Origin: Sphaerodactylus townsendi
Lineage: Eukaryota
Assembly (NCBI RefSeq): GCF_021028975.2
Contig: NC_059428.1
Location: 101,370,001 to 101,434,000, forward strand
Length of the DNA stretch: 64,000 nt
Reading direction: 5' to 3'
Translations under genes and position numbers: made by a program
Part shown: one piece after another, positions 1-64,000 of the stretch
Position numbering within the stretch: the first letter of the stretch is position 1
Layout: every line of letters begins with the position of its first letter
The notes under the pieces: model-generated
The model's database searches: none
Seen by the model: the letters and a program-made list of their open reading frames with translations, nothing else
Told to the model about the DNA's origin: nothing

Positions 1-1128
1 TGATGCTTGCATGCTTAAGAGATTTCAGTGGTTTTAATCTTTGTTGTGCATGGCTATGAAAGCTGAGCTACAGTGGGTTATACATCAAACACAGACATGC
101 ATCTTTTCATTAAGGAAAACATGAGTTTTTGAAAAAAAACACCAGTGTTTGAAGAATGTACATGATTTGACCAGTGATTTAAAGTCAATAGCCAGTACAT
201 CTAGCATCAGGACTTAAGAAGATTTTGAAATTTTAAGCTGGTTGCCATGGGGGAGCTCTCTCTTTTTCTCCCCTTCCTTTGCTGCTTCTGCTGTGTGTGT
301 GGCGGGGAGGGGGAGGGGGGAGATGTGTCAGTTGGTTCTTCGTGCATTGCCTTTTGAAACTCTACTTAACCTTAAAGGGCCATTATTGTTAATTGAAAGT
401 AGATCTGAATTGCAAACGCCACTGAAATGGTGGCTCTTTAAAGTTTAAAGGATTGATACACAGCCTGTGGAACAGCAGCAAGCCCTCCTGAGCAATGACA
501 AGAATTTATGATATTTATCTGGAGTTAAATATAAGAATCAGGAAATATCAGGAATGCCTTCTGCAGTCAGATATTGCCAATCTGATCCTTTTGCTGGAAA
601 TATTGGACATTTTATTGGGTTGGCAATATCTGATTGCATATCCCTAGTTCCATACCAGAAAGATAATAAATTATTATATGAAGTGCTTGGCACTCCAACT
701 GTGGACCTTCAGTCAAAGCAAACAGAAGAAGTTTGCTCGTATAAAAAATAACTTCAGTGCTCCAAAAGGGAAAAAGTTTGAAGGACTGTCATGTTTGTTG
801 TGGTTACACAACTGCTGCACTTCTTTCCTAACGGTTAAAGCCAGGAACCCTGATTGGCCACTGACCTAAAGCATGCTGCATGTCTAGGACTATATGTATT
901 CATTTCAGACTTTATCTGTTTACCGTGGTAGTTATAGCAAATATCATTATTGCATAATTTGAAAGAATGGTAGGTAACACAGCAACTTTCCTAGAACAAA
1001 ATAGCAAAATAAAAATTATCTACATGTACCAGTGAACAAAACATAATTTAAGGTGCATAAAATGTAACCACTGCTGTTTTCAGTCTCTTACTCCATCTCA
1101 TTTATTTTTCTGGTTTCTTGATTATTTA

Positions 1129-1417
1129 GGAGCAGCAGTGGCGTAATGGTTAAGAGCAGGTGCATTCTAATCTGGAGAAACCGGGTTTGATTCTCAGCTC
1201 TGCTGCCTGAGCTGTGGAGGCTTGTCTGGGGAATTCAGATTAGCCTGTGCACTCCAACACACTCCAGCTGGGTGACCTTGGGCTAGTCACAGCTTTTTGG
1301 AGCGCTCTCAGCCCCACCCACCTCACGGGGTTTGTTGTGAGGGGGGAAGGGCAAGGAGATTGTAAGCCCCTTTGAGTCTCCTACAGGAGAGAAAGGGAGG
1401 ATATAAATCCAAACTCT
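1129..1417 (+). mobile_element. tRNA-derived SINE (Squam3-type), near full length
   Basis: A/B-box head GGAGCAGCAGTGGCGTAATGGTTAAGAGC...GGTTTGATTC, core GCTGGGTGACCTTGGGCTAGTCAC, tail ATATAAATCCAAACTC; near-identical copy at 54545-54847. Confidence 0.85.
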
Positions 1418-1990
1418 CGAACTCTAGGTCTTATAAGGGATTTGACTTAGATATGTAGACCTGTTACAGAAATTTTATGTGAGCAATGATACTATGGGAT
1501 ATTATAAAAGTTATTATAGACAGTACTTATCCCATGATTTTATACAACAAACATTTGATCTTCTGGCAGTTTTAATGTCCCTTATACCACCTCTTTCTTT
1601 ACCACATTTCTGCCTGCTTGGCATTCATGGAATGGATCTTGTTACATGTTAAACATATGTACAGAATCAACTTAACATGAAATTGATTTTGTGTTTGTCA
1701 GCAAGGATAATTTTGACAAAGTCAGTATACTGTAAAGGTTTATCATCTAATCATCAGTTTATTCCTGTTTCCTTGGGAAGACTCTTACCTATTTGACAAC
1801 AGTATGATGGGCAATTAAAAAAGTTGTCTCATTTAGTCATTCATAATTCACTATTCCACTGATGAGTTCTTAGAAGGTAATTACTTTTTAAATGTTTGGC
1901 CCTTTTGAAAGCTAATTTTCTGATTTTAATATACTCAATTGAATATCCTTTTGTGTTTCTTTAACTACATTAATTGCTCAAAGTGATGTT

Positions 1991-2008
1991 TGCTGCCATC
2001 TAGTGCCT
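1991..2008 (-). promoter_or_regulatory. CTCF-like motif
   Basis: Minus strand AGGCACTAGATGGCAGCA resembles the CTCF core CCACTAGATGGCAG with one mismatch. Confidence 0.35.
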
Positions 2009-2027
2009 GTTGACTAGAGTGAAACAT

Positions 2028-2247
2028 TTACGAACGTGTGTACACTCGTGCGCTGTCAAGTCACAGCTGACCTATAGCAATCCTATAGGATTTTCAAGGC
2101 AAGAGATGTTCAGAGGTGAGCTGACAGAGTTCTGAGAGAACTAACTGGCCCAAGGTCACACAGCAGTCTTCAAGTGATGGAGTGGGGAATTGTACCTCGT
2201 TTTCCAGAGTAGAGTCTACTGCTTTTAACCACTACACCACACTGACT
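2028..2247 (-). mobile_element. Chimeric SINE (Squam3-like tRNA head + Sauria/Bov-B-like tail) with 14-bp TSD
   Basis: Direct repeat CTAGAGTGAAACAT at 2014-2027 and 2248-2261; minus-strand head GAGTCAGTGTGGTGTAGTGGTTAAAAGC, tail CTTGCCTTGAAAATCCTATAGG...GTGACTTGACAGC. Confidence 0.7.
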
Positions 2248-5200
2248 CTAGAGTGAAACATAGTTGTTTGTACTGGAGAAAATACATTTATCACATCTAT
2301 GGCATAAGCATTATTTTATTTAACTAATTAATTAATACAATCTACTTACTCTGGACATTTTCAGGATTACTGATAAAAAAGTCCTGTGAAATATTTTCTC
2401 TTTTCAAGTGAGTAAAATGCTTTGAAAGATAAGGTAAGTGTTTTGTAGACATATACAGCTATTAGATCCAAGTTGCATTTATGCAGCTAAAAGAATACAT
2501 ACCTAGTCTTTGTGAGGGGAGTATTCAGGGCTTTCATTGCTTCTGAACACTATCATGCCTTCTGTTGTCCTTCTGACCTGATGAGGTTGATCTCCCTCAA
2601 ACCACTGTGATCGGTTTATCCACAGACTGGAGGAGCTTATTGCCCTTCCTGGCAGGAGGGAGAAGAAAGATCAGAAGGAGGTGGGGGTAGAAACTGCCCC
2701 AAACTAGCCTCAGAGGCTGACTGTTTCATTGAGAATTTAGCTTATTCCAACTAGATTGCAAAGATTAAGATACATGTACTAAATTAGTGTACGTTGGGTT
2801 GCATCAGCTTGCAGTTTTCTCTCAACTATTGGGCGTTTATATATTTGCATGTACAAAATTAAGGTATTTATAACTTTTAAATTCCATAAATACATGAAAT
2901 ACTGCCATTTGATATACTAAGTTATAAACAATGCATTTTGTGTTATTAAAACAGTAATGTGTACACAAATGTATTTTGGATATGACAGTTGCCAGCAGGG
3001 GAGAATATTTTTCTATGTCTAGACTAGGAAGGTATAAAGTCTCCATTTTCCTGTTCCATTTGTTGCTACCATATTTGCTTCTCATAATGAAGATCTGCCC
3101 TCTCCCTTTCTGCTGGAATTGGAGCTATTGTTGCTACGAGGTATTGTAGTTTCAAGCAAATGTATGTCCTATTGGAGACCAAGTCAAGCTATGAGTTCAG
3201 GTAGCCATTACCTTTAAACTGCATCTATTGTCCATCCTTTTCTGTCCCTGATGACTTTACTGTTCTCTGATTGCTTCACAGCTTACTGATATAGGATGGG
3301 AAATATAAGAGTAGAAAGGTCAGAAAAAGGGAAGAGAGAAGGTACATGAAATTGCTCAAAAGGAGAGAGAGTGAAGGAAGAAAAAAGAAGGGAGCATTAA
3401 AAGGAATGAGGAAGGAGCATTCTGAGGCAGGAATATGTAGAAAGCAGACAACAGGAAACTCACTGGTGGATTCAACACTGGAATCAGAGGACCAGATCAT
3501 ACCTTAAAAGCAATCTTGTTTCACCCATTTATCGTCGTTGTTTCAGTTCCCTGTTCTTATTTTACCTTTTAAAACCAGTTTTGCCCTATCAGAAAAAGGG
3601 CAGCAGTTAAGAACTCTTATGGGGGCATACCATAGTACCATTTTCTTTTATTTAAACGTTTTAATATGCTTTTTGCAGAAACTGATGAAAGTTAATCTAG
3701 CAAAACAACCAAACAACTTTTCATGTTCTGGCAGTAAAGATTGATATGCACAGAACAGTTTAAGCTGATGCTTGTTGTTAGCTTGTGGTCAGAAAGGGAA
3801 TACAAGGAATGGATCACAATAAAGGACTTGAACACAGAACACTTTCTATAAGCTTCTTGAAAAGGTTATTGTTCAAACAAAGAAGAAAGGGGGCTGAGAG
3901 AGAGAGAGGACAAAATACTTAGGTTAAATGCAGCATGTAGCACACCCATCTACAGTTAGGTTCACCAGTAAAAGGACCTTCCTAATAGTTTAATGAAAAC
4001 CTTAGGTGAAGTTTTTTTTAATAACATCAAGATAAATATAGTTATGTGCTACCTTTTTAATACTGAGGTTTCTTAAGTTCTAATGATTTTATGCTGCTTA
4101 TTTATCACGTTTTACTTTGTAAACTGTCTCGAGCAAGTTCCCTGGAGAACTTGTATTTTGTTGTATTTTATTCTATGCTGGAAGCTGCCTGCATGGTGAA
4201 GGGCAGCATACAAATTGAATAAATAACTATTACAACAACAATATTGATGGGCATGTCACCTCACTGAAACAAAAGAAAGTTTATGCTTTTTTCTCCAGTA
4301 CTTTGAATTATAGACCACCTTTTGTAGAAGGCTCCTGCATCTTGCAGCTGTATGACAGCCAGATATTCAATTGATATATCCCTGATAGGCCAATTACAGA
4401 TTGGGTTTTCTTGTTCCAACATGCTTGCTCCCTGCCATGCGCCAAGCGAGGAAGTACGTCAGGGCCAGATTTCTTGTCCTGATGTACTTCCTCGTGCCCC
4501 ATTGGTGCTTCTCGCTTTCCCCGCAGAAAGTGAGAACACTTCTAGTGCGACTTTTCATGTTAGAACGGGCCAAGAGCTGGCTGTGGGTAATCAACCATAA
4601 GGAAAATCTTCAGCTGTTGAATTTCTGCATGTCAAAGAGGTTGTTAAAGAGGACTACAGGGGTAAGGACCCAGGAACTCTAAATGTGAGTGTTCCAAAGT
4701 AAATGGTATGAGAACTTTAACCTTAATGACACATTGCTAGTAAAGTGTCTTATTCATCAGATGAAGTTTCTTCAACTATTGGAAACACACTTTCCAAACA
4801 CACTATTGGTACACTCTAAATGCAGGGGTTCCCAAACTTGTTCAGTCTGTGGGCATTATTGGGATTTTAAGAACAAGTGGTAGATGCCTCCAGAAAATTG
4901 ATACCATGCAAGTCAGGGTCAGTCACAACATGTTGGGAGGTTTGAAGCCAGGTATTCACATATGATGGAGGTTGTTGTTTCTGAATAGTTTTTCCTTGTG
5001 ACAGAAAGGTGATGTTTCCTGGGAAGCCAGGGTTGGCTCTTTCTTTTGAGGAAGAAGGAAATGGATGCTATAATAATGGTGGGAGTGTTATATGGGTGAT
5101 TCACTGTCTTAATTACTTGTAGCTACTTTGTGTTAATGTACCACATCTGCTTTGGCAACGCTGAAGTAATCAGTTTGGCTTTGGGAATACAGAAATGTGA

Positions 5201-6395
5201 GTGGGGGGGATTGCAATGACCATCCCACCTGCAGTCACCAAATGTGATGTCCACTCTTTTTTCTTCATACAGAAATATATAAGTGTCAATTAATATTAGT
5301 TCCTGTAATTCTTCTTCCCCATATGGTAGTTGCTACCAGGAATATAAACCCCTCCCCCCAAAAAAAACCCTTTATCTCCTTTTGGTAGTGTGTATGAGAT
5401 TATAAGAGCTACATGGTTCTAAGGAAAGTAGGGTTAGATTCTAACGTTTCTTCAAACTAGGTAAGATTTCAATTATAACTGATAAGTAACATCAAGATTT
5501 TAAGCAAAACATTTACAAAATGAAATTAAATCAAACTGAGGCAACAATTACTTTGAGCACTTCACTCAGCATAAATTCACTCTGATACTTTCTGACGGCT
5601 TCACTCTCACACACAGTTCTCTCAGACTTTCTGTCTTTATTTTGTCTTGAGGCTCTGACTTTCTCTGTATACACTCTGACACACTGACTGATTCTCTCAC
5701 AGAGCTTTGAGCCTCTCCGGCTTCTCACTCAGAAACCCTAACACATTCTGACTTTTGCTCACACAGAGCTTTGACACACTGGGCCTTTTCACTCAGAAGC
5801 CTGACTAGAACTTTAGCACTCTCAGCCCTTTCACTCTGAAACCCTGTTATACTGTGCCAGTCCAGCACAGCCCTCCCACATGCACAATCTAGAATCAACC
5901 AATCATACCGCTCTCTCATTCCCCTCTCACCCTTCTCCCTCTCTCCAACTCAGCTCTCAGCTTAAAGTCACACACATACACACACCAAATTATTACAGGG
6001 GACACTACTGCATCTTTAAAACAAATATTGTATTCTGGGTGCTTGTTTGCTACTCCCTTGTATATTTTTAAATGAATAAATACTACAAAAATGCTGACAT
6101 TTCTACTGTTCAGGTGTGTAAAATATTGCTTCAGTTAATGGGAGTTGCTCTCTCCCTTCCCCCATAGGTGCATAGGATCCGGCAACCAGGATATTGTTCC
6201 TTACTATTGACTAACTGATGCTATTGTAAACATTACACATCTGAGTCTTACTTGAATGAAGAAATTGACCTCAGGAATGCAAACACTAATGGGAAAAGGA
6301 CAAGGAAGAGTTCCAGCCCTCTTCGCGTAAAGTCCATCGAAACAGCTTTCTGAGTCTGATTTCAGTTGCAAACTGAACGAGCAAGAAAAACCAAA

Positions 6396-6491
6396 ATGAC
6401 CTCCCTACTGCAGGATAAACTGTATGAAGTTCACATGCAAGCGCCTCCCCCTAGCAAAGACTTTCATCACTTGACAATTACAAAAAATGAG
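6396..6491 (+). CDS. FBXO36-like F-box protein, coding exon 1 (MTSLLQDKLYEVHMQAPPPSKDFHHLTITKNE)
   Basis: ATG at 6396 after in-frame stops; PPPSKD motif as in the FBXO36 N-terminus; 96 nt; GT donor at 6492. Confidence 0.88.
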
Positions 6492-6865
6492 GTAAAAAGC
6501 ATTGGTCTCTTCTTATTTGGGGTTTGAATGGGGGAAAGCTGTACCTGGTGAGCTTATGCCTTTCACGCAGCTTTTAAAGACAGAGGAAGGGAAAGTTGGC
6601 AATCCAAAATATTGGTTGTGTGGGCAGTCCTGGAAAGGATCCAGTGACTTGCCCTCCTGTGGCTGTGTTTTCAAAAAAGGGGGAGGGGTAGCAACATAAG
6701 TTACTTTATTTCTCTGTAAACAGTGTAATTAGTTCCTATGCAAGTCTAGTTTGAAAGTAAAGCCCCCAGTTCCTGTTTTAAATCTAGGCTGACTAGGCTG
6801 TTGACAAAAAGGAAATGGAACAGCATGCACAAGTTGGTTCATTCTTTTAATTACTGATGCTGTAG

Positions 6866-6974
6866 GTTATCTGGAGATCATGGAAAATCTCTTTTCGACC
6901 CAATCAAGAAAAGATTTTACCAAGAGAAGTGAAGAAACTTCATAAAGATTTTGTCTTGGATGAACAATTACACA
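6866..6974 (+). CDS. FBXO36-like, coding exon 2 (VIWRSWKISFRPNQEKILPREVKKLHKDFVLDEQLH)
   Basis: TAG acceptor; resembles FBXO36 VIFRWWKISLR...HEDFL; 109 nt, phase 1; GCAAGT donor. Confidence 0.85.
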
Positions 6975-7252
6975 GCAAGTATTGAGTGGCCAAAAAACTT
7001 CAATCAGACTTTATATTTCTAGTATTTGTGATTCTATAAGTCACTATACTATATTTAATACTTGATCTTTCATATGTTTTATCAAAATAAGTACTACTAA
7101 GTTCAAAATAACTTTTTTCCTTATAACAGCTCAATCATGTTTAGTGGGAAGCAAGTTGTATCATGTTAAATATAGTTTACTTCCAAGGAACTGCAGACTT
7201 AGATCACTTTTTGGAAATTCCAGTACTAAACATGTACTTTCTTCATACTTTC

Positions 7253-7547
7253 GAGAGCCAGTGTGGTGTAGTGGTTAAGAGCAGGTGGATTCTAATCTGA
7301 AGAACTGGGTTTGATTTCCCACTCCTCCACCCGAGTGGCAGAGGCTTATCTGGTGAACCAGATGTGTTCCCGCACTCCTACATTCCTCCTGGGTGACCTT
7401 GGGCTAGTCATAGTTCTTCAGAACTCTCTCAGCCCCACCTACCTCACAAGGTGTCTGTTGTGGGGAAAGGAAGGGAAAGGAGCTTGTAAGCCACCTTGAG
7501 TCTCCTTATATGAGGTGGGGTATAAATCCAAACACCACTTCTTCTTC
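7253..7547 (+). mobile_element. Squam3-type SINE, full length
   Basis: GAGAGCCAGTGTGGTGTAGTGGTTAAGAGC head, GGGTGACCTTGGGCTAGTCA core, TATAAATCCAAAC..CTTCTTCTTC tail. Confidence 0.85.
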
Positions 7548-7998
7548 AGAGTAATTGATGAAATATACACAGGATTTTGTGTTTTTCTACCATTAATATA
7601 TAGTACTTAGTTATGATCCTGAGCACATTCTAAAAAATGTCTGATCCACTAAAATAACGGAGGCTTGCTTCAGTTAAACTAATCAAAAATAGTGGCAAGC
7701 ATGCATCTTCTTTAAGCAGCTGCCTGAATGATCAGAATTGTCAGATTCTCAATAGATCTGGTTGCTCTGTTCATGCAACCAGACTGTGTATGTGTGAAAC
7801 AGGAAAAGGCCGTCACTCTAGCTCAAAGCTAGAGTATCATCTACAGGACATTAGCTACCAGAAGCTGAACACTTGTGCATGTACAGTGTGATTATTTGAT
7901 TTTTTAAACTTTATAATTTCAAAAATAAACTACCAAAATGAAAAATATGGTGATAACTATGTTCACAGATGTAACAGAAGAGTAAATATGTTGTAATA

Positions 7999-8377
7999 CA
8001 GGTGTCCTCAACCTGGTGTCCACTAACAACTTTTCTGGCACCACTAAGTGTTTTTAGAAACGTATAGACAGGTGGGGCTCCTGCTCAGCAGGACTTCCGA
8101 CTGGCTGTGCAGATTAAAATAATGTTTTGACTGTAGCAGCTACCACATAAAGATAGCCGTTATGCTATCTCAGTACTCTTTTTCAGTATATATTAAAATT
8201 TCTCCACTTGCTCCCTGCACTTGGGCTTCATTTGTATGTGCCACTGTCTCGGGGGGGGGGGGGCATTTTATTAGTTAGCTCTGCCTCTCATAGAAGCTAT
8301 TCTGTGGTTATGCCCACAGTTCTGAGTCAGAATAGCAAAGGTGCCCACAGGCTCAAAAACACGGGGGTCCTCAGCTG
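7999..8377. mobile_element. Degraded non-autonomous hAT-like element
   Basis: CAGGTGTCCTCAACC left end, decayed right end, TGTAAT-containing flanks. Confidence 0.4.
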
Positions 8378-8469
8378 TAATTAATATTCCCAGAGCAAAT
8401 GGCTTAGATTTTCATTTATCTGTTTTCTTCCATTTTTATCTTATTCCAGAAAACAATAAAAGGCCTCCA

Positions 8470-9060
8470 TATTTATTTATTTAAAATATTTCTATGCTAC
8501 CTTTCTACCCAAGGCAGTGAAAATGAAAACATTAACTTGCTTAAAACATCAAAGCAGTATTTAAACATAAGGTGTATCTAAGATATTTAAACAATTCAAT
8601 AAAAATGTAGAGCCACACAAACACAAAAAACAACACAACCAGGGAGACTAGTAAGAGTTACTGGAGGTATTCCAAACCAAACAAAAAGATCTTCATATGT
8701 TAGGGAGACAGAAAAATCTCGCTGGGGAGGAAGTTCAAAAGATTTGGAGCTATGACCGAGAACACCCTTCTCAGGTTGGCATCCTTCTAGTCTCAGATAA
8801 CACTGGGACTTTGAAGAGGACCAGAGAGCATGAGCAGGTTTACATTGGAGAAGGTGATCCTATAGGTATCCTGACTCCAAGTGCCTTGAATTGAACCGGG
8901 AAGCAAATTGGAAGTGAGTATAGATAGAACAGTGCAGGAGTGTTATGGTCCCAATGACCTATTCCAAGCAATAGTCTAACTGTAGCATTCTGTACCAGCT
9001 GTAGCTTTTGAACAGTCTTCAAGGGCAGCCCCACACTGATCTCGTTGCAGTAATCCAATC
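8470..9060 (-). mobile_element. L2-clade LINE 3' fragment
   Basis: ORF 8840-9058 DYCN..GLPLKTVQKLQLVQNA..DH.TP.L..L..LPI..VQFK is the typical L2 ORF2 C-terminus; TAAA-type tail near 8470. Confidence 0.8.
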
Positions 9061-10734
9061 GAAAATATCACGTAACACTGATGAACAAACAATCTGCATG
9101 AGTGTGTTCTTCTCCCTTAACATGTTGCATCAACCTTTTTGAGTAGTGCTTTTTGATAAATTATGTGATCAGGCATTGGATTGCTCCGGAAAGTGCCCTT
9201 TCATGCACCAGTTCTGACTGTCAAGGCTCTGCAGAGGAATTCTAAGAATGATGGCCACACACTGCAAAATGGCAAAATCCAGTGAGGACTTTCCATCAAA
9301 GGCAACAGCAGAACTTCTTCAGAGGTTCTCTATTACCTCCTCAGCTGAGCAAACTGGCTGAGAAGAATAAATAGGAGAAGATTAGTTATATAAGCCTGTT
9401 AAAGGTTGCGGTGTTGCTAGCCTAAAGGGAACGTATTCATAGCCTAGGAGGTCTTCCCAAGTGCTTAATGAGCTACAAATAAATATGGAACGAGGCATAA
9501 ACTGATTCCAGAAAGGAAAAGGCCATTATGTGAAGTAACTGAAAGCTTAGGATCTTTCTGGGACTGAGCAGTGCCATTTTTATTCTATGTCGGACACCCT
9601 TTGTGTCTTACAACTTGATACAATGTTTGTGAATTTTATAGGGGTAGTATTTAATTAATATTTTCCTACAGCTCAACTGGTTTTAATTTCTCTCTGGGGA
9701 AGGGAAAATTGGGATTACAAATGAAACAAGAATCCAGAGTTCACCATCAGAAACATGGAACGAAGCTCCATTAGATCAGTGTTATAGTCATGATGGAAAG
9801 GACAGGGTGGGGCAGGGGAGGGGAGTTACAAAGTGACTGGTTTAAAACAAGATAGATAAAAACTTATAAGTTCACTTGCTAATGTTAGGCAAAATAGGAT
9901 TAGCATAAAACCTAGTGTAGAATTTACAATAAGGTAGAAATTGACATCTGTACGAGATAATAAAGACACTTCTTATGATACTAATTGGAATGTACACTAT
10001 TCAAAGCATAAGATATCATGGTACCTTTCTGTAATTTATTAAATAGCTTGGAGGAGGATGGGAAACCTAGCACAAAGGAGTGGGCTGCTGATTTTGGTGA
10101 GCGATGCCAGAATACTTTGAAATGAGCCCAGATTAAAAATTTCCCGTGGTGCTTAAAAAGCTAAACCATAGAGTCGTAACCACTTACCAGTATTTTAATA
10201 TGATGTATTATGGTAATTTCACCTAAATTTAATGTTGCTTTTTTATTTTAGAGATTTAAAAATACATTTTTTCCATAGCCCCAAGAATTGTAATTGCAAG
10301 CCGTCTTTTTTTTTCCTTGAAAGCTAATCAGACAGCAGTTGGTCGAAAGTAAGAAATCAAGTGTTTAATTTTCTTTCACAAATTTAGAGTTGGGCTGGCA
10401 AATCCTGTGAGTAACCTAGAGATTAAGGGCATGTTTACATTGCCTTTTCTGGCATGGAGTCCTTTGTTTTTGCTAGCTTTCTACTGTGGGTTCCACATTC
10501 TTATGATGCTATTAAAGAGAGATTTTGCCTTTCCATTGAAATTGAATATAACAGTGTGCCATCACTGGGTACTGTGCCAAGGTCTGGGAGAACTTTAGGA
10601 CATTAAAGTCCCTCCCTTTGCTTGGTGTTGCCCTTCTTTGTTCTCTATGCTGGCAGAATAAATGCCAGTATTGATGGTAGCATCTGCATGCTATTCTCCT
10701 GGCACTGGAATTACATAACTGTTACAGCCCCAGT

Positions 10735-11180
10735 ACATAAGGACATAAGAACAAGCCTGCTGAATCAGACCAGAGTCCATCTAGTCCAGGGGTAGGGAAC
10801 CTGCGGCTCTCCAGATGTTCAGGAACTACAATTCCCAATTGGCCATGCTGGTAGGGGCTGATGGTAATTGTAGTTCCTGAACATCTGGAGAGCCGCAGGT
10901 TCCCTACCCCTGATCTAGTCGAGCACTTTGCTACTCGCAGTGGCCCACCAAGGTGCCTTTGGGAGCTCACATGCAGGATGTGAAAGCAATGGCCTGCTGC
11001 TGCTGCTGCTCCTGAGCACCTGGTCTGCTAAGGCATTTGCAATCTCAGATCAAGGAGGATCAAGATTGGTAGCCATAGATCAACTTCTCCTCCATAAATC
11101 TGTCCAAGCCCCTTTTAAAGCTATCCAGGTTAGTGGCCATCACCACCTCCAGCGGCAGCACCACCTTTTGTGGCAGCAGT
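10735..11180 (-). mobile_element. CR1 LINE 3' fragment, interrupted by a hAT MITE
   Basis: ACATAAG-type tail and CR1 3' sequence GCCTGCTGAATCAGACC..GTCCATCTAGTC; CCCCTTTTAAAGCTATCCAGGTTAGTGGCCATCACCAC. Confidence 0.7.
10787..10912. mobile_element. hAT MITE, palindromic, 8-bp TSD ATCTAGTC
   Basis: Long TIR CAGGGGTAGGGAACCTGCGGCTCTCCAGATGTTCAGGAACTACAATT; TSD at 10779-10786 and 10913-10920. Confidence 0.92.
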
Positions 11181-13586
11181 ACTGGCAAATCTTGAATGTA
11201 CACTGGTATAGGGGACTTTGCGCCTTTCTAGATGGTGTAACTAGAGCTTAGAGTCACTAGTTCATTTATTTTAAAATCATGCACATCACTTTTAAGGGGC
11301 GAAAACAGATTTAATCTGAACTGCATGTTAATGGTACTGGTTTATTGTAAAAAAGAAATAAAAGAAACTTTTAACATCTGAAATGCAATGCATGGTCCCC
11401 TTAATTTATTGCATTGTAAGTTATTCAACTTCAAAAAGGTACCAATTGCAAAGGTTTGGTAATATGCAGATATTTTTAGCATTAATTGACAGTTTTGGTT
11501 GATGCCCTCATGTTAACAGAAGCTGGACTGTACCATATTAACTTTGTCGTTATTGACTGTATAGACAACATGTCTTAAGTTTTTAAAAAAAGATATAACA
11601 GCAGCCTTCTAGAGTGTGTACATGTTTTAGGGTGTTTATCAGCATAAACTATCCTAGGTAGTACCATCTGATCCCCACCTTTTTTTTGCAAGTTAATTTT
11701 TATACATCCTTCATTTTTTCTTATATTGTCGCAAATGAAGTTTTACTAGGGAAATGACATTAATGGTGCAGTGCCAAAGCAAGATGTATATTCATTGCAT
11801 AGGGTTAGTTCAATTTCCTTCTGTCTCATTTGTTTTTAAGGCAGCCATTCTCTCTTCAGAATTAGCTGTTTGTTCTGGCTATGTACTTAACGAATAGAGC
11901 GAGACCACATGATGTGGTAGCTATGGAGAAATCCATTCATCATTCAAATATAACTAGCCAAGTCCTTTTGATAAATATGATAATTATTCTTTAAGCCAAC
12001 TTTATTATATTTGGAATCTGAAAAACTTTCAGAGTAGAAAAGGCTGTTGTATTTGCACTGTGGCGTATGAAAAGGAAATGCCTTGCACCTAACTCGCCAA
12101 AGGAAACAATGTGCCTTTCATAAAGCATGCCCAGGCAAATCAGAATTAGTATTCTACTTTATAATTACCATGGCAGCTTGCTGTATCCTGTGCACTAAAT
12201 CACCCTTCTTACTATGGTAATGTAATTCTTTGATGTGGCTTTGGGTTGTTTGAAAAGGCCAAGGTATTGACCACGGCAGAGAGCGGGAGTGGAGAACAGG
12301 CAATTCTAATGGAAGATTTACATTACCATATGCTCCTACCATAGCATGATGTTTTGCAATCCACCTTTTGGATTTGTTGGCACAGCTGCTGAAATGTTGT
12401 TGAAATATTTGAGTTCCGCACTGATGTCTGTTGATGTTATGGTTAGCAGAAACATTGTTAAAGCGGTGCTTTCCCCCAAAATACCAGAAGTACAGTTGCA
12501 AAGCCGAGCCTGGCAACGAATAAGAGACTAGGGGAACCAGGGACAGAGAGGTGGAAATGAGACTTCATTTCCAAGAAAATCTGAAAGTGATGTCGTACAT
12601 CTCTAGCAATTGTCATTAACTCTGTGGTAAAATCTGGTTTGTCTCTGGAAGTGATGCTAGCCCTCTAGCAATTGCAAAAAACTCTGTGGTTTTACCACAG
12701 AATCTCAGCAATTCCTAGAGAATGAGGATATCACTTCCATTTCCCTCCAGAAGTCATGTCAGTGACCTTTTTAAAACAACAATTCCCCTGGAAACAAGAG
12801 GCAGGGTATCCTGCACCCCCACCAGGACTGATGCGAAGTTTTGATACAGTCTGACCAATGACTCTTGCCTTTAATCCTATTGGTGAATTATTTGTGGTTT
12901 TCTTTCACACATACACATTCTTAGCACATGCATGTCAACGTATGTGTGAACAAAAGTACATATTTGTGAGATGATGCATTTGAACTCACTTAGAGAAAAG
13001 TGCTATACTGATTTATTCCTGGAGACTAGTAGGAGGCCTAAACTCAAGAAACAACGATAAAAACACCTCTCACACAAGTACATCCTCATTATTGTACAGT
13101 GTACTGCGCATGCAACACTGCATGTTTCAGTGAATCTTTATGTTGTTACATGTACGTATATTGGAGATTTTGCATTCTCTGATAAGACTTTTAAAAAACA
13201 ATATAAAGTTTTAAAAATGTAAATATACCATGTTAAAGAGGAGTTAGGTGAACATTTGCTTTAGAGTTAGGAATTCTGGTACTGTTCAACACTATATTTT
13301 TTAAAGCATCTGAAATGAGTGTACTGGTGGATCCGTTGATTCAGGTACAAGTTCTTCATATAGCTGTCTTTAAATGACAGTCAATCCTTCTTTGTTGCAT
13401 TTCTGCTGTTTTGCTGTTGTTGTGATTACTTTTTATGCTATGTCATTTAAATGTATTTGCCTCTACATTTTTCCCTTCCCTATAAAACAAACTTTTTCAT
13501 TAAAACATAACACATCATAAGATGGAATTTTCGTGCTGTGGCTGTATTTAAAATATTTTCTTGTGTATATTTTTTTAATAATTCAG

Positions 13587-13759
13587 AGCAACTACAAGGC
13601 ATCTTTGGAAAGAAAATGCTAGACTATGTTCTCAACCTGTGTCAAGAACATTATGATTTCCTTGTTCGAATGCCTGAGAAGTTGATTATGCACATCTTGT
13701 CATTCCTCAATGTGGAGGATATTGGACAATTGTCAAAAACATGTAAAAAGTTTCGCAAG
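13587..13759 (+). CDS. FBXO36-like, coding exon 3 with F-box (QLQGIFGKKMLDYVLNLCQEHYDFLVRMPEKLIMHILSFLNVEDIGQLSKTCKKFRK)
   Basis: F-box consensus (L/M)P.E/K....I.S.L...D...L..TCK.F; CAG acceptor, GTAACA donor; 173 nt. Confidence 0.92.
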
Positions 13760-14022
13760 GTAACAATTCTACATAATTATTTAACGGAATGTATTTATTT
13801 TCCAAAGAATTTCAACAAGATGGGACCTCCAGATTAAATGAACTTCACAGAAGAAACTTGTGAAACTAGTTATCATTGGACGTTTCCAAGCCTACTCAAT
13901 AATATTGGTCCCAGAGTAGATCACAAGATAAATTGACTACAGTAAGCACATTTTGAATAAGCTGAAAGGCTGAAATATACTTGTGTGTTGCGTAATGTAC
14001 ATTGCAACTATTTAATTTTCAG

Positions 14023-14187
14023 TTGTGCAGCACTGAAGAATTTTGGGAAAAAATAAAACGGTTGCAAGATAGCTACAATCTTGATGCAAAAACAATCACG
14101 ATCCCAGCTTATAAGAGGCCATCGAATTCCAGTCGGAGACCAGGCTACTTGGCACAGATGCAGAGAAGACAGACTACGTTTTTCTAA
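14023..14187 (+). CDS. FBXO36-like, last coding exon (LCSTEEFWEKIK...RRQTTFF*)
   Basis: TTTTCAG acceptor; LC....W completes the F-box; stop TAA; total CDS 543 nt = 180 aa. Confidence 0.85.
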   Translation: MCSTEEFWEKIKRLQDSYNLDAKTITIPAYKRPSNSSRRPGYLAQMQRRQTTFF

Positions 14188-14311
14188 AAAAGGGGCACAA
14201 ATTGTTGACCACAAGCTGGGGCCTGGCCCCATAGACAATCACAGGAAGAGAGGAATAATTTGAACATTCCACATTACCGCATATATCTCAATCTTCAGAG
14301 GCAAGTTGTTA

Positions 14312-14846
14312 TAGTGCAGCCTTAAGGAGAGTAACTCCAGTTTAAGAGCCCCATTCAAAAGGGGTGTGTGTGAATCCACTCAAGGGAGCGGTACGTGGCC
14401 ATGTTGGCAGATTTGCCCTTCCTGGGCATGTGCCCTGATGGAGGGGCATCCACCAGCATGCAGCTATGACAGCTCCCCCGCCCCAAGGCTGGGATGCTGC
14501 GTTGGACACCCCACCGTGTCCCAGTGCTCCTGATGCCACCAGTGTAGCGGGGCCAGGATGGGGATGTTGACATTCGTCAGCTTCCTGTCAACCTTTGCCT
14601 GTGTTACGCCCTACTGCAGACTTATACCACTGAAAATGTGGTGGAAGTTTGTTGGGGCTTCTTGGCGATGGGGAAGCTTTTTGCTTTATGAGCCTCCTCA
14701 TGCCATTGGGAAGCCTCTATGGGAATGGCAGCAAGGGATGGCTGTGGTGTTGTGGATGGATGGAGCTCCCCACCCATTGGATGGAGCTGCCCACCCTTTC
14801 ATTTCAATGGGCTTAGACTGTAGTAACTCTGCATAGGATTGCACTG
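14312..14846. mobile_element. Non-autonomous DNA transposon (TA-flanked, CAGTGCAATCCT-type TIR) in the FBXO36-like 3' region
   Basis: Left TAGTGCAGCCTTAAGGAGAGTAACTCCAG, right CTGTAGTAACTCTGCATAGGATTGCACTG; related ends at 17343-17431 and 23752-24192. Confidence 0.55.
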
Positions 14847-15849
14847 TAAGACTTCATTATGGCACATTTTTACTGGAACTTCTTCCCTCCAGCTGTTCAT
14901 CTGGTGCCGACTATCATCAAGCTTTCAGCACTAGGTGACAACACTTTTATTTTCAGACACTTGTGGATGATTGAATGCATTGTTCTCCTGTGTTGTTTTT
15001 ATGCCTGAACTGCATATTGGTTTTTTGATGTTCTATTTGTTGCTTTCCTGCTGTTATTTTTATGGGTTTTTGTCACTTTAATTTTGACTGTAGCTTCATT
15101 ACTTATACACTGTTAATTTTATTTCGTTACTTCGCTTTTTCCTGATCTATTTTAAGTGAAATAAACTGACTCATGAACTGAAACGGTGAAGTCATGTTTC
15201 AAATAAACAAACCAGGCTGGAAGTCCAATTGGAATGGGTAGAAGTATGTAGATATGCATGTAGATATGCACGTAGTTGGTCTACTGCTATATATTCAAGT
15301 TCGTTTATTAAAAGGAAAGATTAGTAAGAGGCCCAAGTATGATTAAGTAAACCTATATGAAACAACATTGCCAGACCAGGCAAATATCTACCTTTTCTGA
15401 TACATATAAATAATGTAATGTAACTAATATAAAATAACTATAAATAAATAAATAAATCAAAACATGGAGAATCTTTCCCTTTTGAAGTGATTATTAACTA
15501 TTTCAGCCAGCAGCCCTCCAAGCTCCACTTTCTTGGTCTTAACCAGTGAGGATGGATGTGGATTTAAACATGTGGTAGCTTTGACAACTCAAATCACTCT
15601 ATTGACCTATTTGGAAGAAACAACGTTGAAATGATCTGGACAATTCTGACATGGTTGCTTCTTACATCCCTGATCCAAAAATGATGAAGATAAAACACCT
15701 TCCCAGCCACTAAGGCCTCTCTTTTTCTCGTTTTTTTTTTGTTTCAATTTGTTCAGTCTCAACCGTTTAACGGTAACAGTCAGGCAGTCATTCAGGACCT
15801 CTATTGCATCAGGAGATTTGGATAAGGGTAGGGCGGTCTATTAAATTTA

Positions 15850-15851
<2 letters not shown>

Positions 15852-15931
<80 letters not shown>
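15852..15931. repeat. (TAA)n microsatellite, ~26 units
   Basis: Direct read; follows an L2-like tail GGGCGGTCTATTAAAT. Confidence 0.97.
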
Positions 15932-18480
15932 TAGAGCTGGATATCATGAGCATATTGAGCTTAGCCAGCCGACAAACAATGAATGATTTGGCCTAAGGGC
16001 TTTACATAGAGATTAAAAAGCATGGGGAATAGGATTGCACCCTGTAGAACTCCAGGGGATAGGTCCCACAAGGAAGAAAACTGGTCTCCAATGGCAACCC
16101 TTTGAGTCCAGTCCATGAACACATGCAGATGTTGCCAAAAATGTGCAAAATAAAAAATAGAATCACTTGAGAATAGGAAAGCAAAAGCATGTGATGTCAG
16201 GGTTGGGGTTTGTGTGCAGCATAGGGGAGGAAGTGGAGACCAGTAGGGGAAACAGATTTCTTCTTCCCTGCCAGTCTTTACAGGCTCATCAGTTCTATAC
16301 TCCTAGTTCTTGTCAGAAAGTGTTCTAAAATGATTTTAATCAAAATCCCGGATCTAGATCTTGTGCATAACAAATCCCCTACCACAGTTACTAATCTTGA
16401 ATGGTAGTGCACATTGTGATCCAAAGAAAAAGATGTACCCAGTTAATATAATGCAGTCCCATATGAGTATCACAGTGTGGAAGCAGAGGCACACTTATGC
16501 CTACAAAGAAATCTGTTTAAATGGATGGATTGGGCAAGGAGATTACATTCAAATAATCACGTTAACTGGTTTATCAACCTGGTGGGTTGATCAAAGCAAT
16601 CAAATGCTGATAGTAGGATTAGTAATAGATTTAAAACCTATGAAAAAAAAAACCCCAAGAATTAATGTGAGCCTTGACAGAGACGTGGTGACCTTGCTGA
16701 AGATCCTAGTAACAACATGAGTATATCTAATGGAAGGATTTGTTCTGGTCTATCACAGTGAGCAGAGAGAATTGCCATAGCTGTTTACTGTGCATTCTAT
16801 TCCGTAGCTTATTTACATATATCAACATATAGGCTCCATCGGTGACATGAAAAAACATGTAATATGAAACATTAAGGTACAAAACATTGTCATATATTAA
16901 AAGTGGCAAAACATTTAGAAATGGTATTTCAGGAAAATCAGATACAGCATTAAGCATTCGTGCTTCAGTAAAACATTTTCTGATTTAAACATAGGAAATC
17001 TGTTGAAAGGCAAAAGCAGCTCAGAAGTGGCTTCACATTATAACAAACACTGGGGCCAGCTATCTAAGACAGTGGTAGAGTGATGTGTAACAATTATGTA
17101 CTTGTTGAATATAAAATGGGAATGACAAAGTTCTATAAATGGGAATGACACCGTTCAGCAAAAGTAGAGGGAAGAAGGGCATTGAATCCTTTTCACCCAC
17201 CCTCTGGTTGTTTCCTGATAGAGTTCTGATATGAGAAGTAATTCCCAGGAGAAAAATGGCATGATGGAAGTAGTTTCAGGATAGAAAGCACGACTAGATA
17301 AAGAGTTCAGCATTCTTATCCTACTCATTATGTTGGACTTTGACAGTGTCATTCTAAGCAGAGCTCTACCCTTCTAAGTCGTTTGAAATTAATGGACTTT
17401 AAAAAGTGTAATTCTGCTTAGGATTGCACTGTATTGGAACTCAGCGTGACCCAAGTTCAAATATGGACACTGTGCTACCATAAATGTCTAATTTGCCCCT
17501 CCCCTCAATGATCAGAAAAAGCTCAGTGAGGTACTGACGACTGCAGACACTGGACACAAATGTCCAAGTTAGAACATGATCCTGCAAATATGCCTTAACT
17601 GCCCATGAACTTGCTAGGATCTTGTATTGTCCTACAACAATAATTTGAACATTACCTTCATTATAGGTGCCATTCATTTCTTATTGTTAATTATGCATTA
17701 ATACATGCTAAAGTAGGACTGAGCTCTTTGTAGGACCAAGGCTATAGTACCTCTGTTATTGCTCCTCCCCCGAGACCGAAATCTAACAATTATTCTCGGC
17801 AGAATGCTTTATTTTCTTGGGATTGCAGGACTGGGATCTGTAGTAACTTTAACTGATAGGATAAAGGCACAGTTTTTAAAAATCCTCTCAAGCCAACAAA
17901 AATCCTCTCAAGACTGGAAAAGGCATTTTTGGAAGTATTTGACATGACACACAAAATGTGAGATAAACTAATAATCAACAAAAGTTTCCACATTCTGGAT
18001 TAAATCTAGCATAATATTCAACAATATTTAAACATGTCCTCATATTTAGGTGACAGTCTGCCCAAAGGAACTATCTGCTGCCCATTAGGCATAGAGTCAA
18101 ATGACTAATTACAAAATGCCTGTAAAAAACCCCAGGATTTTCAGGATATTACTGGCATAATAAGCAATCAAATATGCATTGGTACAACTGATGAGTGCAG
18201 AAGGTGGACTCAATACATAACGTGTACCTCAGCTGGAAAGTATAAATGCACATTCAACAAGCCCTTATGACGCAAAAGGCCTTTCCCCTTCTTTTTTTCA
18301 TAAAGTGTTTTGATGTTATATGTATGCAACGTTGCATGTGAATCAAACTGCTGCCAGCAAAGTAGAGGGTGGGGGGGTGGGGGAGGCCATAATAGTTGGG
18401 TGATGTTGGTTGAGTTCTGAGAACACGGAAGATTCTGTGGGAACTATAATTCTTCTTGTCTTTGTTTTGTTCGTTTTGTT

Positions 18481-18654
18481 TTATTCTGCATCTTCGCTCT
18501 TCTCAGAACCAGCTCCGGTTGAATTGTCTGCCTCATACTTTCTGTCATAAGCATCTTCCAGAGACTTTTCAGCATAGTCATAGGACCTACTTGTAGACCC
18601 CGTATGTGTTCGAATGCGAACTCCTGGCTGGTATAGTTGCATGGCTGGCCGATC
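18481..18654 (-). CDS. UPF3A: UPF3A exon 10 (DRPAMQLYQPGVRIR...SEDAE*)
   Basis: Second half of the EJC-binding motif; polypyrimidine+CAG acceptor; TAA at 18483-18481. Confidence 0.93.
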   Translation of the reverse strand, partial: DRPAMQLYQPGVRIRTHTGSTSRSYDYAEKSLEDAYDRKYEADNSTGAGSEKSEDAE

Positions 18655-20183
18655 CTGTGCAAAAAAAACAGAAAGAAGACTTTCTCAAAGCCACCAGTTA
18701 TCCACTTAGGAGATCTCAAGATGTCTAATCTGAGCTGATATAGACAAGGGAATTTTGCAACAAACTGCAGAAATGGGAAAAACTCGATTATTGTGATCTG
18801 GCATCTGATCATTTCTGTCTTGATTCCTGGCAACAAAGAACTTTGACTAAAATAAAACAATGGTGGCCAAATTTTGTAGGAAAGCAATGCGGGGTAGCAA
18901 AGTATTCAAAGCGTCCTATCAAATTTTAAATCCATTCTGATATTGAAGGAGAAAACTGGATGCAAACAAATATGGAAATGAGTCTATACTGTCATTATAA
19001 CATGACAATCTACAAACTGATACAACCATTTACAGCTTGATTAAACAGTTTGTTGACTGGCAAATTAATGCGCAAAGTTTATTTATTAATTAAAATACTT
19101 CTATTCTGCCTTTCCTTATGGCCCAAAGTGGTTTACAAACTATATTTACAAATATTACAATTCAAAACAAACATAATAAAACACCAAGTAACCCCAGGCC
19201 TCCAGAAGATACCTGCAATTTCTATCCCATTAAGTTGGGTCCAAGAGTTATTCCCAATGTGCAGTATTGTAACTTGTGGCAGTTTGCTTTGCTGGAGTAT
19301 CAGACTGGTCAACACTAAATCCTGGGCAATAGTCGGATATGGGAAAGACAGAAAACAGCTCACTACAGACAATTCTAAAGAACTTTCATCTAATATATAA
19401 CCAGCTGCATAGACTAAGGCTGCAATTCCAAACACAGCCCCATGGAACTTTCACACTTTGTTGGATAAGTGTAATTAATTATATTGGGGTTGCAATTAAC
19501 AAGCAGCACAGCAAAACTGCTTACAAATGACACTGCTGTAGTGAGGTTAATGAAAGCCACTCTTTGTGCCATGGGACCCTTGCATATCCACAGGATCGAG
19601 GTGTAAGAAATACTTTTTTGTAGAAATTACCATTCTCTTGAACCTCTAAACTGTCACTGAGCATACTTGTATAAATCTTGAGAAAAAGGATTCCTTGTCA
19701 TTTTCAGATGACCTTTCCCCATTATTCAACATATATCCCTATTGTTTCTTTCCTGTTATGTAACCTGTGCTAACAGCTGTTCAGCTTAAATCCTTTATGG
19801 CTAGGCTTTCCCCTTTCTGGTAATATAGTGGGTGATAAGGACAGAGGCTTCTTTGGGACTGGATGGGTTCTCATGAAGAGGGTTTGTATTCTGCTGATTG
19901 TTAAAACAGGCACCAAATTTTTAAAGCCAAGATCCCAAGAATAATGCTTCATTACAGCATGTGTTTTTTTAAAAAATGCAAATATATAAATAAGCAGTAA
20001 AAAAGAGATGCCATGTCAATTTGAACTCCCATCATTCAAACTGCTTTGGCCATGTAATTATGAAGTGTGTATTTGACTGAAAATGAAACTGCTTAAAAAT
20101 CATGCTCTGATTACAAAAGCAAATCCTGTGTGACCCTGAAGAAATTTTACTAATGAAAGATTATCCTAAATTAATAAAAGAAC

Positions 20184-20478
20184 CTTATTTCTTATGCGCT
20201 CCTTTTTGGATGCCATGTCATCACACTTGTCCTCTTTACCCAGTTTGTCTACTGTGTCCACAGTGAAGCTGTAGTTGTAGCTCACTTTCTTCCCTCGGTC
20301 TTGGCTGTATCCTTTCCCCCATTTCAGCTCATCTTCATTCCTTCTCACAAACTTGTCAAATTCATAGTGAGTTCTGTGCTTTCGGCCGTCATCCAACCGA
20401 TACCTTTGTCTCTCTGGTTCTTTATCATGAAATCTTCGGTCTGATTCTCTTTGCTCTTTATCACTATCATTTTGTGAC
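20184..20478 (-). CDS. UPF3A: UPF3A exon 9
   Basis: 295 nt, ends KKERIRNK; AG/GT boundaries in phase. Confidence 0.93.
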
Positions 20479-20583
20479 CTGTGAGTGTTTTGAAAATGAA
20501 ACAACAACAATAACAACCACTAAACTTGGAAAATCAACTACTTAAAATTCACACAGTGAGAGTGACACCATGCCAAACAAAAG

Positions 20584-20895
20584 GTTTTCCAAGTGGTGTG
20601 GCTGTGATCTGGTGGTTCCTGTTCCTAACGTTTCGCCTGCATCTGTGGCTGGCATCTTCAGAGGTGTATCACAGAGGGAAGTCTGTTACACACTGTGTCC
20701 AGCGATAAGGGAATGTTTCAGTGGGGTATAAATTGTCATGTTCCCTAGTGGGGAACCAATCAGTAAGTGTTTGGGTGGGATTTGCTATGCAAAGGTGTGG
20801 TTGATAGTATAGTATTGCAGGTGGGTTTTTTTCAGTCCAGGGAGTGATTCACATTTGCATTCCCTGCAGCAGCAGCAGTATTGGTGAATGCAAAC
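20584..20895 (-). mobile_element. Penelope-like element terminal fragment
   Basis: Characteristic ACGTTTCGCCTGCATCTGTGGCTGGCATCTTCAGAGG segment; related pieces near 52255-52340 and 54025-54095. Confidence 0.6.
20624..20664 (-). ncRNA. Minimal type I hammerhead ribozyme motif
   Basis: CCU CUGAAGA U GCCAGC-CACAGAU-GCAGGC GAAA CG UU AGG on the minus strand. Confidence 0.55.
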
Positions 20896-22201
20896 ACAGG
20901 ATTTGCATTGAAATCACTGAGGCACAACATTCTATAGCAAGTGCCAAGCCCTGACAAGTTTCAAGCTAGGGAAGGCTTCATTAAGAGATAAGTTTTAAAA
21001 CACACTTTCTAATTCTGAGATTAAAGGTTTCCTTGGCCACTTTTCTTAAATATTCCCTGAGTGTCCCAGCTCAGAATGTGTTAGGACTTTGCACTTTCTA
21101 TTAAAATAATTTTCATACTCATTTACTAAATGACCGTGGGATTCTGAAGCTTTGTTAAAATACATCTCCCTATGTCAATGATACAACAGCCTGGGCGATG
21201 TTCAGCTACAGAAGTTTTGCATAAAGCAAGGTATTGTGCTCAACTATACTATAAATGGAGAAAGTGTTGTAGAAATGGCCCAGCTGCACTGGAATGGCTT
21301 CCAAGGTAAGTCCCGAAAGAAGGTTTGGAGGACTGTGAATTCATAGGCCAGACACAACAGGAAGATGCATCATAGGACAGAACATAAAAAAAGGAGGTGA
21401 GCTGAGATCATGTAGCTCAGGCACCAGCCTGATCCCTCAGGTCTATGTATTGCATTCCTTTACATCTTTATGTTGGCTTGTAGGCAGATGGCCTATAGAC
21501 CAGCCATATGTGCATATTTATCATTTGCAGCATCAAGTGGGATAATATCACAGTTCAAGTGCCACAGTTCAAGTCTTTGTATCTTTGAGCTTTTAGTTGA
21601 GGCCCCCTGTTTGTCCAATGCTGTCTGCCGGCCTCCCAACCACTTACTACCAATGCACATATTATATCTTCCTAATTCTCTCCCCGCCCCCCCGCCCGGA
21701 CACCACTCAGGCAGTCCTTAGCAATGGGATTGCATTGAGGTAAGGAGGATATTCCTTTATAGGGTTATTTCTAGATTTTACCATCTTTTAAGGGTTTTTT
21801 AACATTTTTGATTTTTAAGATTAAATGCTAAACTAGTTTTACAAATTCAATATTTATGTAATGTTTTAAATATGTATGGGCACTGACCTGAGCCTGACCG
21901 GTCAGGAAGGGCGGGGAATAAAGTGCTTATGAATGGAGTCAGTTCACCTTGAGCTACAAGTCATCAAGTATATGATTAAAAAACAGAAGCCAAGTGATTG
22001 GTTCAGCCTTTCAACCCTACTAAGGACAAGAGTTTGAGTGCTTCAACAGACTCCAGCAGTTAGTCTCTAGGCAAAGGGAGTTAAGTCCAAAGAACAGGGA
22101 AGAGTAATCAATACAAGATGTTCTGCTGTATTATCTGTGGGATTCACTGATATAAAATGCTCTGAGTAAGACATCAATCTTTAAAATAAGGAATCACTTA
22201 C

Positions 22202-22350
22202 TTTTCCTTCAGTTCCTTTAGTGAACCTTCTGGTGGCTTGGATTTTATGCTCCCATGCCCTGGAGATTTCTCCCATTTACTTTCTTCTATGTCTTTTTCT
22301 CTGTGTTTCTCTGTAGTTTGCTCATCTCCTTTCTCTGGCTTTTTAAGAAG
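22202..22350 (-). CDS. UPF3A: UPF3A exon 8 (LLKKPEKGDEQ...)
   Basis: 149 nt, TAG/GTAAGT, phase fits exons 7 and 9. Confidence 0.92.
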
Positions 22351-24554
22351 CTAAAGAATAGATGTATTTAAATATCCAGTTATTATAGAAAGTCTTGCTT
22401 AGCTGTACAAACATCTACATTACACACTGTGAAATGTACTAATATTCAGCACAATGCATTTGTAAACAACCAACATTTGCTTGGTGGAGATACATCCTTT
22501 GTCCCGGCAAGATAGCCACACTCATTTGGCATTCACATTTGTATCCAGTGATGAAACAGGGACCATAATCCACCCACAATAAAGAAGACTGTGTCCACCT
22601 TTTTTTGGAAGTTAAGCATGTGCTCAACTCTCTCCTATAGAAAAAGATGGGATTTAAAAGTACTTAACTTTGATTAAAAATTTTGCTGCGGTGGGTATGT
22701 GCATGTGCATTCTCATTTGTGGAACTTGAGAAAAGACCATTAACAGAAGTACGCTTCTTCATTTATTAATTATGTTTAGATATTTGCCATTTTTAAATTG
22801 TACATTCATTAGACCTTCCAAGTACAAATCACACCTGCTTTGTTTTCCTGTTCAGACATTCCCTTCAAAATGTATTGCACTATTAAGTTGCAGTAGCACC
22901 CCTTGATCAGTATTTCAAATGCAATTACTGGTAATACACCATAGAAGTGTGATGGATGCATACAGATGCAAATGAAGCACAGGATATGGTCTGTTTATCT
23001 ACTTTCTCATTTCCCTTTTGGCAGGAAAAGAATTAATTCTATCCCAGTGTGTCACTGCTGTGAAGTAGGCAGTTTTGGGCATGAGGAAGAGAATGATACG
23101 CCTGTGTGTTTGTCCTTCCCATTCTGGGGACCTGCATAAAGGCCATGGGAGTGAAGCCTCTCAGTGATGTGCCCAGCTCCAGGGCTGTTGGCTGGATCTC
23201 AGCCCCAGGTGGGCAAGACTTGCACCCGAGTGGGATCTCAAGAATTGTCACTCCAATGTTGCTCCCCCAGTAGGGAGGCTGAAATAAAGTGGGGTGCCCG
23301 ATGCTATGCTAATGCCAATGTGGCTCTTTTCACTCTAGTTGTCATCTTTGGTTGGTCTGTTCCCACCTTCACTCTTGCTCCCTCCCCTGGTCTGAGGACT
23401 CCAAGCATCCCTTTGGCTGAAGAGATTTCTGCAGACATCAGCCATAACCTTGAAAGCCTTGTTCCATCACAAGAGTTAAATATGTGTGTTTAATTTATAC
23501 ATTTCAATTTAATCTGCTCTAGTAGATTTGCTCTTTGCTTGTGGTCATTCTGGTCTGGAATGTTTAGCTTAATCTATGGGGTGCTGGATAATGCACGGTC
23601 CTGGCCTGAGCAGGAAGCTGGACTGGTTGGCCACTCAAGCTTTACAATATTTAATTTTTAATCTGAATACCTAAGGGAGTAATCCTAAACAGGGGTACTC
23701 AGCAAAATTAGTCCAATGTTTGTCAATAGGGATAACACCTAGAAGAGCTAACAGTACAGTCCAAATGGGGTGGAGTAGTTGCGTGGTGACTGGGGACGGC
23801 ACAGCCCCAGCACTGCTGTGACACCTCTTAAGAGACTTGCTGTGTCACAGCCAGGAAGCCAAGAGTGATGGCTCCCCTTCCCCCATGAAAGTGGGCTGTG
23901 CCACCAATTTTGCCACACCAGCAGATGAGGCCTGAAAGGGCTCAGGAAAGTGACTAAAGCTGTCCCCACCCCCCAAAAATGCCACCTTTGGTGCTGGCAT
24001 GAGCTGCTGCACCAGAGGAATGCTCCAATGGCAGCTGTACTAGGTGTGCCCATGTATTGCACAGTCACATGGCTCCCTGACACCAGCATAAGTGCACTGG
24101 CATAAATGAACCAGCACAAATGGCATTTATGCTGATGCTGGGGTCACATCACCTCCTGAGCGGTTTCCGCCCACCCCCTTAGGATTCTACTGTTAGAGCA
24201 GTACAAAATGTTACAAATGTGTAAAACATATAAACAACTAGTTAAAAGAATTTTTAAATTAACCAATTCTGCATCTCATGAATTGTCTCCTGTTCGTTCT
24301 ACTCCACCAGAGCTCTATTTCCATTAATGATAAAAATGAGTTGTGATAGCTGCTGATGTTCCAAATGATTGTGTGGGTTTGTCTGTAATGATGCAACCCT
24401 AAGCCACTGATCCAGATATAAGTTTCACTGAAATCAATTAGACTTCTTCATGTGTATGCTTTTAGGGTTGGGATACATATGAAGCCACAATATAGATTCC
24501 AATACAACAAAAAGGTGGGAGATAGCTCAAAATTTCCACACTATCAAAATTTAC

Positions 24555-24713
24555 CTTGATCCTTATTTCTTTTTCAGCAATTTTCTTTTGCTTTTCTGCT
24601 TCCTTTCTTTTACGCCGTTCTTCTTCTCTGCGTTTTCGTTTCTCATCTTCCCTTATACGTTTCTTTTCTGATTCTCTCCTCCTTCGTTCTTCCCTTTTCT
24701 CTTCACGTATTCT
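24555..24713 (-). CDS. UPF3A: UPF3A exon 7 (RIREEKREERRRRE...IRIK)
   Basis: 159 nt charged coiled-coil; TAG/GTAAAT. Confidence 0.94.
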
Positions 24714-24807
24714 CTAAAAAAATTGAAAAATCATTTATTTAAATCTGTACAAATATTTCAAAAACTTAAACATAATTATTAAGCTTTAGTGCAAAATACA
24801 AACATAC

Positions 24808-24863
24808 CTGTTTTTCTAATTTTCTATTTTTAATATATTCCAAAAGGGGTGTTGTTCTTCTAG
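24808..24863 (-). CDS. UPF3A: UPF3A exon 6 (ARRTTPLLEYIKNRKLEKQ)
   Basis: UPF3 TTPLL motif; 56 nt; TAG/GTATGT. Confidence 0.95.
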
Positions 24864-25758
24864 CTAAAACACAAAAAATTGTGATGTAGTGTTCCACCTC
24901 TAACATAACTTTTAAAAATCATAAATATTTGCTTTTTTGTCCTTTAGGTTTTATTGCCATGATTAGTAACACACATTGGTTGTTTCATAATGGAAGTATC
25001 GCTATTAAAATGCTCATTAGCCTATCATTGAAAAGTCAGTAATTTCTCATCATGAAGGAGCATTGATATCAGTAAAACTAGACATATCATTATATCTCTG
25101 ATTTTTCATTGAAAACCCAACAACATCTAGAAAAATAATCTTGTATCAATTCCATCTTCTTCCTGGTTGCTGGAATTTTGCATAATCATCAACTCTCATA
25201 CATTTATATTTTTGTAGTTTTTTATTTTTAAATCCTGAGTAAAGATAGACATTTGAGCAAAATACTTGCTACAGATTTGTGCGAAACTTCACAGTAACCA
25301 AGCAATAATAGTTTCTTTGAATACACATTATTGCCTATAGTGTCCAGTTTTAGTGGAAATCTTTGCTCTGCTTTGAAGAAGGAGGTTATACAAAAATAAC
25401 TCTTAGTGGGTCATACACTGTCATTTAAACACTTTAGCTTAAAAGATGCCAGATCATCTTAAATCAGGAATAGGAGCAATCAATCTTACACAAGTCTATG
25501 TAAAATTCTAGTCAGGTCTATTTTGTGGGTCTGTCTCCCAGGAAAGTGTTGTTAGGTTGCACTGCTGTCCTTTCAACAATCCTGTAAGGTTGGCTAGTAT
25601 TGTTATCTCCAAAGCAGAGATGAAGTAATGGCTTGCCAAACACCACTCAGTGAATTCTCAGCTGACCTGACATTTGAACCAAGATTTCTAGTCTTTAGCC
25701 CATAATTTTAACCTCTAAGCTTCTCCAACAAAGCAGTCTTAAGAACACTTTTCTGTAA

Positions 25759-25899
25759 GGCTCATTCTGCACATGCAGAATAATGCACTTTCAAACTGCG
25801 TTCAGTGCTCTTTGAAGCTGTGCGGAATAGCAAAATCCACTTGCAAACAGTTGTGAAAGTGGTTTGAAAACGCATTATTTTGCATGTGTGGAAGGGGCC
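25759..25899. mobile_element. PIF/Harbinger-like MITE, TSD TAA
   Basis: Imperfect TIR GGCTCATTCTGCACATGCAGAATAATGC / GCATTATTTTGCATGTGTGGAAGGGGCC; TAA on both sides; second copy at 57291-57429. Confidence 0.8.
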
Positions 25900-26373
25900 T
25901 AAGTAAGTCCACTGACTAGATTCTGAGTAAATCTGCTGAGGATTTCTCTCTGGTTCTCTCGTCTTCAGCTTTCCACTGACACACAGTAAACAGTTAAGGT
26001 AAAAATGGCCCTAACAACAGTTTTAAGTTCTCAATCTTACATTGTGGATACAAGTATATAAAAACTGAATTATTTTCTTAATGGAATTCTATGGAAGTCA
26101 GATTCATACATTACCAGCACAGTGTGAAAACCCTTGTCAAGCATAATAAGGTACATCCCTGCCTTCCCTCCCTCCCACCCTGTCCCACTGCTACTGAATC
26201 CTTTTTGGAGCCTATCTGTGTGTAGTGTGCTAGCATTCCAATCCTGCTGATGTTAAACAGTAAGCAAGAACTGAAAGATAACAGAAGAAATAACAACCCA
26301 CTAATCTGAATTTTTAACCTCTAAAATCTAACAAATAAGTCAAACAGGGAAGAAAAGAAATACATGAACAGAC

Positions 26374-26484
26374 CAATGAGTTCCCTTGTTTTTGCCTCAA
26401 TCTCTCCCAACAGGGTCTCAGGATTGGCACAGATTTTTTCTTCTTCGACACAATAACTTTCTAAAAATTTTCTGTATTCTGGAT
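26374..26484 (-). CDS. UPF3A: UPF3A exon 5 (DPEYRKFLESYC...KTRELI)
   Basis: 111 nt; CAG/GTCTGT. Confidence 0.95.
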
Positions 26485-26596
26485 CTGTGAAAGAAAAGCA
26501 CAGCATTTACCAATGCATGGTATTTTTTGTTTCCATGAGAAAGCATCACTTAACTGCAATATTAGTACAATGTTTCTGCTAAGAAAATGGGTTTAC

Positions 26597-26695
26597 CATC
26601 TTCTATGCTTCCGGCTTTTGCATCTTTCTTCTTTAGCTTCTTTTTTGAAATCTTTTGGAATGGTGCAAATTCAACCACAGCAGGATACTCTAAGC
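26597..26695 (-). CDS. UPF3A: UPF3A exon 4 (GLEYPAVVEFAPFQKISKKKLKKKDAKAGSIED)
   Basis: UPF3 VEFAPFQK motif; 99 nt, phase 1-1; AAG acceptor. Confidence 0.95.
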
Positions 26696-27847
26696 CTTCA
26701 AAGAGTCACAAATGAATTAAGTGGAGTGGTAAAAGGAAAAAAATATTTTATTACATTTATATTCAGCAAGGTTGTTGTATTGCATACCCTCCCAGGAAAT
26801 CCTGGGAATCCAGTCTGGAATCCCAGTATCAAGTCCTTATTGATACAAATATCAGAAGAAAACAGTCACTGCCTAGGTTGGACATTTATTATACCCAACA
26901 AATATAAACTGCAGAAACAGTCTTTCAAACATATAGCCAGTTAGCATGTAGATGCACATGTAGGTCTGGGTCTGCACTGTGATGCTTCTTTGACTTCCAC
27001 GAATTTGGCAGGATATGCCTGTGGATGTCGATGCAAATTTACCCCTCCAAGGTCATTAATGTTGCCTATAAATGCTTTGCAGCTAGATTGTGTATCACTA
27101 GAACTGGATCAATGCCTTCATAAGCCTACATTTACATTTATTTTAATTTGGCAGAAAAAATAATGCAGCTCAGAGGAAAAAATTAATCAACACAGATGCT
27201 ATCACAGGAAGTTCAATCAGAGTACAATGGGATCTGCATTTTAAAATGATCCATTCCATTTTGTGAAATTCACATAAAGCTCAGTGGGATTTTCTCTACT
27301 ACAAACTTTATTACCTAAGTTATCTGCTAATCCTACCAGGTTTCCAATTCAAAATGCCCCTCGGGGGAGGGTGGTATAAAAATGCAACCAATAAATAAAT
27401 AAATAAAATGTAAACCTTCAGAGCACTTCACTTAAAGTCACTTCCAGCCACATAGCTGTGGATTTTATGACTGGAAGTAAGTAGCAAAGATAACCAAGAG
27501 TAAGATCACTGCTTATGGAAGTACAGTGTAGCAACCAATGAAAACTCATCCCTGCATGAGATTCTAGAAGTCTAGAACTGTGCCATAACTCAGAGTAATG
27601 CAGCATTCTGGAGAACTGAAAACAAGAATTTGCTAGAATTGATTATAACACCAAATGTAGCACCCCTGACAAGGTAAACCTCTGGCAGGACTAAACTGTC
27701 CCCAGAACTTTTGAAAAATGTGTACAACGTTTTGTTTTGGCTAAAGTAGCTACTGTAATGACACCTTCATGGACTTTTAATACCCCATGGGCTATTAGAA
27801 TTAATGGTGGGGTTCACAGGATCATGTCCACCACAATTATGAATTAC

Positions 27848-27954
27848 CTTTGTTGTCAATGAAGACATAGCCATCAAAACGATCTCTAAAAAGAAGGATG
27901 TCATCAGGATTTCTAAAATTAATATATGCTCTTGAGTAGAGGTGAGGATAAAGA
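27848..27954 (-). CDS. UPF3A: UPF3A exon 3 (SLYPHLYSRAYINFRNPDDILLFRDRFDGYVFIDNK)
   Basis: RRM-like UPF2-binding domain; 107 nt. Confidence 0.96.
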
Positions 27955-29085
27955 CTGCAACAAGAGTACATATATCTTCAGTTATTTGTTTTTCAAAGAA
28001 AAGGGAAGTTAGAAATAGAAATATTCTATTTAATCTTTTCTGAAAAAGAATTGATCACACTTGCATAGCAAGGAATGCAAGGCACATTCACATGTATCCC
28101 ACAAACTCCAAATGAAAGAGAGAGGTTCCTTTTATAATGAACTCCTTCCAGCCATGGGCTGCAGTCCTACATTACGCAGGCAAAGACAGCTGGAAGTGTA
28201 ATGTGCTGTCCTGTCAACCACCATGCTGCTGTTGTACACAGCATATCACTGCTGTCCAGGTATGTTAGGAGTGAAGCCATCCATTCACTTTCAGTCAACA
28301 TTCTCCTGAACCTTATCCCAGGCTATGGCAGCTCCACTTCTGCTGGAAATAGTTTGCACACAAAGGGCCAAAGAAACAGGATAGCAGATGAAGGTTACAA
28401 ATGGAAGGGCCTTGACTGCAATTAAATTGGATTATGGTGTTGCAGTTTCCTGCGTATACTGGGGTAAAGATTAATTTTTAATGCAAAACACTCTGAGCTT
28501 TGAAAAAGATATGTACGAATGTCTTCAACAAACAGAAATACAGTGGTGCAGACAGATATATAGGAGGGCATTTCTGACAAGCTGAAAAACTGATTCCTTC
28601 CTTGGTTGGCCCTCTCATCTGCAGGGACAATTGTGAGTGCTTGTCCTAGTTAGCAATATCAGACATTAGGACAGATACACAGGAACTTCTGTATAAGTGT
28701 TTAGAAGTCACTGTTTTAAGAGGGTATTGAGTGATCTAGTTCTAGATATCCAAAAACACATATGCAACAAGACTGTGGCTCTAATAGCCAGAACATTAAA
28801 AATGATCTATTCAAAGTTTAGTGTGCTACACCCACCAATAGGAAGAGGTGCATGCTACTGCCATGCATCTAGGAAATGCAAGGCAAAAAAATGCACCACA
28901 CCTATACATCACATTTATTCGTTTATTTAAAATGCATAAATATATTTTTTCAATGCTGTGTGAAAAAGTATCTTTATATTTTCATTTTGAAAATGTACAG
29001 TGCCAGAAATCAAATTATGTTGCTAATATATTTGCTAATATGCCAACAAAAACTGCTTCTACAGAGATGCTAACCAAGATCTCAC

Positions 29086-29192
29086 CTGGGATCAGACGTA
29101 CAAAATTCAAAATAATCATGAGCAGGAAGTGGATGGAGCTGTTCCTCCAGCTGTTCCTTGGTAAAGCTAGGAGGTAGCCGGCGTATAACTAC
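29086..29192 (-). CDS. UPF3A: UPF3A exon 2 (VVIRRLPPSFTKEQLEEQLHPLPAHDYFEF...)
   Basis: Smg4/UPF3 domain start; 107 nt; CAG/GTGAG. Confidence 0.96.
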
Positions 29193-29489
29193 CTGCAACG
29201 TATCAATGCAGAAGAGAGAGTACAGCATACTCAGGTCACATCCCAATATCTGAAATACTACCATAACAAATATATTATATTAAGTGTTTCCTGTAGTAAT
29301 ATTGATTTCTACAGTAAGCTTAAATGGCACAGAAATGTACAGTCTGCATGTTATTCACCCATTCCTGGGTGCCATCCTTCTTCATACTGCCTATCACCAG
29401 TATTTGATTTACCTTCAGTATTCCAGTTTGAACTGCATCAGATAGCTTTTAATCTATGCTTGAATTCTTTTTTTGGGTTTCATCTAGAC

Positions 29490-29895
29490 CAGGGGTAGGG
29501 AACCTGCGGCTCGAGAGCTGCATGCCGCTCTTCTGCCCTTGCACTGTGGCTCCATGAGCCAAGCTGCCGGCCCCATCCTTGCCCGCCCTGCAGGCAACAG
29601 GGCGGGTGCACCAACTGCTTCCCCTCTCGCCCGCCCTGTTGGAGTGGGGCGGGCGCTTTCCCAGCGGCCGGCGAGGGCGAGCTGCTGGCTTCATCCTTGC
29701 CCGCCCTGCAGGCAGCAGGGCGGGCGCATCCGTGCACTTCTCAGAATGAGCGGAGTAAAAGGTAAAAAAACCGCAATATATATAGTGTTATCTTTATTTT
29801 AAATGTCAAAAATTATTTGCGGCTCCAAGTGTTTTCTTTTCCCGTGGAAAACGGGTCCAAATGGCTCTTTGAGTGTTAAAGGTTCCCGACCCCTG
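29490..29895. mobile_element. Non-autonomous hAT (Charlie/Buster-group) element
   Basis: TIR CAGGGGTAGGGAACCT / AGGTTCCCGACCCCTG; TSD ATCTAGAC / AGCTAGAC. Confidence 0.88.
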
Positions 29896-30339
29896 AGCTA
29901 GACTGTGAAATGTGTGGATGGTGACAACTATTGATTGCCAATTTGCTGTGGAAGCTGGAAGCTCCCAAAGGAGGCCAAGCCATGTCTCTGACCAGGGTCC
30001 TGAACTCAATCTACCCAGGGTACCAGACTGCCTGCAGGCACAAATCCCAAAGCTCCGTTCTTCTGCCACCTGTACAAATAAACGGGAGGTTGGTGGTCTC
30101 CTTTTCCCCTCTGCAACTGACTCCCTCGGGTGGCCCTCTGCAATTTCTCCCTCCCGTTTAAAAATCAACACAATGTTATTCCAGTATAATCGTCCACGGA
30201 CTACCCCCCACTTCTTCAACCGTGAATCACTTCGGGTTCATTTTATGCACCAGACATCGGGGACACAAGATAGCGGTGTCAAGGGATCATGTAACCTCAT
30301 CCAAATCTCCTAAACAAAATGAATGCAATAAATGGCGCC

Positions 30340-31000
30340 TGTCGAAGTGGATTCCAGGCCCTCGAGAGCTTCGGATCTTCAAGCGTCGGATCTTTAAGGC
30401 GCCACAAGAGTCCTGGTCTCTCCCCCCCCCCCCCCCGCCCGCCTTTGCCACAGACTTCCTCGGGTAGCCCTCTGCAATTCCTCCCTCCCCCGTCGTCCAG
30501 CGCGCGCTTCCCTCCTCCCACGAGGCCCCTCCCTCTCTCCCTCGCGCTGTCCCTGGTGCTGGAGGAGAGCCCCTCCCCCACCCTTCGCCGGCTCCTCACT
30601 TTGCTCAGCGTCGCTCTTTTCTCCTCGCGCTGTGGTTTGCCCGGCAGCGCCAGGTTGGAAGGCGGCGGGGGAGGAAGAGGGGGCGGCGGGGGCGGCCCCG
30701 GGGACGGCGGAGGGGTGTCCGGCACACGACGCGGGGACTCCCGCTGAGCCTCCATGGCCCTGGCGTGCGAAGGACAGAAATGACAGCTTCTCGCCAGCCT
30801 CCAACGGTGTCGGCAACGCTGCGCGTCAACGCCCGCTCTGTCCCCCCCACCCTTTCTCCCCCAGCCCTCATCCAACCGCCTGCCCGAACTCTCGCGAGAA
30901 CGCCCGCCTCGCTCCGAGAGGGTCTCGTGAAAAAGGGGGAGCCAACAGCTGGAGAATCAACAGCAGGAGAGCCTCTCCTCAGCCCACGGCTGCCCATAGT
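30340..31000. promoter_or_regulatory. UPF3A CpG-island promoter with TCTCGCGAGA (BANP/ZBTB33-type) motif at 30890-30899
   Basis: High GC and CpG density around exon 1; perfect palindrome 135 nt upstream of the ATG. Confidence 0.8.
30600..30755 (-). CDS. UPF3A: UPF3A exon 1 (MEAQRESPRR...PQREEKRATLSK), Pro-rich N-terminus
   Basis: Strong Kozak GCCATGG; REEKR..LSK as in UPF3A; GTGAGG donor; total CDS 1413 nt = 470 aa. Confidence 0.9.
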
Positions 31001-31577
31001 TCGTCCTTCTAGCTAGCAGTTCCCTTGCTTTATTCCGTTACTCAAATGCAGAGCTCTGTAGACGGTTTGCCCTTTGTTAGGTCTCGATCCTTGAATCAAT
31101 AAACAGGCTCTGGACTGGACTGTTGGATCAGTAGCGTTTAGTGGAAAGGTAACGAAGCAACCAACTTGCAAGAAGCCAGTTCTGCCAGACCTGGCTTTTG
31201 CGACCCCCTTTATCCAGAGACAATCCCCCCTCCCGTTTTCTCAAAGAAGGGGGGAGCCTAAGCACCCCGAGGCCACCGACAGATACAGATAAAGCCACCT
31301 GGCCTCCTGGCCCCACAGAACAGCGGAAACATCCCATTTCCTATCGGAGTAAAGAGTGTCAGGGAGAAGCCTAGTTATCTACCAGGCGTGTGAAAACAAG
31401 CAAGTAAGATCAAGGAAAGAATGTTCCATTACTGCAGTGGTAACATTTAGCAGGCCAAGTTCATTTCTCAAAGTAGTTACATTGACAGGAATGAATCTCA
31501 ATCAACTAGCTAGAATCACTGTCTATATATTATGTAGCCATGGCCTGGATTCAGGAATGCAACTCAATCAACTAGGT

Positions 31578-32111
31578 CAGTGATGGCGAACCTTTTTGAG
31601 ACCAAGTGCCCAAACTGCAACCCAAAACCCACTTATTTATCACAAAGTGCCAACACAGCAATTTAACCTGAATACTGAGGTTTTAGTTGAGAAAAAATGG
31701 TTGGCGCTGAGGCATGCGTTACTCGGGAGTAAGCTTGGTGGTAGTTGATGGCTTTGCTTTGAAGCAACCTTGCAACTCTTCCAACGGGTGAATCACGAAC
31801 CTAGGAGGGTTTACTCAGAAGCAAGCCCCATTGCCAGCAACCGAGTCTACTCCCAGGTAAAGGATCGCGCTTTAGTTCTTTGCATGAAAATCAGTGGGGT
31901 TTAACAGCGCTTAACAGGATTACCTACACCGCTTCCCCAAAACTGGGTCTTAGGTTTAATGCTAATAATCGAGCCCAGCGGCCCAGGCCAGCCTAGATGT
32001 GTGTGGGAGGGGGGAATTTCCCCTCCACACGATGAACTCTTTTTGTGCGTGCCCACAGAGAGGGCTCTGAGTGCCACCTCTGGCACCCGTGCCACAGGTT
32101 CGCCATCACTG
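31578..32111. mobile_element. Non-autonomous hAT element, TIR CAGTGATGGCGAACCT, perfect TSD AACTAGGT
   Basis: 16-bp perfect TIRs; TSD at 31570-31577 and 32112-32119. Confidence 0.93.
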
Positions 32112-33224
32112 AACTAGGTGCCATCCCGGACACCCTTCTGGTGAATTGATTCCCCTGGTGCTCAAGATGCTTCTCCGTCTTCTGTTTCGCGCCTCATTAA
32201 GTCTATTCCCATGTCCATTGTATTGTTCTAGATAGAATTAGAGAAAATCACTGACTACTGTGTGGGCAATGATGCCAAGGGCAAGAAGTCTGGAACATCT
32301 TCCGCAAGAGGTGCATAGAAATAGGTAGACATCCTATATAGAAATCCTGTGCTGTCTTTGCTAATGCCTCTAAGAACAGCAGGGGTTTAAAATAATTTAT
32401 CTTGTAGAGTTAAGTATAACATGATAAACAGCCAGTGAAAATCCATTCTATTAAAAACCATGGTTTGCACAGGCAGACTTATTCTGAAGGGACCTGATTT
32501 TAGGAAGCTTTACAATGTCTCTCCGCCATCCCAACACTACTTAAAATCAAACTTTCTTCATAAAATGGCTTATCTCAATATGCACAAAATGTTTCAAAGA
32601 CATTTCCAAAAGCTGGTTCAGGGCAGAAGCAATGGGCTCTACATCTATTCATAAAAAGGCTAATATAATTCCCTATCCTCCACAGCCTGCAACATTCTCT
32701 GTAAAATTAAGGAATAAGTGAGATTTTAGGAATATTTACTTGATTTAATCCACCATAACGATTAACCTTCGGGAAACAAACAAAAAATTACACGCAAATC
32801 CTTTGATATATACAACTTTTTGTTGGCTTAAATGTCTTTTTTATCATTTATATTTAATTTTAAGCTTAATTTTTATATAGAACCAGAAGCATTCAGGTAG
32901 CAGCAGTCATAATGCTTCCTATTTATTGGATGTGCTCACTGTATTCCAATTATGTAATGAATCTTGTTCCTCATTTGCAAAATGCCATATTCAGATAAAA
33001 ATACTAAATGGATTTAAAATTTGGATCAAATGGTTCTCTAACAAAGATGACTTCCTTGTTCATTTGCCTATTCCTGGTGGGTGGGTTTGCTTTGTTGACT
33101 ATGAGGGAAGGCTAATTTAAGAACCACTGCAGTAACTTTTACAGTGTTGTCCATTTATTTATTTTACTTATTTCTTCGACTTTTATACCGCCCACCCCCG
33201 GAGGGCTCTGGTCTGGGTCTGCAT

Positions 33225-33521
33225 TGGAGGGAGAGGGGAAGGGTGGCATGCAAGGGAAGGGAGTGAGGGGTGGCATGCAAGGGAGAGGAGGAAAGGGGAG
33301 GGGGCCCAGCATCTGGACATGGCCCACCCACCCTAGCGGAGGGAGGGAGAGGGGAGGGAAGGGTGGCATGCAAGGGAAGGGAGGGAGTGAGGGGTGGCAT
33401 GTAAGGGAAAGGGAAGAAAGGGCAGGGCCCCCAGCATCTGGACATGGCTCACCCACCCTAGTGAAGGGAGGGAGAGGGAGGGGTGGCATGCAAGGGAAGG
33501 GGAGGGAGTGGTGGCATGCAA
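33225..33521. repeat. G-rich minisatellite (unit ~GGGTGGCATGCAAGGGAAGGGAG) with higher-order duplication
   Basis: Six GTGGCATG units; spacer CCCAGCATCTGGACATGGC..ACCCACCCTAG occurs twice. Confidence 0.85.
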
Positions 33522-34148
33522 AGGACTCCAACCTAGAACCTTACATAAAATGTCCTCTAGGAACAGTCCTCTGAAACAGTTCCTACAAACTATACATTTC
33601 ATCACTGTCTTCCTCATTGTCAACACAGACCTGCAAGATATATCATGCTTTGTCGATGCCTCGAGATTGTTCTACTTCTATTCCATCCCAGCAGAAAATG
33701 TAATATTCAAGCATTGGAGTTTGGCTCAAATTACTGCATTCTGTTTATTTTATCACACTGTTAATATAGCCAGCTCAACTTGTACTTTTTAATTTGGATG
33801 CAGAGTTTTCCTTTGGGGTCATTCAGACTTACCTGCCCTTTCCCTGACCCTTGTTCAAGTCAGATTTCTTGGTAACTCTCAGCTTAAGTGTTCCCATGAA
33901 CTATTTCCTCAATTTCAACACATGCCTGGACTCATCTTAGAATTTTCCCCAGTCACCCCTTAAACCTTTGCAGTACAGCCACACTTGAATTTTCATTTAA
34001 CTGGGAATCCTCAATGAGACCTGACACATTTATCTGCCAGGCAATCAGGATGGAGAAACAGTAAAAAAGCTACAAGTGAGGACAAATATAGGACAAAAAG
34101 AGAACTCTTGAGCATTTGTGCCCATGCTTTAAGAAGACTTAGCAACAA

Positions 34149-34154
34149 TTTAAT
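34149..34154 (-). terminator. Candidate CDC16 polyadenylation signal ATTAAA
   Basis: ~470 nt after the stop with U/GU-rich sequence downstream; alternative AATAAA at 33744-33749. Confidence 0.45.
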
Positions 34155-34621
34155 GAAATTAAATCAACTGATAAAAATTGTTTTTCACAAATGTCTGTAA
34201 TGGTTGGACAAAGTAATGAAAACACCAATTCTGTTTTGGAGAATAAAATATACAGTATCAAAATCTTGTGACAAATATTTAGCACTGAAATCTAGAGTAG
34301 GACAGCCAAAGCAATAATTCCCCAGCTTTTGGGCACACAGGAACTGTAAATCAAGAACATTTTTAAATATCTTTTAAACATTCACAGTTTCAACAATAGC
34401 AGTCACAGGATGAAGTGAATAGTTTTTAAAAGTGTAAGATTATTTTGCAGAATAAAATTGGTACATTTCTTATGAGCAAATATTATCACAGTCTTGAACA
34501 GTTCTCTTGACATCAGAGAAGTGGTTTGTAACTATATAAAAATAGCAGATCCCTAAAAGGACGAATTGACAAAAATGCTCAATACTTTGCATGATGGTAA
34601 ATCTGCTTCAGTGTTTTAGAG

Positions 34622-34887
34622 TCACGTACTGTGATCTGACATTGATGTTTCTAGCATCATGTCGCTTTCATTCATTTCTATTTCAAAAGCTTCGTCTAAT
34701 GGAGGAGGTGCTTCTGTAGTTTTCCTCTGATGTGGTGCTTCAAGGGCCATGATGCTATTTTCTTCTAGAGTTTGCCTTTCTATATCAAATTCCAGTACAT
34801 CCCACGCAGGTGAAATGATGTTCTTCAGGGTCTTCATTGTATGCACATCAAAGTCATAGCACCTTAATCTATCCTTGATTGCAGTTC
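34622..34887 (-). CDS. CDC16: CDC16 exon 18 (...FEIEMNESDMMLETSMSDHST*)
   Basis: C-terminus matches vertebrate CDC16; TAG acceptor; total CDS 1872 nt = 623 aa. Confidence 0.96.
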
Positions 34888-35861
34888 CTAAAAGAGATTT
34901 TCTAGGTTAATGTTGTTGATGTATGTAGTTAATCTGTGCCATTAGATGACCTCCTTTAGAGCACAATTTCAATCCACTGCAGAAGAAACTTAATACAAGG
35001 TTTGCCATACATAGTTCATTACTCAACTCCTGAGGATTTTAATCCAATTCATTATATGTCTGTAATTTGCATTACAGTGAAGTCCTTTTACTGGTATTCG
35101 CTACATGAAATTGCTTTCAATCTCCTGTCTGGTAATGAAGTTCACCTCTCTCTGACAGTTGCCAAATATCTGTTGGCTGTACTAAAAATTCAAGCTACCA
35201 TCACTAACTCAGTGCCTGTGGTTCTGTGGATATTTTAACTGTAATTTTATTTTGCTATCTTAAAATATATATTTAATATTTTCTCCAAATCAATGAATAT
35301 TCCTTCTGCAATGTATTTTAATTATTGTCATTATTTTGTCTAAAAGCCTGTGTGGCTATATATAGACTTCCTTGAATAAATTAATAAAATGAATAAGTTC
35401 CTTTAAATGTCATCATCAATAGTAGCTTCTGGCAATCATTTACACTGGCATCTAAATGTAAGGTTGTACCTGAAGTACTGCCAGCAAAACTTGGCTTGTG
35501 AAACAGACCTTTCCCTCCCTCCCTCCGCATTCTACTGCACCCTCTGAAATACTGTCCATACTTTAAGGGACCCCCCCCCCCCACACTTCCCTAATAACAG
35601 AACTGGGTCTAAGGATGTCTGCTGTAGAAGGGAGTGGGAGAAATCAGGAAAAGTTATAGTCACTCCTTCCCTTGATGGAAGCATCCTTCTCCCAAGCTTC
35701 TCCCCACCCCAGCATTCAATTCAACCTGATAATTTATATTCAGAATGGGATGTTCACTGCCTTAAATCCGAGTGAGAGAGGCAGGCTATAAAGAACATAA
35801 ATAAATAAAATTTGAATTGCTAGCTGTTAGAAAAGTTAGGACAATAAAATGACAAACTTAC

Positions 35862-35952
35862 CAATGTAAGCTTCAGAATCACCAATATACATTTCAATGC
35901 AATGTCCAAGCATGGTAACTGAAAAGGTATCATCCCTCCTAAGACCAAGGGC
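35862..35952 (-). CDS. CDC16: CDC16 exon 17 (ALGLRRDDTFSVTMLGHCIEMYIGDSEAYI)
   Basis: 91 nt, CAG/GTAAGT. Confidence 0.96.
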
Positions 35953-36066
35953 CTGTTGTTTTTTCAAAAAATTATAAAATAAACAGGGAATATATTACTT
36001 TAAAATCTCTATAACCCAGAAGACACTGCAATAAATAATTCTGCCATAAACAAAGAATGCACCTAC

Positions 36067-36202
36067 TGTATGAAAATAATCAATGGCACTTTCAAAGTTT
36101 CCCATCAAACTATATATATATCCAATGGCAGAATATGTAGAAGCATTCTGAGGAATCAGTACTAGAGCTTGGCGATGATATTCAAGAGCTTCTTCATACT
36201 TC
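36067..36202 (-). CDS. CDC16: CDC16 exon 16 (KYEEALEYHRQAL...DYFHT), TPR
   Basis: 136 nt, CAG/GTAGGT. Confidence 0.96.
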
Positions 36203-36716
36203 CTGTTAATGTATTAAAATGAATAAAAAATTAATATCACTTTTCATACACAACACACCCACAAGTGCCAGTATCAAAATGTCTGAATATTCAATATCAA
36301 AAAGTGACACTATTTTACAGTAATATTTTTTCCAATATCATGTTTCTGATCGTAACAAAAAACTCTAGGAGGAGGAAGCACATTGGGCAGATATTTGGCC
36401 ACAACACACACATAAAATACTCCAGGTAAGATTAAAGTAAACAGATGAAAATAAGTTGTAAGAAAGGGGGTAAGGTGAATCATAGAACAACGGTAGCTGT
36501 GTGCTTTTAAGAACAGCTCTCGCTTGGACCAACAGAAAAACTTGGAAATATACCAGCATGGACCAGCAGTGTCCATGGAAAACTCACATATGTGATGATC
36601 TCATGGATGCAGAAATTACAAGTCAACAAATGTCTCAGGCTTTACAAACTAGGATTCAATGTTAGTAAGGGGAAATAATTCAAATAATCATCAAAACATC
36701 TCGTTTTCCCACTTAC

Positions 36717-36778
36717 TCGAGTTTCCTGCACACATGTCCTAAGTTATTCAATAAAGGTTCCCACTTATCAACTGTCAC
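36717..36778 (-). CDS. CDC16: CDC16 exon 15 (VTVDKWEPLLNNLGHVCRKL)
   Basis: 62 nt, CAG/GTAAGT. Confidence 0.96.
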
Positions 36779-37207
36779 CTGCAAGATAAAGCAAAAATCA
36801 CGTCTAGATCAAAGTTTAGAATGTTTATCTTTCAAGAAGAATCCAGGTGCAGAAAGTCAGGTAATCCACGAGACACTTTTTGAATAACAAACCTCTGAAA
36901 TAGCATATTGTATGAAAACAGTTCCTATTTAGATAATAAAGCTAGGTGCTGAAAAATATACTGATGCCCCATCCCCAAAAGATGACTGGGGAAGACAATG
37001 GCAAACCACCCCATAAACATAGTCTGCATAGTAAATGTTGGGATGCGACATTACTCCACGAGTCAGTAATGTTCCAATTTTGCTCAGGAAACTACCCATA
37101 CCTTAAAAACCTTTTTTAAAAAGTGTACTCAATGGGATTTTGTTTTGTATTATTTTTTAATGGTGCGCATATACACACATGCCTTTGTCACATCACAGAT
37201 TACTGCA

Positions 37208-38010
37208 AGGTTCCATCTGGTCCCCCCATGCTGTTCAACATTTACATGAAGCTGCTGGGCGAGGTCATCCAGCGATTTGGGCTTGGTAGTGACCAATTTG
37301 CAGACAATACTCAGAACTATCTTGCATTTCAAGTGGATTCTAGAAAGGCTGTGAACGGGTGCCTGGAAACAGTTCTGAGATGGATGAAAGCTAATAAGCT
37401 GACATTTAAGCCCAACAGAACAGAGGTGATAGTGGTTGAAGGAAGGATTGACCCAGGAACTGAGGTATTTCCTCTTCTGGATGAGGTTGTGCTCCCCCTT
37501 AAATGAGCAGATTTGTAGCCTGGGGGTGCTATTGGACATGGGCTTCCTGTTGGAACAGCAGCAGCCAAGAGTGCTTTCATCAGCTTTATAGTGAACCAGT
37601 TGCAGCTAAAAAAAGATATTGCCATAGTTGTGCATGGCCTGCCAATATCTAGATCAGACGACTGCAATATGTTCTATGCGGGGCTTCCTTGAAGAGTGGC
37701 TAAAAGCAACGATTGGTGCAGGATGCTGTGGCCAGAATTCTGGCTGGAATGAATTACATGGACCACGTCACTCCAACATTTTTCTACCTACACTGGTTCC
37801 CAAGTTCCTTTTGGACCTAATTCAAGGTTCTGATATTGACTTTTAAAGACTTACATGGCACAAGATCAGCATAAAAGACTGCATACCCCCATATTAACCT
37901 ACCTGACCACTATGGTCATCCTCAGATGCCCCGTTTCAGACCCCCCGCCACCGAACGTGGCCAGATGCTTGGCAACCAGGGAAAAGGTCTCAGTCATGAT
38001 ACCCTCCCCA
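37208..38010 (+). mobile_element. Degraded L2 LINE reverse-transcriptase fragment
   Basis: PMLFNIYMKLLGEVIQRFG...QFADNTQ.Y...WMKANKL..P.RTEV (YADD decayed to FADN). Confidence 0.85.
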
Positions 38011-38127
38011 GGAATATTTGTCTGTCCCCTCTATCATTATCTTCCATCCTGCACCTAATCTCCAAAATCTATTGGCAGAGACAGAATTATGCCAGCCATA
38101 TGAAAATCATAATTAAATTTTAAACAC

Positions 38128-38191
38128 CTCATTTCCAATGGCTTTGATCTTCTCCAATGCATCGAGAAACCACTTTTCTGCAGTCTTCCAG
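38128..38191 (-). CDS. CDC16: CDC16 exon 14 (WKTAEKWFLDALEKIKAIGNE)
   Basis: 64 nt, CAG/GTGTTT. Confidence 0.96.
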
Positions 38192-38341
38192 CTGAAAGAA
38201 AATATGCCATTAAGAAATCAATCCTTTGACAACTGGTAAGAAATCACTCATCCAATTTCAAAAGATTATCTTTTTTTCAATCTTATAAGGAGTGTCATTC
38301 AAGGGGGAAAGTCGCAGCCGACTTATGGAGACCCTATAGAT

Positions 38342-38432
38342 CACAGGTGTCAAACTTGCAGCATGATGCTGGCAGGGGATGATGGGAATTGTAGTCTATA
38401 ACATTCGGAGGGCTGTGAGTTTGACACCTCTG
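38342..38432. mobile_element. Internally deleted hAT MITE nested in a Sauria-type SINE tail
   Basis: TIR CACAGGTGTCAAAC / GTTTGACACCTCTG; TSD CTATAGAT / CTATAGGT. Confidence 0.75.
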
Positions 38433-38599
38433 CTATAGGTGTCAAGGCAAACAGGCATGAATGGATGTGTTTTGATTTTAAAATGGTTATTAAATCTGCC
38501 TGCTGTTCCAGTCTAAGAAGAGTTCTCAGAAGGTACAACAGAACAATAGGTGCCCCACAGTTTCAAAGAGACATTTCTCTTGTCACCGTTATAAAACTT

Positions 38600-39187
38600 A
38601 CACTTGCTGAACAGTTACTGTGATATAAAATGGGGTATACATCTTGGTACTATGCATAAACCAAGAGTAGTTGTCATGCCCCCACAGAAGCCTTTGTTAT
38701 TTCCCTATTAAGTCTAAGTTTCCCTATAGCTAGCATGGGTTTAGTTTTTTGTATAGTGTTCTAAGGGAGGGAATTTTAGTTAGCCCCTGTCCCTTTAAGA
38801 AATTTCCCAAGAAGCAGCCTTCCTGTTATCACCCAGTAATCCCCCTGTTCAGCTCAGTCAGTTAGTTCAAGGTTTCTAGGGAGTTGGAAGTCTGAAGTAT
38901 ACGTTACGTCCTAAGGTGTACAGAGAGCTTTAAGTTAAGGTTAACAGAGAGTAGAATCCGGATAAAAGACTCAAGGAATTTAAAGAAAGCAAAGACAAAG
39001 TGGACTTTGTTGAAAGCAGCCAAGAAAGAATAAAGTCTACAGCTTCAAGTTTGCTCCAGACAAGCAAGTACTTTATTTTAGGCAGACCCTGGGAGGAGTT
39101 AGGGTCTCCATTCTTCTAGCAATAAACCTTTTATTTGAACTGTTAAACCTGGCAAATGACTCTCCCACTCTGTCCCACCCAAGAACA
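38600..39187 (+). mobile_element. Possible old solo LTR
   Basis: LTR-like composition, AATAAA at 39121, ends ...AAGAACA; no TSD found. Confidence 0.3.
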
Positions 39188-39411
39188 GAGCACCTTCAGA
39201 TTGTTTCACTTGGGGGGCAGAACAGTAGTAACAGACAATGCAGCCTTGTTACTGTTGCGTATCTGTCATAATTCATGAAACACATGTGGACAGTATATCC
39301 TGAAATAACAATGAAACTTAAAATAATTATTTCTAAAGTTTGACTTAACTGACAAGTCACACATAGATTGCCCCGTGCCCACCAAGACAACCCATAACAA
39401 AATAAACTTAC

Positions 39412-39564
39412 TCTCCATTCTGAAACGCTACCACCCCGACTTCATGCATAACAAAAGGATCTTCAGGTGCAATGCATAATGCTTGGCTGAAAAAACGCTC
39501 TGCCAATTTCGAATTGTTGGTCAAACCATACTCCAGCCCAATATAGAGCATTGGCAAGTGGCAG
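39412..39564 (-). CDS. CDC16: CDC16 exon 13 (CHLPMLYIGLEY...FQNG)
   Basis: 153 nt, CAG/GTAAGT. Confidence 0.96.
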
Positions 39565-39763
39565 CTGCAACAAAGTACAGACAGTGAGGTGAATGCAACG
39601 CAGTTCACTTCTATAAAGCTTTTATCTATAGTGTTGAAAATTTCTCACATACTTTTCAACTTAAACAAAAAGGGATACAATAGCAAAGCCATACTACATG
39701 CAGGTTGCCAGTGCGAATAACACATATATACATATGACAATCCACAATTCCACTGCAGACAAC

Positions 39764-40028
39764 TTTGGATTTATACCTTGCTTTTCTCAACCTTTAAGGT
39801 GTCTCAAAGTGGCTTACAAACTCTTTCCCTCCCTCTCCCCACAACAGACACCGTGAAGTAGGTGGGACTGAGAAAGTTCGGAAAAACTATGACTAGCCCA
39901 AGGTCACCCAGCAGGTTTCGTATGTAGGAGCAGGAAACAAATTCAGTTCACCAGATTAGAGTCCGACGCTCATGTGGAGGAGATCTCGATCTCTATATTG
40001 GGGTCCACCGCTCTTAACCACTACACTG
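39764..40028 (-). mobile_element. Squam3-type SINE
   Basis: Reverse complement of Squam3 head, core and tail. Confidence 0.8.
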
Positions 40029-40160
40029 AGTATGGACATCTTAGGACAGATGGAGTAATATTTTATTGAAGGAAAAAAAATCAAGACTTACTATTCCTTC
40101 AATAAGAACAATCTAGCCATTTCATGCAACATTCCTGTTACCTAGTAGTCTGGGATTTAC

Positions 40161-40286
40161 CCTTTCATCAGCTGAGCTGCTGTGAAGTATGCAGCCATTG
40201 CTTGGTCGTGCTCACTTTCAACGGCAAATGAGTGCCCGTATGCTATCCACGCTGGCCCATATGTTCTCTCAAGTGTAGTGGCTTTG
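40161..40286 (-). CDS. CDC16: CDC16 exon 12 (KATTLERTYGPAWIAYGHSFAVESEHDQAMAAYFTAAQLMK)
   Basis: 126 nt, CAG/GTAAAT. Confidence 0.96.
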
Positions 40287-40585
40287 CTGAAACATGAAAA
40301 CCAGACTCATAAAACATGGTCCAATAAAACTGGTAAGGTTAATCATAATGCTTAAAGACTACATTTCAAGTACAGCTATGCCATAAGAATAATGCCCAAA
40401 TGTTATGGGCATTTGCTAAACTGTGCAAAAACCAAAACTGTGATAAAATGTGATAAAAATGTACCAGTGACCTGTATCTTCATATTATCAACACTAGTAG
40501 CAGAATGTTAAACTTTGTATATGCTTCCTGAAATGACTAGACTGCAAAATCTTAGCTGAAGGCTAAGTAAAACAGAGTAACTTAC

Positions 40586-40659
40586 CTAAGATACCTTCTG
40601 GCATGCTCATTTTTATGGCCAACCATGAGATAGTAGCATCCTACTGCAAACCAAGAGAC
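40586..40659 (-). CDS. CDC16: CDC16 exon 11 (VSWFAVGCYYLMVGHKNEHARRYL)
   Basis: 74 nt, TAG/GTAAGT. Confidence 0.96.
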
Positions 40660-41347
40660 CTAATTACCAAATAAAAATTCAGGCAATTAAGCATATAGCA
40701 AGTTATTGTTGTAACTGGTCAAGTAAGCAAAATACAATGTAATTATTTGATAAAATCATCATATCATGCCTCTTCCTGAACTCGGCTTCCAAGAAGTGCC
40801 ATATTCATTTTTATCCTGTCCTTCCTTCAAGAAACTAGGGTGGAATACAAGGTTTCTTTTCATCTGCTTATCCTCACAGCAACAAGCCTTGTGAGAATGC
40901 TTCTTCATTCTTTTTCAGCTTAAAATAAATCACCCAGTGAGTGTCATGACTGAGTATGGATTTGAAACCACATTTCCTAGTGATAGCCTGACACTTCAAC
41001 CACTAAACCACTTGGGTGTGCACATTAGGTGTGCTCAAAGTCCTGTAATATAGAATTATTGCATTGTTTATTGTATGTGTGTGTGTCATGCTGTCCGTGT
41101 TGCATTGTTTTTAAAGCCTCAGTGAGAAAGCAGTATAAATTGTTAGTACATCGTTCTTATTAAGTGCTTACTGAATACATACTGCTTTCTTTGTTACAGT
41201 GTGTTTATTTAAACATAATTCTTAGAAAAACCCAGTGAAGTACAATGCATACACTAGCTTAATTTCAAATTGACAGGAGATTTATTTTAAAGAAGTATGA
41301 ACTATGAAAAATAGTGAAAATATTTTTCCCTACCTATATTTTCAAAG

Positions 41348-41552
41348 CCCTGACCTGGATGGCCAGAATAGGCCAACCTTGTCACATCTCAGAAGCTAAG
41401 CAGGGTTGGCCCTGGTTAGTATTTGGATGGGAGACCATCAAGGAATTCCAAAGTTGCAATGCAGAGGCAGGGAATGGCAAACCACTCTCTTGCCCTGAAA
41501 AACCTATGAGGTCACCGTAAATCGGCTGTGACATCACTGCACTTCACACACA
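41348..41552 (+). mobile_element. 5S rRNA-derived SINE with Sauria/Bov-B-like tail
   Basis: 5S-like ATCTCAGAAGCTAAGCAGGGTTGGCCCTGGTTAGTATTTGGATGGGAGACC followed by AATGGCAAACCAC..TTGCCCTGAAAA tail. Confidence 0.8.
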
Positions 41553-41919
41553 TCTTCAAGAAGGTATGAAAATTAGTTTTAATTATCTTTGTTTCAAATT
41601 AATGAACAGTGTTGGCTCTTATGCAGTGCTTTCTACTCACTGGATCCAGATGTTCTTTCTGAAAGATAGGCTTCTGTTATGATATCACTTTCTTAGAACT
41701 TAATCCACAATATCTTGTTGCGTAGAAAATGGGACTTTGTTGCCCAAACACATAGTTGTGATTGTCAGTGCCACATGACTATACAAATACCATGGACAGC
41801 TAGTGTAATAATACCATGCTATGAGCAACAAAATTTGTATACTCCATTTTGTGAAATTTTAAATATTCCTGATTTTTCTCTAAAGACTGAGCATTCATTC
41901 AATGAATTATTCTATCTTA

Positions 41920-42426
41920 GGCCGTTTATGCACGGCCTCCGGTCGCCCCCACGCCGGCGAGAGTTTCGCCGGCGTGGGGGCGGGAGCCTGCTCGCACGGA
42001 AGCGTGCGAGCAGGCGAGGGGGAGGCCGGCAGAAGGCAGGCGGCTCCGCACGGAGCCGCCTGTTCCCCCTCCTCCCACTTACGTGTCTTCATTAAGCCTG
42101 CGGGGTGTCACAGCCCGCCCGCGCTGCCCTCCGACCCCTGGAGGTGGGAGGGACAGTGTGGCGGGAACTCGACGCCCGCCCGCACGGCATGGAGAAGAAT
42201 GCGTCTTCCCTGCGGCTGGTTAAGCACCGCCGCGGGAAGACGCCTCTAACAACAACCCTTTAAAGGGTTGTTGTTTAGGGCGACCTGAGGTCAGCCCTGC
42301 GGGAGGGAAGCGCATTCAGATGCGCCCGCTGCTGCGTTGCAGCAGCGGCGCCTGTGCGAACGGCGGCCTGGGGGCGGCGTTTTTACCGCCCCCAGGCCGT
42401 CGTATTTGGGCCGTGCATAAACGGCC
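41920..42426. mobile_element. CpG-rich non-autonomous DNA transposon (Harbinger-like)
   Basis: Perfect 18-bp TIR GGCCGTTTATGCACGGCC; left flank TTA, right flank TCT. Confidence 0.8.
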
Positions 42427-42510
42427 TCTGGAACATTCATAAAACTGTTACAACAGTTTGCTTGTTAGATTTACAGCAATTTTATGAGACAGAACAAAAG
42501 ATAAACTTAC

Positions 42511-42560
42511 AGGATTATTTGGGTACAAATCCACCAGTTTATGGGAAAGGTAGAAGAGTT
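42511..42560 (-). CDS. CDC16: CDC16 exon 10 (ELFYLSHKLVDLYPNNP)
   Basis: 50 nt, TAG/GTAAGT. Confidence 0.95.
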
Positions 42561-43129
42561 CTAGGAGAGACAGAGAAAAAAATATGTCAAACAATTCCTG
42601 AAGGTTTGTTTAGATAGCAAAAATTAGTTCAAAGATAGTTATATATTTGGTTTCCTGGGGGGATGAGTCACCATTACAGATTTCTTTACAGGAAGTATTG
42701 AATACTTCTGTTAAAAATCAGAAGCAAGGACTGAATTCAAATATTGGAAGCATTCACACATAGCAGTATCTTGTGTTAAATGGGATGGCAAAATGCAGAT
42801 GTATAATCAAACAAGATAAATTCCCTGTGCAGAAAGAAAACAATAATTACATTTCCAGTCTGACATTAATAATTTACATCTAAGATCCTGGAGGGCAAAA
42901 TCTTGGTGTGTGTGTATTTTAAACTGTTTCCCTCTTGTGATTCTTTATAGATCCCCAGCTTCTTCAAAAATGCATATAACATCTTATATATTCTGCTGTT
43001 GCATTTGAAAGGATTACTCCAGACTCATAGCAAAATAAAGATTAGAACAGAAAAATAACTATGGAGCCATTTTTAAAAGACAACGCTATATTTGACAAAA
43101 CGTATGAGATATTATAAACTGTTCCTTAC

Positions 43130-43209
43130 CATTTGCTTTATTCAGCTCTACTAGTGTCCCAATATGCACAGGCAAACAACTTGCATGGAAGGGATCTTTT
43201 TCCATTACT
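43130..43209 (-). CDS. CDC16: CDC16 exon 9 (VMEKDPFHASCLPVHIGTLVELNKAN)
   Basis: 80 nt, TAG/GTAAGG. Confidence 0.96.
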
Positions 43210-43396
43210 CTAAAGATAACCCCAAAATAAGACCTGATTTTATTATGACATTGTCTCAGTTACAAATATACCACATATTCTTGCCATCCAAAGAGGAATT
43301 AAAAAGGCCTTAATTTATTACATTTCTCTAGTTTGTGCTATTGCGCACGACTTCTTAGACCAGAACTATACATATAGTGACCCTATGTCTGGGAAG

Positions 43397-43585
43397 CAGG
43401 GCTGCCAATCTTCAGGTGGGGCCTGGAGATCTCCCAGAATTCCAACTTATCACCAGATGACAGAAATTAGTCCTCCTGGAGAAAATGGCTGCCTTTGAAG
43501 GTGGACTCTATGGCATTAAACCCTGCTAAGCCCCGCCCTTCCGTAAAATCCCCACAAATTTTCCAACCTGGAGTTGATATCTCTA
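43397..43585. repeat. Interspersed repeat family with AGGGTTGCCAACC-type end
   Basis: Similar pieces at 53693-53990, 54415-54540 and 54850-54900 (CCTGGAGATCTCC, GAAAATGGCTGC, GGTGGACTCTATGG). Confidence 0.55.
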
Positions 43586-43991
43586 GTGGGAGCTATTTTG
43601 AGACAAAGGAGAAGAAGCCAGGGATGAGATGGTAGGCAAAAAGAACTCTCTTGTCACCCAGACCTTTCCTCCTTTCCTTTCCACTCAGCCATAATTCCAA
43701 TAAGATGTATTTCATTAAAATTAAATTAAAAACTTCAAGTAATACCAAGGGCCAGTTTCTTAATATCTTTATATTAAGCTGTCCTATGATTATATTATAT
43801 TAAGCTGTTCTATGCCCCTTCTTATGGCAATTTCTAACTGCTAGAAACACAGCAGACGAAGTTTTACCTTTTCAGATGGTTAAGTGTTGTTAGCTTTCCA
43901 GTTTTCTCCTTACAAGTACATCCCACCTGAATCCAACTTAGCATGCAGCATAATCATATAGTATGCTATGCTTCATTTTGAACTCTCTATG

Positions 43992-44760
43992 TGTCCGGGC
44001 TTGGCCACAGCGCCCGAACTTGCCCCGCTGGGTTACGCACGGGCTGGCACCGCGGGATATGGGAAGGCTGCAGAGGAGCCTCTTGAAGGGACGGTGGAGG
44101 CCTTGTTCAAAGAGGAAGGCAAGGAAGAGAGGAGTTTTAAGCCCAGCAGGACCCGCCCGCCCACAGCTGAGGCAGAAGCAGGAGATGGGCTGGGGAAGCA
44201 GCTGGGACGAGGGAGAGAAATGAGAGGGCAGAAGGGATATAAGGAAGTGGGAAAGGGAGAGTCAAGAGCTGTCGCAGCAGCAGGGAATGTGCATGGTGGT
44301 GTGAACATACAAGGGAAAGGGACAACTCAATGGTGGGAAGGGGGGAAGAGGACCCTGGAGCCCAGATCTCCTGCCAGAATCTAGAGCACTGTTTAGGCTG
44401 GTCCCCACCCTGTGCAGTAACAGGGTGGGAGTCTTTCACACAGGCTGGAAACACCTCTCCCTGTGAGGCCACAGGGGAGACGCAAACTCCTGGAAACTCC
44501 TCTCCCTGTGAAGCAACAAGGGAGAGAGAGAGGGAGGTTGCAAACTCTCAAGTCAGCCAGGGGAAGGAGGGCAGAGAGACCTGCTAGGGTGGCGTGGGCA
44601 AGGGTTGCCACGTGCACCAGGTGTCCTGTGGGTGCAGTTGTTTCTTGGCCCCTCAGGCCAATTGGGAGAGTCACTGTCTGGGGAGACCAACCCCCCAGGT
44701 TAGGGTAGGAGGGAAGGATAAGCCGCCCAAAGGACCCGGGCGAGGAGGGGGAACACCACA
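43992..44760. mobile_element. Solo LTR (769 bp, TG...CA) with 5-bp TSD CTATG
   Basis: CTATG|TGTCCGG...CACCACA|CTATG; TATA-like GATATAAG near 44237 on +. Confidence 0.85.
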
Positions 44761-44955
44761 CTATGTAACTTCCTAATAGAATTTTATTGCTGTTTCAGTG
44801 AATTCAGTAGGCAAACATTAAAAATGTATTAATAGCATAACTGACAACCTGAAAAATGTATGTTTCATAAGTGACCCTCAAACTGAGTTCATCATTGTGA
44901 AAGCAACCTCTCGTATGTAACTTTCTTCATAACGAAAGCTGATTTCTATACTTAC

Positions 44956-45089
44956 ACAGAAGTAAGCTTGTAGCACATTTTGAAATCACAGTTATAGTAA
45001 TGTCTTTCTGCTAAAGACACTACCACATCCAGATTGTCTTGAAGGCCATCTACTGATTCAGGAATCAGTGTTTCACTTGGTTTATTATA
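44956..45089 (-). CDS. CDC16: CDC16 exon 8 (YNKPSETLIPESVDGLQDNLDVVVSLAERHYYNCDFKMCYKLTS)
   Basis: 134 nt, CAG/GTAAGT. Confidence 0.96.
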
Positions 45090-46217
45090 CTGTAAGAGAA
45101 AGAAGTTTCAACAAATTGCAGTTTAGATCTGTAAGCTCACTGTATAGCTGCAGAAGGTTCCTATATCCAGCACTAACATAGATGCAGCTTAGTAAAACAA
45201 TTCTGAAAGTCTTCACAGAAATAGTCAAGTAAAAATTCACACATAACTTAAAATGTTCCAATATCCCTAAATAAGGACACAAGACTCCGGTACACAAGTT
45301 GACTAGTGTATTAATGGCTGATCTACATTGGTTAAACATCTCTGACTAAAAGAGAGTTTGCCGTAGCTACTAGCTTTCTGGACAAGCCTACCCTGCCTCC
45401 AAACTTAGCCAGTAGTATTGCTGGCTTTCTTTATACTCACCAATATATAAAACAGTGCTGAGAGGTGGTAAGTCTCATCCCCCATGTGCCAATCAAAAAA
45501 CTAAGGGCTCAGATGATAATGCTCAACCACCAAGAGTGTTCCTTCCCTAATCCACAAGGCCACTCAAGCCAGTGATGGGCTAGTTTGGGAATAGACCCCA
45601 TCCTTAGTTGGTTCAGGGTGCATTCCATTTTCTATTTTGCTTACATACATGTTGTAAAACATGTACCTGCCAAACACATAATGCTAGTCCTCCTCAAAGC
45701 AGATTCCTTCTGTCCTAAAAGCAAGACCAATGACTGACTAGAAAGCTGCTGTGAGAATTCAAGGCAAATTCCATCTCTCTTCTCCATACCCAGAGTAAAT
45801 CCTCTACACAGATCGTATTTACATAAAATATTTAGATAAATCCAGTTTCACAATGCAGTATCATATCGTTTGAACTTGCTCAGAATTAGTTCAATTGTTT
45901 TTGCAGTAAGTTGACAACTGTTATTTTGACAACTGTTATTTCTTGTTATAGTTGTTCTGATTCCGGATTCCTTATTAAAAATACAATAAACCACACCTAG
46001 ATACACAAATTATCACTAAAAAATTAATCAAAATCAATTATAACAGCAGGAACATTAGTAATTTTATACTGACGTCCTAAACTGATAAAACATATAAAAA
46101 GTAGATCTTAGACTAAAATAGTAAATATAAATGTTTATATTAAAGTATGTAGAATTAAATCAAATTTACATCTGATGACAAGACATTATTTATAACACCA
46201 TAAGCTATATATTTTAC

Positions 46218-46312
46218 CTTTTTTAGTTTGTTTTCAAACAGAAAATGTAGCAATACTTGTTCTTCTTCTGTGCACTGTTTTCCAAGAGGTAGTGATTCAA
46301 GAAGTTCTTTTT
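46218..46312 (-). CDS. CDC16: CDC16 exon 7 (EKELLESLPLGKQCTEEEQVLLHFLFENKLKK)
   Basis: 95 nt, CAG/GTAAAA. Confidence 0.95.
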
Positions 46313-47623
46313 CTGAATGCATCAAGAACAAAAAGAATTCCAGCATGACTGCATATTCACTCCAGATTTTCTCCTTATCCATGGCAAAAAAGAGAAGCAA
46401 AACTATCCACAGACTAACACTGTAATCTTGATGGGGGGGGGGGGGGGGGGGATAAGATTTGCGGACGCTGGGGGCAGTGCCACCAAGGTGCCACTGTGCT
46501 GCCTTCATGGAGGTTTTGGGCAGCATGGAAAGGCGGGAAAGTTTAAATACCTCCAGCCTGACTTCACATGCATATATTTTGTGATAATCTCTCTTATGTC
46601 AATAAAAGTCAAATGAATGAAAATCCCTCCAGCCACCTAAACTGTCCTATAGATCAAACAAAAGTGCGATGTAAGTCTGCAGGCCCAGTGACTTGTGCTC
46701 CCAGGCTGGAACACCAGTGGAAGCCGACTAAAATCAGCTCCACCCATGGAAGGAGGATAGCATAACCAAATAACCAAATCTAATAGTATAACTAAGTCAG
46801 TCATTTTGATATAACTGTAAAACTGATCCAAAAAGTTATAATTCTAAAAATGAAACCTTCATGTAGTTTAAAAATTTAAGATGATACTTAAGATGATAAA
46901 ATATTAAGATGATAGCAAATAAGTCTTTATGTAGAAAACCATGATTTAAATCAAGTCCAACTGACTAGTGATTCAAATTGTGATTTAAACCACTTCAGAT
47001 TAAGATTAGCTGAAGTCTCCATACAACATGCTTTGTGAGAATAGAAAAAAGCGGCAGCTGCCCCTTCCCCCACCAGCTCTTATTTTCTCAAACAGCAAGA
47101 TTGAGTTCAGGTCAAATGTGAACATAACATTATGTCATATGGCTTCATTCAGATACCCTATGCAAACAGAGTTTTGTCCACAGTTGGCATGAACGTAGTT
47201 TGTTGCAATTAGACCCCCTGGTTAACTGGACTTAGATTCAAAAATTTCTGAATCAGGATGGCCAAGGAAGGAGGCAGGTGTGCAGCCCCAAGAACAAGGT
47301 GTGCTTGTGTACAGCCATTTACTTATATAGCAGAAAGGGGAGCAGCTGCAGTACGGTACAGAGTTTGCCACCTCAACAGTGCCCAATACTGCATGCTGTT
47401 AACTTTGGTTCAAAGAATTCAGTGGAAGTCAGTGAGAACTCCAACCTTTCCTTCTTTATGCGATCCTCTTAATACCTAGCCTAGCTTCTAATTCTTGCTG
47501 TATGCAAAAATTTAAAGGTGTTTAGCAATGTCCCTATTTTGTTTCTCGTCAAAGACTGAGAAAGTCTGTAAGTTAAAATTCTGTAATATTTTAAAATTTT
47601 AAAAAACACACGACCATCGATAC

Positions 47624-47783
47624 CTTCTTGTGCTGTCAGCATGTGGTGTGATGTTAAAAGGTCAAATGCTTCAAAGCAGTAAACATCAAGTTTCAGGGCC
47701 TCTTTGTAGCTGAATGTAGCCAGCGTTCGATTATCAAGAGCATCGTAGATCTTTCCCCGCAAAAGGCATATAGAACTCTTGAT
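47624..47783 (-). CDS. CDC16: CDC16 exon 6 (IKSSICLLRGKIYDALDNR...HMLTAQE)
   Basis: 160 nt, AAG/GTATCG. Confidence 0.96.
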
Positions 47784-48142
47784 CTTGTATGAAAACATTG
47801 GTCAGAGGTCAAAGACTGAATAAGGGATGGAAATCTGATTATGAGCAAAAATCAAATCTGACAAGTTAAAAAACATTTCACCCATGTTGTATGTGGCTCT
47901 CTTCCAGGACGATACACTACACTGTTCCATACGTTACAAAATTAATAGTTTAATAAGCACATATTGAGGATAGACTATAGTGGATGGATCTCATACACAC
48001 TGCATGAACAGTGACCTCGTAAATTAAAAAGACTATTTTTACTCTACTTAGCTATTAGTGTCCTTCTTAATATCTTAAAAGCCCTTCTTAAAAGTCCTGT
48101 AATTATTCTTTTTTCAAAAAATTATGCATTTTAAAAACTTAC

Positions 48143-48283
48143 TGAAGACTGTGAAACCTCCCAGTCACTAGAACAGTCTTTCAGCCCACTTTCATCCTTC
48201 AAATTTTTTTCAAACAGTCTTTTGTTGATTGGTTCTTCCATGTCGAGAATATCAAGAGCCTGCTGATACTCTTTTGCAGCGTA
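48143..48283 (-). CDS. CDC16: CDC16 exon 5 (YAAKEYQQALDILDMEEPINKRLFEK...SQSS)
   Basis: 141 nt, TAG/GTAAGT. Confidence 0.96.
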
Positions 48284-49582
48284 CTACATAGAGAAATTAA
48301 AAAATAAGAGGAAAACTTTACAATTAAATAGTCCTGTAAAGGGGATAAGCATTTTTACTAGTGTATACCCAAACAATTATGCTTTAATATATGTTCAAAG
48401 GCAGTTTTACCTTACTCTTCAATTTCTGGCTGCTTACATCCATATCTAAACTCTAGCCCAGTCCTTCTTTTTGTTCTATATGCCCAGATCCTGCAATCCA
48501 CCTACATTCACAGAGGTGTATCAGGGGAAATAGTGCCTGGGCGAAATACCTGCCCTGCGGTAGGCTGCCCCCCCACCCCCCGGCCTCTATTGGAGGCCAA
48601 CCTCTGATAGAGGTTGGGAGGCCGGCAGAAGCCGGCACCTGGCCAGAACCTGCCACAAGTCCACCAAAGTGCCCCTTGACTTGAGGGGCGCCCGATGGGC
48701 CTGCGGCAGGTTGCCACACCCTACCATCTATTGGAGGTCAGCCTCACCTGCTCCCAGACTCCGATAGAGGGGGGGGGGCATAAAAACAAGGCCTTGCCTG
48801 TGGCAGGCTACCGGCACCGGCTTCTGCCAGCCCTTCCCCCACCTGTATCGGAGGTCACGCCAGTCAGTCAGAGAGGTGCAGGGTGCATGTTGGCACGAGG
48901 CGGGGAGGTGCTGCTTGGCGCCTCCAACTTGCTTTTCTTGCCGGGGATGGTGCTGGCACGCCTCTTCCAGGAAGCTGCGTGCTGCCTCCTTGCCATCACC
49001 AGGGCCAGTGGGAGGCGGAGTGTGCTTGGCGGGGATGGCTGACATACCCTCCGAAAGGGACTGGCCTTTTCTTCACTGTCACGTGGCTCCCCACATCAGA
49101 GGGATCTCAGGGAAAAGTCGACTGTCCACTTCAGCCTCTTCCTCTTGCAGAAGGCTTCGGTTGCTCATGTGACCAGTTAGGTGGCATCCAGGACAAGGGT
49201 GACCCATGTTCCTCTGGCAAGTACACCACTGTTAGTTCAGTTCTGAACCTCTTGCTTCTGCCTTTTTTAGCTGCACCATTCTCTCATCTTTCTATTAATC
49301 CTTTGCCCTCTATACTTTGCCTATTATTATTTATAGCTAAAATAAGGCCAAAAAAAAAAAGAATAAGTTTTCAGAATCCGGAATATTTCCATGATCATTC
49401 AAGTCTAATTAAACACCTTGAGTGTTATTTGAATTAAGGAACATTTTAAACAAGAAGTTTTAAGAAGTTAAGACGTTTTAGACTATTATTTGATCAGACA
49501 TTTATCTTGTTTTGCCTTATGATTTTTTTTTTGCATAGTGAAAGTTTAATTCAGAAGAGACTGTCCACAAGTAAATACTTAC

Positions 49583-49621
49583 ATGACACCTAGCTGCAAG
49601 GTATCGACATGCTTCATACAA
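49583..49621 (-). CDS. CDC16: CDC16 exon 4 (LYEACRYLAARCH)
   Basis: 39 nt, TAG/GTAAGT. Confidence 0.95.
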
Positions 49622-50473
49622 CTAAAAGAGACACAAAGATTGCTCAAATTATTTTGCACTTTGGAAAAAGTAAGCCACTAAAGAGTAAAGAACCTAATTC
49701 CTGGCATTATGTTTCTTATTGTTCATTTATTGTCAGTATTTACTTTAATATATTTCAACCATTTCATTCAGTCACCCCTTTCATCCACGGTATTCCTGAA
49801 CCCTCGGCTTCTGGCTTCTCCTTTCTATCTAAAAGAAAGCTACTGACTTTTTTTAACTTGAAAGAATCTCATCTGTGCTTGTATTAATAACAAAACCAAG
49901 GGGAAAAGAGGAACAATTTTCCAACATATGCTCTCACACTACTCTAGTTTCCTACAATTTCACCTCCCACCAGCTGCTTCATCAAAACACCTGTGAGCAA
50001 AGTTACAGTCTTCAGTTTAATTTACCATTCTTCTGTACTGCATGTTTATTTGTTTATTCAAAACATCTGTTAGTTATCTTTCAACCTAAGGGAACTCAAG
50101 ACGGCTTACAACATAAATAAAGCAAAAACACAAAAACAAAATTTAAAACCACAATTTGAGGCAGCCAACTTAATCAAATGTCATCCTTTAAAAAAATAAT
50201 TCTCACTCTTGTTCCACTGCTTCTTTCATTCCTTTCCATCCCGCTACTTATTCTTTCAGAGCTTCCTCATGTTCTGTTTCAGCACTTATTTTATAAATTA
50301 CTATAGGTCTAAGAAACAGTCTTCATCATTGATTTGTTAAAGGATACAAGAAGCAGTCTAATTCCTAGAATTTCACAATTTGGGTAGGTGGGGAGAAATA
50401 AATAGATTTTGCAATGCCACAATCTGGAGTTTTAAAAAATGGAAGTAGTAGGATACATCTGCAGGCCTCTTAC

Positions 50474-50571
50474 CTTATCTAGCTTTCTTGAACGAAGGGC
50501 ATGTGCTGCCCTGTGGTACTGAGCTGTCAGGTAAAGGCACTGAGCTAGCCAATAGATGTCCTGTGGCTCCT
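50474..50571 (-). CDS. CDC16: CDC16 exon 3 (EEPQDIYWLAQCLYLTAQYHRAAHALRSRKLDK)
   Basis: 98 nt, TAG/GTAAGA. Confidence 0.96.
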
Positions 50572-50938
50572 CTAGAAATAACCATACAGTGTTAAGCGTG
50601 ATCTGAAGTCCTACAGACTATGATCTTGTTTCCACGAAACGAATATACAGTATATTCAGAAATAAATATATTTATGTTATCCAAAACATTTATACAAAGA
50701 AATTCGGCAACAGTATAAAATTCATATCATTATCTATCTCAGAAATATGGCAATTTATGGACTGAAACGAAACCCTTAGAATTTTACACACCATTGGTAT
50801 ACTCTTAGATGAAAACAGATCCTGTTTCTGCGATTTTGCTAAGCTGTGTGGATTACAGACAGACACTGCAATAATTTCCTAAAGACATTGCACTGGAAAG
50901 TTGAACTGTCACAGAAAAGAACGAAAAATGTGGCTTAC

Positions 50939-50993
50939 CATGAGACAACGAAGCTACTTTGTCAGCCCAAAATAGAGCACTTTGATATTGTTG
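50939..50993 (-). CDS. CDC16: CDC16 exon 2 (QQYQSALFWADKVASLSH)
   Basis: 55 nt, CAG/GTAAGC. Confidence 0.96.
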
Positions 50994-52817
50994 CTGTTTA
51001 AAAGGAGACAAAAATATACCAAATGTTACAGGTTGTTTTTAGAAAACAAATATGTTTAGCGAATGATATCCTATAGGTCCCAAACATATATTAGGAGTCG
51101 TCTGCTCCATTGGGAAACTTGGGAAATATTGGGAAACTTGAAATACAGTTTAGAGGAGCCTAGGAGAGAAGTCTGTTCAAAGATACTCCACGTGTTATTA
51201 ATTCAGTCACATGGTACCTTGTTGCTTATTTCTCAAATTAATCTCTATATTTACTGATACATCCCTCCCATTAATAAAATGTCAGCAATGTAATATTATA
51301 GACTAGCACTAAAGCTCATTTTAAATTAAAATAAAATGGGCTCAAGAACTGGATGGAGGGAGGGTGGGGCATCCTCCTCCTACTCCCTCTAGGATAGCAA
51401 CCCATACTGTTTGGGGTGAGGAAGGCTCCTGGTTTGGGGGAAGGTGGGTGGGGACAGGATGGAATGTCATGAGTCCTGCACACTCATTGGCTGGGGGTTC
51501 GTCGTCGGACATTCCATCCCTTAGGCAGTTATCTATAAGGATGAAACTAGAACCCACGAATTTTGAGTCCAGGACAAATTAACAAAGATCATATTCTAGC
51601 ATAAGGAAGGAAATTGCACACATGCATAAATAACAAGAGGTGGGCCCAGCCCTAGGAGACTTTGGCTCAAGACAAATAAGAGGCAGAAAACAGTTCCAAG
51701 AAAATAATAATACAATGTGGTGTAAAGTTGCTGCGCTATTTTGGATCCAGGTACTCCTTCTTCAGAAGAAATTTTACAGCCAGCTCCATCAAAGTGATGG
51801 ACACTAATTCCTTTGGCAAAGAAAATCCTATCTCCTGGACTTTCCCCAACTACATTCCAATAAACTGAAATCAGGCTGCATTCTGATACACCCTGGATAG
51901 CTAATGCAGTCTATCTCAGGATGAATATTTTGTATGCAGAATGCCTTGCAAATATATCACTATGAGCCATAGAATTTTCTGACCATATGCCCTAAGAGGC
52001 TGAGTGGAGAAGCCTCCTCACTACACAGAACAGAATCCATTTGGATCAATTAGCTTTTAGCAGATCCCCTGACTTGCAGACATTATGATACACCCTCGAC
52101 TTAAATCTCTGCAATAATGGTTGGTACATAACAAAGGTGTCACAGAAGCTTCCCCTACCAAACCATTTAGTCCTCAATAGGTACAAAAGGCCCTGCTGCA
52201 TATGATATGATGACTATGTATGGGTGAAGGTACAATGTATTGTCGAAGACTTCGACTTTCACTGCTGGAATTAACTGGCTGTTGTGAGTTTTCTGAGCTA
52301 CGTGACTGTGGTCCGGTAGTTCTAGCGCCTAATGTTTCATCGATGGTTGTCTTGGATATCAGCCGCTATATCTTTCATAAAAGAGACCAGGCAGTGTATT
52401 TATACATACTACTTTAAACCAAATAAGACTTTTAATCAGTGTACTCTTGCTGACAACTTACAAAAAGTAGATTGAAATTATACTAAGACACATTTTTTTA
52501 ATTTTCAAAAACATTTTTGAGTCATCCAGCAATTGCCAAGAGAAGTATTTCTACACCTCAATGGCCTTCCGTGCCTTGATGTATTGCATACCTAACAAAA
52601 TTCAAGTCCAGTAGCACGGAAACAGCCAATTTTTTTTTTTGCAGGGTTTAAGCTTCCAAGAGTCAAAGCTAATTTTGTCAGAACTGAACTTTGACTTTTG
52701 AAAGCTTATACCCTGGAAGAATGTGTTCACCGTTGACGTGCTACCGGAAGAATTTTGATCTGCTACTATAACCGTACCAAGAAAACTGAGAATGCTTTGC
52801 TTGCTGTCAGATTTGTA

Positions 52818-52963
52818 CTTAGGTTTTTACATGGACAATGGGCTATGCATCTAAACATACAAACACGTGGTCCACAAAAGCAGCTTACCCCTTAGGTTTT
52901 TACATGGACAATGGGTTATGCATCTAAACACACAAACACGTGGTCCATAAAAGCAGGTTACCC
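52818..52963. repeat. 73-bp tandem duplication in CDC16 intron 1, each unit with E-box CACGTG
   Basis: Units 52818-52890 and 52891-52963 differ at only a few bases. Confidence 0.9.
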
Positions 52964-53079
52964 TTTTTTCATGGCCAGGTGTTCCACAAACATACACGCA
53001 CAAGGCCATACGTATACCGTCTGAAAGACTGGAAAGCCACCACATCTGTGCCTGGCACCAAAGGAAGGGCTGTGGGGGG

Positions 53080-53440
53080 CATCGAAAAACGCCCAAGAGG
53101 ACTCCGTCTCGGCTCACCTGGTCTATGTATTGCCGCACCCGCTTCCTCAGACGCTCGAGATTCATGTCCCTGGAGTGCGCGTGGCAGCAACCAGGCTGAT
53201 CCCCGGGCCACGAGCGCCGGCTGCTTCCCCCTCTGAGCCCCAAAGCCTTCCCTAACTCTTGAATGACTCCTAGGCGAACTGCTACTCCAGCGGTTCGTAT
53301 GGGTCCGACAGGGATAACGCTCCCCTTCCCCGTGACATCTCTCTAGCGTAACGGTCATAATTGTGCCCGGAAACAGGAACCCCGCGTGGAACGTTCCGGG
53401 CGAACTGAATACGGCGGTGCGATGCGGCTGGCGTGGTTGG
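53080..53440. promoter_or_regulatory. CDC16 CpG-rich promoter / 5' UTR with ETS-type CCGGAA sites
   Basis: CpG-dense; CCGGAA near 53367 and TTCCGG near 53394. Confidence 0.65.
53118..53165 (-). CDS. CDC16: CDC16 (APC6) exon 1 (MNLERLRKRVRQYIDQ)
   Basis: Canonical CDC16 N-terminus; CAG|GTGAGC donor. Confidence 0.96.
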
Positions 53441-54544
53441 AATTAGGAGATGGTTTTCTTCGGTAACCTCTCGCTTGGAAAAGGTACGAGAATCGAATTA
53501 TTTTGCGGAGAGAGACAGCAATCCTTTCATTCCAAAAAAGTCAAGCCGGTACCTTGCTTCTTGCAGATGCTGTTGCGCAAGATATGTACACAAACTCTGG
53601 AATTCCTCGTTTGTGGTTTCTGTGTCCAACCTTTCTTCAGTCTTACATTGTTTATTAATTTTATTTTCATGCATTTCAGCCCAGAGTTTAGCGTAGGTTG
53701 CCAACCTCCAGGTAAGGCCTGGAAATCTTCTGGAATTTTCTCCAGATTGTCCAGATTGGTTCTAGGGTTCCAGGTCCAGGTTAGGAATACATGGAGATTT
53801 TGGGGTTGGAACTTTAGGAGGGCAGGGTTTGAAGAGGGATTTCACTGGTGTATACCTTAAATACCACAGTAAGAGTGGTATTTAAAATCTTACTGGCGGT
53901 CCACCTTCCAAAGCAGCCATTTCATCAGGTATCACATGGAGATTAATTGTAATAGTAAGAGATCAACAATCGTCACCTGGAGTTTGACAATACTTTCACT
54001 GGACAAAATGTTAGGAGCAGAAACTACCAGATCATGTCCACACAGCCCAAAAACCCATAACAGCCAGTTGACACGAAAGCCTTCAACAATATACATGCTT
54101 GAAGTCTTTTTTATTAGTAATCTTTGGTGAATACAGCAATTTTAGTTTCATAATACATAACCCGTGTGTCAGGTTCCAACTCCTGAAAGATGGGGCCAGA
54201 GGCTGTTATACCCTAAAATTCCTTTCAGCAACAGGAAGCAAACAAAGTCACTGAGGACTAAGCAGAATTCTGCTCTGCAAAGCAGAGGTTTGACCTGTTC
54301 TTGGCTGCCCTGCTTCCTGACTTTTAAAAGATTTAAAAGATAGTTATGCTGGTTTTAACAGAGGTGATTGATTCTTTTGATCCAGGCCTTACTTTCTTGC
54401 ACCTATTCCTTCTTGGGTTGCCACTTCTAATTTGGGATCTGGTGGATCCTAGGGAGGTCAGGGTATGGGCAGAGGAGAAACCTTAGTAGGATATAACACA
54501 ATAGAGTCCATCCTAGCTGCCATTTTCTTCAGGAAACTACTGAT

Positions 54545-54847
54545 GGGAGCAGCAGTGGCATAGGAGGTTAAGAGCTAGTGTATCTAATCTGGAGGAACCG
54601 GGTTTGATTCCCAGCTCTGCCGCCTGAGCTGTGGAGGCTTATCTGGGGAATTCAGATTAGCCTGTACACTCCCACACACGCCAGCTGGGTGACCCTGGGC
54701 TTGTCACAGCTTTTCAGAGCTCTCTCAGCCCCACCTACCTCACAGGGTGTTTGTTGTGAGGGGGGAAGGGCAAGGAGATTGTAAGCCCCTTTGAGTCTCC
54801 TACAGGAGAGAAAGGGGGGGATATAAATCCAAACTCTTCTTCTTCTT
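54545..54847 (+). mobile_element. Squam3-type SINE, full length, young
   Basis: GGGAGCAGCAGTGGC...ATATAAATCCAAACTCTTCTTCTTCTTC. Confidence 0.88.
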
Positions 54848-55207
54848 CTAGTTATAATACTGGGAGATCTCCAGACCTTACCTGGATCTTGGTGACCCTA
54901 TACCTCTGTTACCTCAGACAGTCTCTCTTCTTGTCTATGCTAGCCTGACAGGGGGGATGTTGCTGGCCTCATCCATGGGATCATCTGTAGGTATGGCTTC
55001 ATCAGGGGAACCCTGCCTCCTCCTGTACTGCACCCCCCAGACCTTCCTCACCTTCTGTCAGGTGGGACTTTCACCAGAGGCTTGCTTCAGTTGCTCCTGT
55101 CACAGATTGGGTTGCAGTGCCTACTCAGGAACTTACAACTGCAGGATTCTTGACCTCGGATGCTGTGGTAATAACCTAATACAACTTTCTTCCTATTCTT
55201 AATATGG

Positions 55208-55213
55208 TTTATT
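55208..55213 (-). terminator. Candidate CFAP97D2 polyadenylation signal AATAAA
   Basis: ~260 nt downstream of the predicted stop. Confidence 0.5.
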
Positions 55214-55469
55214 TGGGATTAATTACCCTGATTTGAATGGAATTTAATTTGTAGATATATTCAGAAGTGCTATACTAGCCAATGAATATATATGTTATCA
55301 TAACTAGTAACTGGTAAAAACATTTCTAGAGATCATTTAAAGTTAAATAATAAGATGTTTCTGATATTTACTCTTGATTTAATAATGTTAGTTTTATAAT
55401 GATGATTTTCTTCACATCAGGACTTCTGATATCCATTTTCGGAACTGCCATCATAAAATAATGATTCAT

Positions 55470-55619
55470 TTACACCTTGTCTCCTTGATTTTCATTTTTA
55501 TGCTCATGGTTTATGTCTTTGCTTCCCTTTTCTTCTTCTGGTTTGTCTATCAGACGTCCATCTTCCAGATGCTTGGTTTTCTGTTTGTCTCTTGGTGTTT
55601 TTTTGATATACTTTTGTTT
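55470..55619 (-). CDS. CFAP97D2: CFAP97D2 probable last coding exon (KQKYIKKTPRDKQK...NQGDKV*)
   Basis: TTTATTTCCTGTTGCACAG acceptor, phase 0 matching the 63154 donor; 50 open Lys/Glu-rich codons then AATAAA. Confidence 0.65.
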   Translation of the reverse strand, partial: KQKYIKKTPRDKQKTKHLEDGRLIDKPEEEKGSKDINHEHKNENQGDKV

Positions 55620-56708
55620 CTGTGCAACAGGAAATAAATAATCTATTAATATGCTGAAGATACATTTAATTTTATTCTACCATTTCAACCGGTAAATAAG
55701 CAAGACATTTTTAACCTTAAGAAGTCAGTCATTATTCATTGCCACCACATAACTATAAAATATTCAATTTATAACTCTTGGTTTCTTCTTTTCTGTAACA
55801 ATTTTATGTTTTAGTGGGGTCACTTTTAATTTCTTGTTGAGCCAAGCCATTTCTGAAAGCACAACAGTGCAAGGGAAATAAAAAGTAGTGGTATTTAAAG
55901 TCTTACTGGTGGGGATTAATCTCTAGCTTTCTTGTAAAGGCATTGATTCCTGAGTGCAGTAATTTGGGCTTCAGGAATGCTTTGAGATTTGTGATAAATG
56001 TAAGACAGATAGCAGCGCTGCAACTTGAGAAATCCATTCTTTATCATTTATGTAGCATTTCTCATTGCACAAAGATAACAGGCTTAAAAGTTTCTTAGTG
56101 GAAAGTTTATTTGCTTTTCTCCAGCTGCTAAGAGTGGTCTGCTTTTTTTTTTTGAGGTTACCCAGAACTGAAGGAATTAGTTGAAAACATAAATACTGAA
56201 CCCCTCAAATGATGGCAGCAGAGACATCTGGAATTTTGAGCTAAGCATATATTTAAAAAAATGTGATTACTTTTTTACAGAGTAAACTGCAACCTGGGCT
56301 CACAGTTCCGCATTCTTGATACATATATATCACTTTTCTTGTGTTTGTGACAAATTCAGTTGGCTGAGAAGGAGCAATGGTTACATAGTGTTAAAGATAA
56401 TGTTATTGTGAAGTAGATAGGAATCTGAATTCAAGAAAAGTCTGGTGCTCATTAAAGAAGAACAAAATTTGGTGGAATATAAAAGGTCTAGGGTTGAAGA
56501 GAGAAGAAGCTACTGCAGCGGGAAACATACAGAAAACTGGAGAATAGTGATGAAAGTCTCTATTTCCTTCCTTCTGCTAAATGTAATTTTTTCATTTGTT
56601 CCCAGAATGCTATTCTCTGGCTGTCTCCTGCTTCTTCTTGAGACACTCTCCTCCTGCCTTGTCATGTAGTTAGGATGTTTATGTTTCCCTTTATTGCTTG
56701 GTCTATCC

Positions 56709-56857
56709 CAGGGGTCTGCAACTTGTGGCTCTCCAGATGTTCATGGACTACAATTCCCATCAGCCCCCGCCAGCATGTCCAATTGGCCATGCTGGCAGGG
56801 GCTGATGGGAATTGTAGTCCATGAAACATCTGGAGAGCCACAGGTTGCAGACCCCTG
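56709..56857. mobile_element. hAT MITE, near-perfect 149-bp palindrome, TSD GTCTATCC
   Basis: TIR CAGGGGTCTGCAAC; TSD at 56701-56708 and 56858-56865. Confidence 0.93.
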
Positions 56858-57185
56858 GTCTATCCAGTAATGGCAGTTCCGAAATTATTTTCTGTGCCCT
56901 CTTTCCACCCAAATAGGGTCCCCAAGATGGTGAATGTTGAAACATTAAAATGTTGAAACATTAAAACAACAGTTAACTTAGAAGTGTATATAAAATATTT
57001 AAACAATTCAATGAACATAAATGTACCTCTCACAACTAGTTAGGAGGGCCAATAACAGTTAGTGGGGAATGGGGAATGCCAAACAAAATGCAACCCCATG
57101 CAGAACAGGGGATAATTTAGTTCCTGGGTAACCCCCCCTCTTCCCCATAACACCTCTGTTTTGTCAGATTTAAGTTTCAGTTTGT

Positions 57186-57606
57186 AAGAAGAGGAAGAGT
57201 TTGGTTTTAATCCCCACTTATCTCAATCGTGAGCAGTTTTAAAATAGCTTATAAACTCCTTCCCGTCTTCTCCCTCCCAACAGACACTTTGGCTCATTTC
57301 GCACATGCAGAATAATGCACTTTCAAACTGCTTTCAGCCCTTTGAAGCTGTGCGGAATAGCAAAATCCACTTGCAAACAGTTGTGAAAGTGGTTTGAAAA
57401 CGCTTTATTTTGCATGTGCGGAAGGGGCCTTTGTGAGGTAGGTCAGGCTGAGAGACTTCTGAGAGACCTGTGGCTAACTAAAGGTCATCCAGCAAGCTTT
57501 ATGTGTAGAAACGAGAATCAAACCTGGTTTACAAATTTAGAGTCTGCCATTCATGTGGAGGAGTGGGGTGTCAAACCCATTCCTCCAGATTAGAGTCCAC
57601 CATTCC
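57186..57606 (-). mobile_element. Squam3-type SINE interrupted by a Harbinger-like MITE
   Basis: SINE sequence CAGACAC|...|TGTGAGGTAGG resumes after the insert. Confidence 0.75.
57291..57429. mobile_element. PIF/Harbinger-like MITE (copy 2), TTT flanks
   Basis: Near-identical to 25759-25899. Confidence 0.8.
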
Positions 57607-58070
57607 TTGTAATTTACAGGTACTGTGAACAGACTACATGTATCTGATGAAGGGAGCTCCGATTGATTCACACAAGCTTATACTGGAATTCTTGGTGGAC
57701 TGAGAATTTAGTGTCAGACAAACTCATTAAGGACACTGAATAGTGGGGGCAGGAAAGCACTTTTGGAGGCCTCTGGTAGCTCCTGGACTTGCTGCTTGTT
57801 TTTTCCATCTGGTCCTGTAAGATGTTGTTAATTGCCGAACCACTTTGACTCCCTGGATGTTTTTACATGCAATCTTTGAACCTGGGGATGGCCTAAGGCA
57901 CAAACAGAAGACTCTTGCCCTGTGGCTCTTAGCTGACATCTCTAGTGTGGCTGTTTGTCTTTGAGATACCTGCTGATTGGGGATGTGTTTGGGAAAGCAG
58001 AAAGGACCAGGGCATGGTGCTGCAATTAATCGGGTATGGGGTGGATAAGATAAGATGGTGGAAAAACAGT

Positions 58071-60380
58071 GGAACGTTCTTGGCTTCCGCACAAACAGAG
58101 CAACCTTTAATATATGTCTCAATGTCCTTGCGCATTGCGCGCCACCAAAATTGACGGCGGGCCAAATGTAGAGTTTTGAGAAAGCCAAAATGTCCAGCTG
58201 AGCGGGCATCATGACAGGCCTCGAGAACCTGCTTACGGAGGGGGGGAGGCACGTACCAACATTCCCCCCGTCGCCAAACACCATTCTCCAAACGCAATTG
58301 GGAGTCACTTTCCTCCGCCGGTGGCTCGTGCAGCCCCGCCTCCTCGAGTTCCCGTAGGAAAGGAGAGACCAGGCTGGGAATGGGCGGAGGAGGAGGGGTG
58401 GACGTCTGAGATCGGGTGACAGCCAGCCCCAATTGGGAGGGGGAGAGAATAGTGCGTGGAATGTCCCGTAAGGCAGCTCCACCCCCCTCCCCGGGGAGGC
58501 GCGAGAGCGCATCAGCCAGTTTATTGGGGTTTCCGGGGAAAAAATGTACCGTGAAAGAGAAACGAGAAAAGAAATCGGCCCAACGAAGTTGCTTCGCGGA
58601 CATCTTGAGGGGGGGTGGAGAGGGCGGCCAAGTTCTTGTGATCCGACCAAACTTGAAAGGGGTGTTTAGCCCCTTCCAGCCAGTGGCGCCAAGTGGAGAG
58701 TGCTACTTTGATGGCCGCAGTCTCTTTATCCCCTACAGTCCAGTTGAGCTCAGCACCGGAGAATTTCTTTGATAAATAAGCACACGGAACCAGCCTACCA
58801 TCTTTATTTTCTGCAACAGGGCTGCCCCAAGCGCTTTGTCCGAGACATCCACGTGAACCACACATGGGCGCTCTGGATCAGGGTGCTCCAGGATAGGTTC
58901 GGTGGTAAAAGCTGATTTTAATAGCTGAAAGGCTGTCTGACATTCTTTAGACCAGGAAAGGGGGGCCCCGGGTTTGGCAGTCAATGGATCTTTACCCTTA
59001 GTGCGTAAGAGGTCTGTGAGTGGGAGAGTCAGTTCAGCGAATTGGGGTATAAAGTCACGATAGAAATTAGCAAAACCCAGAAAAGATTGGAGCTCCTTTC
59101 GGTTGGTAGGGGCAGGCCACTGGAGGACTGCATCAATCTTAGCAGGATCCATCTTGAGGCCCTCGGGCGAGATCCGGTAACCCAAATAGTCAATAGAGGT
59201 TTGGTGGAAACAGCATTTTGAAAGTTTGGCAAAGAGGAGTTGTTGAGCAAGCGTTTCAATACTTCCCGAACCAATGCTTCATGCTCTTCCATGGTTTGTG
59301 AATAAATCAAAACGTCATCTAAGTACACCACTACTCCCTTGTACAATAAATCATGGAGAACTTCGTTGATAAGGGCCATAAAACCTCCGGGGGCCCCACT
59401 TAACCCGAATGGCATTATTAAGTATTCAAACTGTCCAAACTTTGTGTTAAATGCAGTCAAGTGTTCATAGCCTTCAGCAATTCTGACCCTGTAGTAAGCT
59501 TCTCTCAAGTCCAACTTAGTAAAAGATCGCCCTTTGCCCACGCGCCTTAATCTAAAAAAGGTCCTTGATCAAAGGCAAAGGGTATTTATTGGACAGGGAG
59601 ACTGCATTGAGACCTCGGTAATCTGTGCAGAGCCGTAAAGACCCATCTTACTTTTACAAACAATACAGGAGCAGCATGTGTGTGTTTGGTAGCCCGCCGT
59701 ATGAACCCGCGAGCGAGGTTCTTGTCTAAGAAGGCACGAAGTTCCTTCTCCTCATTGGGACTCATACGGTAGATTCTACCCTTGGGCAGTTGCGCCCCTG
59801 GCTGTATTACGATTTTGCAGTCAGTGTCTCTATGGGGTGGCAACTGATCGCATTCTTGCTCCTGAAATACTCTGGCTAGATCTTGGGATGCCGGTGGGAT
59901 GCCGGTAGAATCGGGCGCAATCGCTGATGAAGCCAGGGGTGTGTGTGTCAGGAGAAGTCGAGTTTTCCCCCCCAATTCATGTGTTCCCCGCAGGGAGGGT
60001 CAGTGAATTCCAAGATCCTTTCTTTCCAAAGGAATTTTGGTTCATGTAACAACAACCATGGCATGCCCAGAACTATGGAGTGTTTGGCCACTGGCGCCAG
60101 AATAAAACTAATTTTCTCCCAATGGTCGGTAGCCGGAGGAGAACCGGTTGCGTTTTGAACTGGGCGGATCCTTCGCTCCCGAGAAGACTGCCGTCCATTT
60201 GGGTGAATGGTATGGGCTTAGCCAGGGGACTTGGTCTAGACCCAGTTCCTCCGCCACCTGGGGCCGCATTAAGCAATGGGAGCAGCCAGAATCTACAAAG
60301 GGCTGAAGGCTATAATACGAAAGTATGCTTAAGCGGGGTTGGCCAGAAACGCTTGGATTGTGATGGGGCTGCCTTCACTC
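58071..60380 (-). pseudogene. Gypsy pol (PR-RT-RH-partial IN), multiple frameshifts
   Basis: ORFs 59586-59975, 59029-59541, 58733-59185, 58521-58865 and 57929-58603 tile pol in different frames. Confidence 0.92.
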
Positions 60381-60399
60381 ACCAGCGTCTGGAGTCGAA

Positions 60400-62192
60400 C
60401 CCATGTCCATGGGGGCTGAAGAAAGGCACACAGCTGCTTCCCCACCTCTGGGTCGCCTTCAATAACTGCCTTGAATGCGCCTGTTGGGGGCGGCCCGGAT
60501 TTGCGTGGTGGCTTGGCAGATGGGGATCGCAGCGCAGCAGGAGCGGTTGGCTTCTGTTTTTTCGGGCAGTTGGCGGCTAGATGACCTGGTCCTCATGATA
60601 AAAGATTACAATGAAATCCCAGCCGGCGACGACCTTTCGGAGGTGGTCTCGGTAGAGGCGGCTGGAAGCTTGGCTTGGTGGTCGGCAGTAGTGGTCGTAG
60701 TGGCGGGTTTTGGGCGTGGGCCCCGGCACGGGCGTATTCCAAACGAGGCGCCACTTGGGATCCCAATTCGATCCAATCAGCAATAGTGCGGGGGATCGAA
60801 TTAAAAACACCGTTTCAGCGCCAACTTGCCGTCGACAGCATCCGAGAAGTATTCGCATTTCATGCGCTCAGGCCACTCAGGAGGGAGTCGAGCAGCAGCG
60901 CATACCACGAAATTCACGGGCAAATTCTGCAAGCCAGCGGTTGCCTTGCTGGATAGATTTGATAGATGCGGATAGCTTCATTTTCAGCACCCGGATCTTG
61001 GAAGCGAGCCCTTAAGGCTTGGAGGAATGCGGGCACCGTGCGAGTATCCTCATCTTGCAGGTTCAAAAGAGTCACAAACCAGTGCGGCTGCCGCCCATCC
61101 AGGACTGAGCCGATGTCCCGTATTTTTTAGCTCAGACCGGGTATAAATCGTCATAGTCCTCCATGTGGGCATCGAGTTGCAAGATGAAGTAGGGAAGTTT
61201 GGAAGCGGTCCCATCCCGAAGCGGGCAGGTATTGGAGGCCTGTAGTATCCCCTCTCCACGGCCCTTGCCCGCAAGGGCGGTGGTTGCGCAGGTTGAGGCA
61301 GCGGTTGCGCAGGGGGGGCTGGAATCGGTGGAGGTGGAGGTACCAACGCCGGTTACGCTGGCGTTCTGGTGGGGAGCCCGGTCCTTGGAAGGTGGCAGGA
61401 CCCAGCAGCGTCGCCCCTCTGGCGCCGGCTGTACCAGTGACAGCGTAGACTCCAACTTGGGTTGTCCTGTTCTGCTGCTTCTTCAGTTCCCTCTCCAAGG
61501 CAGCCAGCTCTCTCTCCTTGCGAGTCAATGCATCCCGGTCTCTTTGCAGGTTTTCACGCTCTTGCTGCAGCTGTTCTCGTTCCTCTTCCCATAGCTGCCG
61601 TTCACGGGTCCATGCTTCTTGGGCATCTCGCAGTCGGCTCACTTCCTCATCCCAGCTCTCTTTCGATGGGAGAGGGAATAGATCGGAAGGGAGTGCAGGC
61701 TCTCTCCGGACTCCTCTTCCTCTGAACGCAGGGACGCCGCGTGCCCACCGGTGGCTCCACGGGGCATCTCAGATCCAGCTGCTAATCCGGGATCTGGGGG
61801 CCACGGTGGATTCTTGGGAGCATCACCAAAATACGAGTCCAGGAATCGTTCAATGGACTCCTGCGTTGCCGCATGAAAGGTGGTCAGACCCGTCTCCTCC
61901 GTGACAGGCTGCACCTGAGGTTTGTAATCCACATGGAAACGGGCAGATATCCGATCCACAGGCGCTCGATCCATAGACAGCGCCCCAAGCGACTCATGTA
62001 AGTCCACATGATCGCCTCCTGCGTCCCTCGTGCCAGCGGAGTAAGGGAAGACTTCGTGCTGATCACGAGGGCGGGAAAGAGTCACCAGCGAGACCCGTTC
62101 TCCCGCCGGTTCCTCCAGATCCAGAAGGGAAAGGGCCGGAGCCCTCTTTGGGGGGCTACCGCACCTTCCCCAGAAACATCCAACCTCTCCAT
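60400..62192 (-). pseudogene. Gypsy gag (coiled coil, PEG10/sushi-like capsid, decayed zinc knuckle)
   Basis: Coiled coil in ORF 61151-61642; R.DGTASKLPYFILQLDAHM capsid-like segment; GHLAANCP at ~60563-60586. Confidence 0.8.
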
Positions 62193-62239
62193 GCCGAGGC
62201 ACCAGAGGTCCACTGCACTAGGAATATAGATGAATTAGG

Positions 62240-62250
62240 ATTCCTGCCAC
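62240..62250 (-). promoter_or_regulatory. Self-priming primer-binding site GTGGCAGGAAT
   Basis: 2 nt inside the LTR boundary; exact complement of LTR positions 62353-62343. Confidence 0.85.
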
Positions 62251-62252
62251 AA

Positions 62253-62547
62253 TGTAAGGAATTCCATAGAAGCAGAAATAAAAGGCTTTTTGGGTGTAAA
62301 AGACCGTTTATTAAGACATCTTAGAAAGCTCACGTACACGCAGTGGCAGGAATGGCATTTCCCGCCAGAAGCACAGGTTATAACTCTATCCATCCCATCC
62401 CCCACCCGGCTTCCCATGGGAACGGAGGTCTCATCTCCCTCGCAGAGATAAGGTCTCCGCCGTAGGAGCTGGCCCGTCGCCCGGGCTGTGGAATGTAGTC
62501 AAGGCCAAGCAGCCGACCCGCTCATCAACACCACTGAATCCTTTACA
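62253..62547 (-). repeat. 5' LTR (295 bp)
   Basis: TGTAAAGGATT...AATTCCTTACA inverted ends; TATAA 62382-62378; AATAAA 62312-62307. Confidence 0.9.
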
Positions 62548-63153
62548 GTTGCCAAAGAAATAGGAAGAAACATGGAGAGACTAGAAATTGAGTCAAATCC
62601 TAATAGAATCTAAGGGTTTTAAATGAGTGAGAGCGTGGATTGATGTGAAGTGAAAGTCATCTCAGCAGAGGTTGTTGCATCAGTTTGTTTCATTGGTTGT
62701 AAATTATTTCTTGAAAACTTTCGGCTGAAGAATGTATATAAATAAAATGCTAATTTGTTAAATGTAAGCTGAAATCCCATACTAGTAATTTCCTCAGGAC
62801 CACATAGCTCTTCGAAACTGCTTTAAAGCTAGGACACACTACTTCAGGAGAAAGTATAAACGAGCTTGGAATTAAATTCCTGGTGGCGGTGATATACAGA
62901 TAGCAAAAGAGAGGAATAAATAAACATTATTTCGCGCCTACTATATATATTTATTTGTAAAGAAATAAGAGTGGGCATTGCACTTTTGATTTACTTTCTC
63001 GTTTATATCCCTATGGGAGCAATTGCAGAATTTCCCCGCTTTACATTAGTATAGATTTGTTTTCCTGCACCAGCATAGTAATTGTGAGGAACACATCCTG
63101 AGAATAGCAGACCTCTGATCTTCTGAGTTTTGTACATAACAACTGAGGTTTAC

Positions 63154-63346
63154 CTTTTGATTCCGTGACTTGCAGAATCCACGAGGATACCTTGCAATAC
63201 TGTTCATGTACTCTTCTGCCTTTTGCCACTCCTCATTCCATTTCTGGACTTTATACTGAGACTTACACTTTGAAATCCTTTCCAGAATGGCATGATTCTC
63301 TTTGGTCATTCTCAGTAATTCCTGCTCTCGTTTTCTTCTGTTCAGA
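63154..63346 (-). CDS. CFAP97D2: CFAP97D2 internal exon (SLNRRKREQELLRMTKENHAILERI...IARYPRGFCKSRNQK); upstream exons lie beyond the window
   Basis: CFAP97/KIAA1430-type EN..IL.RI motif; TAG/GTAAAC; position upstream of CDC16 as at human 13q34. Confidence 0.85.
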
Positions 63347-64000
63347 CTAAAGGAGATAATGTATACCAATGCCATAAATATGCAAACAAAATAATTGCAT
63401 TAAATTGTTATTGGAAATCAAGATTATTATAGACACATCGATGTACTAGATGAAAACATTAGTCAAATGGGAGACAAAATGCAAACCTATATGCAAAACT
63501 AAGGAAGACTCAACTATATATTACTATTGTCCCCATATAACCAATACTTTTTGTTTTGCAAATTTAACTACCAAAATTGATTTCCTCCCCCATTGTTTTC
63601 TCACTTGAAAAATCATTTAGATATTTCCAGATCCTGGTAGTCATTTGCGTGTGTACTGTGTCATTTGCAAGTGTACTGAGTACTTGGATTTATATGCAGA
63701 GCTTAAGCAGGAAGGACCCACAATCTTGATACACATATTTTCAAACCCAGATGCCTGTGTCAATAAAGATACACTGTCATTTTTCAATGCTTTCTCAACA
63801 TTAATATCTCTTTCTATCCTGTTATCTGATTCAGTGATCTAACAGATTTTGAAATAAAAAATGATCAGGGATCATTTAGGCTAAATGTTTGTAAGACAGG
63901 CACTATAATGATTTAAATTTTTTTGTGTTTTTTTTTTTTACATTGAGAGATAAGTTGTAAAAGGAAGGGGGTGAGACGGCAGTCTGTGCTAGAGAGTGAC

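Follow-up and report, generated by a model that had tools for sequence, protein, structure and literature searches.

Within the 64,000-nt stretch of Sphaerodactylus townsendi DNA analysed here (the window) lies an intact four-exon paralogue of FBXO36, hereafter FBXO36-like. On our reading, to which we give a probability of roughly 60%, this gene predates the split between ray-finned and lobe-finned fish, is likely a product of genome duplication, and likely encodes an SKP1-binding SCF adaptor of male germ cells or ciliated cells.

Gene structure, domains and neighbourhood

The four coding exons lie on the + strand and join to 543 nt, which encode 180 aa in an open frame with TTFF-stop at its end. 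Exon 1 (6396..6491, 96 nt) supplies the start codon and opens the N-terminal beta domain of FBXO36 with its first strands, and exon 2 (6866..6974, 109 nt) carries the remainder of that domain. Exon 3 (13587..13759, 173 nt) encodes the helices that precede the F-box together with most of the F-box itself, while exon 4 (14023..14187, 165 nt) adds the last F-box helix, a predicted disordered tail and the terminal RRQTTFF-stop. An earlier reading of the sequence alone had proposed these four in-phase exons and the TTFF end. Both are confirmed by the spliced translation, given a GC donor in intron 2 that the earlier reading did not mention. The spliced product is identical at 180/180 residues to RefSeq XP_048348464.1, 'F-box only protein 36-like', and the gene is therefore already annotated. 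The first AATAAA 3' of the stop codon, at 15160..15165 (+), is a candidate polyadenylation signal. Upstream, a stretch at 6324..6344 (+) is a candidate for a conserved element of the promoter or 5' UTR; its translation agrees at 6/7 residues with an N-terminal extension of the armadillo model, in a match made by eye with chance uncontrolled. A search of the window against Rfam gave no matches, and a scan of positions 1–16000 for RFX X-boxes, run without a chance control, gave four one-mismatch sites, none near the start codon.

Exon 3 alone matches the Pfam F-box (PF00646, E 4.4e-9; 36.3 bits against a cut-off of 20.5), bearing out the F-box of the sequence-only reading. Its FBXO36 N-domain is likewise upheld: 36/90 residues are identical to canonical Eublepharis FBXO36 and the predicted strands are the same, such that the beta domain is predicted to be kept. 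Neither the four exons nor the one orthologue examined gave a Pfam match to WD40 or leucine-rich repeats. For the N-domain, none of 457 Foldseek matches reached E 0.001, VIA returned no clear relative (best Z 5.5, with scattered PH-like matches at 4.2–5.0), and Atlas gave no usable match by features, its structure search leading to F-box clusters and weak PH-like rows.

The direct neighbour, tail to tail and ∼4.3 kb away, is a UPF3-family gene (18480..30755, approximate limits, – strand; PF03467, E 9.7e-8), which we take from gene order to be UPF3A rather than UPF3B. The gene thus does sit beside UPF3A, as first proposed. Behind it on the – strand come a TPR-bearing gene (34625..52975, approximate limits; TPR match below cut-off), presumably CDC16, and a frame with a CFAP97-family exon (63049..63399; PF13879, E 0.0016, below cut-off), read as CFAP97D2. 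The description of FBXO36-like as next to an APC/C subunit gene holds only in part: CDC16 is nearby, but as the second neighbour, behind UPF3A. Position is the sole tie between FBXO36-like and the APC/C. No frame of CHAMP1 size was seen in the window's list of open reading frames. The entry for the Rousettus orthologue is named CHAMP1, which fits a UPF3A–CHAMP1 interval. Canonical FBXO36 is described as head-to-head with TRIP12 at human 2q36.3 (PMC7697007); in the window, 6.4 kb of DNA lie 5' of FBXO36-like, and the genes downstream of it are UPF3 and CDC16.

A separate clade and its age

In a tree of 54 rows, the FBXO36-like proteins form a clade of 22 rows (100/99) that spans sturgeon and bowfin to mammals and follows the branching order of the species tree; with tail columns removed, the clade is retained at 99/93. 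The gene tree across vertebrates, set beforehand as a check, places FBXO36-like outside squamate FBXO36, and the AU test rejects a recent origin by duplication within squamates (p 2.2e-59). At least 29 named species, counted by eye from protein listings, have both FBXO36-like and canonical FBXO36. The separate clade, the coexistence and the AU result together bear out the proposal of an ancient paralogue. FBXO36-like does not qualify as the canonical orthologue, given its separate clade and the lack of a W...FF tail in 49 like rows. It also evolves faster, with a median like/canonical path-length ratio of 1.57 that exceeds 1 in 59/66 (non-independent) pairs.

Both copies are present in Acipenser, Amia and tetrapods, so the duplication is older than the bony-vertebrate radiation, and by this sequence evidence the split precedes the parting of ray-finned and lobe-finned fish. 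Further back, the trees reject none of a post-shark, a post-cyclostome and a pre-cyclostome date. The lamprey joins the like copies at 82/75 in the tail-free tree, and placing it with canonical FBXO36 (p 0.383) or outside all jawed copies (p 0.29) is not rejected. As to mode, truncated canonical models start or stop at three places that coincide with the window's introns; this is indirect evidence, from protein models, fitting duplication at the DNA level and not a retrocopy.

An origin by genome duplication is likely. From map positions, FBXO36 and UPF3A are presumably linked with the IRS/COL4A blocks on a scale of several megabases. These blocks are described as genome-duplication paralogues in PMC5482937, and the split of the COL4A1/2 and COL4A3/4 blocks has been placed in cyclostomes (PMC12141075); for the FBXO36 pair this would favour the first round. 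We consider it unlikely, though worth weighing, that the same old paralogue arose instead by segmental duplication in the bony-vertebrate ancestor. Consistent with that alternative, the tests do not reject a duplication after the shark split, in which all bony-vertebrate copies unite (p 0.415 full, p 0.178 tail-free), and no like-type shark protein appears among the best 120 of 436 and the best 150 of 719 rows. In addition, Anolis, Hemicordylus, Tiliqua, Macrotis and Notamacropus have the two copies on equally long contigs, and hence probably on one chromosome. However, sharks group with canonical FBXO36 in both best trees, albeit weakly (49/71 full, 81/71 tail-free), and the pairs of sturgeon, bowfin, amphibian, bird, gecko and sloth lie on contigs of differing size. 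Genome duplication is further favoured by the presumed host regions, which correspond to the paralogon described above.

Tail replacement and proposed function

The two lineages differ most clearly at the C-terminus. The W...FF motif is found in 0/49 like rows versus 34/35 canonical-type rows, an RRx[S/T] kinase-type site in 46/49 versus 1/35, and only 4/43 tail residues match canonical FBXO36. AlphaFold pLDDT is <50 at residues 150–174 of the like model, compared to 88–94 at 131–180 of the canonical model. A disordered basic tail is predicted to have taken the place of the three C-terminal helices that are folded in canonical FBXO36. Low pLDDT in this tail may alternatively stem from a poorly conserved alignment. 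Canonical FBXO36, whose tail is the folded W...FF helical unit, also has the RR pair, and part of the 'kinase site' is therefore inherited; the coelacanth like model is without RRx[S/T].

Class I PDZ ligands have the form S/T-X-hydrophobic at the C-terminus, and TTFF had been suggested as one. The pattern is present in the window and in 34/49 like rows, and absent in ray-finned rows and 6/6 therian rows. The idea is weakened by the latter, because Thr at −2 is Ala in all six. Among the like tails sampled, RRx[S/T] (46/49) is better conserved than the PDZ pattern (34/49). We also considered whether an invertebrate F[LIMV]T motif persists in the tail. The motif occurs in 9/60 representatives with a canonical-type tail and in 0/114 vertebrate canonical rows; this candidate is weak, the match to the like tail being inexact.

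Some F-box proteins work outside SCF. It is accordingly conceivable, if rather doubtful, that FBXO36-like binds SKP1 without forming a working ligase, and either serves as a scaffold on SKP1 or competes with canonical FBXO36. This would be favoured by the near-complete divergence of the tail and by the absence of the W...FF helical unit, which canonical and invertebrate members keep. Against it, the F-box core and following helix are well kept (41/47 residues alike to the Eublepharis orthologue), and the F-box matches solved SCF F-boxes such as that of FBXW7 (E 4e-7). We prefer the ligase adaptor. According to PMC13432620, mouse canonical FBXO36 co-precipitates SKP1 via its F-box, is testis-enriched and is dispensable for fertility. 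Because the mouse protein binds SKP1, the F-box of FBXO36-like would be expected to do the same and, by analogy, FBXO36-like is likely an SCF ubiquitin-ligase adaptor. Its N-terminal domain would capture substrate, the terminal RRx[S/T]x[F/L]F would serve as a phosphorylation-controlled docking motif, and the protein would act in male germ cells or ciliated cells.

A bolder scenario, which we regard as improbable, would date the split to the first round of genome duplication and have the UPF3A-linked copy swap folded helices for a kinase-switched docking motif. The resulting phosphorylation-gated SCF adaptor of sperm or cilia would have been kept for >400 million years and then lost repeatedly (in the human lineage, pigs, bats, sea turtles and some birds), leaving a remnant readable between human UPF3A and CHAMP1.

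Survival, splicing and relation to known genes

The gene had been proposed to be kept in reptiles and lost in mammals. This does not hold: whole models are found in marsupials, sloth and armadillo (Xenarthra), and elephant and tenrec (Afrotheria) and, outside mammals, in amphibians, sturgeons and bowfin as well as reptiles. Pig, warthog and bat models were damaged in 10/10 seen. FBXO36-like appears to be dispensable and shows signs of having decayed independently in suids, fruit bats, sea turtles and some birds. One caveat here is that the damaged pig, bat, turtle and bird sequences, being protein models, may be annotation errors.

In S. townsendi, AG is found at every acceptor and GT at donors 1 and 3. 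The exon-2 donor is GC (ACA/GCAAGT; 6975..6976, +), giving a GC-AG intron at 6975–13586, and as the sequence reads the 180-aa frame is possible only with this non-canonical donor. The nearest GT, 4 nt further on at 6978, was ruled out, as it leads to a frameshift and stops. Contigs from three runs, X1 and X2 on one sample and X3 on another, span 5857/5947–7280 without a differing letter or gap; since they agree, the GC is not an assembly slip, though as contigs they speak for the letters and not for splicing. Models in other geckos have an identical exon 2–3 junction. A read-through serine in mis-modelled orthologues was rejected as a sign of a conserved GC donor, AGC and AGT both encoding Ser. 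The non-canonical donor, and one S. townsendi protein record that begins only in exon 3, could suggest a pseudogene whose donor was broken by a GT-to-GC change. We find this very improbable: the remaining donor letters fit the consensus, the junction is part of the RefSeq model, the frame is open through all four exons with 83% identity to gecko orthologues, and other reptile and bird models also fail at the exon 2–3 junction, which a shared weak donor would fit, although protein letters do not discriminate a GC from a GT donor.

Least credible of all is that FBXO36-like is a translocated FBXO36 orthologue or recent squamate duplicate; a canonical FBXO36 was seen in four other gecko species and not in S. 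townsendi, but those geckos (Gekko, Heteronotia, Paroedura and Eublepharis) carry it separately alongside the like copy, the trees and the AU test refute it, and the window protein is 32–39% identical to canonical copies and 37–83% to like copies.

A search under the names of the gene found no paper. Orthologues in many genomes bear the same automatic RefSeq name, a label for the same protein that is silent on origin, range and function. That of Xenopus tropicalis (LOC100145255, NP_001120208.1) has an NP_ and cDNA-type accession, and this intact copy opens the tail-swap question to experiment: the FBXO36 pair is a natural tail-swap on one scaffold of N-domain and F-box, and can reveal which end picks the substrate. 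FBXO36-like represents a second vertebrate FBXO36 lineage liable to be missed by human- or mouse-centred F-box catalogues, and its apparent repeated decay could be mapped onto the mammal tree. The finding carries modest weight, as the gene is RefSeq-annotated, hidden old paralogues are common and the mouse canonical knockout is fertile.

Teleost fbxo36a and fbxo36b likewise place a second FBXO36 gene in one genome, and fbxo36b was our first guess for the orthologue of FBXO36-like. The tree rejects this, setting fbxo36b apart: unlike FBXO36-like, the four a/b rows cluster together within the canonical rows (99/95). Hucho has a separate like-type fragment. Canonical FBXO36 has the same N-terminal beta domain, F-box position and apparent intron positions as FBXO36-like, and the predicted secondary structures of the two agree across roughly residues 1–140. 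Within one species, however, the two are only 32–43% identical, and it is FBXO36-like that has UPF3A and CDC16 as neighbours, evolves ∼1.6 times faster and survives patchily.

An ancient FBXO36 paralogue and its structure

The gene considered here is a real, intact and ancient paralogue of FBXO36, already annotated automatically and apparently unstudied so far: a search of the literature without most subscription journals found no paper on it by title, and the available text of an F-box gene survey of Euarchontoglires mentions Fbxo36 once (PMC3984280). We refer to this gene and its orthologues as "like", and to the ordinary FBXO36, neighbour of TRIP12, as "canonical". Its four coding exons lie on the plus strand exactly where the sequence-only reading had placed them, at 6396-6491, 6866-6974 (109 nt), 13587-13759 (carrying the F-box, which scores over the Pfam cut-off) and 14023-14187. 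Joined, they give an open frame of 543 nt encoding 180 aa with a C-terminal TTFF, and the product equals RefSeq XP_048348464.1 ("F-box only protein 36-like", Sphaerodactylus townsendi) at 180/180 residues.

A point absent from that reading is that exon 2 depends on a GC donor (ACA|GCAAGT), since splicing at the closest GT would put the downstream exons out of frame. Contigs from three sequencing runs representing two samples (X1 and X2 from one, X3 from the other) span exons 1-2 and this donor with zero differences, the best-covering run possibly being the window's own source. Many like models in our protein collection (P0005, P0006, P0016, P0026, P0036, P0037, P0039, P0044, P0070, P0071) go astray at the exon 2-3 junction. 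Such errors may reflect a common non-canonical donor, which could explain under-counting of the gene. Near the start codon, the translation of 6324-6344 agrees with the N-terminal extension of an armadillo model at 6/7 residues, hinting at a conserved non-coding element.

After the like gene, the minus strand carries a UPF3-family gene, tail to tail with it and ~4.3 kb from its stop codon, then CDC16 and a CFAP97-family exon; the labels UPF3A, CDC16 and CFAP97D2 are presumptive and follow in part the human gene order. Between CDC16 and the CFAP97 exon, an LTR-retrotransposon-like element (57700-62200, minus strand) matches reverse transcriptase and RNase H. Its coding region is broken across several frames, a search of 54001-64000 showed no pair of long direct repeats, and we read it as Ty3/gypsy type. 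High-copy interspersed repeats appear in the depth table at 1100-1420, 7250-7510 and 10740-11150, the last two within intron 2. A hairpin with 23-nt arms (4439-4503), lying roughly 1.9 kb before the start codon, is highly stable (-47.9 kcal/mol for 4415-4525; z -6.85, equalled in 0/200 shuffles) and has no match in Rfam. Its bin has 6 to 13x the contig depth of the single-copy bins at 6409-6942, making a small repeat just as plausible as a microRNA or a palindromic promoter element.

Phylogeny and origin of the pair

Querying with exon 3 returned 28 proteins from 34 candidates, and an 18-row alignment returned 76 from 816; the sources include squamates, turtles, alligator, birds, marsupials, caecilians, salamanders, frogs, coelacanth and placental mammals. 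Of 436 matches in a third search, the 120 listed are nearly all canonical, and the others are like-type proteins from sturgeon, paddlefish, bowfin and coelacanth. One turtle FBXO36-like protein (P0376) bears the source name "SLX4IP", an apparent mis-annotation.

The tree uses 54 of 368 collected proteins, hand-picked to favour full length and a broad taxon spread (22 like-type with the window's among them, 27 canonical, 2 lamprey, 3 invertebrate); Hucho apart, no fragment or damaged model was included. The proposal of an ancient paralogue is borne out: the like rows form a single clade (support 100/99; 99/93 without tail columns) ordered internally as the species tree, and both copies occur together in 29 named species, counted by eye over several match lists and including Gekko, Heteronotia, Paroedura, Eublepharis, Alligator, Gopherus, Macrotis, Choloepus, Ambystoma, Acipenser and Amia. 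The canonical FBXO36 of Sphaerodactylus townsendi was not seen among the matches listed. A recent squamate duplicate can be dismissed, as a tree that unites squamate like rows with squamate canonical ones is worse by 191 log-likelihood units (AU p 2.2e-59). Four teleost a/b rows fall among canonical rows, and fbxo36b is therefore a different duplicate. The like copy evolves faster, with a median path ratio of 1.57 that exceeds 1 in 59/66 non-independent species pairs.

On these alignments, the date of duplication is bounded from below only. Placing it after sharks is not rejected (p 0.415; 0.178 tail-free), nor is placing it after cyclostomes (p 0.29) or grouping lamprey with canonical (p 0.383), the lamprey rows being long and odd in composition. 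Truncated canonical and invertebrate models begin or end where the window's three introns fall, which points to duplication at the DNA level. We put the probability that the pair arose by genome duplication at about three in four. One main rival is a segmental origin; by cluster records, a rough guide only, most like/canonical pairs sit on contigs of unequal size, and five (in Anolis, Hemicordylus, Tiliqua, Macrotis and Notamacropus) on contigs of equal size.

In the wider neighbourhood, the COL4A1|2 and COL4A3|4 blocks are presumably a few megabases away from UPF3A and FBXO36. IRS1/2/4 beside COL4A pairs are described as genome-duplication paralogues (PMC5482937), and human FBXO36 is reported at 2q36.3, head-to-head with TRIP12 (PMC7697007); the general two-round framework is taken from PMC7269912. 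Cyclostomes are reported to have the COL4A1|2 and COL4A3|4 pairs, with COL4A5|6 restricted to jawed vertebrates (PMC12141075). If the COL4A linkage holds, the first round is more likely than the jawed-vertebrate round for the FBXO36 pair.

Range and decay

The further claim that the gene was lost in mammals does not stand, since whole models occur in marsupials (Macrotis, Petaurus, Sminthopsis, Notamacropus) and in 4/4 Xenarthra and Afrotheria seen. In boreoeutherians, the 10 models seen (Sus, Phacochoerus, Rousettus, Pteropus) each lack at least one part. Primates, rodents and carnivores contributed no like-type protein to the named matches of the exon 3 and 18-row searches, protein collections being blind to pseudogene remnants. 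Suid and Rousettus tails, like two from sea turtles, resemble what the last exon in the window would encode in its other two frames, and in several birds the model lacks its C-terminal end. Read from protein models alone, these off-frame tails and lost ends suggest separate decay across lineages. The sea turtles Lepidochelys and Caretta (P0040, P0050, P0052) have a common frameshift-like tail. The Rousettus model is filed by its source as CHAMP1, an indirect sign that the locus adjoins CHAMP1 in a placental mammal.

Protein architecture and proposed function

The AlphaFold model of a gecko like orthologue (83% identical to the window's) matches that of gecko canonical FBXO36 across roughly residues 1-140, in which a four-stranded N-domain is followed by two helices and the F-box. 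After the F-box, the canonical protein has three more high-confidence helices around its C-terminal W...FF motif, present in 34/35 canonical-type rows versus 0/49 like rows; in the like orthologue, pLDDT is <50 at 150-174. The like tail is conserved at its end, with RRx[S/T] in 46/49 rows and a terminal Phe in 44/49. TTFF had been put forward as a possible class I PDZ ligand, and the class I pattern is found in 34/49 like rows, position -2 being Ala in 6/6 therian rows. RRx[S/T] is a PKA-type pattern. Several invertebrate-type FBXO36 proteins (P0101, P0104, P0115, P0120, P0127, P0150, P0153) end in F[LIMV]T[E/Q/S/T], seen in 0/114 vertebrate canonical rows.

In the mechanism we propose, the paralogue would dock on SKP1-CUL1, its common N-domain would capture substrate, and the terminal motif would position or switch it. 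Mouse FBXO36 is reported to bind SKP1 via its F-box and to be testis-enriched from pachytene onward, its loss leaving males fertile with sperm velocity slightly down (PMC13432620); fbxo36 is male-biased in a fish gonad study whose available text does not specify the copy (PMC7090014). A second main rival is a like protein bound to SKP1 without a ligase role. The third, a local pseudogene in the gecko, sits poorly with the intact frame. Compared with known systems, the RR pair of the like tail is also present in canonical FBXO36, and the like F-box matches F-boxes of solved SCF structures, such as FBXW7 (E 4e-7).

What the first reader, a model, noticed from the sequence alone, without database searches (positions are those of the whole stretch)
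62240..62382. Gypsy element with a complete tRNA-free self-priming signature
Seen on the element's sense (minus) strand: TATAA (62382-62378) lies 29 nt upstream of an A at 62353 inside a perfect initiator (CCATTCC = YYANWYY). The 11 nt from that A, ATTCCTGCCAC, are the exact reverse complement of GTGGCAGGAAT, which sits 2 nt past the LTR end where a tRNA PBS would be. Pairing stops at exactly 11 bp. Established: fission-yeast Tf1 primes reverse transcription with the first 11 nt of its own RNA, and vertebrate sushi-type elements were proposed to do likewise. Inference: this is a young squamate family using self-primed reverse transcription.
Basis: partly seen in the sequence, partly recalled or inferred. 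Interest (0 to 1): 0.8.

Follow-up and report, generated by a model that had tools for sequence, protein, structure and literature searches.

The report
Dead Gypsy copy with self-primer
This is the front end of a broken, tail-less copy of a very abundant Gypsy-type jumping gene whose RNA appears built to fold back and prime its own reverse transcription instead of borrowing a tRNA, a trick already known from fission-yeast Tf1 and proposed for its vertebrate relatives.

Summary
On the minus strand TATAA (62382-62378) lies 29 nt before an A (62353) in CCATTCC. The 11 nt from that A are the exact reverse complement of 62250-62240, which starts 2 nt after the LTR end (62253). Pairing stops at 11 bp.

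Chance is unlikely: 11 of 20,000 LTR shuffles do as well. Five related chromodomain Gypsy elements fetched from a rattlesnake, two geckos and a frog show the same layout. Each has a TATA-like box at -29 to -33, its own 10-12 nt primer, and a matching site 1-2 nt after the LTR. Across the five squamate elements all 55 pairs are Watson-Crick, and 9 of 11 positions change by compensatory pairs.

This is Tf1/sushi-type self-priming, a known mechanism already proposed for vertebrates, so it is a new member of a known kind.

"Complete" and "young" do not fit this copy. It has no 3' LTR, stops inside integrase near 58076, and its gag-pol frame is broken many times. The family itself is hugely multicopy in public runs.

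The transcription start could not be tested because no RNA run was listed. No host tRNA set was available.

The scan's first readers noted the same signature six more times elsewhere in this genome.

The parts
62253..62530 (-). 5' LTR, 278 nt, TGT...ACA termini
   Evidence: The sequence reads TGTTGATG... to ...CCTTACA. A contig joint falls exactly at 62253, and family depth falls off in the 62468-62648 bin. The LTR terminus and following spacer...ACATT, are conserved with gecko relatives. The start at 62530 is inferred, since there is no 3' LTR to compare.
62378..62382 (-). TATAA box, 29 nt before the proposed start
   Evidence: Relatives have TATA-like boxes at -29 to -33 from their own primer start.
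62343..62353 (-). Proposed first 11 nt of the transcript, the self-primer ATTCCTGCCAC. The A at 62353 lies in CCATTCC, preceded by C.
   Evidence: All five squamate elements start the complement with A preceded by C. The transcription start itself is not mapped.
62307..62312 (-). AATAAA poly(A) signal inside R (+42 to +47)
   Evidence: AAUAAA or AGUAAA sits in the same interval in relatives.
62251..62252 (-). TT spacer between LTR end and PBS
   Evidence: The same 1-2 nt spacer is present in relatives.
62240..62250 (-). Primer binding site GTGGCAGGAAT, exact complement of 62353-62343
   Evidence: The RNA from 62353 to 62240 folds with the 11-bp terminal duplex in the minimum-energy structure, -37 kcal/mol, z about -6.
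60400..62192 (-). gag region in several frames: ATG at 62192-62190, coiled-coil stretch, capsid-like stretch 61215-60959, zinc-knuckle remnant near 60590
   Evidence: There is weak tblastn similarity to the gag of the rattlesnake relative. No Pfam gag domain reaches threshold.
60053..60332 (-). Aspartic protease remnant
   Evidence: Pfam Asp_protease_2, E 0.002, below cut-off. tblastn to the protease region of L001.
58970..59900 (-). Reverse transcriptase, split by frame changes
   Evidence: RVT_1, E 4e-19. tblastn to the L001 RT, 56-61% identity in the best pieces.
58524..58877 (-). RNase H
   Evidence: RT_RNaseH, E 4e-18. RT_RNaseH_2 begins already in 58733-59185.
58076..58252 (-). Integrase zinc-binding domain, the last recognisable part of the element
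   Evidence: Integrase_H2C2, E 9e-23. There is no integrase core, SH3, chromodomain, polypurine tract or 3' LTR after it. Family depth collapses in 57762-57942, and a unique contig spans 57572-58099.

Best explanation
The stretch is the R-U5-PBS part of the 5' LTR and leader of a dead, 3'-truncated copy of an abundant chromovirus-type Ty3/gypsy family. The family most likely initiates reverse transcription as Tf1 does. Pol II starts at the A at 62353, about 30 nt after the TATA box. The RNA folds back so that its first 11 nt pair with the site 2 nt after U5. The element's RNase H cuts after nt 11, and the 11-mer primes minus-strand synthesis through U5 and R. Because the primer is copied into the new PBS in each cycle, primer and PBS stay exactly complementary within a family while drifting between families. 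Shown here: the sequence layout, its improbability by chance, the predicted fold, and covariation across related elements. Inferred: the transcription start, the cleavage and the priming itself.
For: The 11-bp complement is exact and sits at the canonical PBS position. Only 11 of 20,000 LTR shuffles reach 11 nt. The 114-nt RNA from 62353 to 62240 folds at -37 kcal/mol, z -5.4 to -6.1, with the 11-bp duplex closing the structure and an inner stem beside it. Related full-length elements carry their own primer/PBS pairs of 10 to 12 nt, offset 1-2 from the LTR end. These are Crotalus L001, Eublepharis L004 and L005, Sphaerodactylus L006 and the frog Dendropsophus L009. Their shuffle frequencies are 2 to 56 per 20,000. 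Across the five squamate elements 55 of 55 positions are Watson-Crick and 9 of 11 positions show different pair types. Cross-pairing one element's primer with another's PBS gives only 3-9 of 11. Window versus L005 differ at two primer positions, and both changes are compensated in the PBS. Every squamate primer starts with A preceded by C, with a TATA-like box at -29 to -33. The PBSs of L001, L004 and L005 contain no TGG, and L006 has none at the start of its PBS, so these cannot pair with a tRNA CCA end. A tRNA-type LTR element in L002 shows no such complement and serves as control. The relatives carry SH3_Tf2-1 and, in L001, L005, L007 and L009, also a chromodomain. That is the group for which self-priming is described (PMC6317226, PMC4600332, PMC7175516).
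Against: The transcription start is unmapped, since no RNA run was listed. The window PBS happens to contain TGG at offset 3, and no host tRNA set could be consulted, so a 10-12 nt tRNA match is not formally excluded. One relative, Pituophis L007 with 98% identical LTRs, shows no complement of 8 nt or more. The frog duplex is only 10 bp and is absent from the minimum-energy fold of its 363-nt leader. Conservation of the two 11-mers among copies of this same family could not be read directly, because the variant table is cut to its best-supported rows. None of the rows shown lies between 62200 and 62611.
Confidence: 0.8

Rival explanations
1. The element is tRNA-primed. TGGCAGGAAT..., starting 3 nt after the LTR, pairs with the CCA end of a host tRNA, and the match to the LTR is secondary.
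For: The PBS region contains TGG at offset 3. tRNA-type PBSs exist in squamate LTR elements: the element in L002 has TGGTGCATTGG... right after its LTR, though my reading of that as tRNA-Gly-like rests on memory.
Against: Past about 12 nt the implied tRNA 3' end lacks the conserved T-arm features. In particular the position that should be the invariant C61 would be A (inference from general tRNA knowledge, not a database test). The PBSs of relatives L001, L004 and L005 contain no TGG, and L006 has none at the start of its PBS, yet each matches its own LTR. A paper search for the implied 3' end returned only mitochondrial-DNA papers, none listing such a tRNA 3' end.
Confidence: 0.05
2. The TSS-PBS hairpin is real and conserved but serves another purpose, such as packaging, dimerisation, translational control or RNA stability. 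Priming would then be by some other means.
For: The fold is strong and conserved in position. No biochemical evidence for priming exists here.
Against: The 3' arm always sits exactly where a PBS must be, 1-2 nt after the LTR's CA. No alternative PBS is visible. The arm length of 10-12 nt matches the Tf1 primer of 11 nt (PMC7175516). The relatives belong to the clade described as self-priming (PMC6317226).
Confidence: 0.1
3. The complementarity is a chance inverted repeat in a decayed repeat-rich region.
For: The window holds many 11-nt inverted repeats within 300 nt (128 overlapping hits).
Against: The shuffle frequency for this position is 5.5e-4. The same feature recurs in five of six related elements with different sequences.
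Confidence: 0.02

Closest known systems
Tf1 and Tf2 of Schizosaccharomyces pombe, the founding self-priming Ty3/gypsy elements
   Same: [quoted passage not shown] Here there is also an exact 11-nt pair, a PBS directly after U5, and a predicted closing duplex with an inner stem.
   Different: The host is a vertebrate. LTR and primer sequences are unrelated. The start site and the RNase H cleavage between nt 11 and 12 are demonstrated for Tf1 and only inferred here. This copy lacks the integrase core and chromodomain.
Vertebrate Tf1/sushi group (sushi-ichi of fugu and relatives; Butler et al. 2001, J Mol Evol 52:260, cited in PMC6317226 and PMC4600332)
   Same: These are vertebrate chromoviruses for which self-priming was proposed from LTR/PBS complementarity. 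The fetched relatives carry SH3_Tf2-1, most also a chromodomain, and two have a Retrotrans_gag/DUF4939-type gag.
   Different: I could not read Butler et al., so I do not know whether reptile elements were included. No RT tree with sushi-ichi was built. No paper in the held library links self-priming with lizard elements.
Tj1 of S. japonicus and the plant Tcn1 clade
   Same: Self-priming is predicted from complementarity of an LTR segment to the PBS (PMC4600332, PMC6317226).
   Different: Those are fungal or non-seed-plant hosts. Tj1 was shown to transpose; nothing was assayed here.
Reptile chromoviruses (Kokosar and Kordis 2013, PMC3670739)
   Same: Full-length, apparently active chromoviruses are reported in Anolis, turtles and other reptiles. 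The present family is abundant in public runs.
   Different: The passages of that paper I searched concern lineage distribution and domestication, not priming.
Retroviral tRNA PBS with U5-IR stem
   Same: The spacer after the LTR's CA and the stem next to the PBS duplex look alike.
   Different: The primer there is a host tRNA 3' end of about 18 nt starting TGG. Here it is the element's own 5' end of 11 nt.

Membership tests
Tf1-type self-priming LTR retrotransposons (mechanistic class) | A segment in the 5' LTR is exactly complementary, over about 11 nt, to the site immediately after U5 | tested here: met
   An 11/11 match with a 2-nt offset. 11 of 20,000 shuffles reach this.
Tf1-type self-priming LTR retrotransposons (mechanistic class) | The complementary segment is the very 5' end of the transcript | not testable with these tools
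   No RNA run was listed, and contigs cannot show starts. Indirect support: TATAA at -29 and a C/A initiator, with the same geometry in five relatives.
Tf1-type self-priming LTR retrotransposons (mechanistic class) | The leader RNA folds so that primer and PBS pair | tested here: met
   This is a prediction only. MFE is -37 kcal/mol, z about -6, with the terminal 11-bp duplex present. The duplex also closes the fold in four squamate relatives, but not in the frog.
Tf1-type self-priming LTR retrotransposons (mechanistic class) | No tRNA 3' end fits the PBS | tested here: inconclusive
   No tRNA genes were found in the window or in ten loci, and no host tRNA set was available. Relatives L001, L004 and L005 have no TGG in the PBS, and L006 has none at its start.
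Tf1-type self-priming LTR retrotransposons (mechanistic class) | Primer and PBS covary among related elements | tested here: met
   55 of 55 pairs are Watson-Crick and 9 of 11 positions have 2-4 pair types. Cross-pairing gives 3-9 of 11. This was tested between families in other species, not among copies of this family.
Tf1-type self-priming LTR retrotransposons (mechanistic class) | RNase H cleavage after nt 11 releases the primer | not testable with these tools
   This needs biochemistry.
Chromovirus (Tf1/sushi clade of Ty3/gypsy) | Domain order PR-RT-RH-IN | tested here: met
   as far as the integrase zinc-binding domain.
Chromovirus (Tf1/sushi clade of Ty3/gypsy) | Chromodomain at the integrase C-terminus | tested here: inconclusive
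   The copy ends before that region. The closest full-length relatives (RT 56-66% identical) have SH3_Tf2-1, and L001, L005, L007 and L009 also have Chromo.
Chromovirus (Tf1/sushi clade of Ty3/gypsy) | RT groups with Tf1 and sushi-ichi in a tree | not tested
   No reference sequences of Tf1, sushi-ichi or PEG10 could be obtained through the tools without typing them.
Intact autonomous LTR retrotransposon | Two LTRs with a target-site duplication | tested here: not met
   There is no second LTR copy in the window.
Intact autonomous LTR retrotransposon | Uninterrupted gag-pol | tested here: not met
   Coding pieces lie in all three frames. The longest genuine piece is about 250 aa.

The most novel reading that the evidence does not exclude
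Self-priming chromoviruses may be the dominant, still active LTR retrotransposons of this reptile lineage. Their independence from tRNA primers might let them escape host defences that target tRNA-type primer binding sites with tRNA fragments. That defence is known from mouse, which I recall from memory and did not check here. The fast compensatory turnover of the primer/PBS pair between families would then reflect selection, for example to avoid cross-interference, rather than drift plus copy-correction.
Probability: 0.1. Interest if true: 0.6.

Novelty: new member of a known kind. Interest (0 to 1): 0.3.

Why it matters
It adds a reptile family, plus matching elements in a rattlesnake, two geckos and a tree frog, to the set of vertebrate Gypsy elements that appear to prime reverse transcription with their own RNA. 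It also gives a clean comparative demonstration of primer/PBS covariation. In practice, LTR annotation pipelines that require a tRNA-type PBS will miss or misclassify such families. Because the family is so abundant, it could provide native material for studying self-priming in a vertebrate. The mechanism itself is not new.

Tried and rejected
Searches for a 3' LTR, or any other copy of the element, in the window found nothing.

The gag N-terminal piece found no protein relatives.

The sequencing-run search listed no RNA run, so the start site could not be examined. Laid contigs showed abundance and boundaries.

ARAGORN found no tRNA gene in the window or in ten loci.

A paper search for the tRNA 3' end implied by the PBS returned only mitochondrial-DNA papers, none listing such a tRNA 3' end.

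Rfam gave nothing at E up to 1 over 61900-62650.

The founding Tf1 papers are not held.

Several loci gave no usable element. The P0001 element in L002, the elements in L003, L008 (fish) and L010 have no definable 5' LTR. L003 yielded only a 233-nt LTR-like unit with 15-nt terminal inverted repeats.

L007 (Pituophis) has clear LTRs but no primer/PBS complement.

LTRs of the different families do not align except at the terminus, so no structure-aware alignment or covariance model was attempted.

The large representative protein search was not used, because Pfam and the word searches sufficed. No RT tree with Tf1 or sushi references was built.

Full report
**The observation**

All coordinates below are on the minus strand.
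- TATAA lies at 62382-62378.
- CCATTCC has its A at 62353.
- ATTCCTGCCAC lies at 62353-62343.
- AATAAA lies at 62312-62307.
- The LTR ends ...CCTTACA at 62253, followed by TT and then GTGGCAGGAAT at 62250-62240.

The two 11-mers are exact reverse complements. The bases on either side cannot pair, so the duplex is exactly 11 bp. Neither 11-mer occurs elsewhere in the window without mismatch.

**Is it more than chance?**

Exact 11-nt inverted repeats within 300 nt are not rare in this window: there are 128 overlapping hits, mostly from a few long palindromic repeats. The right test is therefore positional. I kept the bases after the LTR fixed and shuffled the 278-nt LTR while preserving dinucleotides. 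Only 11 of 20,000 shuffles gave 11 nt or more of complementarity starting within 3 nt of the LTR end.

The RNA from 62353 to 62240 folds at -37 kcal/mol. Its z-score is -6.1 against dinucleotide shuffles and -5.4 against mononucleotide shuffles. The 11-bp duplex closes the structure, with a second stem just inside it.

**What the element is**

Pfam finds RVT_1, RT_RNaseH_2/RT_RNaseH and Integrase_H2C2 in that order on the minus strand. There are also weak protease and zinc-knuckle remnants. This is the Ty3/gypsy domain order.

The copy is not intact.
- No second LTR exists in the window.
- Homology to related polyproteins stops at the integrase zinc-binding domain, near 58076. There is no integrase core, SH3, chromodomain or polypurine tract.
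- The coding region lies in many pieces in all three frames.

The 5' end of the LTR at 62530 (TGTTGATG...) is inferred from the TG..CA rule and from the fall in family depth.

**The family**

No RNA run was listed for the stretch. I laid Logan contigs of four runs from four coded organisms on 57400-62800.
- In run X1, 70,657 contig pieces lay on the stretch, of which 14,914 were 99% or more alike. Some of these belong to an unrelated repeat at 57400-57760.
- Summed depth is about one to two million over most of the element body.
- Depth collapses to about a hundred in 57762-57942. A unique contig spans 57572-58099 without a difference, which fixes the truncation point.
- One contig joint falls exactly at 62253, the LTR end.
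- At many positions nearly all family contigs read another letter or differ in length by one base from the window copy.

This is therefore a decayed member of an abundant, probably recently active family.

None of the 40 best-supported variant rows lies between 62200 and 62611, although that interval has the highest depth. This suggests the window's R-U5-PBS carries the family's usual letters. The table is truncated, however, so this is weak evidence.

**Relatives from other genomes**

The gag N-terminal piece found nothing. The integrase piece found snake proteins at about 38% identity. The RT-RNase H piece found gecko, snake, fish and frog proteins at 45-65%. I fetched the DNA around ten of these proteins and defined LTR pairs by self-comparison.

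Full-length or LTR-bounded relatives are:
- L001, Crotalus adamanteus
- L004 and L005, Eublepharis macularius
- L006, Sphaerodactylus townsendi
- L007, Pituophis catenifer
- L009, Dendropsophus ebraccatus

Their integrases carry SH3_Tf2-1. In L001, L005, L007 and L009 a chromodomain is also present. L001 and L007 have a Retrotrans_gag/DUF4939-type gag. These elements are chromoviruses, the group that includes Tf1 and sushi.

**The comparative test**

In five of these six elements, the bases 1-2 nt after the 5' LTR are exactly complementary to a site inside the same LTR.

| Element | Primer | Pair length (nt) | Offset from LTR end (nt) |
|---|---|---|---|
| L001 | AGCGCAAACTT(T) | 12 | 1 |
| L004 | ATTCTCAACAA(A) | 12 | 1 |
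| L005 | ATTCCTGTCAA | 11 | 2 |
| L006 | AGTTCCAGCAC | 11 | 2 |
| L009 | GCTGGCTATT | 10 | 1 |

- Shuffle frequencies for these are 2 to 56 per 20,000.
- A tRNA-type LTR element in L002, used as control, has no such match.
- Taking 11 positions in the five squamate elements, all 55 pairs are Watson-Crick, and nine positions carry two to four different pair types.
- A primer paired with another element's PBS matches at only 3-9 of 11 positions.
- The window and L005 differ at primer positions 8 and 11, and both changes are compensated in the PBS.
- Every squamate primer begins with A preceded by C. Each element has a TATA-like box 29-33 nt upstream.
- An AAUAAA or AGUAAA signal lies between primer and LTR end in each squamate relative.
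- In the four squamate relatives, the RNA from primer to PBS folds with the terminal duplex in the minimum-energy structure. In the frog's 363-nt leader it does not.
- The LTRs themselves are too diverged to align, except at the ...ACATT terminus.
- L007 is an exception: it has no complement of 8 nt or more.

**How it most likely works**

The literature states that the first 11 bases of Tf1 RNA pair with the PBS, and that RNase H cuts between bases 11 and 12 to release the primer (PMC7175516). It also states that self-priming has been implicated from fungi to vertebrates (PMC4600332, citing Butler et al. 2001) and is taken as typical of Tf1/sushi chromoviruses (PMC6317226).

The layout here fits that scheme point by point. 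From the standard reverse-transcription scheme, I infer that the primer is copied into the plus-strand PBS in each cycle. That would keep the pair exact within a family while the pair drifts between families, which is the pattern seen. The start site, the cleavage and the priming are all inferred, not shown.

**Rivals**

- tRNA priming cannot be excluded formally. The window PBS contains TGG at offset 3, and no host tRNA set was available. However, the PBSs of L001, L004 and L005 contain no TGG, L006 has none at its start, and the implied tRNA end lacks conserved T-arm features beyond about 12 nt.
- A different role for the hairpin is possible. It would not explain why the 3' arm always sits at the PBS position.
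- Chance is excluded in practice by the recurrence across relatives.

**Novelty**

The mechanism and its proposed presence in vertebrates are known. Reptile chromoviruses with full-length copies are known too (PMC3670739). The held library has no paper linking self-priming with lizard elements, but I could not read Butler et al. 2001.

The scan's first readers flagged the same signature six more times elsewhere in this genome. One of those notes reports four Gypsy LTRs with covarying primers. I did not see that DNA.

I rate this a new member of a known kind, of modest interest. A functional assay with an intact copy is referred.

Noticed in passing
L002:10714-19394: An 8.7-kb LTR element in Crotalus adamanteus with 99.1% identical 461-nt LTRs. 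Its PBS starts TGGTGCATTGG 7 nt after the LTR. It looks like a tRNA-type (Gly-like, from memory) primer site and served as a negative control for self-priming.
   Followed up: partly
L009:9210-12883: A frog (Dendropsophus ebraccatus) chromovirus derivative with 100% identical 673-nt LTRs and an ATTTC target duplication. It has no gag or protease, but one open 778-aa frame from the end of RT through RNase H, integrase and the chromodomain. It keeps a 10-nt self-primer/PBS pair and TATAAA at -31, and looks like a very young deletion derivative.
   Followed up: partly
L007:6812-12771: A Pituophis catenifer chromovirus with 98% identical LTRs, lying beside pieces of another Gypsy RT. It has AATAAA almost at the LTR end and no detectable primer/PBS complement. 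How it primes is unexplained.
   Followed up: partly
window 62015-62240: Some family contigs in run X1 join 62015 directly to 62237 or 62240. This indicates a subfamily that lacks about 221 nt of leader immediately after the PBS while keeping the PBS itself. Another contig replaces 62155-62252, the PBS included, with 24 other letters.
   Followed up: no
window 57337-57760, 25807-25907, 1166-1400, 54583-54819, 7380-7465: Unrelated interspersed repeats, SINE-like and 85-96% alike between copies. One of them abuts the truncated end of the Gypsy copy and has very high depth in the runs.
   Followed up: no
window 62549-62800: The flank upstream of the LTR is itself a repeat. Several contigs lie on it with about 30 differences, so the element sits in or next to another repeat.
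   Followed up: no
window 33226-33508 and 52818-52963: A G-rich tandem array with a period of about 120-125 nt, and a 73-nt tandem duplication.
   Followed up: no
L003:2624-2856: A 233-nt LTR-like unit in Crotalus with 15-nt perfect terminal inverted repeats (TGTCAGACCCAGCGT...), preceded by a purine-rich tract.
   Followed up: no
window 63160-63375 (minus): An open frame with splice-like borders just upstream of the element suggests that the Gypsy copy lies in or next to a host gene. It was not identified.
   Followed up: no
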